Assembly (NCBI GenBank): GCA_973895155.1
Contig: OZ316891.1
Span: 31,193,112 to 31,257,111, forward strand
DNA length: 64,000 nucleotides
Origin: Marsupella aquatica
Lineage: Eukaryota; Plantae; Marchantiophyta
Direction of reading: 5' to 3'
Shown here: positions 1 to 64,000 of the stretch, one piece after another
Numbering within the stretch: position 1 is the stretch's first letter
How the letters are laid out: the number at the start of each line of letters is the position of its first letter
Made by a program: the position numbers and the translations under genes
The notes under the pieces: generated by a model
Databases searched by the model: none
What the model saw: the letters and a program-made list of their open reading frames with translations, nothing else
Told to the model about the DNA's origin: nothing

Positions 1-336
1 CCCTACGATTCGGCGCCAACGAAGGAGGACATTATGACCAGTCATTTTTGGATACTCGGAGGCCAGCACACAATAATGGCGTACAAATTGCTGAGGATGG
101 ACGACAAAGTCAGCCAAGTTGTTCGGGATGCATGCGGTACAGTAGAAGCTGTAATGTTTTGGGCAACTCTCAACAACGACAATAATATTCATTTGATGGG
201 ACTATCGAAGGCTCTGAACCACTGTCATCAAACATCAATGGAAGAAGGACAGTTTCTCACCATTGTACGTCAGTGTCGTAATATCTGGAACTCATTTGGG
301 CGGCCTGGATCACATTATCGTCATCCAAATTGGAAG
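1..336 (+). other. ParB/Sulfiredoxin-like domain segment
   Basis: FWILGGQHTIMA resembles the ParB/Srx hhhGxHRxxA motif. It is followed by LSKALNHCHQTSMEE, resembling ParB ALxENxxRxxLxxxE. Motif-level recognition only. Confidence 0.45.
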
Positions 337-390
337 GTATATAAATAACCCTCTTCCCTAAACCCTAAACATTATCTTTTAAATGTTTTC

Positions 391-410
391 TCACGCGAAC
401 GGTCGCGTCA
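391..410. promoter_or_regulatory. Palindromic site 1, TCACGCG-AACGGT-CGCGTCA (intron 337-444)
   Basis: ACGCG-N6-CGCGT dyad read directly; function inferred. Confidence 0.7.
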
Positions 411-1212
411 ATCTTAGAATATTCATGTTTCCATTGTTTTTCAGGTATTTATGAGAGCTACGAGTTTTGTTTGCCCATGGGCTCAAATGGGGAAGAACGA
501 AATGATGAAATTTGGAGAATTGGCTCCATTTCTCTTTACAATGGAGGACAAAACATTCAAGAAGTGGATGGAGGTCTATGAACTATCAAGGACAGGAGAG
601 CTTGTAATTTACAACGGAATTTTACAGAGAGACACCGTCAAAATTGCGGATAATCCCTATGCTTACCATCTCCTTAAGAAGACGTTCCGTTCTTGTCAAG
701 GGTGCTCGGACTCGGTTCTTCAAAAGGCAGCGGAATATATGTTGAGCGGAAGACTGTCTATACTCAAAAACCGAAGCATCAAAGTGAAATCTGGGAAGGC
801 GAGGAAGTCCTCTGAGGCTCCGGTGTTGTCAACGACCAGCATGAGTTTGGAGCAATTTTGTATAAAGAAGAAGACGAAAGTTGAGTTTGAGATTTTGTTA
901 TTGAGTAAATTCAACGGGGATACATCCACCCGGACGGAGCTGAAAAGTCTGACAGATTCAGCGCGGAAATTGCGGGTCAACAGAATGATTGATCGCTTTA
1001 AGCTCGCCAAGATGGTGGTGAAGTAGTTGAGAGATGCGTTGAGTGGTTATCTGAAGAAGTGCTTAAATGTAAATATTAGTAATGATAATTTGTTGAAGGA
1101 GATCGACCCAATATTCTACAGGTTGGTGGAAGGAATACAGAAATCAGTTGATAGTCAAGGAAACCAACTAGTGCGGCCGGTCGGTGAGAGGCTGAAATTG
1201 CGATCCCTGTAG

Positions 1213-1885
1213 GATATACAAAATGTTGGGTTTGCAGACTGTATCATACGTGAAGACAAGAACCTTGCGAGCTTGATTTATTTTGATTCCTCATCAATGG
1301 GAGATTTGCGTCCGCCAAATTGCTCATTCTATGAGGGGTTATTTCGTGCTACTAGCGTGATAGGGGCAAAACCACACCATGTGGTTATTATTGTAGCCTC
1401 TCCCGTTGAGTCTTATTTAATCAAACGGGAATTAGGGAAGTACACACACTACGTTGCTATCGATAGCCATTATATTCAGAAGCGGCCAAAGGAGAAGAAG
1501 CTTATTGTAACCTACGCTTTTCATAGCTTGGCCTTCAGCACAATGGGCGATCCACAAGCCCTCGAGTTCCAGTTGGTCTCCAAATATCGGATTGATAAGA
1601 TAGCCAATTTTTAAGAGAGCGGCGAGTTCACGACACCTTCCCCAGAAAAGATACTTCCATTCTTTGAAAGTATTGTTAGTCAATTCGTCCAATGTGGGGA
1701 ATGGGCTATATGCTTCGACGAGGGAACGAACTTGATCCAGTGCCTAATGGTAAGTTTTGAGATTTATATTTTGGGGTTTCGATTTTAAGATTATTTGGAT
1801 TTTCATATTCTCAATTAATATTGTGAACTAATTTCGGCTTGTTTTACAGGATGCTGGATCCAATGTAAAATATTACTGCCCTGTG
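1213..1885 (+). other. Degenerate beta-class N4/N6 DNA methyltransferase-like domain
   Basis: ASLIYFDSSS sits at the position of motif IV (vDLIftDPPY). About 120 aa later, ILPFFESIVSQFVQCGEWAICFDEGTNLIQCLMDAGSNV resembles the motif X/I block (LxxLIxxxxxxGDxVLDxFxGSGT...A..xGR). The catalytic PPY is absent. Confidence 0.35.
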
Positions 1886-2207
1886 GCAACGCATAAGGAG
1901 TTGTCTTGTTTCTTGCAACACACCACGACGACAATTGATACAACGCTGTCATTGATTGACCCAATACGGGCTAGTATAGAAAAATGTATAGATAAATTAA
2001 TGAAGTACCGTCCATCCGTAACTGCTCTCAGGGCTGATGTCTTGGATGTCCTCCACAAACAACATATCCCAGATAATATTTGTAATCAATTATTGCAAGA
2101 GTATGCCCTCTCTGAAGATTCCAATCGATTGTACATTCGACCAACGGAGTACCCTCATGGGCCATTCCAAGGTAGGTTACTTTTGAACCCTCTTACTTTT
2201 TCTTGGG

Positions 2208-2227
2208 TCACGCGAACATGCGCGTGG
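2208..2227. promoter_or_regulatory. Palindromic site 2, TCACGCG-AACATG-CGCGTGG (intron 2172-2273)
   Basis: Same dyad. Confidence 0.7.
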
Positions 2228-2539
2228 ACATTCTCAACATTTCTTTCTAATCTAATGATCTGATTTTCTTCAGATCAAGTCAAACGCGGCTCCAATGTTG
2301 AGGATGCAGGGAGCAATGGTGATGCGGATGGTGAGGGGGAAGGAGACGCGGAAGGTGACGCGGATGGGGATGTCAATGACCAAGATCCAGAGTGGATGAC
2401 CGATACCCAGAACGATGTCGGATATTCCGACAAAAGCGAGGAAGAGAGTGACGGAGAGGAGATGAAGGACGCTGAGGACGCTGAGGAGGCTGAGGATGCT
2501 GAGGACGCTAAGGACTCTAATGAAGAGGCCACACAGGAG

Positions 2540-3160
2540 CCTCGTCATGAGGCGGACCAAGAGGAGGCGGCCTGGCAGGAGGACACCCGGCAGGAGGACG
2601 CCCGGCAGGAGGACACCCGGCAAGAGGCGGCCCGGAAAGAGGCGGCCTGGCAAGAGGCGGCCCGGAAGGAGGCGGCCCGGCAGGAGGCGGCCCGGCAGGA
2701 GGAGGCCTGACAGGAGGAGGCCCGACAGGAGGCTGCCCGGAAGGAGGAAGCCCGGCAGGAGGAGGCGACCCGGCAGGAGGAGGCCCGGCAAGAGGAGGCC
2801 CGACAAGAGGCGGCCCGACAAGAGGCAGCCCGACAAGAGGAGCTTCAAAAGAAGGAGGCTAAGAAGAAAAAGGCGGCAGCTAGAAAAGCAACTGCCGCAA
2901 AGAAGAAGGAAAAAACCGACACTGAGAAAGCCCAGGCGGAAAAAGCCCAGGCTGAAAAAGACAAGGCTGAGAAAGCCAAGGCTGAGAAAGCCCAGGCTGA
3001 AAAAGACCAGGCGGAGAAAGCCGAGGCTGAGAAAGCCGAGGCTGAGAAAGCCCAGGCTGAGAAAGCCCAGGCGGAGAAAGCCGAGGCCGAGAAAGCGGAG
3101 GCGGAGAAAGCGGAGGCGGAGAAAGCGGAGGCTGAGAAAGCCCAGGCTGAGAAAGCCCTT
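2540..3160 (+). repeat. Coding minisatellite, 15-bp units (QEEAR/QEAAR then EKAEA/EKAQA); predicted charged helix or coiled coil
   Basis: Repeated CAGGAGGAGGCCCGG and GAGAAAGCCCAGGCT units in the frame of the large gene. Confidence 0.9.
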
Positions 3161-4196
3161 TTAGTGACCAAGGAAAATAGGGCCAAGGCGGAGAGTGCCG
3201 AGGCAGAGAGGCTGCTGGCCGAGAGGATGGCGGACCAGAGCGAACAGACCGCAAGACCGGAGAGGGAGGAGGCGGAGGAGGCGCAAAAGGTTGATTCCGC
3301 AAGACTGGAGAGAGAAGATACCGCAAGACTGGAGAGGGTGAAGGCAGAGAAGGTAGAGGCAACGAGGAGGGAGGCCGAGAGGGCCAAGGATCTTTCGCTT
3401 ATTCCTGAAGCACAACGTCTACCGAATATAAAGCTGAATTTGAAGAAGCCTTCTTCACCCTCGGTTGCAGTTAAGAAGAAAATATTAGACTATTTTCTTC
3501 GGCCGGAGTTTGAGTTTAACGATCCACCCTTAAGAACGGTCTCGTTGGATGATTGGAATAAATATTCACCGGAGCAGCTCCGAGTCCAGGCTGTCTTGGC
3601 TTTGCAATATTGGAAGGGTCTTTTGATTACCGAGGAGAAGACTTCCACTGCATCCAGAATGGAGACAATCATCAATAATGTCTGATTTTCCGAGAATCGA
3701 GTGCAAGACCTAGGAATATCTCTGGCACCAGACTCGGCTCAAGTCGTTAAGAGACTAACAGCTGAGTTGACGCGACCGGGTTCGTGGTCTCGACCCCGAT
3801 ATACTGCAGAGGTCACTCGCGCGGAAATTGTGGCCCCAGATATTTTGGAATCGGATTCCCAGATTGTTGAATATTTAAATCAAATGCCACAACCATTCGA
3901 AGGTCTTCCCGCCTTATCGCTACAACCTTCGCAAACTGGTCCGTTGGAGCGATCACTGCGGTCTCGAGGAGGGCTTAAGGATGTTGTTGCGAAGGAGGCA
4001 CCCAAGAGATCAGCTGCGAAAAGGCCGGATCCACCCAATCCAAAGGTCATTCGCAAGCTATAAGCTTAAAGTTTCTATTACAGCTGTCATTATTTTATTA
4101 TTGATTTGTTATTGTTTCTGTTTTTTGAGGTAGAACCCTTAGGCTACAACCTCAGTACGTTATTTGAAGGCGTACTGAAATCTCTGTTTTTTGCAG

Positions 4197-4880
4197 TTTT
4201 TTGAAAATTTGGCTAGTCGAATAGATCAATGCCTTGATCCTTCTAAGGATATGGAAGAGCTATTGATCAAGTTCTTACAACACTCGATCAAGAGGAAACA
4301 TATGATGTGTCTGAGACCGCGCGAGTTGCTCACCGATGATATAATTAACGCTTATTTGAGTTTTCTCGAACTGATTCTCGATAGAGTTGGAAAGTCAGAC
4401 CTTGTCAAATTCTTCCAAACACACCATTTTGAGCTCCTCTCCATGGATCCTACCATTTTCGATGAGGAGAGAGCATCTTGGACAAAGGAGTTTCCGCTGG
4501 GAATCAGTGAATACGACAAACTGGTCTTTCCAGTACACAATGCCGTGAAAGAACATTGGTCATTGGTAGTTGTGTATCCGAAGGAGAAACGGCTCGAGTA
4601 CCTAGATTCCCTAGTTCATAATCGATAGAATCCTGGGGTGCTAGATATTGTTGGGAAGTATTACGCCGACGAAATTGGCTGGAGAACTGGTGTCAACTTG
4701 GATCTCTCAGGTTGGGAACGGATATATCGGAATGATATTCCTCACCAGAGTGACGGGCACAGTTGTGGTGTGTTTATCTTGAGATTCGCCAAGTGCTTGT
4801 GTCAAGGAAACGAAATTAATTTTGCCGCGGATCAAATTGAGAAATTCCATAGGGAGATAATCTTGTCGTTATTTGACATG
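4197..4880 (+). other. Ulp1/SENP (peptidase C48) SUMO-protease domain
   Basis: LTDDIINAY, EHWSL (His), YLDSL (Asp) and PHQSDGHSCGVF (Gln oxyanion + Cys) give an intact triad. One TAG at 4626. Confidence 0.9.
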
Positions 4881-5014
4881 GACTTCCGCAAGCCGACGTC
4901 CGCAAATAACCTAGTTACCGGGATCCGTGCTGCTATGATTGACATTGGCGGAATTGAAGTACTGAACGACCGTCTTGTACAGGTAATACACTTCATTTCA
5001 ATCTCTCTTTGTAG

Positions 5015-5034
5015 TCACGCGACTGTTCGCGTTA
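5015..5034. promoter_or_regulatory. Palindromic site 3, TCACGCG-ACTGTT-CGCGTTA (intron 4983-5066)
   Basis: Same dyad. Confidence 0.7.
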
Positions 5035-5243
5035 TAAACTTATTTTCATTTCTTAATGTTTTACAGAAACCTATCCCGAAACCCCCTGATCGAGTATCGA
5101 AGGCACCAATCCGGAAGTCCGGTGATCATCGTCTGGAGGCGGAAAACAAACAGACCATTCTAGTCTGTTCTCCAAACCCTGCGGCACAAAAGTCACAGGT
5201 ACAGATGGCGCCTAAACCATCGGCGCAGAAGTCACCGGTTTAG

Positions 5244-5971
5244 AAGAGACTTGTAATTTTTGATCTAAATCGGGTACTTATCTGGTCAGAGAAGATCATC
5301 CCTGGGATGCCCATTCGGTCAAGGGGGGTGAGACACATGTACAAGGTTATCTATCCAAGGCCTGATTTAATGGAATTTCTTCAGAAGATGGCAGATCTAT
5401 ACGACATTGCAATCTGGTCGTGCATGATGAAACGGAATATTCTATCTTGTTTAAGGCTGATACTTCGACCTGAAGTTTTGAAACGTATTAAATTTATATG
5501 GGGACAAGAATCAACTCGACCTATTGGGAAGAATAATAATGACATCCCCTTATTTGTCAAATGTCTCTCTGACATTGCCGCCGATATTAAAGATTACAAC
5601 ATCGAGAATGTCATTCTTATCGATGATGCTGCATATAAGACGACCCTTAATAACTTCTACTCATCGCTGTATCCCGATGCATATTCTGGGCTCGATGATG
5701 ACATATTTTTTAGAAAGAAACTATATCCATATCTATGCGACATGTCAATTGACAAGTTGACATTCCGCCGGCTCCTTAGTGACCATGGGATTCCAACGTT
5801 CTCTCGCAAGAATCTTGAGAAAGATTATATTGATAAGGCGAATCTTTGGAGGAGAAATGTGATCATTCGTAATCAGGGGAATAAAGACCATTTAGAAAAT
5901 TTTGACGAATATATGAAATACTTATCTGCCGAAAAAGACCGTGCTATAGAAGCCCGGGATAAGTCCGATAA
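5244..5971 (+). other. FCP1/NIF-like HAD phosphatase domain 1
   Basis: LVIFDLNRVL (motif I), RPDLMEFL, IAIWS, FIWGQE and VILIDD...K. Confidence 0.85.
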
Positions 5972-6029
5972 GTAAACATTTATTGTTTATTTTCAATTAT
6001 TATTTATAAATTGATTGAACTTTTGGGAG

Positions 6030-6049
6030 TGACGCGCCCGGTCGCGTGG
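6030..6049. promoter_or_regulatory. Palindromic site 4, TGACGCG-CCCGGT-CGCGTGG (intron starting 5972)
   Basis: Same dyad. Confidence 0.7.
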
Positions 6050-6111
6050 TTGTTTGCAATTGCATAATATGAGAATCGAATTGTTCATTTACAGGTGTCT
6101 AAGTGGAGCAG

Positions 6112-6796
6112 GTCGCGTCAACTTCTAGTTTTAGGACTGGAAAACTTCCTATGCTCTGTTTCAAAATATACTCCTCAGCTTAAGTCGACACCCGAAATTC
6201 GTATCGGATCTCTATGTGTCGTTCCGAGGCTGCATCTTCATGATCTTATAAAATTATGTTATGATCATTTTGATGTGATGATCTGGTCTATTCTCGACGA
6301 TAAACTGGTTTATCAGATACTTTCAGAAGTGTTGTCGAGCACCGACCTGTCGCAGCTGATATATGTGTTCACGCGGGATCATTGCTGGAATCTTGGTTAT
6401 GTGAAGAAAAATTATAAGACTGTTGTCTTCAAATCTATCGAGAGACTACGTGATATGTTTCAAGATTATCGACCAGAGAATATAATCCAGATTGATGCCT
6501 CTCCTTCCCATACATGCCACAGCGCTGTATGCGGATTATTGTTCGCTAAGTCGTTTCAAGGATCGTTGGATGATGTCTTTTTGAGGGATGACCTCATTCC
6601 ATATTTACGAAAGCTATGGGATTCAGGGCTTTGTCTTGCGTTCGCTAACAAGTTCGATTATCCCATCTGGTCGATTAGAAATCTACATCGAGATTGGGAT
6701 CTGAACGAGGATATATGGGAGCATCTGTACGTGCAGAGACATGCGGATCAAGTTCTTATCAAGCACTTCAACAGACGTCACTTATCAATGGCCAGA
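6112..6796 (+). other. FCP1/NIF-like HAD domain 2 (catalytic Asp lost)
   Basis: LLVLGLENFL, RLHLHDLI, VMIWS, NIIQIDAS and DDVFL...L.PYL. Confidence 0.8.
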
Positions 6797-6824
6797 GTAT
6801 AGAGGATATTTTCTCTGTAATATG

Positions 6825-6844
6825 TGACGCGACCATTCGCGTGA
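6825..6844. promoter_or_regulatory. Palindromic site 5, TGACGCG-ACCATT-CGCGTGA (intron 6797-6888)
   Basis: Same dyad. Confidence 0.7.
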
Positions 6845-6888
6845 CTACATCCATACGGGCTCATGCATCTTCTTGTGTTTCTCTACAG

Positions 6889-7578
6889 GAGATTCATTAC
6901 AGCAGAGAAAACGGGCTCATAGTTTTAGACGTGGAGCATCTACTCTGTTACACTGCACCGCATTCCCGACTGATGGCGGTCTCAACTGGAATTCGGATTG
7001 GGAATATATACATTTTTCCAAGGCCTCATCTTCACGAATTCTTGAGATTCTGTTTTGAGAAGTTTGATGTAGGAATCTGGTCCTCTCTTGGGAAGAGCCT
7101 TTTAGATCAGATTTTAGCATCTATTTTTACTGCAATGGAAATGGCCTCATTTAAGTATATTTGGGATGAGTCTCATTGTTACTTATGCGATTGGGTGACA
7201 TCAAATAAGCGGATATTTTTGAAGTGTTTTGAGAAGGTTGGAATTTATACGAAGGCGTATCTGCAGCAAAATATAATGCTTATCGATTCTGATGCATTTC
7301 ATGCTTGTTTAGATCTTGTTGTTGGATCATTATTTCCGCCCAAATATTTTGGGTCGGTCGACGACAGTTTCCTGATTAACTTGCTGATTCCGTATCTTAG
7401 CAAGCTAGCAAAATCTTGTGAGCCGCTTGTCATTGCCAATGGAAGAGATTATCCTGATTGGTCAGTTAAATCTATTTTTAGAGATTATGATTATAATCAT
7501 ACTATATGGGAAGACCCTGTGATTCAGAGGCATGGAGATAGATATCTAGTAGAGCAATTTAACAGACGCCCAATTTAG
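6889..7578 (+). other. FCP1/NIF-like HAD domain 3
   Basis: LIVLDVEHLL, RPHLHEFLRFCFEKFDVGIWSS, YIWDESHC and NIMLIDSD. Clear paralog of domain 2, sharing a C-terminal DYP.WS...RD..W......RH.D..L...FNRR segment. Confidence 0.85.
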
Positions 7579-7786
7579 GACGCTTCCGAAATAATAGTTG
7601 GCATGAGATCAGATTAATTTGTATTGTCGTTCTAGAAACGATTTGTAATCTCCCTATATACTGGTTATCATATATAAAGGATCTCAGAGATTTATTTCTC
7701 TTTTGTTATTATTTGCGTGAGCATGTCTCTTGGTCCCGTCAAGTTGGAGTGCGTAAAAAATCTTAGTTGCAGTCATTTTCAGGGTT

Positions 7787-7806
7787 TCACGCGCAATGAC
7801 GCGTCA
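7787..7806. promoter_or_regulatory. Palindromic site 6, TCACGCG-CAATGA-CGCGTCA (about 210 bp 3' of the stop codon)
   Basis: Same dyad. Confidence 0.7.
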
Positions 7807-8261
7807 TGTCGCCCCCTTTTCATATTAAAATAATAATATTTAGTGATTTTCGGAATTTCCAAAGTTCGGTTTTCCTTAAATTGGGGTTATTGACATATGA
7901 CAAATCACTTCCTTTTTTATTACATAGGGTCCAATTTCCCATTTGAGTGGCATATGCAATGATCATAAACTGGGCCATAAACAAAGCTCAAGGTATGTTA
8001 GACTTTAGAACATGTACTAGGGTTACAACTGTCAAAGCCTGTATTTAGGCATGTACAGTTGAATCAACATTTTCAAGGGCAATATCTCCTACAACTATCA
8101 AGGTTTTACTTTTGGATTCCGAGGAGGGTCAAGCAAGGTTGACAAAAAAGTTGCATATGATGAGGTTCTTTATTGAACGGGTGAATAAAGATTGTATCAC
8201 TTTTGTATTAATCTGTTTGACTTTTAATTTGCCTGAATTACATGTTTGCAATGCACAACCA

Positions 8262-8447
8262 TGTTTGCCTCACCTAAAAATCTTGCCCTCTCCTCGACAT
8301 CTTGCCCTCACCTCGACGTCTTGCCCTCTCCTCGACATCTTGCCCTCACCTCAAAATCTTGCCCTCTACTCGACATCTTGCCCTCACCTCCAAATCTTGC
8401 CCTCACTTCAACATCTTGCCCTCTCCTCGACATCTTGCCCTCACTCA
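8262..8447. repeat. Minisatellite, 19-bp unit (ATCTTGCCCTCWCCTCGAC), about 9-10 copies
   Basis: Directly visible tandem units. Confidence 0.9.
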
Positions 8448-8789
8448 AAGTCTTTCGTGCAACGCACGGGCATGGGGCTATACATCAATAATACCCTCAT
8501 ACATTATCTTACTTGCCTGGTTAGCATATTGACATTTGACGAGTGCGAGCTAAATTATAATTATAGTTCAATATCTATGCATGACACAGAGGATGAGAGG
8601 ATGCTGGTGGGACAGAATATGTTGCATAAAAGGTGTTGCAAAATCGATGTTGGATTAAAAAAAAGCCCCTATGTAGAAGATCACATTTTGCTATAAAGGT
8701 TGATACAGATCAAAGATCATTGTGTAAAAGATCAAAGGTCATTGTGTAAAAGATGTGATAATGCTCGATGTTGTGTTTAGGTGTGTAAA

Positions 8790-9015
8790 AGGTATTGCTG
8801 CATAAAAGATGTCATTGTCTGGGTCAGTGTGGAAAACAAGCATTGCTGCATAAAAGATGTCATTGCCCTGGTCAGTGTGCAAAGACTACAATGCATAAAA
8901 GAGGTTTCATGTTGTGCGGGTCAGTGTGCAAAACAAGCATTGCTGCATAAAAGATGTCATTGCCCTGGTCAGTGTGCAAAGACTACAATGCATAAAAGAG
9001 GTTTCGTGTTGTGCA
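8790..9015. repeat. Tandem repeat, ~48-bp subunits forming a ~97-bp higher-order unit
   Basis: Repeated CATTGCTGCATAAAAGATGTCATTG...GGTCAGTGTGCAAA. Confidence 0.8.
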
Positions 9016-9210
9016 AACGAATCATTGCACAAAATAAATTTAGGAAATAATAAACACGTTTGGATTACTTTGTTATATAATTATTAAATCATAAAGAAAG
9101 ATTTTTTATTACTTCATTTTGATTACTTTGCCCTTAAAACACACCTGCCCATATAAAGTCTGATTCCCTCTCTCAATACTCCTCATTCCTTCCACTGGTG
9201 AACACACTCT

Positions 9211-9407
9211 TGCCATAAAATGTGGAGCACTCACCACTTTTTGTGGAGCTTGCCATAAAATGCAGAGCACTCATCACTTTTTGTGGAGCTCAAGCCCATT
9301 CTTGAATTTGTACACCTTACAATGAGAGTTATGGGTTGCCTGTAACTACTCACCACTTTTTGTGGAGCTCAAGCCCATTCTTGAACTTGTACACCTTACA
9401 ATGAGAT
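9211..9407. repeat. Short imperfect tandem duplications
   Basis: TGCCATAAAATG..GAGCACTCA.CACTTTTTGTGGAGCT twice, and CTCAAGCCCATTCTTGAA.TTGTACACCTTACAATGAGA twice. Confidence 0.75.
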
Positions 9408-10144
9408 ACCCCGTAGCTCTTTATAGATGCACTCGTGCTTTAAAGAGATTAAAATACTGCAACTGCTTTGACTATGGTTATTAATGTTAACTTGTCACCT
9501 ACATGGCACTTCCCAATTGGAAGTATTTCCAGTCCAGTCTGTGTAGGGTTTAGATCTGGGGTTAGGGAGCTCTCGCCTATTTTCCACATCTTAACTAAAA
9601 ACATCCAAATGCGCATCTTGTTGGGTCTCTGTGGTCTTCTAGGGGTCTTTTGCCTTTTGATCATGTCTCCCGGTTTGGTAGTTGCTGTCCTTTTTTGGCA
9701 GTGTGATGTATAAATGCGCATCTTTTGAACGGGAGCTTTCCAGACACGGGCAACAACACAGGAGAATGATGGCTTGGGTTTAGGGAGCCCCTAAACCCCT
9801 TTCGCTTTTGGCCATTTCTGAACAGGATTTCTCTCAGAAGAAACGAAGATTGCACATCCGAAACCAAGCACCCACAAACATCGTGCCTCAGCTGTCTGTC
9901 GGCTCCTCCCTGTCTGTTGTCTGTAGGTATGTTTGTGCATTCACTCAGAGCACCTTCTTACGAGCATCCAAAGAACCATGTGCATTTCACTAAAGAGCAC
10001 CTTCTCACGAGCATCCAAAGAAGACAGTGCATTCACTTAGAGCACCTTCTTACGAGCATCCAAAGAACAGAGCAGCTTCAGATGGCCCAAGGAGATGAAG
10101 TGGAGCACCAACCAGCACAAACCGACCGCAGGCGCAGAATGCGG

Positions 10145-10740
10145 CTTTAGCGTTACGTCTCGTTGTGAACTCTCTTTCTCTCACTCGGTCTTTGGGAGCG
10201 CAGCGCTCGTTTGATTCGTCAATTCTTTCGCAACTTTAGTAGGTTGAAGCATTTTTTTAAACCTCCGCTTACCAATCTTAGCTCTATTAATTAACATTCT
10301 GGCGTTCCCATCTAGGTCGAAGCATTTTCTCGAGGATTTGCTCAAGCTCCCGCAAAGAATCTTAGCTATACTGACACTCTGTCTCGTTTCATTCGCTACT
10401 ACATTTGGTTTAATTATATTGTCAAAGCTCAGCACAAACATCTGAGCGTTACAAACACTGTGTCCTGTGCACTGGCTTTTCGAGCATTCTGTGATCTGGA
10501 ATTTGGCGTACTAAAGTTTCTGCAATGATGGGTGGCTCCTGCAGTTCACTTGAACGTCGCTGTGGCAATCGGGACTCCCGATTATCATGGTCTAACAAGC
10601 AACTCATAACAATTAGGGTGTTCCTCCCCGCCCGGTTTCTTCTCCTGTCCCGTGCGACTTCTCCTTGCGGACGGACGGACAACTGCGCACGGCAATGCCC
10701 TTCTCAGGAATCCTCCCGAGATTTCGGTGATCACTGAGGT
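10145..10740 (+). repeat. Diverged paralog of 36580-37130
   Basis: Collinear shared blocks: GTCTTTGGGAGC, TTGAAGCATTTT, ATCTTAGCTCT, GTCGAAGCATTTT, CACTCTGTCTC, CTACATTTGGTT, TGTGCACTGGCTTTT, TGGCTCCTGCAGTTC, GGCAATCGGGAC, TGGTCTAACAAGCA. Confidence 0.85.
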
Positions 10741-13731
10741 ATCCGGATTTACTGGCCAAGAGAAATGGGTGAGAGGGCGATGCTGCATAGATTGTGGGAT
10801 AAGTGGGCCTCCGTTAACGTGTCTCCCTCTGGTACATCTCTTCCCTTTTTATTCAAAATTTGCCTCAAATTCTGCTTCCTCAATCAGAAATGACGAAATG
10901 CTGTCTGATTATATGAGGTTATTAAACAACGTTTAAAATGCCTTGGGCGATCCACCCATTCAAAGTTTTTCCCTCTCTATTAGTATCTAATAGCTTTTAT
11001 TTGATGCTCTAGAGTGGTATACTGGATTCATGGTCAGTGGCAATTCATCTCCAAGTGAACTCGTTCATTTTTCTTTCAACCCCCCTCCCCTTCTCCCCCG
11101 GTTCTGAATTTCGACTAATCGAAGAAGTCACTCATCAGTCGTTTTCGTTCTCTGGGCTTGGATTTCTTTGCAGGAGGGAAACCATTGACGGGAGCTGCTG
11201 TTGTGAATCTTGCCTCCAATCGACCTATTAGATTTCCTGGGCTTGTGTAAGCACTTTTGCTTTTGTGTTCACTTTTTCTGTCACTCTGTGCGGTTGCCCT
11301 TCGAGTCTTAACAAGATTAGGCTGGCGAAGTCTGCAACCAGAGGGTTCTTTGTTTTTATTTAGGAATAGACTCAGGCTTGTAACTGGCTTCAAACACGAT
11401 AACCTGTGTACAATTTATTACAGAATTGTCATATCGCTTTTGTTGAGGCAGATAATATTTGTATATTCAGTCTTCTTTAACTTCATCTAAACGCTAGGCT
11501 TTTGGATTCTCACTTTGCTTTGGGTTTCTAACGTATGCAGGCTTGAACAGGAGGGCTTAGCGTTGAAATCAGCTGATGTGCGGCCAATTATTGCCGGTGT
11601 TCGAGACCTTACTCTTCATACAGAATGCATCGTTCTCGACTCTTGCAAATGTAGTGACCATACGTTTCTGTTGTCCCAGCCGTAGTATCATGAACTGGAT
11701 CTGCTTGTGCATTGACCGTGGGCTGTGTTTGTTCCATAACGTGGGATGGCACTTGGTGATTAGAATGATTCTTTGATGGGCTAGTGTCCAAGCATGTGAT
11801 CCTCAGGAGATCATGGTTCTGTTTCTCTACACCCAACGAATCTCTTAAATGAGTGGAGTTTATCTGTTGACAGACTTGGTGACAACAGTATATGAAAATA
11901 TTTACTGTGCACGACGTTCAGATGCCCCTTCAGCATCATGGGGAGGAGCTATCATCGCCCGGACACCTGCCTATCTGGTGATTTCAACGTATGTAAGAAT
12001 GCAAACTTACTGATCTTCTATGCTTGTTTTCGGCGATCCATATTTGATTGGTAGGATCGTCCCAGCTTGTCTTTGGAAAACTACTTTCATGTGGATCTTT
12101 TGGTGGAGAACATGCTGAAGAGTTGTATATTCTCGTGTTTTGGGTTGTGCAGTTACCAAGGTTCTATCGGCGCGGCAGCCAAAGCCTTGGCTGCAACGGA
12201 ATTATTAATGGATCAGCTTACTCCACGGAGTGTGTAAATCTGCTTCGATTTTGTTGGTTTTTTTAACTTTAACTAAGTCAGTCATTCACAGTTAGAGTTT
12301 GAGAGACCAACGAAAGGAAGCAGATGGCAATTGCTTGGTGGGGTTTATTATATCAATTGCACAGGGCCTTGCCTTTGCCACGATAATGGTGGTCTGTATA
12401 TTCTTAGGCAGTGAATTCAAAAGGGAGCACGATCTTGCATTTGAGGTTGGGGGACCCAAGAACTTGTCCATGGCCAATCAGGGTTTGACATTATGAATCA
12501 CTCTTAGGTGTAGCTTCCTTGCATCCTATCACGGGAATGGCACAAATATAGTTTGTGGTAGTGGTTATCAATCTGTCATTAGAATTCTTGGCACACATCC
12601 TCGGTTTGGAGTTTTAGGGGTGCAAGTAACATATGGAATACGGTTAAAGGGAATCCCAAACCTACGGATGCGACCCAACTTTAAAGCTCACAAGGTTTAG
12701 GGTATGGAAAGACGTTTCTAAAGGTGCCTGTCACACGAGAATCTGGGCATTTCATTTCAGCCGTAAGCTCGAGGCTGACTATGCTTCCATGTTTGTCTGA
12801 ACCAACAAATCAAAGTTTTATATGGGGAACATATCAAAGGTTTACACTTCCCACGGAAAGTACTGACGACGTTATGCAAGTCTTTGAAAAGGACGTGTTA
12901 GCCATGATTCTGTCGAGTGCCTAGTACCCATCTTCCTCGCACCGAATCTATTTTGAAGAAAGACTGGTCGTCCAAACTTGCATGGAGTATCTTGAACCAT
13001 TGTGGACGCTGAAATTAGACCAAACGTATTGCAGGAAGTGCTGGGAGCTGGAGGTGTAAGGTAAAGCCCGAGACACAGATGAGCCAGGCAGACAAAGATC
13101 CAAATCGGTATAGAGGTGTCAACGGTTGAAAGTACTAGAAATCCAAAACTGATAAACAAAGATAACGAGGCATGTGGCTAAAATAACAAGACAGGTTATT
13201 GCGCGTACTGCCCCATCTGCAGTGGCGGAAAAAATGATAAATTAGGTGGGGTAGCTTGAAATAAAGACTCCGAAGATATTGAGTTTTCCCTTGGGAATCT
13301 GCACAACCACGTATCTCGGCTTGGTGGCCACGAAAGAGTGCGTTTGCACATGAGCCTACTTCAAGTGGGGTCAACTCACTTTCGAGCTTGAAACGGGTGA
13401 GATATTCCAAATCAAGGGGACTGTTGTCACCTGGCTTGGATTCCAATCAAGGATTTACTAGATCCACGGCTGTGGCAAAGATTGCTTTTGCGGATAATAT
13501 TACACCCATTTGGATAGACCTATCTTGGGTGGATGACATGTACACCTAGCTAAACCAACCCATTATTATTTGACATTAACTTCATCACAATCCTGAATTT
13601 AACTCTCTGCTCCGGATGAATTGAAAGGAAAAATTCTTGCTGCAATCGAGGACAATCGCTTCACTAAAGGGTTGAACTACTGCTTTAGGGTTTATGCACA
13701 AGCTTCCGAACTGCCAAAATTAGAGGGATCA

Positions 13732-16700
13732 TCACTTCCCTGATGTGTGCTTGCCATCTTGGAACTGGGCGTTACTCGATGATCTAAAAGTTTGCAAGAA
13801 TGCTTTAGCTTTTGCCAGTTCATCCCTTTTTCGCCACTTGTCCCACTTGTGCTCTGCTGCAAGGATCTCTATCACACGAGGTAATGCCCTCCCGGCAGCA
13901 TCTGTATCGAGAAAAGCCAACCTGGAGCGACGTGCAATGAAGTCTACGGCAGACTCACAGTATTCATTCCGTGCGCAGTATGCAACCTCTGCCTCCAAGA
14001 CTGGATAACCATGAGCTAGCCTCTTGCCCAGGCCTTCCATCTGCTCATCACCCACATTAAACGTTTCTTATTAACATCAATGAACCCATTTGAATTTCTT
14101 TGCTGATTGTCCACCTAAAACTGAGTTTGACCCGAACATGTGCCATTCGCTATCATGTGAGAAAATCGTCGAAAGTGCTTTGGTTCGATGAAAGACTGGA
14201 CAATAAGGACCCTGGTGAAACATTCGAATGCAACATAAATCCGGAGGAGATCCATCCAGCCTGAGACGAAGTAAATAATTCAGATCCAAAATTTATGATA
14301 TTAAAGGGTGCATTTTCGCAAAGGAAACAGCGCGGAAGGTGTACTGCGAACCTGTGCAATTATAGCAACACGTTGTGCCATTCCTCCGTATGAGTGAACC
14401 AGATGCTTGGCCGCAGCTGTGTCAAATGCTCCAGGGACTAATTTTCCTCCATAAGTTTGCTTCATGCGCACATACTGTTGCGTGAGGACCGTGAAGGAAG
14501 ATGGCTCATATCCGTCAGCTCCAATCACTGCCAAGTTCTCTGTAATGCAGGGATTGGAGGGCTGCAGTGACCCAACCCTTATTGCTGCATTGACAGCATC
14601 TTCTGCCATACTGCACAGTCAAAAACATTTTAGTGCAGCTTAGCGTCAAATCCGCTCATTAAATCAATCTACAATAACTCAACGTGCTAAATTCGGAAAC
14701 CGTATTCAGGTAAAAACGATAATGATCTGTGCGATGGATGCTACAGTAAGCTAGGGCTCTACTAGAAAGAATAATCATTCTTTGGACCCAAGACGTACAA
14801 AAGCTAGCCAAGCTGCAAAGCGCAATTATCGAGAAAAGTCCGAAAGGTATGTGCTGAACCTTCTATATGTGGTCCACTTCCCACCAGTAACAGTTACTAA
14901 ATCATGCTCATCTGTGACTATCACATGATCCCGGGATATACTAGCAGTATCCTTGGCTGTCGGATCACTGGCCAGAGGTCGTATTCCACTCCAAGCTGAA
15001 AGTACATCTGACCGCCGAACCTGGTTCAAGCTGACAATTAGACGACTACAGCGGCATCGTAGCACAAGCACTGAAATGAACCCATCACAACAATTAAGGT
15101 GGATATCCCATTCCATATGAGAAACACATATTCCATATTCAAAGAATTTTCAGAAACAGTGGCAACGCAGGTCTACCTCTACGTTCACACAGTAGAGAAA
15201 ACCTACCTTGATGCACAAGTAGTCACTAATAGCATCCAAAATAAATCGGATTTCGTCCTCATGGGGCTCGGGTAAATGGGTTATAGGAGTGACAGAATCT
15301 GTGGTCCCTGCCACTGTCCTGCCCATCCAAGGCAGCATGAAAACAACCCTGCCATCTTTGGTCTTAGGTACGATGAGACCCATTTCCTCTGGCGAATAGT
15401 AGTCCGGAAGGACGATATGTATACCGCTGCTTGGGGATATCATAGGCTTTGCTTTTCTATCAGCTAATTGCCTCACGGAATCGCAAAAAGGTCCTGCTGC
15501 ATTCACGACCACTTTGGCATACACATCAAATTCTTTCCCTGTCAGGTTGTTGCGTACCCTGGCCCCTGTTACTTTTTCAGTGACATCATCTTTGTGGATA
15601 GTAAGAACTTCAGCATGGTTGAGAACTGCTGCCCCTGATAGCGCTGCTGTGCACGCCAACGCTATGTTTAGACGGGAGTCATTCATCTGTCCGTCATAGT
15701 AAACAAGGGTGCCCTTCAAAGATTTCCCGTCTGGATTTCCCTTCGACAGCGTCGGAAAGAGCTCCAGCGACTGCTGAGCTGAGAAGAAGCGAGACATGTG
15801 AAGCATGTGGCGGCCAGCCACCAAATCATAGAGCTTGAAGCCTGCCCAGAAATATGGAATCTGCCACCAGTCATAGCATGGTGTCATGGTAGGAAGTGGA
15901 TTGCACAGATGTGGCGCATTATGCAGTATGTTGGCTCTTTCTTCAAGTGCATGGAATACTAGTTTCAGTTGTCCATAGTCCAGCTGAAACACAGCTTTTT
16001 CCAAATACCTGACTCCTGTTTCAAGCAGAATCCAGAAGTGATTTCAGAAAATGATTTCTTCGTCAACAAAAGTTCCAATTTTTCACCTAAATTGAATATT
16101 TCCAACCAAACTCATCCAAAGATTTAACATTGCAAGACTCACATCTAGTACACCAAACATGGACCAAGAACGCTCTGTTGAGTGAGTAGATCACTGGAAA
16201 GGTGCAGTCGAAATCAATTGCTGATTTATATCATTAAGCATTAACCGGCCCAACCTGCTAATTGAAAGGCTGAAAGAATGGCACAACGTCTGATTTGGGA
16301 ACCTCACAACATGGTGTTTTATTTTAGGTTGTCCCTTTGGAGGAAGGTTAAAATTCAGAGGGTAACGATAAACAACGTCTCCAATCGAAGTATGCTTTGA
16401 ACTACCAACAATGTAAAAAGCAGAGTCAAAGAAGGGCCCAATCTTCCCACCAACGATACGAAGATGAAAGCCAACCAGAAACGTAGGATTCAAACGGCAC
16501 TGTCATTCTATAGACAAAATGAAAGGAAAGAAATTGAGAGGGAGAGTTGAATGGTTGTGACTAAGAAGAGAGTTTTCCAACCTCCATGTACCAGTTTTGT
16601 AGACCGCGAGGAGGTTCCCGCAGAAAAATCTTCACGCTCAACCAGCCCAACTCGAAGACCGCGGGTGGCCGCATCTAACGCCACTCCACAACCCGTAGCT

Positions 16701-17657
16701 CCGCCGCCAATGATCAATATGTCAAATGGATTCACACGGCTCGATCCCTTGAGAGCTGCCTGCATTATGATTTCGGCAAGATTAGTGCACTGTCTCAACC
16801 AAACCTTGAGAGAAAACACATCCCTCGAACTAGGAAAATCCGATCTCAACCGCCAACATCAGCATCCCGAAATCAGCTGTAGATAGTAACACTTGTACAG
16901 AATTGTCCCTTTCTTGATTCTACAGACCAACCACGTTCACCAGTTTCAGCTCAGTGAGACAGTAGCATGACGAGATCCGAACTCTCACTGTTTACGTTGA
17001 AAATCTATGTCAATTTCCATGGATGCAATTCAGTTAGAAGTGTTTTCTCCCTGTGTTGCATTCTCTTACATGTTGCGTACTCTTTACTTCAAACTGCTTG
17101 CTTCCTCTCATCAGCAGTCCAGGCAAATGAAGTTTCAGATCATAATCGAAATTGCGCCAAGTTGTCGGGTGCATATGGCAATCTTTGTAAACATTTATCG
17201 AGAGTTTCGAACTAATAGGTCACTGAGGATGACAACTTTGCAACGTCGAAGAAGCACGTCAACGAGGCCAATGCGGATGCCGAATTCTACTAGAAGTAGG
17301 TCAATTGATAAGGGCCCTGTTTGGCCGTGTTGAGTGTACCAAATTGCCAGTTGTTGTTGCTAATGGTGTCCCGGAGAGGAAGGAAGGGGAATTGAGCTGC
17401 TGATGACGCAGAAACCGGAGTGCAGAGCACAGATTCACACCTACCTCTTGTTGTGATCGGTCAGGGACTTTCCACTCGGCCGCTTCCATTTTCTGCTTCA
17501 AGGCCGCAACGCCTCCACTACCTCCTTTCTCCTTGCCGAAGAGTCCACCACTCGTGCTGTTCTGTGCCACAAGGCTGAGACCGCCTCCTCCTAAGGCCAC
17601 CACCACGGCAGCCCCCACAGCCCGCAGCGCGAGCCGAGACCGCGCGCGCGCAGCCAT
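13732..17657 (-). CDS. SDP6: Mitochondrial FAD-dependent glycerol-3-phosphate dehydrogenase, 6 coding exons (17657-17445, 16759-16582, 16015-15207, 15020-14860, 14610-14352, 14040-13732)
   Basis: DILIIGGGATG FAD-binding motif, GTSSRSTKLVHGGVRYLE, YYDGQMNDSR, VVNAAGPF, WSGIRPL, GGKWTTYR, DFIARRSRLAFLD. All splice junctions are GT-AG and in phase; N-terminal transit peptide and TM-like segment. Confidence 0.97.
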
Positions 17658-17790
17658 TGCGGCTGTGCTCCTTAACCGACCGACCGAGGAATCGATCGAT
17701 CGTCTTCAATTCTTCCTCCTCCTTGCCAAGCTCAGTGCTTCTTCTTCTCTGTCATGGCCGCCCCATAATCTCCTCCTCCTCCTCCTCCTC

Positions 17791-17980
17791 CTTCCTCTAC
17801 AAGTCCTCAGGGCCAAGGAAGATCTCGAATTCACACAACAAATCACACATCTAGCAGGACAGAGAGGAGCAAAGCAAAGCGAGGACTTCCTCTACAAGTT
17901 CCCAGGGACAAGGAAGATCTCGAATTCACACAACAAATCACACATCTAGCAGAACAGAGGGGAGCAAAGCAAGGCGAGGA
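17791..17980. repeat. ~95-bp tandem duplication in the 5' leader of the GPDH gene
   Basis: Two copies of CTTCCTCTACAAGT...AAGGAAGATCTCGAATTCACACAACAAATCACACATCTAGCAG...GAGCAAAGCAA.GCGAGGA. Confidence 0.85.
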
Positions 17981-18412
17981 GAACGTCAGCGAGCAGACAG
18001 AAACTGGGCGAGGCAGACAGCACGCACTCGCTCCTTCGCGCTCCACTAATTTCTCTCTCTCGCTCTGCGTCTCCGTCTCCCTTCTCCCTTCTCCCTCTCC
18101 CTCCTCCCTCTACACTACCAGAGCGTCATTGTTTTCAATTTCCCCAGATGGAGAAAGTTGGACCACACGAGAAACGACGAGGCAAACACGAATCATTCCA
18201 TGTTACAAGTGTGATCTCGCCTTTTTTGTTTCCCAACAAAGAGCAATGGTTGGAAGAGAAACAGAGCAATGGTTGAAAGAGAAGAGAAACAGAGCAATGG
18301 TTGAAAGAGAAGAGAAGAGAAGAGAAGAGCGAAAGCGGAGGCTCGATGAAAAGGAGAGCAAAGTTTGTCCTAAACTGGTCGATATTACTGGACATGCTCT
18401 CAAACTAAACTA

Positions 18413-18878
18413 CAGTGGACTCTCGCTAAGTGCACGCACTCTCTGGGGACGACGAATCTGGTGTGCACTAAACCAGGTGTTGCATGTCTTGATAAGCGCA
18501 CATTCTGTAACAAGTGCTCTAATAGATAAGTGTGCTTCATTTAGATTCCTTTGTTAAATGTGTATGCATTATGGACCCCTCTTGTCAGTGAGTAGTCAGT
18601 CTCGTACCTGGTATCCCTGCCCTAATTTTGTGCCCACACTCTTTACGTGCATTCTATTCTCTACTAAGAATGGGTTTTACATATAAGCACATATAAACAC
18701 TTATCAAGGGTAAGCACTTATAAAGTTGTCATTTAGAAAAATGATTTCAGCCCTGTGTGAGCTTAGAATATATGCTTAAAAAAGTTCTTATCCCATATAC
18801 AAAAATGGGAAGAACAAGATGACATGCACTAATCAAGGATAAGTGCTTCTGGAGTGTGCACTTAGCAAGAGTTCACTG
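18413..18878. mobile_element. Non-autonomous Tc1/mariner-pogo-type MITE (466 bp)
   Basis: TIRs CAGTGGACTCTCGCTAAGTGCAC and GTGCACTTAGCAAGAGTTCACTG, flanked by TA on both sides (18411-18412, 18879-18880). Confidence 0.85.
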
Positions 18879-20377
18879 TAGTCTATATTGCTAAACATAC
18901 TCTCAAAAATTATTTACATAGTCTCATGGACCCTACACAGAAACTGCATAATTGGGATGGACTGATTAGAAATATTTCCTGTGACATTGTGAGTAAAATG
19001 GGGTCCATCTGAGTTACAAAAATCAATGGGAGCATTTGACAAACCTAGAGATCTATCTGGGCTTCATTTTCTTGTCACAAAACATGGTATACTTTATAAT
19101 ACAATATTGCAGTTATTTTTATTTTATTTACAAATATGACACAATGTTTGTATTTGGCTACTTTGGTTACACTCCTGAACTTGTAGTCCATATTCAAAAC
19201 CATGGTGGATTTGAAAATACTCTGGGCAGTCATGACAGTGAACGTGTGAACAGGCTAAACAACACAGTTTTGAATATGTGGTGGACAATTTGGTTTTAGA
19301 AAGTAGCTTCTGGGGCTATTTTGCTACCACATTGCAATGCTGATATTCAGCCAAAAATCAGGTTGTCCTCCATTTAGTATATGGGTTTGCTTAACTGGAG
19401 ATGGAATGCTAACCCCCTCCAACTGTACCTTCACCTTGCACCATGTTTGGACTATTATCCATGGCTAAAAACTATCACATTTTGGTCTCCCTCATTTCCC
19501 CCACTTTTACCATTGGAGGAGGTTAGTCTGGACAAATTATGAGCCTCCATGTATCCCCAGAGCAATTATGTGTCATTGAGTGTTACTTTAGTCTGGGTAA
19601 ACTAACTCACATACAAATGGGGGTGATCTGATAATTAAATTAGTTTGGGGGACAGAAAAACAAATAACAGTTTGCAGAAATATGGTTCTGTGATTTTACA
19701 ATAAATATGAGAAACTTGGGATTTTTTCAGAGAGATATACTTAGTGGACCTCCAAATGCAACTTTCTCTCTTAATGGACCAAAAGTTTCCCACGCCCTCC
19801 CAATGGACCCCAAAGTTTAGATTCTCTCCCAATGGACCTCCGGGCCCACTCCGTACAGGCATGTTCTTATGAAACAGCTTACCACGCAGTTCGAGTCCAC
19901 TGCGTACCCTGTGGAAACCGTGGTTGGTCATGTGTAGTCGGCCGTCAATAACGTCGCAGTCCACAAGCGTCGTAGCCCTGGCGGCAATCGAGCTCCGCTC
20001 AGCACCATGGCAGTTTTTGTGAATACAGTATGACTATTGTATTCAAAACAATAATTGAACGAGTTTGCGGTGGCATTGGAGCCTTCGTGCCCGGCCTCAC
20101 AGGATTTCAAAATACATTGTCACTTTAGTGTTCAAGATACAAAGGAAATAGTTTATTGGAGCTTGCAACAGCCGGCAAGCCGTACCTCCCCGAACCTCCT
20201 TGCTTTTATGAAGACATTGTCCATAATGTGTACAAATCTTAAAGGAATAATTTTCAAAATTCAAATGTGCCCGCCCTTTATGGAACCCTTTCGGAACCTG
20301 TTTTGTTGTCATTTGGTTTGTTTCTCGTCATTTTCTCGCATTTTCTCGTGTTGCTGGTTCCGGCTCGTGTTCCTGCT

Positions 20378-21016
20378 ATGTCGACCCTTGAGGATGTGCG
20401 AATTGCAATGAAGGAGCGGCCAGACAGCATCATTGGGCCAATCCCGGTATATGTTTGTAATTTTCACTCTGATTTCCCATGGCCCAGAAAGTTCACTTAC
20501 AGAGGTTGCAGGCATGGCATTGGCGGTGGTTTGGTTTGTGGGAAGTCCATTGAGGCAGCGGAGCAATGCAAGCACGACCCACTGGTAGACGGTAACAATT
20601 GTCATTTGTATAGGTTCGATATTTGCATGGTGGATGCATATGAGAACACTGGGCCATTCAAGGCCACTATCTTTCAAGCTACATGAGAGCTTGTGGACAT
20701 GACTGTTGATGAATTTGCAGAGTATGGTACCATTCGCCAACTTGAAACAATGCACCAGCAAATTTCTCAGATCCCATACTGTCTAGTGTGGATTAAGGCA
20801 GGACGACACTCTGTTGTTGTGAATAAGCTTGTTGTTGAGATGTGGCGATGCCCTCCTAGTCGTGCCCCTGTGAGAACAAGAGTTGAGAAAGTGATCAGCA
20901 GAAGCAATCTTGTGGGTGCTGATGTCCTTATGCAGCAGTTGGAGGTGACTGCAACAATGATTTCAAAGTTTCGCTTGTCCACCATCGAATCCGCCGAAGA
21001 CTCGAAAGGCAAATGA
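20378..21016 (+). pseudogene. MULE passenger: RPA70 C-terminal-like OB-fold/zinc-ribbon protein with one in-frame TGA (20684)
   Basis: FTYRGC...CGKSI....C...YRFDICMVD....KATIFQAT*ELVDMTVDEF resembles the Rep_fac-A_C pattern (Y.aC..C.Kk..C..y.....l.D.t......F...ae.llg.t..el). Confidence 0.6.
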
Positions 21017-21810
21017 TAGGGATGTTGTGTCATGCAGAATACGTTTTGGTTGTTGTATTCTTGTTATTTCTTGAAGAGATTGGTGGTTTGGTAAGATGAT
21101 TTAGTGTCATTTAGCATTCTCCGTAGCTTCAATGATGAACAATTCGCATTTCAGATGAGTATTGGGGGAGCCCTTCAGTTGCATAATTTTGAAAACCTGT
21201 ATTGTGTAATGGGTATTTTCTCTTGCGTTATGAATAGAATACAACATTGTTTATGTATTCTCTGATCTATCTATTATGTAACACATTGCAACATTCTTTT
21301 GTATGTTGAGAATACAACACAGAATACTACATGGTGTATGTATACTTTGAATTCTATTTCATGTAACACGTCTAGGTTGCGCCTGCTTTGCTACTTCATT
21401 GCTAGGGTTTAGGGTGCACAATCAGTTGCGCGTATGCCTTATCTTTGGCGAGGGTTTAGGATTTTAGAGAGATGGCGGCCGATGAGCGAGGAGGATTGTT
21501 TTAGGGAGGGATTCCACTATTGGAGCTCGCAAATCGATCGATCGAAGGCCTGATGTGCTGGTGAAGGGGGATTGCGCGCGATTGGGAGCAATTGGGAGCG
21601 ATCGATTTAGGGAGCTGGTCATGGGGGACTGCGCGCGATTGGGAGTGAGTGAGCATAGAGCGATTCAGGGAGCTGGTGCTGGTGAAGGGGGATTGTGAAA
21701 TCACTTGGGATTGCCTGTCGGGTGATTGGAGTGACTGTCGAGCGATTCAAGGAGATCAAGGAGTGAACGTTGGGCAGGTCGGTTGGGTTTTGAACCCAAC
21801 CAAGGTAGTC

Positions 21811-24751
21811 ATGGTGCCCCATGCCAAGAAACTAACATTGGCAAAGGAGGGACAGCATTTTCGATACCGTGTAGGCGAGCAGGGGAACCACGTATTCAAG
21901 TGTATATGCGCCGGTCATGCTCCTCGCGGTTTCTCTTCGTTCAAGTCATTTCAGACTCACTTGAGCACCAAGCATGGCCAAAAACTCCCTGCTGATTTGT
22001 TGGAGCCAGGCCTGCCTTGGTTGAGTTCAAAACTCAACACCTCTCGTCCCGCCAAGAAACCACGGAAATGCAGCAACAACAGTGGTAAGAAGACGGAAGG
22101 TGCGTCATGGATTCGATTACGGTCGACTGCCAAGCTAAGATGGCAAATGACGAAGCAGCGCAAAAAGAATCAACTGAAGGTGGACTATTGCGTTTCAGTT
22201 CTGGGGAAGAAGGAGCCATCGGTTCCATCGAAATCGGTGCTTGTTCGTCTCATTAAGGTCTACCACATTCGTCCGAAAGAGAAGAGTGGTTGGGGCTGCT
22301 TGGTAGACGATAGTTTCTTTGAGATGTTACAGGAGCATGTCAGCTCTGCTCCTATCACCAATGCTGTGTATCACTGGGCCGAGCATGTGCAGCAATTGCC
22401 TGCTCAGTTGCCTGTGGATCGAAAGTTGCATGCTTTGCAGGTTGATTGTCGACTATTACAGGTACTTTTTCCGCTGAGAGATGTCCCTGCCCAGTCTGTC
22501 CAACCTTCAGCAGGTGAGGAGAGTAGAGAACTCATTGTTGCAGACGCCTTGGAGTTTTTGAGGAAGAAAAGGGAAAGTCTGTTGTGGAAAGTCGGAGCAA
22601 AAGAAATCGATTTTGACCATGCCTATCCAGACTATGTGAAGTGGAAAAAGGAGCAGAAGCATCTGTCAATTGCCACAGCCGGTCGAAATTGTGTGAAAGA
22701 TTACACAAGTGATGGCATGTCACAAGAAGAAGCAGAGGCAGCGGTACGTAACACAATCATTTTACTTGCCTTTGCATTGTTGTGTATACTTCGCGCACAA
22801 TGTTTACACCAATTTTCATATTGCAGGCTGGAGTTCACGAAGTGTGGGTTGATACCTCAGATGAGGAGGGGTACGAGCCCACCCCTGACAAGTGGGGATT
22901 AGATTATCATGAGTCCTCTGATGAAGAAGACGCAGCAGAGGTATAGTTCCTCTTCCCCTTCTGCCAATGATTTTTTATGAATCTGCATAGTTTGACAACA
23001 TTGACCGGAATGTCTACGAAACTTCAGGTTCCTTTGAATGACGAAGCTCAAGCCAAAGAATCAGGGAAGAAAGGAAAGCCACGCAGGAAGCCAAACGAAC
23101 CCAAGAAGCAGCCTCCACAGAAAATTACGCCTCCTGTTGACACTCAGGAAGCCGATGAGGTAAATTTGCACTTCCAATGTAATTATCCCATTTGTATACC
23201 ATGATATCAATGTATGCACGATGGTTTAGTGCTCTTAGCCCGAGTATTGCTTTTTCAGGTTCCTCCCAACAAAGGAGCCGAAGCCAACCAATCAAAGCGG
23301 AAAACAAAAAGAACCAAGAAATCTGTAGAGCCACCACCGAACGGCAACACCACCCTTCCCGTAGATTCTTAGCAAGCTGACCAGGTAACGTTTACAGATG
23401 AAAGTTCTTTGCAAAATGTGTAAATAGTGTGGAGAACGTTTCCTGTTTTATCAACACTGCAAGTTCAAGAGTAGGACATTATGTTGAATACCATGATGTT
23501 AATGTATACTCACTATTTGAATGCGCCTGTACCCCGAGTATTGCATTTTAGGATCCTGAATCCCATGAAGGACCTACACCCGAACAATCTGTAGAGCCAC
23601 CACCGAACGGAAACACCACCCTTCCCGTAGATTCTCAGCAAGCTGACCAGGTAATGTTTACAGATGAAAGTTCTTTGCAACATGTGTAAATAGTGTGGAG
23701 AACGTTTCCTATTTTATCAACACTGCAAGTTCAAGAGTAGGACACCAATCTTATGTTGTATACCATGATGTTAATGTATACTTACTGTTTGAATGTGCCT
23801 GTACTCCGAGTACTGCATTTTAGGTTCCTGAATCCCATGAAGGACCTACACCCGAACAATCTAAGAGGAAATCAAAGAGAACCAAGAAATCTGTACAACC
23901 ACAGAAGCCCGCGCCTGAGGTAAGCGTGTTTTCAATAGGCCAAGGAGGAACATTCCAACATAGACAGTGGTAAAAATGTATTCTATGTGTACTTATTTGA
24001 TTTAAACATGCAATCACCTTAGTTTGCAATGACAGGGACCAAAGGAAGGAGAGCAAGCAACGGCACCCCCGGAGACAGAAAAAAGTGAACCTAGACGTTC
24101 AAAGAGGAAGCAAACAACTGCTCCCACCGAAGAGAAAATTGCCCAAACAAAAAGAAAGACCAGAACTAAAACCAAGGTAAGTACAAATCATTGTGTACTA
24201 TGTGGCCATATTGTATAGGGACTAAACACATGATTCGCTTGATACTGATTTCAGCCTTACAATTGCAGGATTCATCTAAACAAGTCCAGGATGTCAATGC
24301 ACAACCAGCACCAGAGGGAGGCAACACTATTGAAACTCAGGGTACTGCCCTTCCACCGAATGTGTCTGCAATCCCATCAGGAGAGGTGACTGCACCGGTA
24401 GGGAGCACACCTTATGTAATTGACTTTGGTGGCATGATTGATTGGTAAGATGTGTTTCTTTGCTGATTGCTTTCATATGTGAATTTGCAGGAGTACCAGA
24501 AACCACCTGATGTGCAACCAGACCCATATGCAAGTAGACGTCGGAGAAAATTGACAGTTCGTGGGCCATTGGGCAAGGCGCAAAGTGAATTTGTAATCCC
24601 GGGGTCTGTACCACAAGAGGTCACTGTGCAGGAGGACGATATTTTGGATTCCTTGCACGCATCACAAATTCTCCAAGATTGTAGCCAGGCTGATGTTACC
24701 TCTTTTCACAAGGCAATCGATAAAATGATTAATAATGTGGATGAAGTTTAG
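21811..24751 (+). CDS. MULE accessory gene, multi-exon: N-terminal C2H2-like zinc finger and K/E/P-rich low-complexity C-terminus; function unknown
   Basis: Long first exon containing FKCICAGHAPRGFSSFKSFQTHLSTKH, then about 8 short GT-AG-bounded exons ending at TAG 24749-24751. Exon boundaries are approximate. Confidence 0.6.
23205..23865 (+). repeat. Tandem duplication (~270-bp period) of exon+intron units inside the accessory gene
   Basis: ATCTGTAGAGCCACCACCGAACGG...GCTGACCAGGTAA...GTAGGACA at ~23320 and ~23586; CCTGAATCCCATGAAGGACCTACACCCGAACAATCT at ~23555 and ~23827. Confidence 0.85.
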
Positions 24752-24999
24752 GGTACAATTAGCAATATCTGAGGGATAGTCTAGGGTACCTAGCCCTGTT
24801 TTGTCACCAATGTGTTCATGATAATAAATATGAAATGTTCCTGCATTTCTTGCTCTCTTTGAAGACTATATAACATGATCTGTTCCAAAAATGGTCATAG
24901 TAGATCTATGGCTGGGATACAATATGTATGTTGTATTCACATTTTCTCTGACTTTACGACGAAGATGCCCCACTGTCGAATCCTTCCCACTGACTAAGG

Positions 25000-25650
25000 C
25001 GCCCAAATGGACAAAAACTACGGAATTTGAACACAGAAAACCCTTTTTCATGTATACGATCTGGACGATGTATTCAGATTTCACACTTGGAAAAAAAATG
25101 TCCCTCCGACTTTACGAACACGCCCTCCGCCGAAGCCTGCCCAAATGGACAAAACCTATGGAGTCTCAACATAGAGATACATATTTCATGTACACACTTT
25201 GGACATTGTATTCAGATTTCACACTTGGAAGCAAAAAATTGTCCCTCCGACTTTACGAACACGCCCTCCGCCGATGCCTGCCCAAATGGACAAAACCTAT
25301 GGAGTCTCAATATAGAAATACATGTATACACTTTGGACATTGTATTCATATCACACTTGGAAATAAAAATTGTCCCTCCGACTTTCCGAACACGGCCTCC
25401 GCCGAAGCCTGCCCAAATGGACAAAACCTATGGAGTCTCAACATAGAAATACATTTTTCATGTATACACTTTGGACATTGTATTCAGATTTCACACTTGG
25501 AAAAAAATATTGTCCCTAGCCCTCCGACTTTACGAACACGGCCTCCGCCGAAGCCTGCCCAAATGGACAAAACCTATGGAGTTTCAACATAGAAATACCT
25601 TTTTCACGTATACACTTTTCACGTTGTATTCATAATTCACAGTTACAAAA
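25000..25650. repeat. Tandem array, ~130-146-bp unit, about 4.5 copies, between the convergent 3' ends of the MULE genes
   Basis: GCCCAAATGGACAAAAC recurs at ~25000, 25139, 25280, 25411 and 25557, with a shared TCCGACTTT.CGAACACG.CCTCCGCCGA.GCCT. Confidence 0.92.
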
Positions 25651-25929
25651 AAATTCATTCACTTGAACTTTACAAAGACAGTCGGGCCTAAATGGAAAAA
25701 AAGCATGTCATATTCAACACTTTAATAATCATACAGCACATGCACCATGGAAGGCGTACTCAGACCTAACAAATGCAAATAAAAGGCTTCACTCCTCATT
25801 GGATGGAATACAACATCCACTTTGTAACAATTTGAACTCATTCAAGGTAGTGTTTAGGTCCATGCACAAATGTGCCCTACTACCATCTAACTTCCCAATA
25901 TAGTGAATAGTAGACTGTGATGTATATGT

Positions 25930-28900
25930 CTATTCTGTGATATCTACTTCATGAGGTAGCCCAAAATAAGGGCAATTATCAACAGCTTCTTCAGCAAGTT
26001 CAGTGATGCGCCGCGCCCACTCATAATCCAAGGAGTTTTGAATGCGTGGATTGGAAGGCATAGTACCACTGCCTATTGTTGGTGCTCCAACGGTGACAAG
26101 CCACTCACTTTCTCCAGCATTGTTCACATTGTCATGCTCTTCCCCTTCCACCTGCGCATTACAATAACACTAGAATAAGTAAACAAATTCTTATGAAACT
26201 AGGACTTTTATATGGACCATCTCTGTCTTGCAACATTATAACATTTGGTACCTGCTCATCATCTTCAGTTGCTTGGGCAACTGAAACTTCTTTGCAAGAT
26301 CGTTTGTTGTGGCCAACCTTTCCGCACCTGCTGCACGTACACTTTACATTACCCCGCTTCCTTTTCTTAGGTAGGATCTCAACCATTGGGAGGCCACTCG
26401 CAGAGTTTGCACCTGGAAACGGAATGCCTCTCTCATTGTCATCATCCATTGGATATCTGAGACACAGCCTTCCTGTTGGATCAAGATGGAGGTCCTCCCC
26501 ATTCCCTAAAGCCCTGGAACGAGTTTCCCCATGAATTCTTACCATTCGATGTCGCCCATTCACTATAGTAGGTTCTGGAGCATGACAACTTAAGCTCAAT
26601 GGAAGGTGAGTGGAAACAAAACTAGGTAATACACCATCATAAAGTAAAACCAAAGACTGTGTCCGCCAGCATTTATGAAAATGCCTAGCCGGATTCTTTC
26701 CTGTTTCATCATCCCATGCCAGCATATGTTGGCATGGCCAAACCATCTCCTGCAGCTCCATGCAAGTGCACTTTGGTTTTGGTGATAAAGTGACAAGATA
26801 CTCCTCACTCCCTGTTGTAGTCTGAATTTTGGCACTGGATTGACCATCACTGAATACCTGTAGCATGACAGTATGAAATATGAAGCGTGAGACAATCCAT
26901 CCTCCACATGTGGTCAAAATGTTTGTTACAAAAGGAAAAGAAAGAGCCAATTTGCACCTGGAATTGTTGGAAGTTCTGCAAGTTGGTATTGTATCGTAGT
27001 TGTGCTGGTTTTGACAATGGTTCTTGTCTGCATGCAACCTCTATTCTCCTGTCTTTAAACTTTTGTTGAATGTACACCCAAAGAGCCACCAACAACTTTC
27101 CAGGTGCTAGCAGACGGAATGGTAATAATCCAGAATTTGCTTGCTCGGCTGGATTACTTGTGACCTTACCCATGCGAGGGAGTGGGAATGCATGCCTGGC
27201 ATAACATTTCACATCCAGACCGCGGATGTAATGTGCTGCATCAACTCCCTTGCCGGCTATCAATGAACCAGACAGTCGATCTAGCACAGACTCATATCTG
27301 AATTGAAAGAGACAGAATACATGAGTGACAATGTTTACAGAGACAGAATACATCAAGCACAATGTCAAAATATATAGAATACATCAAGCACAATGTCTGA
27401 ATAGGCAAATTGCTTTCATATTGGTCCTAGTGAGTGTATTTACTTACTGGTGCACATCATTGGCATAGACACATCCGTAGAAGAATTCACTTGCTGTTCT
27501 ACCATGCCTGGTCTTCACGTTTGCCCTCAAATGATTTGTGCACTGTGCATGGATCTTTCCTACTGTCCAAAAATAATAAATTAGATTTTGTACTCCAGTT
27601 AGCACAGTATCATCATAACTCTCAAATTTGACAGAATTAAGCAATCTAAGTGTGGAAGGGTGTTACCTGGCCAAATCTGACTTACAGCAGCAGTGAGACC
27701 CTTTTGACGATCTGACATGATGACAATGTCTTCACTACCAATGCCATATACAGCTCTGTCCATTAATTCTAGAAACCAAAGCCAGTTCTCTGTGTTTTCA
27801 ACTGGTGCTACTCCATAGTAAAGTATGACACCGTTTGAGTTCCCATCCAGGCATGTAGCTAAAAATAGTTGAGTTGGATATTTTCTATTCTTGGTGTGAC
27901 AAGCATCTAAACTAACCATCGGCTGAGTATAGTTAAGTGCTTTCCTGGTGGCAGATGGACATATGAATGCTCTGCAAAAAATGGTGGAGTCCTCCATAGT
28001 GCACCAATGTGCAACACAGCCAGGGTCTGTCTCCCGAATCCTGTCAATCAATGCTGGGATCATCTGAAAAGATGATTTCTGTGAGCCAGCGGTCCAATGC
28101 CCTACAAGATCTTTGCCCCGCCACATTTGCTGGTAGTTACTTCCTCGCTTGTAGTCACCTTGGAAACCAGACAGCAATTCCTTCACAGGCATTTTCAGAT
28201 TTCTGATGATTCTTGGAGCCAATGTTACCCCCAACCATGCAGACTTGTGAGTAGGAGCTCTCCACTTGTGAATGTGAGCAGCACAAGTATGTGTTAGTTC
28301 ACATACAGTGATAATATGACCCCCACCCTTCACTCTACTGCAACGTACTCTGAAAGAACATTCATCCTCTGAGTAAAGCAAGTCTTCTGGTCCTGGTGGA
28401 GAGGGCTTAGATCTGGACAACTGTCCACAAGCTCCAGTTGCAGATGGCTTCCTAGTTTTCTGTTGACCAGGTTTACGTGGGTGTTGCGAACCAGGTAACC
28501 AAACGCTAGTGTGTTGGACTATGGACTTTGGTCTGTTGTGCACAACTCTTCCTTGTGTAGACAAAACAGTATTTATGTGCACAGTTTGTTGTACAGATAT
28601 AGGTGCATTTTGGTGCACGGATTGTTGTGTAGACAATGACACATTTGTCTGCATGGTGTTCGCTTGAATGGCTGAAAGCGGTGCACAAGGTTGCTGACGA
28701 GCAAGAGTGATCTGATTAATGGCATTATGAAATTGACGATCTTCAATCTGCAAAACCCCATGATTGTACACACCAAGAATTTCAGCAAGTGATTGTAGGA
28801 TGTCCCAAAATAAAAAAAGGTGTGGCATTGGTGGCAGTGGCAGCGGCAGCACACACCTCTGCTTGACTGCGATATCGATTCTCTTGTTGTGTAGTTTGCT

Positions 28901-29291
28901 GCAATGTCTGAGACCTTGGTCCTTTCGATCGTCTTCTACTCCAATGGCCATATCTGCTATGAAACTCATGCTCACCTTCTGACTCTTCATCCTCTTCCTC
29001 AAATTGAAGCTGCCACTGGTTTGGTTCCTCCGTAGCATGTGAACGAATGTTGTCATTGTCACCTTGATCATCACAAGCTGCCTCATCATCGACTACCTGT
29101 TTCGATCTAGCAATCTTTCCAAACCTGCATACACGAATACATCAATTTGCAAACGTCTTGTATCTGGACATGGCTCGACCATTCATCACAGCCAGAGAAT
29201 CTAGGCACCGATCAAACTCTTCAAAGCTATTGAAGTGCTCTCCCAACTTGATTCGAGCAGCCTCTGCTGCCACTGTAACAGAGGAAGACAT
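25930..29291 (-). CDS. MuDR/MULE DDE transposase with SWIM and CCHC zinc knuckle (spliced; start may lie further upstream, near 29613)
   Basis: LGEHFNSFEEF N-terminal motif, VSLDACH, CLDGNS, ENWLWFL, IMSDRQKGL, HAQCTNHL, TSNPAEQANS (catalytic E), SWIM CTC...WPCQH, and CSRCGKVGHNKRSC. Confidence 0.92.
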
Positions 29292-30646
29292 GTCCTCACG
29301 TTAATATGTATACAATGACATCAATGTTCATGTGCGGAAGCTACATGCATGCCTGGATGGGAACTCAAACGGTGTCATACTTTCAAATCACATTGGACTG
29401 ACACACATTGTATGAAAATAAGAAACGTCCAGACAATCTGATGGCACCTTCTTCAGCAGTTCTGCCATCCAATATCCTCGGGGGGTTCTCAACATTCTTT
29501 CGAGCCCTCTGACGTTCTTGTGTGTCTTGCGTTCGTGCCCTCTCATGATAGGGGACATTGACTTCCCAAACATCACCTCTGGTCCACAAATGCATTGAGT
29601 CATTGTCCTCCATGCCTGACACTGTCCCTCTAAGCGTACTGTACACATTAGGGGAGTGGAAACACTCACGACCCTGCCGTGCGAGCTCACGCGCAAAGCA
29701 TGTGCACAAAAAAGTGTCGTGTGAAATGACAGGAACGTGCAAAAGTTCTGTAACATGTCAGTGATTTGGCCGGTCATCCTCTGAAAACATTATCCACCCT
29801 GTATTCTATTCAAGATATAAGCATGTTTAGCTTTTCCGCGCCTAAGCCAACGGTTACTCCAAACCCTAATTTGTTTAACTATATATAATCTAATACATTT
29901 TTTTATACATGGCTGTAAATGTCTACACCGCTTTGTATATGTTGTGGTTGCACTATGCTTGGTTCATCCAACATTGTGGTCATTGTATACAGTTATGTCA
30001 ATGTATACATGATCTAACTATGAGGCTCTATTTCATCGTGCGGCAGCACAACATAAGGTTTGTTTGACATCACGGTTCATGTTTGTACACATTGTTGTCA
30101 ATGTCTACATTGCGGGATACATTGATTCACTCGGAACTGCGATCGTAGTCGACCGCATTCGGCGACCCGGTCGGACACTGAAGAACAGTAGAACATGCTG
30201 CGTTTTACAGTGACAATCTCGCGTTATAAGAACTGCACAATGTGTTAGAAGAACATATCACACGAAATAGTACCTCTGGTGGGCCCGGAGGTCCACTGGG
30301 AGAGCGTGGGAAACTTTTGGTCCATTAAGAGAGAAAGTTGCATTTGGAGGTCCACTAAGTATATCTCTCGATTTTTTCACCAAATTAAACACCTTGTCTA
30401 AAGTTACTCCACACTTTTGAAATGAAGTTCCATAAATGCATATCCCTTGAATCCAGGAGACACCCTTTTGGAAATGTTTGGACCACCTCTCGAGGTAGTT
30501 AAAATTCTAGACAAAAATCATTATGCATCATCATTTCTTTGGGGCCCAGCTTGGGCCCACTACTTACAGCATATGATTGGTAGACATAGTACCTTTGGGT
30601 AACTTCTCTAGTGACACTTTGAAGTTTTTTTATTGTACCAGGAGCG

Positions 30647-31445
30647 TTAACACACATCCTCCCCCAAAAGTGGGGTTCACATGAAGCTAGTGGTGTTTAG
30701 AATTTTTTTCCCAATTGGGGGAACCCACTATAGTCGTTTCCAGTCAATGTTCACTGAGCTACCATGAGGACACCATTAAATGCTAAACACCTTAGCATGA
30801 GGACACCATTAAATGCTAAACACCTTACTCCTAGAAGTGAGTCTTGTGAATACAAATTACACATTCTCTTCCCTTGGCCCCAGGCCCCATGGAATCCTAG
30901 TCATTAAGTCATAGGAGATTGGGCCCACACTTTTTGTGAGGTGAACGTTCTTTTACTCCAAAAGAAACGACAACCTCTGGAGATGGTCTTTTGTTTAGGT
31001 CTTTTGTTTAGGCCTGGAGAATTCAGTGCATTCTATTGAAGGCTCCCAAGCCTGGTTTTTTTAATTTCCTTCTATCAGTCACGGGAATCGAATTGAATGC
31101 TGTCCGTTGTGCAAGCCGTCACTGCCGGTAGCCGGTGGGCACAGGTTAGCTGTGCATAGAATCCAGCTAAATAAGTCAAATGCGCCACTGGTAACATCCA
31201 GCAGGCTCTGTCCTTGTGGTAGATGGGTGAGAATGTGGCAAGGGAGGGTGCGGGTTCAAAACTTGCCAGCCCTGTATTCCCTTTTAACACAGATCCCACT
31301 TTGGTCTCTAGTGACAATAGTACGTTCTTTTATTCCACCCGAGAGTTTAACACACATCCTCCCCAAAAAGTGGGGTTCACTCAACTACAAGACGAGTTTA
31401 ACACACATCCTCCCCAAAAAGTGGGGTTCACTCAACTACAAGACA
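30647..31445. repeat. Dispersed and tandem copies of a ~35-50-bp motif
   Basis: TTAACACACATCCTCCCC.AAAAGTGGGGTTCAC at ~30647, ~31347 and ~31398 (the last two form a tandem 51-bp pair). Confidence 0.7.
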
Positions 31446-33201
31446 ACATTAATTGTAAAACACACACGTGACTTGTAGAAGTGAGTGGGTTTTTCCTGCC
31501 AAGGGAGATCCTCAACTACCACTCTCTACCATTGGCAAAAACTGTAGTGACAGGACACCCCAGAAAAAGAGGAGTAATGATACTCCCAAAGACAGGCCAG
31601 TGGAGAGGTAATGGCCGGGCACCTAAAAGTGGGTCCGCAGAAGAAAAAAAGGAACTACTTTTGTAACTGCGGACCACCTCGTGGACCACCTCCAAACATT
31701 GAATTTTTGAAGCTGCTATAATGGTGAATCCAACCTTCAGATTTTGTCTTATTCAGATTTGTTGTGTCATGTATTTTATTTCAATGTGCCTTATCAAGGG
31801 GCAGTCTTTGTATCATATACATTTTTAATTAATTTTTAGACCCCCTTTAATTTTAGGTACTCTAAAGTAATTTGAACTTATTTTGGCAACCCCTTTGTAA
31901 CTTTTAAAGTCTATGATCTCTTAGAGATGAAACCAGTAGCTCCACCACTTGAACAAAGTATTCTCATGAGTGAGAAAAATTTACTCTAAATAACATGAAC
32001 ACATAGTGTCTTAAATTCCCCTCGTGTCTTTCTTTCCTAGGTTATGGTTTTTATTGAAATGGGTGTCATTCATAAGACACATTGAATTAAGTGCACAAAT
32101 CCTAGCATAGTTGTGTATAAAATTTTACTGTACTTTTCATTGGTCACTGTGCTTTTATTGGCAGTCACTTTACTTACATTATTTTATCCTTCTAGTTATG
32201 CTTTCATATTTTATTTACTTTCAGATCACTATAAGACAAAAAATCAAGCATGCTCAAGGATGCTATATTGTACACTAAAATATGGATACAAAAAAATTAC
32301 TTGTACACTAAACGAATACAAAAAATTACTTGTACACTGATATCTAAAAAGGTGATTGTTGTGGATCAGTTTATGGGTTGGATTTCACTCCAACAAGTCA
32401 ACAGCTCAATACCCACTTCAGCTTGTGAGAAAGGTGGTCGAATGAGTTTCTAACTACCAATTAAACATGCTTAATTCCAATAACATTTGGAATCTTATGC
32501 ATGCCATATAGCATACTCATCCTGGAACATGAAAAGTTATTTTGTCCTCTAGCAACAAGTTTAAGTTTTTTAGTGAAATACAGGTGATCTGTTTTTTTGT
32601 GGCAAATATAAATAGGACATTGATTAGGAAGCGTGACATTGAAAAATTGTGCACATAAGGTACAAGAATAAAAGTACACATGTAAAGAAAAGCTATAATA
32701 AACAAGGAAAAATTTAAGTCTATGGTATTGGGTTCTACACATACTATACACCAGTAAAGATATTTATGTACTTATCTTAGGTAATGACACTCAAATGAAT
32801 TAAAACCATAAATTTAGGACACAAAACCATGAGTAGAACTTAAAGACATGAGGAGTGCCCTTTAATTAGATCATTTCTTCTTCACTAAGGGCTAGAACTT
32901 CCGTGAGCCTTGTTGAAGGGTGGATGATCAAAAGTATATCAAAGATTGAAAAATAGCAGTCTCATTCTTATGCATGCCATAAGAAAGACGGGTTTCAAGA
33001 TGTCTTTGACTTGGTTAGGCAGCCAGTCTGGTGCCGTTTTCCTGTCCTTGTGACTTAAAGCAGGCTAGGATCCATCTGAATTGCATGGTTGAGGGCAAGG
33101 TCCATCCAGCCCTCAACTTCATCAAGTTGGTGCAGTAGGTGCACTACAGAAGTAGGAAGGAAAAATCTCAACATTTATGACAGCTACTTTGCATCAAAGA
33201 T

Positions 33202-33368
33202 GAGACATTTACTTGATGGACCCCCAAAATGCAAAGTGTTTCTTGATGGACCCATGAGTGATCCAGACCGTTGATAGATCTCAAATCAATGTACTCAAAA
33301 GCTCAGGTGGTCTCATGGAGTCTAGTAAGTAAGACATTTAATTTAGGGGTCCATCAAGTATATCTCTC
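33202..33368. mobile_element. Mutator-type MITE (167 bp)
   Basis: Termini GAGACATTTACTTGATGGACCCC and GGGGTCCATCAAGTATATCTCTC. Exact 10-bp TSD CATCAAAGAT at 33192-33201 and 33369-33378. Confidence 0.9.
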
Positions 33369-35728
33369 CATCAAAGATGTATAGGCATCGTTTTATCTAT
33401 TTGACAAGTAGTTAGTGAAGTTTTTGAGTATTTTAATGCAAGTTTTCTGAAATTTATGACAAAAAGCATCTTATCCAGAAGTACCTTAACCAGAGCGATG
33501 CAACTTTCCTGTCACGACAATAAAATAGCAATGTCCGTGAAAAAAATTTGAATTCAATGCGTTTTGCAAAAAGATTCACAATCAAAATTGAGCCAAATAT
33601 CTTTAAAAATTTGCACCCTCTTGTAACACAGCTTGACTTTACAGATAGATGTATTGTACATAGCAAATAAAAATTCTAGGCCTTTCTTTAAGACCAGAGG
33701 GAAACACCACCTAGGAATCAAGGCCGCACAACTGACCAAGAAGTTAGGTCCTCAATTGAAACGTGTCCCAACTAACATTTTATTTTCAATTCAGACAATA
33801 CTTTGAGACAAGTCACCTTTCCATGAGTGGACATAAGTAAGGAAATGATAAATTCCTATGTTGTGTGCTATGAACTTTGATATTCACAATGTAAGGTTTA
33901 CTCATGCATCTTCAGCACCCGCCTCTTTGGCTTGGGTAAGAAAGAGAAAGGGGAGATCTTTGGAAAGGAAACCAATGGGGTATCAAAGTCCTGTGTATGG
34001 AAAGAAAAATAAAAGGAAATCTAGGGAATACCCTAAACCCTCTGTTTCTTGTAAACCCCCTAATTTCCTATTTCCACTAATTAGTAAACTTGAGGCTTGT
34101 CTGAATGGAGAGACATTATCCCTGACCAACCCCAAGGATGAAGTAAAGTCATCAGCCAGCTCGAACCAAAATGAAAAAAGGACCAGCTGCATTTTGAGTG
34201 ATGTTGGGAATGACAGTTCACTTTTGTGAAGGACACTATGAGTAGTTTGGTCCTGAGCAGCAAAGGATGCTTCAGCTCTTTGTTGTTGTTTTGTTGTCAC
34301 AGACTTTAATTTGCTCCGTAGATCACTCTTTTATATGGACAGAAAATATTTTTATTAGCAAAAAACAATCAATGGTATAGATTTCAGTAGAGACCAAATC
34401 GACGGCCGGGAAGGTTTGAATTTGATTTATTTTTCATTTGAAATCTATTCAACCATTTTCAAAACGGAAAAAAACCCGTCCGTAGATCTCCGTAGATCTT
34501 TCATTTGAGCCATAGATCGCCCACTAAAGTGGACGGATGAGATTCAAAGAGATGATAAGGGCAGAAGGCTCAGGTATCCTCTTCCCCCTGACATTCAAAA
34601 TTTGAATTTGACCAATCATATTCCACCATTTGTTTTTCCATATTTTCTCACAAAATATTGAATCTTTTTGTGTCATTTTTTTGTGGGACGTAGATACGTC
34701 TTGAACCATAGAACGGATCGGATGGCATAGGATAGGCGTAGCTATAAGTGAAAATCCAATGGCTCAGGAGAGGCGCAGCTGCTCTTCCAGATGATCGGGC
34801 CACACATGAGGGAAATTCTGAGAACTCCAGGTAACTCGGAGTCTCTGGTAGTAGTACTTGCGGTTTAACAAATGATGCATGACAACAACACTAAATTTTG
34901 TCCTCACAGGGATTGAGATAAGGCCAAAACATCCCATTTTTGCAGTGTGGAAACACTGCTTAAACTACTCTAACTGAAACAGGCTACAGATCACATGTGG
35001 GTCAAAAGCGTAAATGGTGCTACCCGAGTTTATTTTGAAATTCCAAGAAAATACATCTGAGCTTTGTCAATCCATGAAAGCTTTAGAGGCCACATCTCAG
35101 TCCATCAGAGAATTAAAATATACTAATTAGATGTAACAATAAACAGCCCTTGCTACAATCTAGCTCTTGCTATACCTACTGTAGATAGAAGGCACCCAGT
35201 TCCACTACTTACTAACCCCCATGGGAAGCTCCTTTGAAAATCCCTGGAAGCATGTGCTGCCCCATCAGCACTAGTGGTCACAAACAAGAAAGGCTTGTTA
35301 TGCAAAAAGTACCAAACAAGACTGTGTGTTTGAGACAAAGAAACAAAACAGTTAGACATTGGAACCGGACAAACAAATGCATGGAAAACTGCAAAATAAC
35401 TTTTCAAATAAACAAAGAAATGGTGAAAAGGGGGGTCAAATATATCAGTGTTTTCCAGTAGGTTGTATGAGTTTTCTATTTAATTAGCAATTTTGGAATG
35501 ACCACGGGAAACTCTTCAACGACTGTAACGTTTACCACGGTATCGTAACAAACCCTTCGGCTACTCTGGACAAAAGAACACCAAGGGAGCATAAGAAACC
35601 CATCAACTACTTATGGATAAAAGACTACCAAAGGAATGTAAGAAACCTTTCGGCTTCTAAAACATGCATGGACAGTATGCGCATATGAGTACCAAGGGAA
35701 AGAAACCCTTTGGCTTCTATAACATTTT

Positions 35729-35910
35729 GCATGGACTCTGTGGACATAGGAGTACCAAGGGAAAGTTGTGCATGGACTTACCATGAATAATCTACTTTTT
35801 TCCCCTCTCATCTCCATAGCATGGACTCTATGGACATAGGAGTAACAAGGGAAGGTTGTGCATGGACTACTACCATGAATAATCTATTCCCCCCCCCCCT
35901 CTCATCTCCA
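35729..35910. repeat. ~90-bp tandem duplication
   Basis: GCATGGACTCT.TGGACATAGGAGTA.CAAGGGAA.GTTGTGCATGGACT...TACCATGAATAATCTA...CTCTCATCTCCATA twice. Confidence 0.8.
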
Positions 35911-36286
35911 TATTCAAACCTATTCCAGTATGCAACTCTTCAGGTGCTATAATTTGGTTGTTCAATAACATCTACACTTATAATAAGGGTTCCCCTTTTT
36001 TTGTTGGTCCCAACACAAAAAAGCTCTTGGGAGGGAAAAATACACAATCGTTGGATTCGATTGACTGTTTTCCCTGACCATTGACAGAGGAAATGTGCAC
36101 CCTGACACATATGTCCTTCCCGCTGTCCCATAAATGCCCCGGCCCTACTCCCTATGGGCTGGCCCTCTCCGTGTCGTGCAACCCAGGGGCATAGGGCTTG
36201 TCCAACTTAAATAACCAAGGGGTCCTCGGACCTAATTAGGTGAACTAATTAGGTGCTAAGGAGTAATAGCCCTTTGTCCATCTAGG

Positions 36287-36494
36287 GAGGTATTTGCTTG
36301 ATCGACCCCCAAAATGAAACTTGTTACTTGATCACCCCCTGAGGTCTATCAATGGTCCAGATCTGAGATAGAAAGGTCCATCAACGGTCCATATTGGGGA
36401 AAAGTATTGATCAACTGTCCATATTGGGGAAAAGTATTGAGGGGGTTCATTAAGCAAACTTTTTCCAAAAGGGGGTCTACTAATCATATCTCTC
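36287..36494. mobile_element. Mutator-type MITE (208 bp)
   Basis: Termini GAGGTATTTGCTTGATCGACCCCC and GGGGGTCTACTAATCATATCTCTC. 10-bp TSD TCCATCTAGG at 36277-36286 and 36495-36504. Confidence 0.85.
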
Positions 36495-36579
36495 TCCATC
36501 TAGGGCACCCAAGTGCTGGCTCGTTGGTACGAAACGAAAAGAAGTAGCATTGGTGAACTGGCGTTATTAGCCCTTCTCG

Positions 36580-37130
36580 CAGTGTTGGCGTTCCCTCTCG
36601 TTGTGCTCTCTGTGTTTCTCACTGTGTCTTTGGGAGCTCTCGTTTTCAGTCACACCCACAGTACGTTGAAGCATTTTGTGGAAGCTCCGCGCAGCGATCT
36701 TAGCTCTGCCAATCAACCTTATGTCTCTCGTTCGTTCAAGTCGTTCGCAACTGTGTCGAAGCATTTTCCTAGGCTCCTGCAAAAAAATCTTGGCTTGTCC
36801 TAGCACTCTGTCTCATTTTCGTTCGCTGCTACATTTGGTTGAAGCAGTTTGTCAAATCTGAGCGCAGAAATTTTAGCTTTACAAACGCTCTGTCTGTGCA
36901 CTGGCTTTTGAAGCATTCACTGATCTTTGAATGTTTACTAAAATCTCTACAACGATGGCTCCTGCAGTTCTCTCTGAGGCAATCGGGACCCCCGGATATG
37001 TTGGTCTAACAAGCAGCCGAGAGAATGAAGAAGCTCGCCCGTGCGATTCTCCCTGTGGACTAGGGCCCTGGGGACGGTGGACAACAATTTTGCTAGAGAG
37101 AGACTCACTTCCCTGGGGAATTTTTAGCAC
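36580..37130 (+). repeat. Upstream/5'-leader region of the SET gene; paralogous to 10145-10740
   Basis: Shared collinear blocks listed under the 10145-10740 feature. Confidence 0.8.
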
Positions 37131-37413
37131 CGCCTGTTAAAGGCATCGGCGGGAACTGCAGCTATCTTCATAAAAGTGGGGGTCTTTCTGTTTTACTGAC
37201 AAAGTTTCCAAAGCAAGTAATGGCAGGAGGTCAAGTGCGCAAAGTAAGAATTCCTTACTTTCTTGACGTTTGAGGGGTTCAATTAAGTTTTATCTGGGAG
37301 ACTTGGGCTTTAGTTTTGAGTTGCCTGTAGTGTTGTTTTCAATGGTAAGGGTTTTGGCTTCAGAATGCATGCTGGCTATCCTAGATTGACTTCGCCATCT
37401 GAAAACGATGTAG

Positions 37414-39170
37414 ATGTGGGACAAATTATTGAGCCCATTCAAGCAAGTGCATAAACGACAACTGCAGCATGAAATTGACACACATCGCCTCTTTCTTCTT
37501 ACGAGGTATTTGTGCTTGCTTTGTGGTGATACCCTTGTTCTGACAAGATCACCATTTCTGTCGTAAGTTCAGGGTTGAAATCTGCTTAACAAGGTGGGAG
37601 TAAAAAGGATAGCTTCTGTTTTAAGTATGGAGTACCTTTTCGCATTTTTTGAAGTGCCCTGCCATGTACATCTCGTTGCCATTACTTGGGACAAATAAGG
37701 GTAATAAGGTTGAAAGTGTCCTGAGTAGAGCTGATTGTTCTATAAGCTGGTGAAGATTTGGTAGTTTGCGAGCAATATATTGGGATGCCAATTAAAGTGC
37801 TTTTGTTCTCCTGTGCTCTCTCGTCATGAATTTAATATCTGTCAGCTATAATCGGCTGGGAGCTCCAGGAGGAGAGGAGACAGCAGAGGAGATTGAATCC
37901 ATTGCCAACAGCACGCCTTTCAGTGCTCAGCAGGTCGAAGTACAAAACAATGTTCACCAACAAATTGCTGCAGTTGCTGAAATTTTGGACAGTGTTCTCC
38001 TCAAGACTCCAAGGACAAGCGACGTGAAGCCCAAGAAATGGCACAGCGGATTAAGTTTTGCAGTAGGAGGAGTTACTCCACAACCTAGGTACCTGTTTAC
38101 TCTACTTTTCAGATGGCTTGTGTTGTCATGTCTGCCTCTTATGAAATGTAACCCCAGGATTGGTTGCTGCTTCTCATATGAACTTCAGTAGATCGGATGG
38201 GGCTAACCTGCTTGGCATAGAATACAAAAGCCATTCACCATTAACTATCTCTGCTTTCATTGCATTGCGCGTTCCGGAAACCTTACACTCTGTTTTTTAA
38301 TGCAGAAGAGAGAGTTTTGAAACTCATCCACTGAGTAGAGCTGAAGTTTCGGGAATCTTACAGGAGCGTTTACGATTTACACTGGAATGTAAACCTTCAG
38401 GAATTCAACATGAGGAAGCTGGGGAAGGTCTTTTTCTTCGTGGCAGGGCAGAACCAGGAACTGTAATATCAATGTACCCTGGGGTCATATATGCTCCCTC
38501 TCAGTATCGTTTTATGCCAGGATATCCCAGGGTGGATACAGACAATCCCTATCTCATCTCAAGATATGATGGACTCATAGTTGATGGAAAACCTTGGAGT
38601 AAAGGTGGTGAAACTCGAGAGTGGTGGGATGGAAACAACACCGATGACAGTAGTGAACTTCAGCAAGATGACGCTTTTCTCGAAACTGACGTACATGAGG
38701 AGTCTGCATACAGGGGCAAGGGCAGGCACGGTCTATGGGAGTCCATTGCAGGGTCTCAACAGAGAGGGGTTATACCAATCAAGAGTGCTATACTCGAGCG
38801 ACGAAATCCACTGGCATTTGGACATTTTGCTAATCATCCTCCAAAGGAAACTAAGCCAAATGTGATGATATGTCCGTACTCCATCAGCGAACCAAATGAG
38901 ATTATTAGACCGTATATTCCAAATCTTGTTTTAGCAACAGAGGAAGAGCAGATGGAACGACGGGGTTTACTGTGGATGAAGGAAGGGAACGAATCCGAAG
39001 ACTACATTAATAAGACTTCAAAGAGTGAAATACGCACCCTCGTACTTGTTGCTACACGGACTATTGAAGATGAAGAAGTGCTATTAAACTATAGACTCAG
39101 TTCCCACATTAGGACGCCTACCTGGTTTCATCCTGTTGATGAAGAGGAGGATCAAAGGCGATGGGAATGA
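37414..39170 (+). CDS. Plant SETD9/C5orf35-like SET-domain protein, 3 exons (37414-37505, 37846-38088, 38306-39170)
   Basis: RQLQHEIDTHRLFLLTSYNRLG N-terminal motif, GEGLFL.G, YPGVIY, NPYLISRYDGLIVDG, GHFANHP...PNV, EEVLLNYRLS and PVDEEEDQRRW. Introns are in-phase GT-AG. Confidence 0.9.
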
Positions 39171-42100
39171 CATACACCCACGACAAGTCAAGATCCAATT
39201 TTTTGCTACCACGAAATTCTTAATTCTTTGATCATGTGTGAACATTGATTCTCAACAAAGTCTAATTTCACGATGAAAGTTCTCTATGGATAATGTGAGC
39301 CTTCGAAGGCTATCTGTTTCTTTTCAAACCTGTATAAACGCGGGAATGATGCACAGCTCACTGACGTAATCGTTGGATGGCTGGAGCAAAAATAACCGAA
39401 GAGTGCAGAGATTCCATAAACCTGTTCATGGCATCATTACTAGCTCTGGACTGCCATTTAGAGAATATAATTGAAAAGAACGTGAGATTGTTGAGCACTG
39501 TTGATAATAATTTCCGAGTTTTCATTCATTTGAGGACAACCGTAGCTAACTGTAGTTTGCGATTGTGGCCACCAATGGTCGACATAGGGAGGATGGTGGA
39601 GAGACGACGTAGAATAGTCATCAACGTGAATAATCATCAACCTGTACATACATCATTGACAGACACAATCCTCATGCAATGGTAAGAGTAAAAGCTAGGA
39701 GGGATCCATAGAATCCATAGAATTTTATTATCTACCTACTAATGATGAAAAACCTGTAGAAGATTCGTTCCATCCTCGATGTGCCAATAATGAGCGAGTT
39801 GAGTGTTCTCAATGATTGAAGTCATTACGAAGTTGAGACTAATCTCGGGAGTGAGTTTTCCTCAATGCGAATGGCCTAGGGTGTTTAAACAGTGTACGAA
39901 AAACCTAGAGAGTGAGTTTTAATCTTCATGTAAAGTAACACGGATCAGGAGACTTTGGGGGTTTTCTCCTTCGTTTGCGATAATGACAGATGCTGTGAAC
40001 AAGTCAGTTTTCGCCTCAATCACAAATAGACTAATGCAAAATCGCTTGATGTGATTAAACGAGAAGTGGAAGACATACATTAGACCTAGCCATCCAAGCA
40101 GTCAACCTGTGTCTAACTCGTGTCACCTCCCCCCGTCGTCTTTTGACGTAAATTTTTCTGTAAGTTTTAAAAAAAAGTATGTCTGAATACAGATTCCCTC
40201 CGCAAGACGCCAATGAAGACATCGCGTGATGACAAATTTCGTGTTGGCCGAAGAGTTGGATTCACAGAGCTTGGGGAAGGGTATGCTTGGATGATCTGGC
40301 AGCACATTTGGAATATTTGAGCTCCAATCACTTCGTGTCAATGTTTGTGGGTGGAGAATTACTATTTCTGCAAGACTTCCGTTGAATCAAAATAATGCAA
40401 CTGCCAACTGCAGGCAGCATAATATTCGAGGGGTGGGGACACCAGGTGTTTGCGAATCCTCCTTTCTACACCATGCGAATGTTAAGGGCCGTAGCTGCTT
40501 TTTTCAGTTCTCACCCAGATAAAATCTGGGTTGTTTCTAACAACTGCCCCAATATCAGGGCCCCACAATTTATTTTTGTTTCCTCTGAGACTAAATCTGG
40601 AAACCATACTGAATGAGATTGCCTTTACAGGAACTGGTGGCCCAGTGAAATATGGTGTACATAGATCCTACATGCGGAGTAGTGGGCCCAAGTAAAAGTT
40701 GATGTGGGGTGATTATTTTGTCACCCAGGAGGTGATCCAAACATTTCAAAACTTTGGCTGCTTCATTCAAAGTGATTTGCATTTGAAAAGTTCTACTCAA
40801 TGGATTTGCATTTGAAAAGTTCTTTGGTCTGGACTCTACCTTTAGAACAAAAGGTAGTTTGCCAGTTTGATGTAGTAAAAAAAGTCACAAGTGCCCTCTA
40901 CTTCTTGTAAGAGCAACTTCAACCCTTACTGAAGCCTTTCTGGAACTGTGTTGACCAAAGTCAGAATCTAAAATAGCAGAAGTGATGTCCAACCCCCTCA
41001 CTGTAACACTAAAGAATTTTCAAGCACCGGGTTTTTTAGTTAGTGGATGTATTAGTCAACATTAGAGTTTTCCCTAAGTTGTAGAAGGCTGGTGAGGTGG
41101 GTCATTTTGAGTTGGGTTCAGGGTGAGTTAAAGTCTCAGCCCAACATCAACTTTTATGTGTTTAAATAAGGGTCGAACTAACTAAGCCTTCCAAGAGTGG
41201 CTTTACTCTAAATTATCCAGAATTGTCATGTCTAACTTTGCACGATGCAATAGAAATTTTTGCAAGTAGTGAGCAGGAGAGAGTAGGATTTAGAGAGAAG
41301 AAAGGTCAAGCATGGAGTGACAAGAGAGAACTATCAGGATTGAGGCTACATGTGTGGTGACTAAGGAGATGGAAAGTCCAAGTGTGATGATCCTTGCTGT
41401 TGATGAAGAGCTCACATACTTGCATACAATCTGATGGGCCTAGAGTACACTTTGATGAACCGGTTCAAGCCTCCTCACCTCTGTAAATCAAGGCAATGAC
41501 TGTTGTATTCATTCATGGCCCACGCCATCACAACATCCCACAGGGAAGGGGGGTGCTTGGCTATGGTGGAAGTCAATGCTGCTAAATGTGCCCATGCCGC
41601 ACACCACACAGACTATTCTCACTACCACATGTTCTATACAAAAGCATATTAAAGGAGACCTTGTAACCCAACCTTAGTTTTGGTGAGTTAACAGCCCTAA
41701 TGGGTGTTAGTCTTTCTCTACTTAAGTCACTACACTTCTCTACCTTTCTATTGGGTTAGTTGTTGGGTTTTTAAGATTGTAATTTGGGGTAGTGTGAAAC
41801 TGATTTCTACTGTGGAGTTATCTTGAATGGGCTGGCGTGAGTTTTATTTCAAAGTGACTGGACTTAGTACAGTGCATGCAAAAGAGGGTGTTGTCAGACC
41901 TGGTACTTGATCCTCAAGGTGACCAAACGTACCCAGCAACCTTTGTAGATTTCTAAAGCAACCTTAGCTGTACAACAAAGAGTTCTTGTATGATGCAAGC
42001 AGACAAAAATTGTTGGTAGCTAGGAGAGTATTGTTAGTGAGTCAGGAGTGGTTCTCAATGTCATTTCAATTTTGTTGGCTTGTGTTTCTAGTGCATTTCT

Positions 42101-42416
42101 AAGACTCCCTATGGCTGACGAGTTTGCTAGCCAAAAGAGGAGTCCCAAAATTGGGTTTAACAAACCATGTTTTGGCTAGCTAAGGACTTTGTTTGCTACT
42201 TCGTCCACCCAATTAGTGTTAGTCACACTAATTGCATAGCCCTTCAAATTTTACATCTCACATAAAATATGCTACTCCCATTATTTCAGGTGTCCCTCTA
42301 ATTTCAGGTCACATGAAGTCAAACTTTTGGTTTCACTAATTGAGGTGTTGGCCTTGAATATACTGCACACTGAGAATAGAGGCATAAACTGAGACTCAAG
42401 GGGACTCAATGAGAGT

Positions 42417-42622
42417 CACTCTAATTTTGGTGTCACAATAATTATATACATATACTGTTCACAGTGGTCTAAGCTGGGTTTTTTTCTTGGTAACAGGGAA
42501 ATTTCCCCTGTTTGCTTGCATGTAAAAAAGACCATCAGTTTAACGACACCCCAAAGTTCGACTTTGGCGTCTTGCAATAAAGTCCCACCTTTTAGTAATT
42601 TAGTGACACCCAAATTAAAGTG
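42417..42622. mobile_element. Possible small foldback element or MITE (~205 bp)
   Basis: Imperfect inverted ends CACTCTAATTTTGGTGTCACAATAATTA and TAATTTAGTGACACCCAAATTAAAGTG. No TSD evident. Confidence 0.4.
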
Positions 42623-42940
42623 CCACTTTGACTTCTTGTAAAACCACGCTTAGGTGTAAACCAAAGACCACCAGCTTTAATGACACGAGGAAAGTTCGAC
42701 TCAAGATTCGACAGATGGGAGAAATTGAAAATGTGCATTGGACGAAGGCGAGCTGGTGAGTGAGTGAGCGAGGGAGAGGTCGATTCTCTGGGTGTCGAGG
42801 AAACAATCGAAGCACAGATTTTGGGGGAATGGACACGGCTAACAGCCGAAGCACAGATTTTGGGGAACGGACACGGTGAGACAGAAAACATGCATGGAGG
42901 AGCACCAAGGATACCCGGGTCGGAGGAAAAGGAAGAAAGT

Positions 42941-43160
42941 ACCAGTGGCTGGAGATTGATCCTGTACAGTAATCTCTGGAGGTTGATCCAGTAATGTTGT
43001 CACCAGTGGCTGGAGCTTGATCCTGTACTGTAATCTCTGGAGATTGAGCCAGTAATGTTGTCACCAGTGGCTGGAGATTGATTCAGTACTGTAATCTATG
43101 GAGATTGTGGCTGGATTGATCCAGTACTGTAATCTATGGAGATTGATCCAGTAACGTTGT
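42941..43160. repeat. Tandem repeat (~27-33-bp subunits, ~60-bp period) immediately 5' of and overlapping the start of the PLATZ-like ORF
   Basis: Repeated TGGAGATTGATCC.GTA.TGTAATCT / GTTGTCACCAGTGGC. Confidence 0.85.
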
Positions 43161-43852
43161 CACTGGGCGTGGAGCATTCAGTAGAAGAAAAGAATTTGGG
43201 ACACGGTGAGGCAGAAGGCATGGAGTACCTAGTGGACCCGTCGGATGTGAAGGAAGACGAGTGCGAGACAATGGAGATTGATCCGGGACTGCTACTGACA
43301 AAAGGCCACATCTCGTGGCTCTTCCGCTTCGTCTACTCCGTTTCCGCGAACCCGGCTGATCAGCCGATCATATTTTGTGTCAATTGTAGCCGGTACTTGG
43401 AGCCGCGTGAGCAAGCTACGAGCCATAGCTCCCAGCACCAACCCTTGGGAGGTGAACACCACCTCTACCCACCGATTCTCGTGCAGCGTAGGAGTAACGG
43501 AACCGGCGAAGTTGATTATTATGTGAGCGTCCAAGCGTTGAAAGAAGTTCAGGTGCCAATTGGAGATGTATTGTCTCACTTGCTACCAGATCCTCTTCCC
43601 TGGCTAATTCAAATGAGTGGGGGGCCTGGAAATAACTTGGCCAGGTGTTTGTACTTGCACCCGAGGAATTCAAAAGAGGAAATGTGGCAAGGGGAAATGC
43701 TGTCCGGGAGATGTGCCTATCGAGACTGCGAAAAGATCTTCAATAACAGACAAAGCCATTTGAGATTATATGGGATTACGCCACAGTTTTGTTCAATCAG
43801 CTGCAAGGTCGAAAGCGCCTGGCTCTGCTGTAATACAAGCTGTAACGACTAA
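43136..43852 (+). CDS. Divergent PLATZ-like zinc-binding transcription factor (possibly spliced onward after ...SCK at ~43807)
   Basis: IFCVNC...H...H...ILVQRRS...YVSV...LIQM...ARCLYLHPR...CAYRDCEK...QFCSISCKV follows the PLATZ pattern (CxxC...QIRRS..IQTY..N.A.V.FL..RP...CxxC...FCSLxCK). Confidence 0.65.
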   Translation: MEIDPVTLSLGVEHSVEEKNLGHGEAEGMEYLVDPSDVKEDECETMEIDPGLLLTKGHISWLFRFVYSVSANPADQPIIFCVNCSRYLEPREQATSHSSQHQPLGGEHHLYPPILVQRRSNGTGEVDYYVSVQALKEVQVPIGDVLSHLLPDPLPWLIQMSGGPGNNLARCLYLHPRNSKEEMWQGEMLSGRCAYRDCEKIFNNRQSHLRLYGITPQFCSISCKVESAWLCCNTSCND

Positions 43853-45773
43853 GCCACGATGCAAGTAATCACAGTACTTTTTCTTGGGGTGCTGAATCAA
43901 GAGCTGTTCGATTCACGCCCAGGCAACGATGGGACCTCCCAGATCAATTTTCTGAGCGGTGAACAATCTTAGCCCACCAAGTCTGCAACCTGGTTTTCTG
44001 ATTGATTCTTCTACCAGGAGTTGTATTCGCTTTGACAATTGGATCCACTTGGAGTTGCATAGACTGCAGCATCTAGACAATTGGCTGTCTGAGGTTTTCT
44101 TCGCATGCTTCTGGACTTGTCTGTTTTAGAAGGAGCGAAAGGACATGGATTGTCCCTCCAGGAGAACCGCGATGTCACTGGGAAAATTCAGTACGAGTGT
44201 TTGCATGCGTCCTGAGTCGTGGAGTACAAATCAACATAGGGAGACCATTTTGACCACTTTGATAGATGTACATACGTAGACCGTGAAAGTGGTACAGTAA
44301 CTCTGCGTCGATGGACCCCCCCACGAGTCACCTTTCTATTGTATATTGATATTTCGTGTTGAAGTGTATTTTTATGTGTCCCAACCCTCAACCTTAGATT
44401 AACGACAAGTTACTCTGGTAACGCCATGCTATGTCACAGTGTGACAAGTACATATTGAAGCAGAACAAAGGTTCCATTTTTGGGTACATTATTCCCTGTG
44501 GAATTAGTAGCGAACAAGAATTGCAGAGAAATGGCGGACTGTATAGATTCTCGTAATGCTCCATTTCTTTTCTGCATTCTGTGGAACTACTGTAATTGGA
44601 AACAGGAATTGGGGAGAAGTTGGTGACTGTGTTGATTCCACTGATGGATCTCACGAAAATTAATGGTTCTGAAGAATGGATCAACAGCATTTCGATGGCA
44701 TGTTTAAGAAATTACTCCGTACCATTGTCTAGTCAGTATCTCCGCTGGAGCTCTCCAGTCTCCGCTGAGCAGCACGAGAAACCGCTGCAGTAGTAACCCT
44801 TATGATTGCTATCTCAGAAAGTCACGTTTGGATTGCCTCACCATGTTCAAGTCTTACCCAGCTTTATTCGGGGCTTTATTTCGAACATCGACTTTCGCAA
44901 ATCAGGTCATCGCCGATGATGACTTCCGAGATCAATGTAAATCTCGCTCTTGGATCAGTTTTCGAGGTCCACTCCAATAGTCTCGGCTGATAGACCCCAT
45001 CCGCATACAGTGATCCACTCTGAAGCCATTGGAGTGGAGCGACTTTGTATATCATCAGAATCTGTATTCCAATCGAAAAATCACCGTCGAACATTGACAG
45101 CAGAAGTGCCAAAAACTGTGTCTGCGCGATACACAAGTTCTCTCAGCTTCAATCTGTTAACATTCATTTCAAGAATTGCTCAAGCTTTCTTCGCTAACCA
45201 TATTCTTTCAATGTGATGAGACTGAGATTTGTTACAAGAAAGTCTCAAGTTGTGTTGCGCTAACCAAGGTCAAGAAACACAGGAAGGGTTTTTCGGCTTG
45301 CTCCCACAATCCCAATCAGCCTGACAGCTTCTTTTCCAAGGGGCATCGTGGTCTATGCAGACTTGACCAAATCTATGCATCTGCAGGAGATCATAATCAT
45401 AGTAAATTTGAGGTCTCTTCCACCATCCTGCCCAGGAGCTCCATGTGTGTCATGGACCCACTCTCAGGTACCCGGCTGGTTCCTTTACTGGCCGGTCTTA
45501 CTGATTGTGCCACTCCCAGTACCGTAGTTACAGTAGATCCCTGGTTTAGCCTCCTCTCTTTGGTCTTCCTGGGTCCTGACCCCTTTTGTGGGCCACCCGT
45601 GTTTAATGCCGGTTTTTGTAATGAATTTCAATTGGTGTATTAGTGAAGGCGGAAAAAAAGAATCTAAAGAACAAAGATTGCAGATTGTGACTTCTATATC
45701 TTGGTGGTGCGTGCATAAACCTGGCAAATACAATAGTTGAAAGCCAGCTCCAAATCTTCGGACAAGGAATTCA

Positions 45774-46045
45774 ACCTCAATCGTTCAATATCTTAGTCAG
45801 CACCAGGGGAATTAAAATGTACAAGCTTCTGGTCTTGAGCTTTGTCCAAATGTCCAAATTTTCACTTTCTTTGTGCGAAAGGAATAGATAAATGTTGGGT
45901 CAGATTTTCTTACCTCAATAGTTCAATATCTTAGTCAGCACCAGGGGAATTAAAATGTACAAGCTTCTGGTCTTGTGCTTTGTCCAAATGTCCAGTTTTT
46001 CACTTTCGTTGTGGGAAAGGAATAGATAGATGTTGGGTCATATTT
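45774..46045. repeat. ~138-bp near-perfect tandem duplication
   Basis: ACCTCAAT.GTTCAATATCTTAGTCAGCACCAGGGGAATTAAAATGTACAAGCTTCTGG...ATGTTGGGTCA twice. Confidence 0.9.
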
Positions 46046-46662
46046 GCTGTAGGTTTGAATGTAGTGGACAAATCGTCATGTAGGCCCCTACCTACATTGG
46101 AACTTACGCATCAATTCCTCATCCTTGGCCCAAACGCTGACAAACCTAATTAGAGGCGGATAAATCTTCAGTAAACTTATTGAGACTTAACCCCCTCCTC
46201 TCTTGCTTCCTTTGTAGTTTCAGGGGAGGTCCCCAGCCATAACCCCCTCGCCAACCAGCCAACCTAGTCTCGACATTTTATTTGAAAGAGTGTCAGGGGC
46301 TGCACTTGCTAACCCATGGCCTATTGGGGGGGCATGGCTGTTTAAGGGATTTAAGCCCATAGCCCCCCCCAGGCCGTTGGGATACCCTACAGGTTCGATA
46401 CAAGAGTGACCAATATCTTAAGTTGAGAGTTCATTGAACTTGATTGAGACCTTTAATATCAAAATAATAAATGAAGTTTGAAGTCCAGGGTTTTTTGAAA
46501 GTATGTACAATACGATCTTAGAGTGTGGCTAAGTTCAAACTCTGTGATGGTGTTGGGTCTCATGAATAGAGTCTTAGTGTTACCACCGCTGATTCGTATA
46601 TCATAACCCAGGTTCAAACTCTTAAGAAAGTTGTTCATCATTTCCGAGCGCACCCAAAGCTA

Positions 46663-49600
46663 CTAGGGTACCTTTGTCTTCTGTTTTTGAAGATCGGCCT
46701 CTATTTGCTCCGCCTCCTTCAGCAATTGGTCAACCTCTGCAATCGGAGGACTAGCTTCTACATTTGATGCACCGCTCAGCAACATTGCAAGATGTCGAAG
46801 GCAAGCAACATGCTGTCGCTGGAATTCGGTAATAGAGGCCAGGTCCTTTGAGACTCCCGGCTGAGACACAAATAGAAGTACCACTACAGCTGTCAATCAA
46901 TCAATTGTGTTTACAACACTTCAAAACTCTTGCGCAATGCACACAAAGCTCATTTAACGTGAACATGACCGACAAGTCTCTAATCTTAACATCATCTGCT
47001 CAACTGCACAGCGGACCTGTGAACACACCTTATCCAACACAGCCAAGCAGTGACGGAAAAGCGTCTCAGCCTCTTTCTTGCCTGTCTGCACCTCCTGCAT
47101 TCAAAGTTGGACAACGTTGAGCTCACAGGCTGGCTCGCAGAGAGGAAACTCGTGACTTCTGGAATAAAGGAAAGGCAGTGATAAACTAACACAGATACTC
47201 CTAATGAAGTATCTGTGTTCTGCAGATCCCAAAATTCACACGAGAACATAAACTACAAAATGACACTCAAGTATTAAGATATAAACGTGCAGTACCTTGT
47301 CTGTGGTTGCCAGGTCCAGTTTTTTAAGTTCCAGTGTACCTAAGGCATCCAAAGATCGCAGCTGCATGCATCACAGCGTATATCTTAATCTAGTAGACAT
47401 GAGGAAAAATCGGAGGACTTCTAACTCCCCCCCCCAAAAAAAAAAAGACAGAACAAAACCAACCAACCAAACAACAAACAAACCCAAGGTCATGCATCTT
47501 AAACAAGAAGGGGTTTGAAATGAAACTGAACAGCACAGCCTGACGAAAAGCCTGTCGACAGGGTTTGACAGACATTTTGAAAGGTATAGCAGTGACAGCT
47601 AGAACCACAGAGCATATCCACTGTGAGGAGACACAATATCAAAGGGAAAATCTAGGTTGCTCATCTTAACATCAGAGCCCCTGACCAACAGCCATTTGAA
47701 TAGATTCCTTTCGCATCAATTCTTCTACAGCCTAGGAGTTACACCTGTCCCTGAAGCCCTTATGTTTGCTCCCTTCCCGGCACCAGGACTCCAAAACTTA
47801 AGCCTCTAAGGAAAGGTTCCTGGCAGCATTCAAGGGCTGGAATGAAAATTATGTTTCATACCAGCGAGATAAGTGGTCCTGCCCCCATGGCCACTGAACC
47901 TTGTGCACCAGAAACTGGTTTCCAACTTCTTTCAGCAATCCTGATACACATCAATTCTATTGGATGAGTTCTACTATGCCAGTCAAATCTGAACGGCAGT
48001 TTTTTGCATCTGTTTGCAAGAGAAATATGTATATCCTTCACTGTAAGCACTTGTTCTGAAACAAGTGATCTTAGTATAATTGCAGTCCGTTGTTAGCAAG
48101 CAAGAGTAGTGCCATTCTGAAAGTCAGAACCTGATTGCTCTGCGAAGCAACTCCTCAGCACGCTCATACTCCGCTTTTGCATCTGCTGTAGCATTGTCTG
48201 TCCTTTTTGCTACCAACTCATCACCACGTTGTATGGATACGGATGCCAACTTGAACATAGTGACCCCTAGCTGTTGATGAATCACAATGCCCAGCTGAAG
48301 TAAGTATACACATTCACAAGGTATGCACGAAATTGATTTAATATCATGTTGATTTTGAAAGAGAAAATTGGAGAGTTAAAATATGGCAATCACCTGAATA
48401 TGAGTTGGTGGAAGAATCTTCTGGCGAACTTCAAAGGATCTGCAAAATTCAGCACCGTTAGTGGTCGAGCGTCCCATAATTCAATGTGCAGATATCTCAG
48501 TACATTCCAAGTCTACACTATGATTGCATGATATCCAAGACAGACCCAGAACTATGAAGAGGCAACCATACAAAGGCCTTTGCTAATCAGCTTCACTATA
48601 TCATATTTGAAATCGTCAAAGGTTTTGTAACGACAGTAGTGCATGGCTCAGGTATAAAAATATATAATTCGCCGTTATTTTGGAAGCACCACATGGAATG
48701 ATGTACCTTTGCAGAAGCTCTTCTGCTTCCTCCAACTTCCCAACAGCCTGCAACGTTCCTGCAAGATTTTCCGCGGCTGTTGTCGTATTTGACGATTCCA
48801 CTCCCTGAATTCAGTTGTAGACTGAGATAAATGATATGAGGTGCCTGCAGCTTTAACTTAATGCAATTATAACAAACAGCACTTGTGTTTCCAATGGAGC
48901 TCATTGTATCGAAAGCTGATTTGTGGTTCATCAGCATGTAGTTTGCGACTAAATACTGCATGGAACAGTTTCTTATGAGTTTTTTGGTAAAGATCATATG
49001 ATTTGTGCAACAGTCAGCTTCGATTACGGAGGGAGGTTTGATTCATTATAATACTTGCTGTAGTTGTAGACTTCGAGCTCTGTTGGTGATAAGAAGGCAT
49101 CAAACCTGTGACAGTTCCAGATTATGTAGAATCTTCCGTTGTAGTTTCTCTGCTTCTTTCAGTTGACCAGTCTGTGATAAGATCTGAAGGGTGAACCCAA
49201 TAAGTACCCCTTATGAATAGTTGAGGTGATCTGCTACATGACTCCATCGCTTTTCTGAAGATAACCTGATTTAGACTATCATCACTAGTACCTGGAGCTT
49301 TCAATAGACATACCAAAGCAACAGCATCTTGACTTGGTTTTCAATTTGAATGTACCTCCACTAGACGTCCCATGCGCCTTATGACAACTTGAGAATGTCC
49401 AACACCACCTTCCTGCAAGACACAAAATACAAAAGTCTCAAATGAGCAGTTCACCAGACTATCACAGCCTGTGCCAAATCTAAAGTGCAAATAAGACCAG
49501 TTCGATAGTTGCGAGGAGCTATTCGGGCCTCCTTTGAGTGGGAGCAAACATAACCTAATACCCGTTTGGTAAACTGTGCGATAAAAGTGCTCTTTCACAG

Positions 49601-52560
49601 TGAATAAACAGTAAATACCTGGAGTATGCCGATGGATTCACGAATAAGTTTCTCTGCTTCAGCAAACTTTCCTTGCAATCGTTGCACCTAGTAAACAAGT
49701 ATAAACTAACATAGTTACAGGCACAATTATGATTGTCGGGTGGACTATCTACTGCCCCTCAACCCTACGTATACTCAAACTGGAGTGGCTGTAGGCTAAT
49801 TCTTCAGACCATTCGGAAAAAGATGAGATAGTATATTCAAGGCAGATAATAGTATATTCAGTAGATATTCAAGGCATCAGGCTAATTCTTCAGATCAGCT
49901 GATATGCATGAAGGCACATAGTATATTCAGTAGATATTCAAGGCAGATAATATATATCAGCTGAAATTGTCGTATACAGCAACTAATGTAACTAGCAGTA
50001 CGATGAAAGATATTCCAGTCTTCGATCACTTTCATACCTCGCCAAGATGAAACATTGTGCTTGCATATTCAGGGTGATTTCGACCCAACTCCTTCTCCTT
50101 AATCTATTGAAACACAGGTAAGAAGACCCTGTCAACGTCTATTAACACTTTTTCTCATCTTGTTCTTCGATTCACTCGTCAATGAAAAAGTGACATCACC
50201 AGACCAGCGCACTAAAGTTGGCATTGAAGGAAGAGATCACTAGGCTTGAATTAATTAGAGAACTCTTGATCGACCCATCAAGTGGTTAGTAAAACAAAAT
50301 TGGAACAATCCACAAAAGATGTACAATTAACAAGATTGAGCTTGCAAAGTATTGAGAAACTCAAAGTTTACCTCCAGAGAGCGCTGTGTCATTGATAGAC
50401 CGGAATCAGAACCACCAAAATGAACAATTGCACTGATCAGCACCGGCACCATAATCCTTGGAGGGGCAGTAAAAAGAAAATTTTCCAAGCAGATCATGTA
50501 GAGAAGTCTATTAGGATCTCACCGTAGAGCTGCCATAGCAAATGATGAAAGGGCTCAAATGTCACCACCGACAAAAGAAAATTTTGGCTCCTTTTGCCCT
50601 TTGGGATTGTGGAATTTAATGACCTGAGAGATTACGAGCGAAAATGGACACCATGCCAGACTGAGTACTGGTTAAATGAAATTTTGCTAACCTCGTAACA
50701 TTGGCAGGCCTGATCGAACTTCCGCTGAACAAGGTATGTACCTGCAAGGTTATGGAGTGTGAAGCTCACACTGTCCTCCCCAACCCCAAACCAAGCCCAT
50801 TATGTTATCAACTTGTCAGGTTCAGTCGTTATTCTAAAATACTAATGAAGAGAGTGAAAAGCAGCAGGAATGTCTTTTCTTCTCAATAGATGGGTAGAAT
50901 AGTTATGAGATTTAGAAGGGGGACTTGTAACACTAAAATTGAAGTACGTCAAAGAAATCCTTGATCCTCTTAGGACTAGCCAATGCCAAAATATGGCAAC
51001 ACTAACGAATCCAGCACTGCATCTGAATGTTGCGTTAGAGATAAGAGCTATCAGTGCTTGCCTCACATGATTAGCATTGAAGGCATTCTCCAATATTTTA
51101 ACAGCCTCCAAAAATAAAGGTTCTGCTTTCCCATAGTCCCTTTTCATTCTATACAGTTCTGCCTGCAAAAGAGTACTAGCACTTTAGAGAAGCAACCTGC
51201 AACTACCAGACAAAGATGTGTTCGACGTCCACTAGCCAAAGCCAGAATTGGCGCTCAAGAAACTCAAAACTTTAACGAGGTCTACCCTGAATACTGCATC
51301 TGTTTTGCTCTTTCTTCCTGTGGTTAATTGTCCTTCAGAAGAATTTGGTAGTACTCATTAAATTTTGATAATCTAGAAAACGGCAGCAGGGTCGAAAGCA
51401 GTCACGGGAATTGATGAAGGCAGACCAGATTATTACAACTGGATGCAACATGTGGGTCTTCCTCTCCGAATCCTTGTTTGGCTTCCTCCAAGGCCTGTAG
51501 CAAGTACTTTTCAGATTCATCAAGTCGGCCCTGCAGAATATTTAAGCACATCCATATCCAACAGGTAAGGAACAACATTAATTCTACAAAAGTGATATCC
51601 AGTCAAATGTAATAATCATACATATAGTAGACTTAGGATTTGGAAGAGAAGGTGAAAAGGCGAAAGCTTTGAAAGAATACAGTGAAAAAATAACCATTAT
51701 CTATGATTGACCTTCAGAGAAACCCTACATGTGAGCCATGAGACAATGTCCATATTAGAAACACGCATATTAAGAAAGCTCAGTGTCAATGAAGAAATCC
51801 ATTCCATAACTGAAGCCTTGGTGAAGGGAAGTATGCACGCGACAGTGAGAAAGAGATTTTAAGAAGGTCCTATTATTTTAAGGCGCCATGGAAATTATCA
51901 CAACTAGACGATGTATTCAAATTGAGAGTAAATGGAGAAAAATATAAGAAGGCTGTGCTAAAAGATATGCAGAACTCAAGGGCCAGTCAATGCGACCTTG
52001 GAAAAGAGGTCCCGTCCCAAATCGGTGAAGACTCTCCACTTTGCAGTGTGCACATTGGAGACCACCTCGGCAGTATCTGCTTCTTGGTCAGCTTGCCCCC
52101 GGAGTTGTACATCTGTAACTTTATTCAAAGGCGAAGGCGCAGAGCTCGGAGGACAGCTGTTACAAACTTCCTCGGCCCCAATTGCTTGTGTTCCCCCCCA
52201 AAACAAGACTGCTGTACCGCCAAGGAACAATGCAGAAGTTGAACCAGAGAATGTCAGTAATGTCGACAAACGAAGATAAATAAAAAACTGTAATATGATT
52301 ACATTGGCGAGTGCACAATAGAGGACAGCGAGAGTTAACGGCAGATTGCAAAACATTAATAGATCCTCACCGGAAATTCCCAAGATGCTGTAAATCGACT
52401 TTTGATGGGATCGACGTGTGGCTGATTTCAAAAACTCCACCTCTTCTCGTAAAGGACTTCCCTTCAAGAGTGAGAGAAGAGGAATGCGGCTAGAACTGAT
52501 CACATAACGACGACCAGGAGACGCGAACAGCTGGCGAGCAAATCCTGACCAGGCACCCAT
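46663..52560 (-). CDS. Organelle-targeted TPR protein (kinesin-light-chain-like TPR family), about 15 exons
   Basis: Exons read WRVFTDLGRDLFSK | GRLDESEKYLLQALEEAKQGFGEEDPHVASSCNNL | AELYRMKRDYGKAEPLFLEA | TLHNLAGTYLVQRKFDQACQCYE | RSLE | IKEKELGRNHPEYASTMFHLGE | VQRLQGKFAEAE... | TTTAAENLAGTLQAVGKLEEAEELLQR ... to stop at 46663. Some middle exons are not resolved. Confidence 0.88.
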
Positions 52561-54741
52561 ACTTGTCTCCCAGCTGAGACAAGATATTTTTGTGCCCGCA
52601 ACCTCAGACCATAATGGCCGATGCCCACCTCTTCAGCCCCTTACCTACTGACGAGGAACCCGAGTTCCCCAACAACCTATGATGGTAGAGACAGGATCGA
52701 GGAAATGAACGAGAAAGGAAGCCGCTAGCCGAACGAGAATGCATTGACGGATTTGATCCTATATCATGGCGATATGAACAAATTTCAAGTCATTGGAGAT
52801 ACAATTTCAGTCAGAACATCAACCTGGGAAGATCAAGAGGACGCCACTCCAAACTACCTCAATTTCATAAATGGAGTGCTTGACGGTTCACAGGGACTTG
52901 CAAGGAATTTGATCTGTTCGGCGGATTAAAATGAAAACTTGAAATCTCACAAGTGGAAATTACCTCTGCAACTCGAACCAAAGCAGGCCGAACTCATCAA
53001 TGGCACCAATGAATCACAGGATCCCATACAACTTATGAGGCAGATTCATCTCTAATCAGATCGCCTGAGCCTCAAAATTCTTCAAACCTTGATGACGTGC
53101 AAACACTCGACGATGTCAGCTGGAAATTGTACTGGAGATGGCCGTCACAAAATTTCCGGTGAGCAACATTTGTTAATGCAAGTCTCTCGTATTGAACCAG
53201 TAATCCTGGAGCTTCTTCAAACACCTCGAAGGACGATCAGAAAATTCGAAAATTGAAATACAAAAGCTTTGGCTCGTGAATGCCGAGTTTGGAGAGGAGA
53301 CAGAGCACTCGACCGATCAGCCTGAGGGATCACCTTCACCTTGAATCACCTATAAATTATTATTTTAATATTATTAATGATAAGGTTTCTTCCCTTGTTT
53401 TTCCAATGATAACTCTATTTGTTTTCTTCCTTTCTCCCCTTTATTGGGTCTCTTGCCTTTTGGATCTTGTGTACAGGGTCTCTTGTTTGCCACTTATAGA
53501 TACTAGCCGAATGCCCATTCTTTCAATCTCTTGTTTGCCACTTATAGATACTAGCCTGAATGTTCATTCTTTGAATAACAATAGAGTGATAACAGGTCTC
53601 TTTGGCTTTTGTATCTTGTGTACAGGTTTACCACTTATACATATGAGCCTGAATGCCCATTCTTTGACTAACAATTATAGAGTGTAACAAAAATCAGCAT
53701 GTATGATCATTTTGGCATACCATACATCCTATTCTGCTCTCGGATCAACATAATAATTTATACATTTGGTAGGGAATTGGGGCCCTAGAGTTAAGGTCTT
53801 TAGTCTAGAAGCCTAGACCCCAACTCTAGGATATATATATACGCTTTTCGGATTTTGTCTACAGGTTTTGCTCTTTTGTTGTTTTTAACACTTATTTCTA
53901 GATTCTAGCTCAGAGTCCCTTTGTAAAACCAGGGGACTGGGAGAGCTGTAAAGCTTGGACGAGATACTCATCTCAACATTTTGACTGGATAAGATTTATG
54001 AGCTTGCATGGGATCTATTGAAAGGTTTATATGTCTTGACTAGGATAACATCAGTTTAGAGCAAGATTTATGCACATAGAGCATTATTTTGGGGATCCCA
54101 TCCAAGCTTTAAGGTTTGGAATGAGAACCAGTCTGAGCTTATCGCTTCTGACTAGGAGGCTATCTTTTTAACTTGGCCTGGAATGATGCCTAGATAGACC
54201 CAATATATTTTACCAAACCTAGGGATAATGGACTAAGCAATTTAGCACCCAAAAATGTGGGTATTATGACTAAATACATGCAATCTGAGTACACTCATAA
54301 CAAAAAGATCTGAAATTATGTTCACATGGACCACAACATCTGACCACACAACTCAATTCCACAAAACAGCTTATATAGTTTTTGAAACCCAAGAAAGCAT
54401 CAATTGTAAAAAACGAAAGATAATATTTTACTTTAAAGAAATGTTTGTTTATGCATCTACGAAGTTCTGTTCCAAAGTGGCAATCACTTGGAATGGTTCT
54501 ACATCTTCCAGTCAATGAACAAGTCGATGATGTTGTTGGAACGGGAAGAGAAGGCAAGAACATCCAATCCCCATTTGCCTTGAAAGCTACCTGAGCAACA
54601 TGAAAAGATAGAACAGACCCATCCTTCCGTGTGAAGTGGCTCATAAAGTTGGTCACTCTTTACCACAAGAGGGTTGACCTAACTAATGAATTTGTTTCTG
54701 TAGGACACTTGAATCTTGTTAGCTTCACCTTTTATATACAA

Positions 54742-55375
54742 CAGTTAACTCTCTTTAAGTGCATACTCCAGGGAAGAAAGATCCCGCATATATGCACTAA
54801 ACCAGGTGGTGCATACTTTGATAAAAGCATACTCACTAAAAAGTGCACTTATCCATAAGTGCGCTTGATTTACATTCCTTAAGTGTGTAATTATCCAGGG
54901 TTCACAGGGATGATTTGAATACCCAGTTTTGTTGGCAATTGCAGATTCATCACCACAAAATGAATGAACAACATAGGGACTCCAAAACTCCACGTGCACG
55001 TTTTAAGTACTATAATATACCCAGATCACACAATGAATCAGTGAGTAGTCTGGTACCTGAGTGAATAGCCTCGTAGCTCTTATGGCTGCCCTAATTCTGC
55101 TCTTAAACTCCCTAAGTGCAGTCTTAACTCTACTATATAAGAATGGGCATGCGTTTATCAGAAAATGGAACTTCATGGTTTTGTGCTTTTACCGATAAGG
55201 TAGGCACTTATCAAGGGTAAGAGCTTGTAAAGTTGTTAAGGTGATTCTAGCCCTGTGTGCGCTTGGAAAATAAGCTTACAAAGGGCTTACCCCGTGCAAA
55301 AAAAGAAAATGGAAACAGGAGAACAACATGATGCCCTGCGCTAACCAAAGGTAAGCATTTATGGAGTGCATTCAG
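54742..55375. mobile_element. Diverged pogo/Tc1-type MITE related to 18413-18878
   Basis: Left end CAGTTAACTCTCTTTAAGTGCATACTC; shared internal blocks GCACTAAACCAGGTG, TCAGTGAGTAGTC, CACTTATCAAGGGTAAG and GCCCTGTGTG. Right TIR decayed. Confidence 0.7.
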
Positions 55376-56949
55376 ACGGAGCAGGCTGGAATTAATAAGC
55401 CAGAGGCCTGGGTAGGATTGTGGGAGGACAATGCTTTAGTAGGTATGGACAACAGGAAGGAGTAAACTGTGTATTGTGAAAGACGGGCATGATTAGAATA
55501 TAAGGACACAGTAAGTTGATCATATCCCGGATTATATAGAACATTCCAAAACGACAAAAAGTGCCTTATGGGGAGACACAGAAAGTGCCCTACCAAGAGA
55601 CAGGATCCCAAAGGCTAGAAAACGGGAAGTGATTTTGGCGAAGTGACAAGTGCATAAGTGATTGAAACAGCAACATGAAAAACAAAGGACAAGGGATGAA
55701 AATTGGGCGAGGTTCATTGAGGGATGAAAAACGAGGACTAACTTCCATGGTCACAAAGAGGTCAAAACTAGAGTGACTGATGAACAAGAAAAGTGTCAAT
55801 TTACTAAAGAAGGGCCACACAATGTACAAAGGACAAAACGTAACAGAGTCAAGAGAGGACAAACATTACTCAAACGAAGAGGCAAAATCCAAATAAAGAT
55901 CGACTAGTACAATAGTGTGATGAAGGCACTAGAAGGTCTAATTTGAGTAGGTGGCCTGCGCGCTCTGGAGATGAAGAAACGGAATTCGAGGAGGCCCAAT
56001 ATATATTTATATTTATTTATTATTTATTATTTATTATTTATTAATTTATTTTTTGAGAAATCAGGATCTGAAAGTATGGCGATCGTTCTGTCTAACATGA
56101 GAATTGATGATCGACGTCATTACGAATACTGAAAAGTAACGCCCACTAAAAACTCTGTCTGGACTTCGGTCTGTTGCTCGAATTAAGGTGATGCTCAGAC
56201 TGACCAAAAAGGTTGATCTACAGACTCCATGTGGGTTGTGATTGTGACGATACATGCGAGCATCAGTCAAGCAAAATGGTTTATGGGAGCTTCAATTTTT
56301 CTGATTCGCTGATATTGGTAAGTGGAGTATAACAACTGATGAGAGGACAGGGTGTTATACCATGAATCGATAATGAGTCCTGAACACGTGTACACCGTTG
56401 GAACCAAAGCTGTTCCTAACTGACTGCAGCTGACCATGGGCAAGGTTATGATCGAATTGAGGTACGAATATGAAGACGAAAAATCATTGGAATAACAATT
56501 ATACGAATGGATTATCCATGACACGGATTGACAGTGGAATATATCACACTGCCAAGATCACTAAGCAAGTGCAATACTCCAAGGGTCACCGTGAGGCATG
56601 CAAGAAGCTTGATTATCTGTTCCAGATGACCGGTTGCATTTCGAGGTAGCCAAAGATATCAACATTTCACAATTTTCCAAGCTACGTAAGAGACTGGAAG
56701 TAGAAAAAGAAATTTGAAACAGTCGTGCTTAGCGTAATGAAAATGCACCATTGCATTATTTTCTTATCTCAAATTCGGCAAACTTCTCGTGCCAGAGGAT
56801 TGGGGGCTCAGCTGCTTGGCTACGGCCTCCATATCCGGGGCTTTCGTGGAATGCATTAACTTATACATTAACATAAACTACCTGCCACTAACAGTGTTGA
56901 TCCGATCGAATGGAGCAGCGCTGGCTTGTCCAAGTGAGGACATTTTATT

Positions 56950-57270
56950 AACGGTGCGGCAAATGGAGACTGAGTCTGGCTAAAAGGAGACGGAGTCTGC
57001 CCATGCCCAAGTGCTGGTGCAGGTGTCGACGACCCGAATGATGGCGTCGATGTTGCTCCGAACCCACCTGTACGAAGGCTTTTGTCGGCCAAATATTCCT
57101 GCGGAAGGTGTTCTAGCAAATGGACATGGGGCGGGTGGCTGTCCAAGTACTGGTGTCGACCCGAATGATGGGCGTCGATATATGTTGCTCCAAACCCATC
57201 TGTAGGCATTGTCCGCCAAATACTCCTGCGGAAGGTGTTGTAGCAAACGGACATGAGGCGGGTGGCTGTT
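56950..57270 (-). pseudogene. Nup98-like FG-repeat fragment, present as a ~125-bp tandem duplication
   Basis: Minus strand reads GIFGRQKPS / GGFGATSTPSFGSSTPAP...QTPSPFSQTQSPF across frameshifts. Confidence 0.45.
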
Positions 57271-57501
57271 GACATGCCACTAACATCGTACCTTGTGCTC
57301 TACGTTGTGCTCAACTTCTAAATCCGCCACAAGTTTGGGAAGCCGTGTATATACGTGCTCTTATAAGTCAGCTTCAGTCTTGACCTTCTCATACAGGTTT
57401 CGCGAGCAGATCGAGATCGAAGACTGGAGTTACTTTAGTGAATAGTCGAGAAGCGCTGCAGTCGAGAAGTGGTAGAGTCTAGCTTACCGTGAAGGATCAG
57501 A

Positions 57502-58806
57502 ATGGCTGTACCAGTGGGATGTCGCGCCAGTAAGCGCTGCGGAAGACCAGAGGCATTTGATAATGAGCGACTTCTTCCAGGTATCCTCGACGACATCACG
57601 TTGAACCTGATAGCTCCCAAGTTGTCGTGGGCAGATTGTCATCGCTTGTCAGCAGTAAGCCACAGCTGGCGTGATGTTGTTCGAAGTGGAGAGGTGCAGG
57701 CTGCGAGAGTTCACCAATGCGCAACGGAAACACTTGTTCTTCTCAGTTACACGCTTTCTACACTTTCCAGAGAGATGCTCCTCTACTCCATAAGAGATAA
57801 CCGTTGCTACAAACTTCCTTCGTTACCATGTCTTGATGGAAAAATCCCACCCACATCTCAATGCATCTCGTTAGACGGGAAAGTTTACGTACTGGGAGGA
57901 GATTTCTTGAATACTGGTCTTGGTGAATTAGATCTTGGCAACAATCATGGGGTATATGTGCTGGACCCGGCTGTAGGAAGGCAGTGGAAACTATGTGCAC
58001 GTATGATAGAACCGAAAGTGCACTTCGGATGCGGCATCTTCAATGGCAAGCTTTACGTGTTGGGTGGTTTGGGTATAAGGAGGCCTACGATTTCGTCGGA
58101 GGTGTATGACCCTAAAGAAGATACTTGGTCTCCGATCAAGGCCCTGCCAGACTCCTTGAGATTGGATCCTCAGGTGGCGAGTGTGGGAGCCAAGCTGTTA
58201 GTGCATGGCGGTAAAGTGCTGCAACAAACAAATCAGGCGTGGCCAATCTGGTACGGTTATCATTTTGGTAATGTGCTTGTTAATCGAGAATCCAAGGCCT
58301 ACCATGTACGTAATGTCCTTTCTCCAGCTGTTGCTTGGCAAGTATTTAAAAGGGTTTATTTTGAAGCTCAAAAAGGAAAAGCTCTGCAAGTTTACGATGC
58401 GGTCAAGGACGAGTGGAGTGTGGTGGGAGCCGTTCTGGGGCGGAAGGAAGATGTGTCGTTCATGCATAAAGGAAAGCTTCACGTAATCGACAATGATGAT
58501 ATTCATGTCCAAGACACTGAAACAGATTCGTGGATACATCTGCACGAACACTCGTTTCTCGGGCAGGGATTCATGGACTCGCACTGGATAGCTGGACAAG
58601 TTGCAATGACTGTGGATGACAGGCTTTTGATAATCGCAGAAGGGTTTGGCGATTATGAAGGGGTCGGCAAAGCACGTCTTCTCCGAAGCAGTCGTCTGGG
58701 AAGTGTCGAGAAGAAGATTCAGTGGGAGAAAACGCCATTTGTAGTTCAGTTCGATGAACAGGGTTGTGAGTCCTCGATATATTCCATGCACCCTATTCAA
58801 CTCTGA
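57502..58806 (+). CDS. F-box/Kelch-repeat protein (intronless, 434 aa)
   Basis: F-box LLPGILDDITLNLI...L..VSHSWR. Kelch repeats GKVYVLGG...W and GKLYVLGG...EVYDPKEDTW. Confidence 0.93.
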   Translation: MAVPVGCRASKRCGRPEAFDNERLLPGILDDITLNLIAPKLSWADCHRLSAVSHSWRDVVRSGEVQAARVHQCATETLVLLSYTLSTLSREMLLYSIRDNRCYKLPSLPCLDGKIPPTSQCISLDGKVYVLGGDFLNTGLGELDLGNNHGVYVLDPAVGRQWKLCARMIEPKVHFGCGIFNGKLYVLGGLGIRRPTISSEVYDPKEDTWSPIKALPDSLRLDPQVASVGAKLLVHGGKVLQQTNQAWPIWYGYHFGNVLVNRESKAYHVRNVLSPAVAWQVFKRVYFEAQKGKALQVYDAVKDEWSVVGAVLGRKEDVSFMHKGKLHVIDNDDIHVQDTETDSWIHLHEHSFLGQGFMDSHWIAGQVAMTVDDRLLIIAEGFGDYEGVGKARLLRSSRLGSVEKKIQWEKTPFVVQFDEQGCESSIYSMHPIQL

Positions 58807-59225
58807 ACTTACATCTCTGAGATCGGAAAGGGACGAGTCGAGCCATGCACCCTTTGTACGCTGGGACACAAAGGTTGACAGGGAAGTGTCTCGGGTGAAC
58901 GATGGACAATATGTATCGCACGCGGCCACTAAGACTTCGGGTACGAGCCCTGCCTTTCTTCCGAACGAGGAGAAGCACGAGGATAAGCCACAAAGCCGGA
59001 CGGAAGTTGGTTGTCGGATGTTTTGGCTCGATCGTTCCTTGAATAGATTCCATCGTCTTCATTCTAAACCCTTTGCCACCATCTCAGTCTTAGTTGCTCA
59101 GCCCGGTTCGAAATCGCGAAGGACGGAGAGTATTGCGCCAAAGCTTGAACAGTTGACGCAATACGCGCATTCTCTTTGTATGTAGATGGAGGTGCATGCT
59201 TGATGGAGCCCCTACCGTAGCTCAC

Positions 59226-60562
59226 AAGCTTATTTGATGGACCCCAAAAAGCTTGGTTTTAGTTTAGATTTAGACCCAAGAGAGTTTTGTTTCAGTGTAT
59301 AGACCCCTCTGACACTTACAGTTTTGTTAGAGTGTAAAATTTTGAACACTTGCTTTTGTGTCAGATATTCTTGTAGAGATGTGAAAATTTGCAACATGTA
59401 CTCATGTGCATTACTATCTTTACTCCAAGGAGGACCATATTCCTGGGCCCAATAAGCTGTCTCAAAACCTTTTTGAATCAGGACTACTTCTCTCTACTAT
59501 GATGAATTCAACCGAGTAATTTTTGGGTTTTGCAATATTGGTAGGCACTTGACTTAATTGATAACAAAACTTGTTCATCCGTCCAAACCTAAACCCCCCT
59601 TCAGGCAAGGGTGAATGTCTAGCAATGGGCCTTTCTAGTAGACAAGGTGGATGTTATCTACACATGACACTTCTAAGCTCAATGTTTTGGCTCATACACT
59701 TTTTGATCAAGACCCCATTAAGGCAGGGGTATGTGGCCAAAAGTTTACCTTTGTGGGCTATGTCCAACGTGGATATTGTCTTCATGTGACACTGAGCACA
59801 ATTTTTGGCTCCTAGACTGCTCTACCAAAGAACCTGAGTGTTGAGCACACTAGTCTTTGGGCTCCTAGACTGCTCTACCAAAGAACCTGTTCAGATGGAA
59901 ATAAACGTCCAAGAGTGGACCTTTTTGGAGGACAACATATATGGAAGTATCTTCAAGTGGACACTTACCAACTTAGAGATGGAAAAATGGACCTAAATAG
60001 CAAAGCAATTACAGATACACGTGGAATTGCAGAGTTGCATGCAATAATTTGCCTTAGTTGAGCTTGCCACACATTGCACTTCAGGATTGCACATTTTCCA
60101 AATTTCCAAAAATGTGAAATGAATTATTTCTCCGGTTGCATATGAGTTTACAAAACAAAAGGCATTGATGCTATAATTGAATGTCTTCTTCACTTCACAA
60201 TTCAAACTACCCTAAACTCACAGTTTTGGCAATGGGGTAATACAGCCTGGGCGGTGATGTGCAGTTCATGTCACGGCCTACAGAGGGTGCACACTTTGTG
60301 GTTCAAATGCATTTATTGTTTACTACTTGGTGACCCAGCCATAGTATCCAATGTCACAATTTTATGAGGTCCCCTACAAGAACATCTGACACAAAAGTGT
60401 CAAAGAGGATCTAAATTGTACAACAAAACTTTCATGCCAGGTCTTACTATAACAAAACTTTTATATGGGGGGTCTAAATTGTAGCAAAACTTTCATGGGG
60501 GTCCATTAAGTAACTTTTTCAGCTAGGAGGGCCCCGAGGGGGGTCTATCAAGCATATATCTT
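59226..60562. mobile_element. Degenerate non-autonomous Mutator-type element
   Basis: Ends TATTTGATGGACCCC and GGGGTCTATCAAGCATATATC resemble the 33202 and 36287 MITE termini, with subterminal GACCC/GGGTC repeats. TSD not convincing. Confidence 0.5.
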
Positions 60563-60619
60563 TATCTCAATGCCCACCTCATGCCGCACTTTGAGGGCAT
60601 GTCATCTCTTCCTTGAGTT

Positions 60620-60720
60620 GAATGTGCTCTTTCCCCCAAAAAAATACAATCATTGGGGCAAGCATGTATCACTCCATATTTCTTTCCAATCATATGTGAA
60701 GACACACATTCATTTGAGCT
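60620..60720 (-). mobile_element. CACTA/En-Spm transposase (Tnp2) remnant
   Basis: IGKKYGVIHACPNDCIF matches the conserved YxxIHACPNDCxL motif. Confidence 0.6.
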
Positions 60721-62789
60721 CTTAGTTTCACCACTCACAAATATCTTACTTTGGTATCTGTTCTGATCATAAGTAGGTGTTGATTTAACTTGAAGTAGAT
60801 CCAATATTCAAAGTTTTGCTGAATTATGTTTTCGTTGCAAAACTGCAGAATTAACTACTCCAAGTAAAAAAATGTTATGTGAGAGAGTCCGTGATCAAGA
60901 ATGAAAATGTACAGTATTTGATGAAATCCCATCCTCTCTGAATTTCTGTTCCTATACCCACAGTCGAACCATCAAATGTGAGCTGCTAGAATTGGAATAC
61001 TTCGCTCATAGCCAAGTTTCATTGAAAGAATGTGAAAACATTCACTTTGAGTCTTACTGTATCAAATACTTGCCACCAATTGCGAAAAGACTGGCGTGAT
61101 TGACGAGAAAATCAGAGGAACCATGATTGCCGATGAGTCCACTGTTTTGTACAAGCCAGAGATAGAAGGTTACGCTCCATAAAACATGAGCAATTAGTTT
61201 CCTAGACCTCCCTCATACTGTGGAAGGACTTGGCCAGTGCCGTGCAGCTGATGGGCCGTGTCGGAAGGGACATTGAGATCAAGTTCTTGGATTCGGACTA
61301 CTGCTCTGGCGGTGCATAAGGGATCTCAAAGAGCTCAGATCCGAGCTGGTATGTGTGTGTGCTAGTAGAGTCTCAAGCAATTACCCAGGTGAAGTGTGGT
61401 AGGCGAGCTAGTTTGATAGTCGGCTGTGAGAAATGGTTCTTGAGTGGTACTCGAACGTAGGTCTCGCTTCGATTAGGCGGGTTTAACGTTGTTTGTAGTG
61501 TTGTGGACTCAGGTTTGCGTTCGAGCTTTGTGACGACTTTGCTGGAAATGCTGCTCATCATGTGGCGAAAGGAGAGCTGATTCTTGTAGCGGGAAATATT
61601 TGGGTTGCAAGAGGCTGAAAGACTATTGTCAAGGTACCATGGTCGTCTTGCCGACTTGATGAAACTCTGTTCTCATGGCTTGAAGACGGTAATTTCAATG
61701 AAATTCTGTTCTCGGATCTTGAAGTCGGTTCTGACGATCCATGGAAATGTGGAAAGGTATTGGGCATGGTGAGCTTACTGTCTGCATGATCAAACGTCGA
61801 TAAGAATCCATGACTTATTATCGACACTATAGACAACAAAGTTGGGCCCAACAAAAGATAAGAATCAATATTACTTATTCTCCACAGAATAGACAACAAC
61901 GTTGGACCGAACAAAAGATGCCGATGGATTTTTTGTCTGTTACCTTTCCGCAGTCCACCTGCATTTGATCGGTCTCATAGCAAATCACTAGGCAGTTTTC
62001 CTTTGGAAGTCGAATGTAGCAGCTCGTGCGAGCAAACAGGAATAGTGTGCCAAGAAACCATTTGCAGTTGTGCCAAGAAACCTCGGAGTCCGTCGCCACC
62101 CAGCAAGTTTTGTGGGTACATGCCAAAACTCATGCCAGAGGAAGCGCACTGGGGCACTTGTACTAAAGCATTCCTCGTCAATAACCTGTGCAGACTGACT
62201 CAAGGTTAGGATTCCACCTAGACAAGCTTAAACATGTCCAGGATTCAACACATAGAAATTCGTTCTTTACCACAAGACAGAAGAAGATCGAACACTTTTG
62301 CCATGTCTAAGGTTTAAATGAACCTGAACTTTGTTTGCTAATTGCAAAATAAGTACGTACGGAAAACCTGAAGAGGTAACGATGGAAATTAGAAGCTTTC
62401 GGAAACCTGAGATCGTGTAATTTCAGTCTTGCCAACCACAAATTTGTGAGAAAAACTAATTTGTGAGAAAAGATTTAACCGACTTAAACGGGGAGAACAT
62501 GCAAAAGACTTCGCCTGAAGTTGAGAAGTGGAAATGACTAATCGAACCATAAAAGCCAATCAATCGAGCTCGTGACACTCACCTCGTGAAACGACTGAGC
62601 TTAACGAGGTGAGTTTCATGAGCTTTACGTCCATACACATTGCACGAGATTTAGGGATGTATAAGCATTGATACTCTCTCTGTCCAATATCCACATTTCT
62701 CGTCTTTTCTTTCAATTGACTCTCACTAGTCCTGTTAATTTTCTCTTCCGATTTGCCCTGGATGGGCAATTTCTCTTTTATTCTAGGCT

Positions 62790-62890
62790 ACATTTCATGG
62801 ATTACCTTCCCTTTTCACTTGGGCAGCTTGACGTTCTACAATATCTAACAATAGACAATTGCAACAGACTATCTCTTCCAGAATCGAGTA
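62790..62890 (+). pseudogene. Isolated plant NLR-type LRR fragment
   Basis: LPFSLGQLDVLQYLTIDNCNRLSLPES fits LPxxLGxLxxLxxLxIxxCxxLxxLPES. Confidence 0.5.
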
Positions 62891-63672
62891 CACGAACCTA
62901 AGGACAAGAAAGACAAGGCGGACAGGGAAAGGAAAGAAGACTAGAACTTTGGAGGGCAAATCGAAACAGCAGCATCCGAGGAAACCTCTGGAATGCAATT
63001 GAATATCGGACACGAAACACAATTTTTTATTTGATTTCAGCAGATTTAATTATACTGCAAAAGAATTAGTACAGAGTGAATCTGTGGGCCGTAGCGGATA
63101 TGCAGACCCACCTTTTGTCAAGCTAACGTTCATTCCCAAGCAAAACTGAAACGGCACAAAACAACTGGAATACAAGGTGGCTCGTTGCTTGTTGACATGG
63201 TTTGAGAAGCCCAAGTGAAACAATCCTTACTTGGGTTATCTATTGCCCATCACAATATTATCATGGACTATTGATACGCTTAATGACAATAGAATCACGG
63301 TAAATCAACAATTTAAGCAAGCTGAGTCAGCTCAGTCAGCTCAGTCAATTGGAAATAGTGGGACAGACACCCCAGGCTTGCTAGTTAGGTCCTGCTTTGC
63401 TGAGGTAGATTATGATGGAGCATAGCACCAACACCAAATCTTAGTGATTGGTTGATTGTTTGATACAACTTACAATTTAGATAGCAAAGATTAACTCCAA
63501 CTGCAAATTTGCCAATTTGAAGGGTTTACTAATGACAAGTCAAGCACAAGATGTTGGGATGCCCATCGGCCATGAGCATAAGTGAGTCCTTAAGATTGTG
63601 AAGCAACTTGTTTGCTTTATTGTAAAAACCACAACACCAGGCTGATGTCAAGCGGAAGACAGACAAATGGTG

Positions 63673-63850
63673 AAAACCGGTGGTGGCATGTGGTTGTGTC
63701 GCAAATGGCCTCTATGCTTGAATTAGGTCACAACTATGTTGTCTACTGAAACTTCTAGGCTAAAACCGGTGGTGGCATGTGGTTGTGTCGCAAATGGCCT
63801 CTATGCTTGAATTAGGTCACAACTATGTTGTCTACTGAAACTTCTAGGCT
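63673..63850. repeat. Exact 89-bp tandem duplication
   Basis: 63673-63761 is identical to 63762-63850. Confidence 0.92.
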
Positions 63851-64000
63851 TCCCGGTGCTCCATGGTGCTTGTCCATAGGATATGCTAACTGTCATTAAA
63901 TGCAAGAAGTGCTGAGAGCTGAAAGGTTGGGCAGGATGTCATCACTAGCCCACTATCTCCTATTGTTGAAACATTCACTTCTCAACTAGAGAGTGAAGGC

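Follow-up and report, generated by a model that had tools for sequence, protein, structure and literature searches.

ParB-type accessory genes of eukaryotic transposons are a recently proposed class, described from algae. As given in the available part of PMC12477816, the transposon Sola1-1_Ec32 of Ectocarpus has a 1,104-aa accessory protein with a ParB and an N4/N6 methyltransferase domain, and the available text of a preprint on Bostrychia (bioRxiv 10.1101/2025.02.11.637652) describes PAG3 genes, which combine ParB with a 2OG oxygenase, adjoin inverted-repeat arrays and are mobile between transposon classes. The original prediction for the present locus, a ParB-methyltransferase derivative in a eukaryote, agrees with these two sources, which in their accessible portions report such accessory genes for brown, red and green algal transposons, while the methyltransferase part of the present gene is unproven. 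In addition, a 2015 review of eukaryotic adenine methylases mentions, in the section available, fusions with a helix-turn-helix (HTH) of the ParB type in chlorophytes and chytrids (PMC4738411). Neither the preprint on DN4MT1 of Marchantia nor the paper on N4CMT of bdelloids uses the word ParB in the text available, and in the literature covered, which leaves out most subscription journals, no land-plant or Helitron gene of this kind is reported. A functional parallel is given by the VANC proteins, which according to the accessible part of PMC5735166 recognize motifs that differ by family, located in the introns and the remaining non-coding segments of VANDAL elements, and bring about hypomethylation.

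The gene discussed here lies at the beginning of the window, that is, the whole stretch of 64,000 nucleotides analysed, from the liverwort Marsupella aquatica, and positions 1-8481 of the window constitute the 3' part of a repeated element in a decayed copy. In the preferred reading, to which we give a probability of roughly 0.55, the protein of this spliced gene would bind as a dimer to palindromes of its own element family and would bring its other domains to the element. Like the Ectocarpus gene, it is cargo of a eukaryotic DNA transposon, has a ParB-like domain followed by a putative domain of amino-methyltransferase type and is proposed to bind and modify its own element. Unlike that gene, when the two are compared by description, it has a land-plant host, a Helitron end, a tentative methyltransferase-like domain without DPPY, a probable continuation into Ulp1 and three NIF domains, and candidate sites that are defined in introns. 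It resembles the red-algal Plavaka PAG3, as far as the published excerpts describe it, in being a ParB-type accessory gene with inverted-repeat units nearby and a proposed own-element binding, but PAG3 has another partner domain and tandem arrays by the gene, whereas single intronic palindromes are found here and a different one in a second family. With VANC it shares a short family-specific motif that is concentrated in introns and non-coding parts and differs by family; however, VANC motifs, in the part of the literature available, are 8-9-bp sites arrayed in one orientation, whereas those here are spaced palindromes, and binding and hypomethylation are shown for VANC, whereas binding is predicted here. 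What is new is that the host is a land plant, that the element ends like a Helitron, that the gene is probably fused to Ulp1 and to dead NIF domains, that both catalytic motifs have been lost and that the intronic palindromes are family-specific. The features, in the order of their positions, are as follows.

1..336, plus strand: ParB/Srx exon, coding for the C-terminal half of a domain with predicted ParB/Srx fold; GGQHT at 58-72, LN at 214-219
391..410, no strand: palindrome 1, within intron 337-444
445..1749, plus strand: exon coding for a helical middle region, then a tentative beta-class methyltransferase-like domain; stops at 1024, 1210 and 1612
1850..2171, plus strand: exon coding for the end of the methyltransferase-like domain, then a helical stretch
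2208..2227, no strand: palindrome 2, within intron 2172-2273
2274..4057, plus strand: exon coding for an acidic tract, with 15-bp repeats coding a coiled coil of QEEAA-/AEKA-type; stops at 2708 and 3683
4197..4982, plus strand: Ulp1 (Peptidase_C48), Pfam E 1.4e-8 for one half and 2e-7 for the other; stop at 4626
5015..5034, no strand: palindrome 3, within intron 4983-5066
5067..5972, plus strand: linker and NIF/FCP1-like domain 1, E 1.4e-11, DxDxT degenerate; stop at 5241
6030..6049, no strand: palindrome 4, within intron 5973-6094, whose donor is imperfect in the window copy
6095..6796, plus strand: NIF domain 2, E 8.9e-10, DxDxT lost
6825..6844, no strand: palindrome 5, within intron 6797-6888
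6889..7578, plus strand: NIF domain 3, E 4.3e-14, DxDxT degenerate; terminal stop at 7576
7787..7806, no strand: palindrome 6, in the 3' non-coding tail
8223..8463, plus strand: subterminal tandem repeat with a 19-bp unit, repeat family D3
8456..8481, plus strand: Helitron-type 3' end, with a 5-bp hairpin at 8456-8468, 9 nt, and CTA at 8478-8480

The three exons first proposed (1-336, 445-1749 and 1850-2171) are joined by GT donors and AG acceptors in a single common frame, and the three in-frame stops through which that reading had to pass are exactly TAG 1024, TAG 1210 and TAA 1612. The peptides on which it was built are likewise present, FWILGGQHTIMA at 46-81, LSKALNHCHQTSMEE from 202 onward, ASLIYFDSSS at 1267-1296 and FFESIVSQFVQCGEW from 1660 onward, with a gap of about 130 aa between the last two where about 120 aa had been given. 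This splice model is based only on splice signals and homologues. P0001 (418 aa) has 56% identity to exon 1 and P0003 (452 aa) 51% identity to exon 2, each running off at the donor position of the window exon that it matches, and in P0024, from Calypogeia fissa, exon-1-like and exon-2-like sequences are joined within one protein; the organism is named for two of the 20 homologues looked up, both times the liverwort Calypogeia fissa. P0003 carries a residue at each of the three stops, so that the family has open frames and the copy in the window is a pseudogene. No full-length homologues of 787-2245 aa were found with query A2, no relatives in metagenome, viral or prokaryote contigs were confirmed by scans with query A4, and tblastn gave no useful match in phages.

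The gene had been taken for a spliced plant nuclear gene; it is no ordinary gene of this kind and is the cargo of a repeated, Helitron-ended element. Contigs of four public sequencing runs are dense on 1-8480 (2,612, 4,311, 99 and 1,686 contigs on 1-9000), and one of these runs may be where the window itself comes from. Summed contig depth, which is not copy number, drops in the last bin: two runs go from thousands to 100-300, and a third goes from hundreds to 30. Three of the runs have a cluster of loose contig ends immediately past 8480 (33, 29 and 4 contigs), and their consensus begins with GT at an agreement of 0.44-0.57; therefore, the copies share the end base and enter different flanks. 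The window copy ends in CTAT and other copies in CTAG, followed by T, after which they diverge. The canonical features of Helitrons, in the available part of a source that also lists Ulp1 among Helitron cargo, are a hairpin, CTRR and an A|T target (PMC11417382); here the hairpin is followed by CTRR in the other copies, and insertion before T is seen, on the 3' side only. No RepHel transposase was present among the 22 open reading frames of the window scanned with Pfam, and RepHel, if any, would lie upstream of the window, as would the 5' TC terminus of a Helitron. Judged from these terminal letters, the element whose 3' part is 1-8481 is likely a Helitron. Furthermore, CpG is not depleted in the element (0.92-0.93; the value is 0.56 for the remainder of the window, 0.33 for a nearby MULE and 0.81 for an F-box exon), which fits protection from silencing and also fits youth of the element.

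For the N-terminal domain a ParB/Srx fold, assigned tentatively at first, is now very probable from structure modelling, since all eight of the best structural matches of the predicted fold of a homologue 56% identical to exon 1 are ParB/Srx proteins. As judged from P0001, the remainder of this domain and an N-terminal PH-like domain would lie upstream of the window. Scans with Pfam, PHROG and NCBIfam gave no significant ParB or methyltransferase match, the best being ParBc_2 at E 0.06, and sequence searches of the PDB with queries A2 and A3 gave nothing significant. Even homologues of less than 50% identity retain these motifs in open frames. In P0003, residues 131-230 are predicted to be helical (pLDDT 70-87), and for them structure searches gave no fold match and no HTH was identified; the corresponding middle helical region of exon 445-1749 is a candidate for the DNA-binding part. 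Moreover, the top language-model neighbours of residues 200-410 of P0001 are fungal DUF3723 proteins (Pfam PF12520; 0.95, 180 shared features), and this neighbourhood, which comes without alignment or E-value, hints that DUF3723 is a ParB/Srx-fold family. DUF3723 proteins are associated with fungal Starship elements, and no literature combining DUF3723 and ParB was found.

The fold raises the question of whether the protein would be a true nucleotide-switched ParB clamp, which would load at the palindromes as at parS, slide, and spread the Ulp1, NIF and methyltransferase-like domains over the whole element. The closest folds are those of the CTP-binding ParB-type proteins PadC (6ryk) and KorB (8qa8), the gene family has in common an N-terminal CR motif and, C-terminally, a conserved N, and the core site is a 16-bp palindrome, all of which would suit a clamp; however, the arginine was said to be lost, and indeed the CTP arginine is kept in none of 13 homologues. 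The motif that matches GERRxRA, a correspondence set by eye, is GQH[TS] in 12 of them and GQYS in the other, with LN or FN at the position of EN. In ParB, GERRxRA contacts CTP (PMC10786196, in its available part). Thus, the gene resembles bacterial ParB-parS systems (PadC 6ryk, KorB 8qa8, Caulobacter ParB 7bm8) in its predicted N-terminal fold and its 16-bp palindromic candidate site, and differs from them in having no GERRxRA arginines, no EN glutamate, no ParA and no identified HTH. Because the CTP arginine is lost, site-bound dimers or bridges are expected rather than a CTP-switched sliding clamp, and the clamp, which is a variant of the preferred explanation and not an exclusive alternative to it, seems unlikely.

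As for the third domain, the original prediction that DPPY is absent holds for the family, PPY being missing at the presumed motif IV in all six sequences (LIYFDSS, FIYLDCS, LIFLDST, FALIDFR twice and IAMIDFK). As the stop-free L001 protein of a distant relative described below is among them, the loss of PPY belongs to the family and does not stem from decay in the window copy. In the window, LIYFDSS at about 1273 takes the motif-IV position and CFDEGT at about 1711 the motif-I position, where L001 reads VFGGSK. Inspected by eye, the elements come in an order that suits a beta-class amino-methyltransferase (PF01555): first a strand that closes with Asp (LIYFD; in P0004 LIFLD), then helix and strand; some 130 aa later follow a helix, a strand bearing a glycine motif (CFDEG; in L001 VFGGSK), and again helix and strand. 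In hhalign, five plant sequences were compared with a profile of 34 YhdJ-like proteins out of 75 viral loci, the presumed motif IV serving as an anchor set by hand, and a match was obtained for the motif X-I-II segment alone (over 40 columns, at E 0.01 and a probability of 4%); one of 50 column shuffles scored higher, and the global mode gave nothing. The fold model of exon 2 (P0003) has a pLDDT of 44, which is below 50 over residues 270-452, and an Atlas search with the methyltransferase-like part gave a peak of 0.81 and no lead. The methyltransferase ancestry claimed for the C-terminal part therefore stands unproven, with a weak motif X-I-II match, no family-library match and a fold pLDDT of 44; on the motif order, descent from a beta-class amino-methyltransferase that is now catalytically dead is slightly favoured. 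Whatever the ancestry, catalytic activity is unlikely from the residues present.

The gene is probably longer than the exons first proposed and extends to 7578. With eight exons between 1 and 7578, the gene model has 2,277 codons in a single frame and seven internal stops; all seven acceptors are pyrimidine-rich CAG and five of the seven donors are GT, those at 4058, non-canonical (CT) in the window copy, and 5973 being near misses here. Both halves of Ulp1 are above the Pfam gathering cutoff, and its His, Asp and Cys triad residues are visible. The DxDxT of active FCP1/SCP phosphatases, on the other hand, is absent from the three NIF copies, which read DLNRV, GLENF and DVEHL. Because the boundaries at 4058 and 5973 were chosen by the analyst, the single-gene reading is an inference, and it is reasonably probable that one polyprotein with ParB, middle region, methyltransferase-like domain, acidic coiled coil, Ulp1 and three NIF domains would be encoded.

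The pattern TSACGCGA-N4-TCGCGTSA occurs, with up to two mismatches, at 391, 2208, 5015, 6030, 6825 and 7787 and at no other place in the 64 kb, and the exact core ACGCG-N6-CGCGT, a 16-bp palindrome, is common to all six sites. All six lie within the non-coding 19% of the element (p about 5e-5), and in an unbiased scan ACGCG was the most enriched non-coding 5-mer (six of eight segments, against 0.36 expected). The palindromic sites already predicted are thus real, with six in 1-8481 against none in each of 300 first-order Markov simulations, a control that is post hoc because the pattern was derived from those same six sites. Five of the six are intronic, 28-57 nt past the splice donor, the sixth lies in the 3' tail, and two of the seven predicted introns have none. 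This spacing from the donor would suit intronic RNA hairpins for splicing or small-RNA control, with the ParB-like gene as a passively captured cargo, and passive capture of genes by Helitrons is indeed described in the part of PMC11417382 available. However, the outer arm positions are mismatched without compensation in all six sites while the spacer length is fixed, which favours a dimeric protein site over an RNA hairpin as an inference from the letters of the sites; nine of the 13 palindromes of L001 lie upstream of its gene, homologues of less than 50% identity keep motifs and open frames, and there is no Rfam match in 1-10000, so that RNA hairpins are a very unlikely explanation. Contigs on intron 1 contain no variant of at least 5% in the palindrome, nor in 411-444, and so do not set the palindrome apart from its surroundings.

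The palindrome finding was independently replicated in a distant relative, since the homologue P0028 (E 2.3e-4) led to five metagenome loci, L001-L005. The L001 protein has 1,202 aa without stops and is cut off by the contig end, its introns are at the same two positions as in the window gene, its exon 2 is collinear with the window family (379 columns, E 2.3e-4), and between its N-terminal region and the PH-like part of P0001 there is no similarity. L001 has another palindrome, TTTGGGTCG-NN-CGACCCAAA, in 13 exact copies, nine upstream of the gene, two in each intron and none in exons, and L002-L005 hold 3, 2, 12 and 4 copies of it (up to four mismatches). The palindrome motif of the window is found in none of the five loci, and the window contains one match of four mismatches to the L001 type. 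In addition, two related long inverted repeats with arms of 60-83 bp and a 22-nt loop occur at 1509-1650 and 1849-2036 of L001, upstream of the gene and interspersed with the short palindromes.

These two protein-palindrome pairs suggest that protein and site would co-vary. The pairing with own palindromes, as originally predicted, is matched by cognate candidate sites in cis, six in the window element and 13 different ones in L001, and because a distant relative of the same layout has a different intronic palindrome, the protein likely binds the palindromes and thereby marks its own transposon; binding of these palindromes by the ParB-like protein is, on such comparisons, rather likely. Alternatively, the palindromes would serve another binder, such as RepHel, another element factor encoded upstream or a host factor, for which CAMTA proteins, the CGCG-box binders, are a candidate, and the ParB-like protein would act otherwise. 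The 5' part of the element does lie beyond the window, and a 2026 preprint states, in its available part, that transposases can activate cognate copies (10.64898/2026.08.24.746577). Nevertheless, the palindromes accompany the ParB-like gene in L001-L005, where neither a transposase within 1.3-7.7 kb nor a Helitron end was seen; the L001 palindrome contains no CGCG, which speaks against a single shared host factor, and inverted-repeat arrays flank ParB-type PAG3 genes in red algae too. Another binder is therefore improbable.

In the preferred reading, then, a dimer of the ParB-fold protein would bind ACGCG-N6-CGCGT in its own introns and mark the copies of its own family, and the effectors delivered to the site would be a SUMO protease and dead CTD-phosphatase domains. 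By analogy with VANC for VANDAL, it would likely serve to keep its own family open where the host would silence it. A further version, in which bryophyte transposons would have turned a bacterial ParB-parS module into self-recognition through private intronic palindromes and in which the protein would load and spread, carrying a dead methyltransferase, a SUMO protease and dead CTD phosphatases against silencing, is doubtful; if true, it would constitute a eukaryotic parS-loaded clamp and a second, independent land-plant anti-silencing system. The locus extends ParB-type accessory genes to land plants and probably to Helitrons, and two protein-palindrome pairs with different sites make specificity testable by reciprocal binding. 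A working pair, if true, would be a compact protein-DNA address system of plants and would reveal if loading or spreading on DNA persists in a ParB fold that lacks the CTP arginine.

The rest of the window contains a decayed MULE transposase with a SWIM finger at 26159-29092 (minus strand), which is strongly CpG-depleted (0.33) and has none of the palindromes described above, and an open frame of 417 codons with a C2H2-like pattern at 21649-22902 (plus strand), for which Pfam gave no match at E 0.01. A second hairpin resembling the Helitron 3' end (two mismatches to 8456-8471) occurs at 36170-36205, with no clear CTRR after it. Apparent host genes are an FAD-dependent oxidoreductase exon at 15150-16043 (minus strand) and a kelch-repeat protein at 57493-58806 (plus strand), and we also take to be host genes a SET-like frame at 38301-39170 and a PLATZ-like frame at 43133-43852 (both plus strand), recognized by eye and without Pfam match. 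Furthermore, short tandem repeat arrays are present outside the element at 8767-9008, 9228-9406, 17791-17980 and 24879-25592.

Follow-up and report, generated by a model that had tools for sequence, protein, structure and literature searches.

Six exact copies of the palindrome ACGCG-N6-CGCGT lie in and behind a large cargo gene carried by what is likely a Helitron of the liverwort Marsupella aquatica. They occur far beyond chance and are confined to the element within the window, i.e., the whole stretch of 64,000 nucleotides that was analyzed. The palindromes are candidate binding sites of the protein encoded by their own gene, and we see an even chance that this protein uses them to mark copies of the element as self and to guard these against silencing.

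Number, position, and sequence of the sites

A scan of the window returned exact cores at 393, 2210, 5017, 6032, 6827, and 7789, which are the six sites of the first-pass annotation without their two-base TS prefix; 100 dinucleotide shuffles gave a mean of 0.01 and a maximum of 1. Allowing one mismatch revealed no further site in the window, and when spacer lengths of 0 to 20 were scanned, ACGCG and CGCGT were found paired at a distance of 6 only. The other 55.5 kb of the window, host genes included, contains no full site, as had been claimed, while TSACGCG half-sites number 14 in the 8.5 kb of the element vs 3 in the remaining 55.5 kb. The sites (no strand assigned) are as follows:

Site 1: 391..410, core 393-408, in intron 1 (337-444)
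Site 2: 2208..2227, core 2210-2225, in intron 3 (2172-2273)
Site 3: 5015..5034, core 5017-5032, in intron 5 (4983-5066)
Site 4: 6030..6049, core 6032-6047, in intron 6, 47 nt upstream of the acceptor at 6094
Site 5: 6825..6844, core 6827-6842, in intron 7 (6797-6888), 46 nt upstream of the acceptor
Site 6: 7787..7806, core 7789-7804, approximately 175 nt 3' of the TAA of the last frame (7612-7614)
Degenerate exonic site: 3768..3787, left half intact, two mismatches in the right arm, weak

The layout described earlier, with single sites in five of the seven introns (1, 3, 5, 6, and 7) and the sixth 3' of the stop codon, was borne out; with introns making up 760 of 7614 bases, the probability that five of five sites are intronic is about 1e-5. 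Two of the seven introns, 2 and 4, are without a site, an observation that counts against the preferred explanation. All five intronic sites are located 34-48 nt upstream of the acceptor. The surrounding intron DNA is otherwise unrelated, as previously stated, the 30-nt flanks being 0.34 (upstream) and 0.30 (downstream) identical vs 0.31 after shuffling.

The spacer is indeed always 6 bp long, but its sequence is less free than had been supposed: base 1 is A or C in 11 of 12 half-sites, base 2 is A or C in all 12, and base 3 is C in 7 of 12, so that the half-site consensus reads TSACGCGMMC. In the spacer of site 3, base 5024 is a T in the window and in run X5 and a C, creating a CpG, in all contigs of runs X1, X3, and X4. 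The degenerate exonic site exists but carries little weight, since the window has six places that match with two mismatches, this one (at 3770) included, and four of them fall outside the element. Likewise, all 24 core CpGs are intact, but this is partly built into the choice of the sites, and the probability that all survive by chance is 0.02-0.23 at a per-C decay of 3-8 %, the upper figure having been taken from 2 TGA among 26 CGA plus TGA codons.

The element carrying the sites

That the gene lies in a mobile element is supported: bases 1-8480 form a high-copy repeat that ends in a Helitron-type hairpin, with these terminal features:

8268..8444, + strand, array of 9.3 copies of a 19-bp subterminal repeat
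8456..8480, + strand, Helitron-type 3' end, hairpin at 8456-8468 and CTA at 8478-8480

Other copies end in CTAG followed by T and the window copy in CTA followed by T, which gives the 3' hairpin with a CTRR end. Loose ends behind 8480 were present in 34, 33, and 4 contigs of X3, X4, and X5, with G then T as consensus (agreement 0.44-0.57). Depth falls approximately 70- to 100-fold in X1, X3, and X4 from bin 8351-8684 to bin 8685-9018. In X1, depth over the gene is similar to that over the Helitron-type end, so that a nested element, judged by the loose ends listed, is improbable. The sharp end, the unrelated flanks, and insertion before T show a dispersed multi-copy family. The carrier of the cargo gene is likely a Helitron, and its liverwort origin is probable. 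No RepHel transposase was found within 1-8480, the 5' part of the element being outside the window, and blastn and tblastx detected no second copy in the window.

In favor of the preferred explanation, the CpG observed/expected ratio is 0.89 in the cargo exons, compared with 0.56 in the remainder of the window and 0.32 in the frame of a MULE transposase. Against it, a host Kelch gene in the window is also high (0.81), and the introns without their sites reach 0.45 (7 CpGs). Judging by its sequence, the window copy was not kept methylation-free after its death, because it differs from other copies by transitions at CG, CHG, and CHH places, one of them in the spacer of a site.

The cargo gene and its predicted protein

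The gene starts to the left of the window and has about 2,280 codons in view, with 8 stops. Seven GT-AG introns of 84-151 nt (337-444, 1750-1849, 2172-2273, 4046-4196, 4983-5066, 5972-6094, and 6797-6888) were placed by reading frame. Intron 6 as drawn leaves a phase mismatch, and by sequence a second acceptor at 6111 is in frame; the union of the ParB-like, Ulp1, and FCP1-like parts in one protein is thus qualified by this phase problem and by splicing that is predicted. The exons, all on the + strand, are:

1..336, visible part of exon 1, second half of a ParB-like domain with the motif GGQH
445..1749, exon 2, a helical part and after it the greater part of a beta-class amino-methyltransferase fold that lacks DPPY/SPPY, three in-frame stops
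1850..2171, exon 3, by frame continuity probably the last stretch of the methyltransferase fold, then a linker
2274..4045, exon 4, acidic tract, charged repeats of 15 bp (5 residues) in two arrays, linker, two stops
4197..4982, exon 5, Ulp1 (Peptidase_C48) SUMO-protease domain, Pfam E 2e-20, one stop
5067..5971, exon 6, first FCP1/NIF-like domain, Pfam E 1.4e-11, DxDxT motif broken, one stop
6095..6796, exon 7, second FCP1/NIF-like domain, Pfam E 7.9e-10, motif broken
6889..7614, exon 8, third FCP1/NIF-like domain, Pfam E 2.1e-14, motif broken, stop at 7576 and the next at 7612

The N-terminus is predicted to be ParB-like, since the best or near-best weak matches agree in Pfam (ParBc_2, E 0.058), PHROGs (weak ParB-like matches from two proteins, E 0.35 for exon 1; a further ParB signal has E 0.13), and the Atlas. 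In the latter, ParB_N and DUF3723 scored 0.91, with 129 and 154 shared features, fewer than the 170 typical of true family members. The ParB-like product proposed earlier is therefore retained on agreeing signals, every one of which is sub-threshold. When its profile was compared with that of 34 KorB proteins, no significant match resulted (probability 0.14, and 0.30 for the control; both profiles shallow, Neff 1.3 and 2.8). The exon 1 product is 42 % identical to homologue P0039; both have GGQH at the place of GxxR, the CTP-binding motif of bacterial ParB, and the arginine is absent. A helical region is predicted in the model of homologue P0011, a part that the fold searches barely probed: the methyltransferase domain took up the best 50 rows of either search, and no helix-turn-helix or ParB chain was among them.

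Behind the ParB-like domain, a beta-class N4C/N6A methyltransferase fold is predicted from the model of P0011 (mean pLDDT 75). Its residues 250-442 match CcrM with Z 10.0 (rmsd 3.7, 171 aligned), and M.MboII, M.RsrI, and M.PvuII follow with Z 9.8, 9.2, and 8.8; with the whole model, 11 of 48,161 chains reached Z 8 or above, and the top ranks were beta-class enzymes. The methyltransferase part of P0009 retrieved unrelated rows only from the Atlas, all below 0.9. By its sequence, the fold is probably inactive: none of 22 aligned rows has the (D/N/S)PP(Y/F/W) catalytic motif, and of the 9 rows that cover its place, 8 read D-S/C/G/A/T-S/T/M and 1 lacks the D. Active self-methylation by the cargo protein was rejected on the absence of this motif. 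From their broken motifs, the three FCP1-like domains are likely inactive too. In the Ulp1 domain of exon 5, the His, Asp, and Cys motifs are present by eye.

All six homologues of the cargo gene with a species name come from the liverwort Calypogeia fissa. No longer homologue of exon 2 was found among 5146 candidates, and exon 3 had no family match below E 0.1 in Pfam, PHROG, or NCBIfam. In metagenomes, the FCP1-like alignment gave 200 pattern matches, none confirmed, and a degenerate exon-2 pattern gave none; in viral contigs, 116 and 13 pattern matches were obtained, again none confirmed. Searches of solved-structure sequences, phage genomes, and NCBIfam yielded nothing relevant.

Selection on the sites and the manner in which they are read

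Each of introns 6 and 7 is followed by an FCP1-like exon; the two exons share 38 % identity and begin in the same register, which makes these introns paralogous. Between them, the arms and outer bases of the sites match at 14 of 14 positions, the spacers at 3 of 6; in the flanks, 9 of 24 and 14 of 40 positions agree (35-38 %). Because the arms are identical while the flanks have diverged, the comparison, which rests on the paralogous introns of one copy, points to selection on the sites. Among 40 listed of 1003 differences between the window and other copies, none falls in an arm.

Just outside the arms, 11 of 12 half-sites have C or G, and this position is unpaired in 5 of 6 sites; base 2 of the spacer, A or C in all 12 half-sites, is unpaired in 4 of 6. 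These degenerate conserved positions fail to pair and for that reason fit a dimeric protein reading double-stranded DNA and not a hairpin of RNA, so that the selection signal and the half-site pattern both support the earlier comparison with sites of dimeric proteins. Hairpins in the pre-mRNA that affect splicing or feed small-RNA pathways would agree with the position of five sites upstream of acceptors and with the fold z-scores of four of the five site-bearing introns (-1.65 to -2.22). However, the fifth intron has a z-score of +0.26 and the downstream site one of -0.42, one site is outside any intron, and 1-9000 has no Rfam match. The hairpin was rejected as the main role on the unpaired positions, and we hold it to be very improbable. 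Just as improbable is that intron duplication or a tiny inserted element left the sites behind as neutral relics. Two sites may share descent in the paralogous introns 6 and 7, and one X4 contig carries a tandem duplication of 386-419, which contains site 1; yet a CpG-rich word should decay faster than its flanks, and introns 6 and 7 show the reverse. The tiny inserted element was rejected, as the flanks are no more alike than shuffled DNA.

Two other explanations accept the sites as protein-binding. It is unlikely, in our estimate, that the cargo protein binds them for another purpose, such as repressing its own gene in the manner of KorB (copy-number control) or the parS-like holding, pairing, or tethering of a circular intermediate. 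Helitrons move through circles, the sites are inside the gene as operators could be, the absent catalytic motif makes marking by methylation unlikely, and the window copy has decayed at methylation contexts. Against this stand the CpG ratio of the cargo exons, which fits long-term escape from methylation when set beside the MULE frame, and the Ulp1 and FCP1-like domains, which point to chromatin or transcription instead of partition. The portion of the element inside the window, which excludes its 5' part, has no ParA-like partner. Distinctly unlikely is also that a host protein reads sites which the element took up as intronic enhancers or boundary marks, with the ParB-like cargo unrelated to them. 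ACGCG fits the consensus of the CGCG box, with CAMTA as an example of a binder, and another CpG-reading factor could serve as well; host-read sites would be under the same selection, and the cargo protein is a predicted binder, its KorB comparison not being significant. The absence of full sites from the host genes and the rest of the window speaks against it, however, and a strict 6-base inverted arrangement is not known to be a feature of CGCG boxes.

If the cargo protein does recognize its own element, each half-site TSACGCGMMC would be read by one subunit of a dimer, and the sites would sit in introns and 3' spacer as a 20-bp word would come at a cost in coding DNA. The loaded protein could cover CpG-rich DNA and in this way oppose silencing, and the Ulp1 domain might remove SUMO from host silencing proteins. 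With its 8 stops the window copy is dead and could be served, if at all, in trans alone. The first-pass interpretation is upheld in part: the mobile element, sites resembling selected binding sites, and, by weak agreeing signals, a ParB-like N-terminus are supported, and binding and protection are predictions.

Comparison with known systems

Sola1-1_Ec32 of Ectocarpus carries cargo that, like the protein predicted here, joins a ParB-like domain to a prokaryote-type (N4C/N6A) amino-methyltransferase domain and is proposed, in the passages concerned, to bind its own element (PMC12477816). The liverwort gene differs in its land-plant host, Helitron-type carrier, lost catalytic motif, and the Ulp1 and three FCP1-like domains that follow; candidate target sites are found here, one per intron, and those passages on Ectocarpus name none (PMC12477816). 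PAG3 of red-algal Plavaka elements (EnSpm/CACTA) is described as ParB-like cargo, on similarly weak evidence (HHpred E 0.29), with inverted repeats nearby and a proposed role in binding and modifying its own element (bioRxiv 10.1101/2025.02.11.637652). Its repeats form tandem arrays beside the gene, in contrast to single sites dispersed over unrelated introns, and, unlike here, its partner domain is a 2OG oxygenase and the methylase is encoded by a separate gene, PAG2 (same source).

The VANDAL parallel drawn in the first-pass annotation is correct as far as the sections on VANC21 go: this protein binds motifs in the introns and non-coding DNA of Arabidopsis VANDAL21 and causes hypomethylation (PMC5735166). 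An element-specific short motif in introns and non-coding DNA and a cargo protein with variable, repeat-rich regions are common to both, and in this window six sites in 8.5 kb compare with none in 55.5 kb. The VANC21 motif, however, is a 9-mer that is not palindromic and is densely repeated in tandem, always in the same orientation, within a Mutator-like element, with binding and hypomethylation demonstrated, whereas the present sites are candidates (PMC5735166). No Pfam match to VANC was found in this gene.

Canonical Helitrons (HLE1) are described as sharing the 3' hairpin with CTRR and insertion before T, and the 20 domains that Helitron-like elements stably carry include Peptidase_C48; neither ParB nor "methyltransferase" occurs in the main text of that study, supplements apart (PMC11417382). 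Marchantia MpDN4MT1 is also a liverwort beta-class amino-methyltransferase; compared by description, this N4-cytosine enzyme of the host keeps TSPPY and is active, unlike the domain without catalytic motif found here, and the text consulted mentions neither ParB nor Helitron (bioRxiv 10.1101/2021.02.12.428880).

The palindromic site of about 16 bp is as in bacterial ParB/parS. In bacteria, both ParB/parS and KorB/OB combine a ParB-type protein with palindromic sites. VirB/virS of Shigella does so as well and, in the sections consulted, shows that the fold can oppose silencing (PMC10770331, PMC10653881). Unlike bacterial ParB, the liverwort protein has GGQH for GxxR, any helix-turn-helix or CTP use in it would be hypothetical, and its gene is eukaryotic, intron-bearing, and multi-domain.

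Concluding remarks

ParB-plus-methyltransferase transposon cargo with proposed self-binding has already been published for algae. Such cargo in green algae was reportedly described by Iyer in 2011, as the Ectocarpus study has it. In the paper listings and passages searched, neither Helitrons nor land plants were reported to have ParB-like cargo, and there was no account of such cargo with intronic sites or of this motif. The algal cargo was proposed for self-recognition without a defined site; here, a precise candidate site (TSACGCGMMC half-sites, 6-base spacer) is accompanied by an internal sign of selection and by a protein that may read it, in a land-plant lineage whose relatives are tractable.

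A wider proposal, which we regard as possible but doubtful, is that unrelated classes of eukaryotic transposons repeatedly adopted a bacterial ParB/parS-like module for self-recognition. In its elaborated Helitron form, the clamp would load at one palindrome per intron, spread along the element, and counter host silencing with a SUMO protease as well as methyltransferase and CTD-phosphatase domains that act as decoys. On this reading, plants would have, besides VANC and independent of it, a second anti-silencing system that is sequence-specific. Self-recognition with protection, if true, would offer a programmable, element-specific chromatin tool and show how bacterial partition proteins could come to take part in epigenetic conflict in eukaryotes.

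The element and its cargo gene

Contigs of four public sequencing runs from three organisms were aligned to positions 1–10000. In the runs X1, X3, and X4, the summed depth, which is not a copy number, falls about 70- to 100-fold between 1–8684 and the bin that follows (e.g., from 6284 to 94 in X1), which marks 1–8684 as a high-copy repeat. Loose contig ends cluster behind position 8480, with at least 34, at least 33, and at least 4 contigs in X3, X4, and X5, respectively. Among the ends listed, the consensus past 8480 is G and then T, after which there is no agreement between contigs. The terminus in the window consists of the following features:

8456–8468, hairpin
8478–8480, CTA, 3' of the hairpin

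Another copy has an identical hairpin followed by CTAG and T. By its sequence, the terminus is an HLE1-type 3' end, matching the description of HLE1 in a paper that also names Peptidase_C48 among the domains borne by Helitron-like elements (PMC11417382). The window takes in the 3' part of the element; its 5' terminus lies beyond the window, as would a RepHel gene. A different element could conceivably be nested inside the Helitron. Over 8017–8684, contigs of X3 and X4 reach roughly threefold the depth found over the gene, which suggests the existence of short non-autonomous elements with a common Helitron-type end and 19-bp repeats.

Three-frame translation and GT-AG signals gave seven introns of 84–151 nt in the plus-strand cargo gene. 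Intron 1 is backed by the homologues P0012, P0013, P0017, and P0028, which continue uninterrupted across its position; the start of intron 2 coincides with the end of several homologues. Intron 6 as drawn leads to a phase mismatch; an alternative acceptor at 6111 is in frame. As the 2283 codons in view contain eight in-frame stops (five TAG, two TGA, and one TAA), the copy in the window is dead.

Number, placement, and anatomy of the palindromic sites

The whole window contains exactly six ACGCG-N6-CGCGT cores, at 393, 2210, 5017, 6032, 6827, and 7789, against a mean of 0.01 in 100 shuffles. Allowing one mismatch yielded no further site in the window, and 6 was the sole spacer length occurring among lengths of 0 to 20. 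The first-pass annotation had claimed an excess of fixed-spacer sites over chance, which these counts bear out, and its placement of the sites was reproduced: a single site is found in each of introns 1, 3, 5, 6, and 7 but in neither intron 2 nor intron 4, and the remaining one follows the stop codon at a distance of about 175 nt. Since introns make up 10 % of the gene span, the location of all five gene-internal sites in introns has a P of about 1e-5.

Intron 4, devoid of the core palindrome, carries a different inverted repeat (4152–4178, 8-bp arms, 11-base spacer). The segment 386–419, which contains site 1, is duplicated in tandem in one X4 contig, and in another contig, the alignment restarts at 386 after a dissimilar upstream part of the intron. 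Most of intron 7 (6798–6873) is replaced by 105 other letters in contigs of X3 and X4, which represent a diverged subfamily.

When the twelve half-sites were folded onto one strand, the consensus was T (10/12), S (11/12), ACGCG, and then A/C (11/12), A/C (12/12), and C (7/12). The spacer is fixed at six bases, as had been claimed, but it does not vary freely, its first two positions being restricted to A/C almost throughout. Pairing across the dyad fails at the S position in five of the six sites and at the second spacer base in four. Because the degenerate positions are kept per half-site yet mostly unpaired across the dyad, the pattern would be the expected trace of two protein subunits on double-stranded DNA and not of a stem.

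The surrounding intron sequence is unrelated, in line with the earlier reading: the identity of the 30-nt flanks (0.34 and 0.30) is at the level of shuffled DNA (0.31). Exons 7 and 8 encode duplicated FCP1-like domains that are 38 % identical and have the same starting register, and in the introns upstream of them, the distance from the site to the acceptor is 47 nt and 46 nt, respectively. Between these two introns, the arms and outer bases match at 14/14 positions, the spacer at 3/6, and the flanks at 9/24 and 14/40. In this single pair, a CpG-rich word was retained while its surroundings drifted, whether it was inherited or twice gained. The sites are real, and the one paralogous intron pair, as internal basis, points to selection on them.

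CpG content and other features of the window

The 24 intact core CpGs had also been put forward as evidence. This argument is weak, because the sites were chosen as perfect and because all would stay intact with a P of 0.02–0.23 at 3–8 % decay per C, a rate that assumes that the TGA stops derive from CGA. The 40 best-supported of 1003 differences from other copies include none in the arms, which says little. Seventeen of these 40 are A-for-G or T-for-C (CG 4, CHG 4, CHH 9), among them base 5024 in the spacer of site 3, which is C in X1, X3, and X4 and T in X5. The CpG o/e is 0.89 in the cargo exons, 0.56 in the rest of the window, and 0.32 in the MULE transposase frame. The exon value is compatible with long-run escape from methylation, a reading qualified by the 0.81 of the host Kelch gene and the 0.45 of the introns minus sites.

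Other features in the window
15150–16043, minus strand, host-like FAD-dependent oxidoreductase (DAO) frame
18464–18858 and 54793–55370, related dispersed repeats, 80–91 % alike in parts
19730–30369, Mutator-like element, terminal inverted repeats of 80 nt (98 %)
25001–25653, 131/146-bp tandem array of the Mutator-like element
26159–29092, minus strand, MULE and SWIM frames of the Mutator-like element
27820–29383, two perfect 36-nt inverted repeats separated by 1492 nt, one of them within the MULE transposase frame
33202–33368, probable MITE, a short element whose 27-nt inverted ends are related to the termini of the MULE
57493–58806, plus strand, host-like Kelch-repeat frame

Domains of the cargo protein

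In Pfam searches, exon 5 matched Ulp1 (E 2e-20), and exons 6, 7, and 8 matched NIF/FCP1-like domains (E 1e-11, 8e-10, and 2e-14). DxDxT is the motif of the latter domains, and it is broken in those of exons 6–8.

A search of 1.84 billion representatives gave 21 relatives of exon 2; 20 were looked up, and the six that are species-named all come from the liverwort Calypogeia fissa. Residues 250–442 of an AlphaFold model of the relative P0011 (20-row alignment, mean pLDDT 75) match beta-class amino-methyltransferases, the best being CcrM (Z 10.0, rmsd 3.7, 171 aligned), followed by M.MboII (Z 9.8), M.BceJIV (9.3), M.RsrI (9.2), and M.PvuII (8.8). The order was unchanged in repeat fold comparisons, and Foldseek gave no match for this model at E 0.001 or better. 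The cargo protein is thus predicted, through this homologue, to have a beta-class amino-methyltransferase fold. The (D/N/S)PP(Y/F/W) motif is present in none of the 22 alignment rows, the window having DSSS there, and the domain is therefore probably inactive.

Exon 1 is likely ParB-like. Its matches to Pfam ParBc_2 (E 0.058, with unrelated families similar: Peptidase_C12 0.011, LAB_N 0.062) and to a ParB-like PHROG (E 0.35) are weak. In the Atlas, ParB_N (35 % of members) and DUF3723 rows stand at 0.91, after unnamed clusters at 0.93. Exon 1 is 42 % identical to P0039 of C. fissa, residues 228–358 of which match another ParB-like PHROG (E 0.13). The ParB-like N-terminus proposed earlier thus draws on weak matches that agree across Pfam, PHROG, and Atlas, but when profiles were compared, both of them shallow, the match to 34 KorB proteins was not significant. 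No DNA-binding helix-turn-helix was found in the cargo protein in a fold search whose rows were filled by the methyltransferase domain.

Possible role of the sites and relation to known systems

Self-recognition with anti-silencing by the cargo protein via the palindromes is given about an even chance. As a dimer, the protein would bind the palindromes in the non-coding DNA of its own element, and the Ulp1 and decoy domains of the bound protein might, through an effect on chromatin, keep the element active. The same protein-site pair could instead serve in autorepression or in the handling of Helitron circles, which is doubtful; that a host CGCG-type protein reads the sites is unlikely and ranks after it. 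A function of the palindromes as RNA hairpins is highly improbable, as the half-site pattern argues for protein contacts. Fold z-scores are modest (−1.65 to −2.22 in four site-bearing introns, +0.26 in the fifth, and −0.42 for the downstream site). Just as improbable is that the palindromes are neutral relics, given what the paired introns suggest about selection.

Comparable systems have been described or proposed elsewhere. The Ectocarpus element Sola1-1_Ec32 encodes a 1104-aa ParB-like and N4C/N6A methyltransferase cargo, which, according to the proposal made for it, binds the element that carries it and modifies it (PMC12477816). A ParB-like domain is also present in PAG3 of red-algal Plavaka, where inverted repeats in tandem adjoin the gene (10.1101/2025.02.11.637652). 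VANC21 was shown to bind motifs that lie within introns and non-coding DNA of VANDAL21 (PMC5735166), so the precedent of target motifs in non-coding DNA invoked at first holds for this protein. Shigella VirB is a ParB-type anti-silencer. Iyer et al. (2016) described ParB-HTH-fused adenine methyltransferases in chlorophytes and chytrids, the available text making no mention of Helitrons (PMC4738411). Neither Helitrons nor palindromes come up in the accessible part of a 2026 preprint about transposon regulators (10.64898/2026.08.24.746577), and that of the Apopellia genome paper counts Helitrons and says nothing more on them (PMC12885004). In the literature, supplements aside, no report was found that places a ParB-methyltransferase module in Helitrons or in land plants.

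Transposon self-targeting systems of such a kind are a recent proposal, and the present candidate would be a further form of them. New in M. aquatica would be a land-plant Helitron-type carrier for a putative ParB-methyltransferase cargo, the apparent loss of the catalytic motif together with the addition of FCP1-like domains and Ulp1, and a precisely delimited candidate site for which the element itself provides evidence of conservation.
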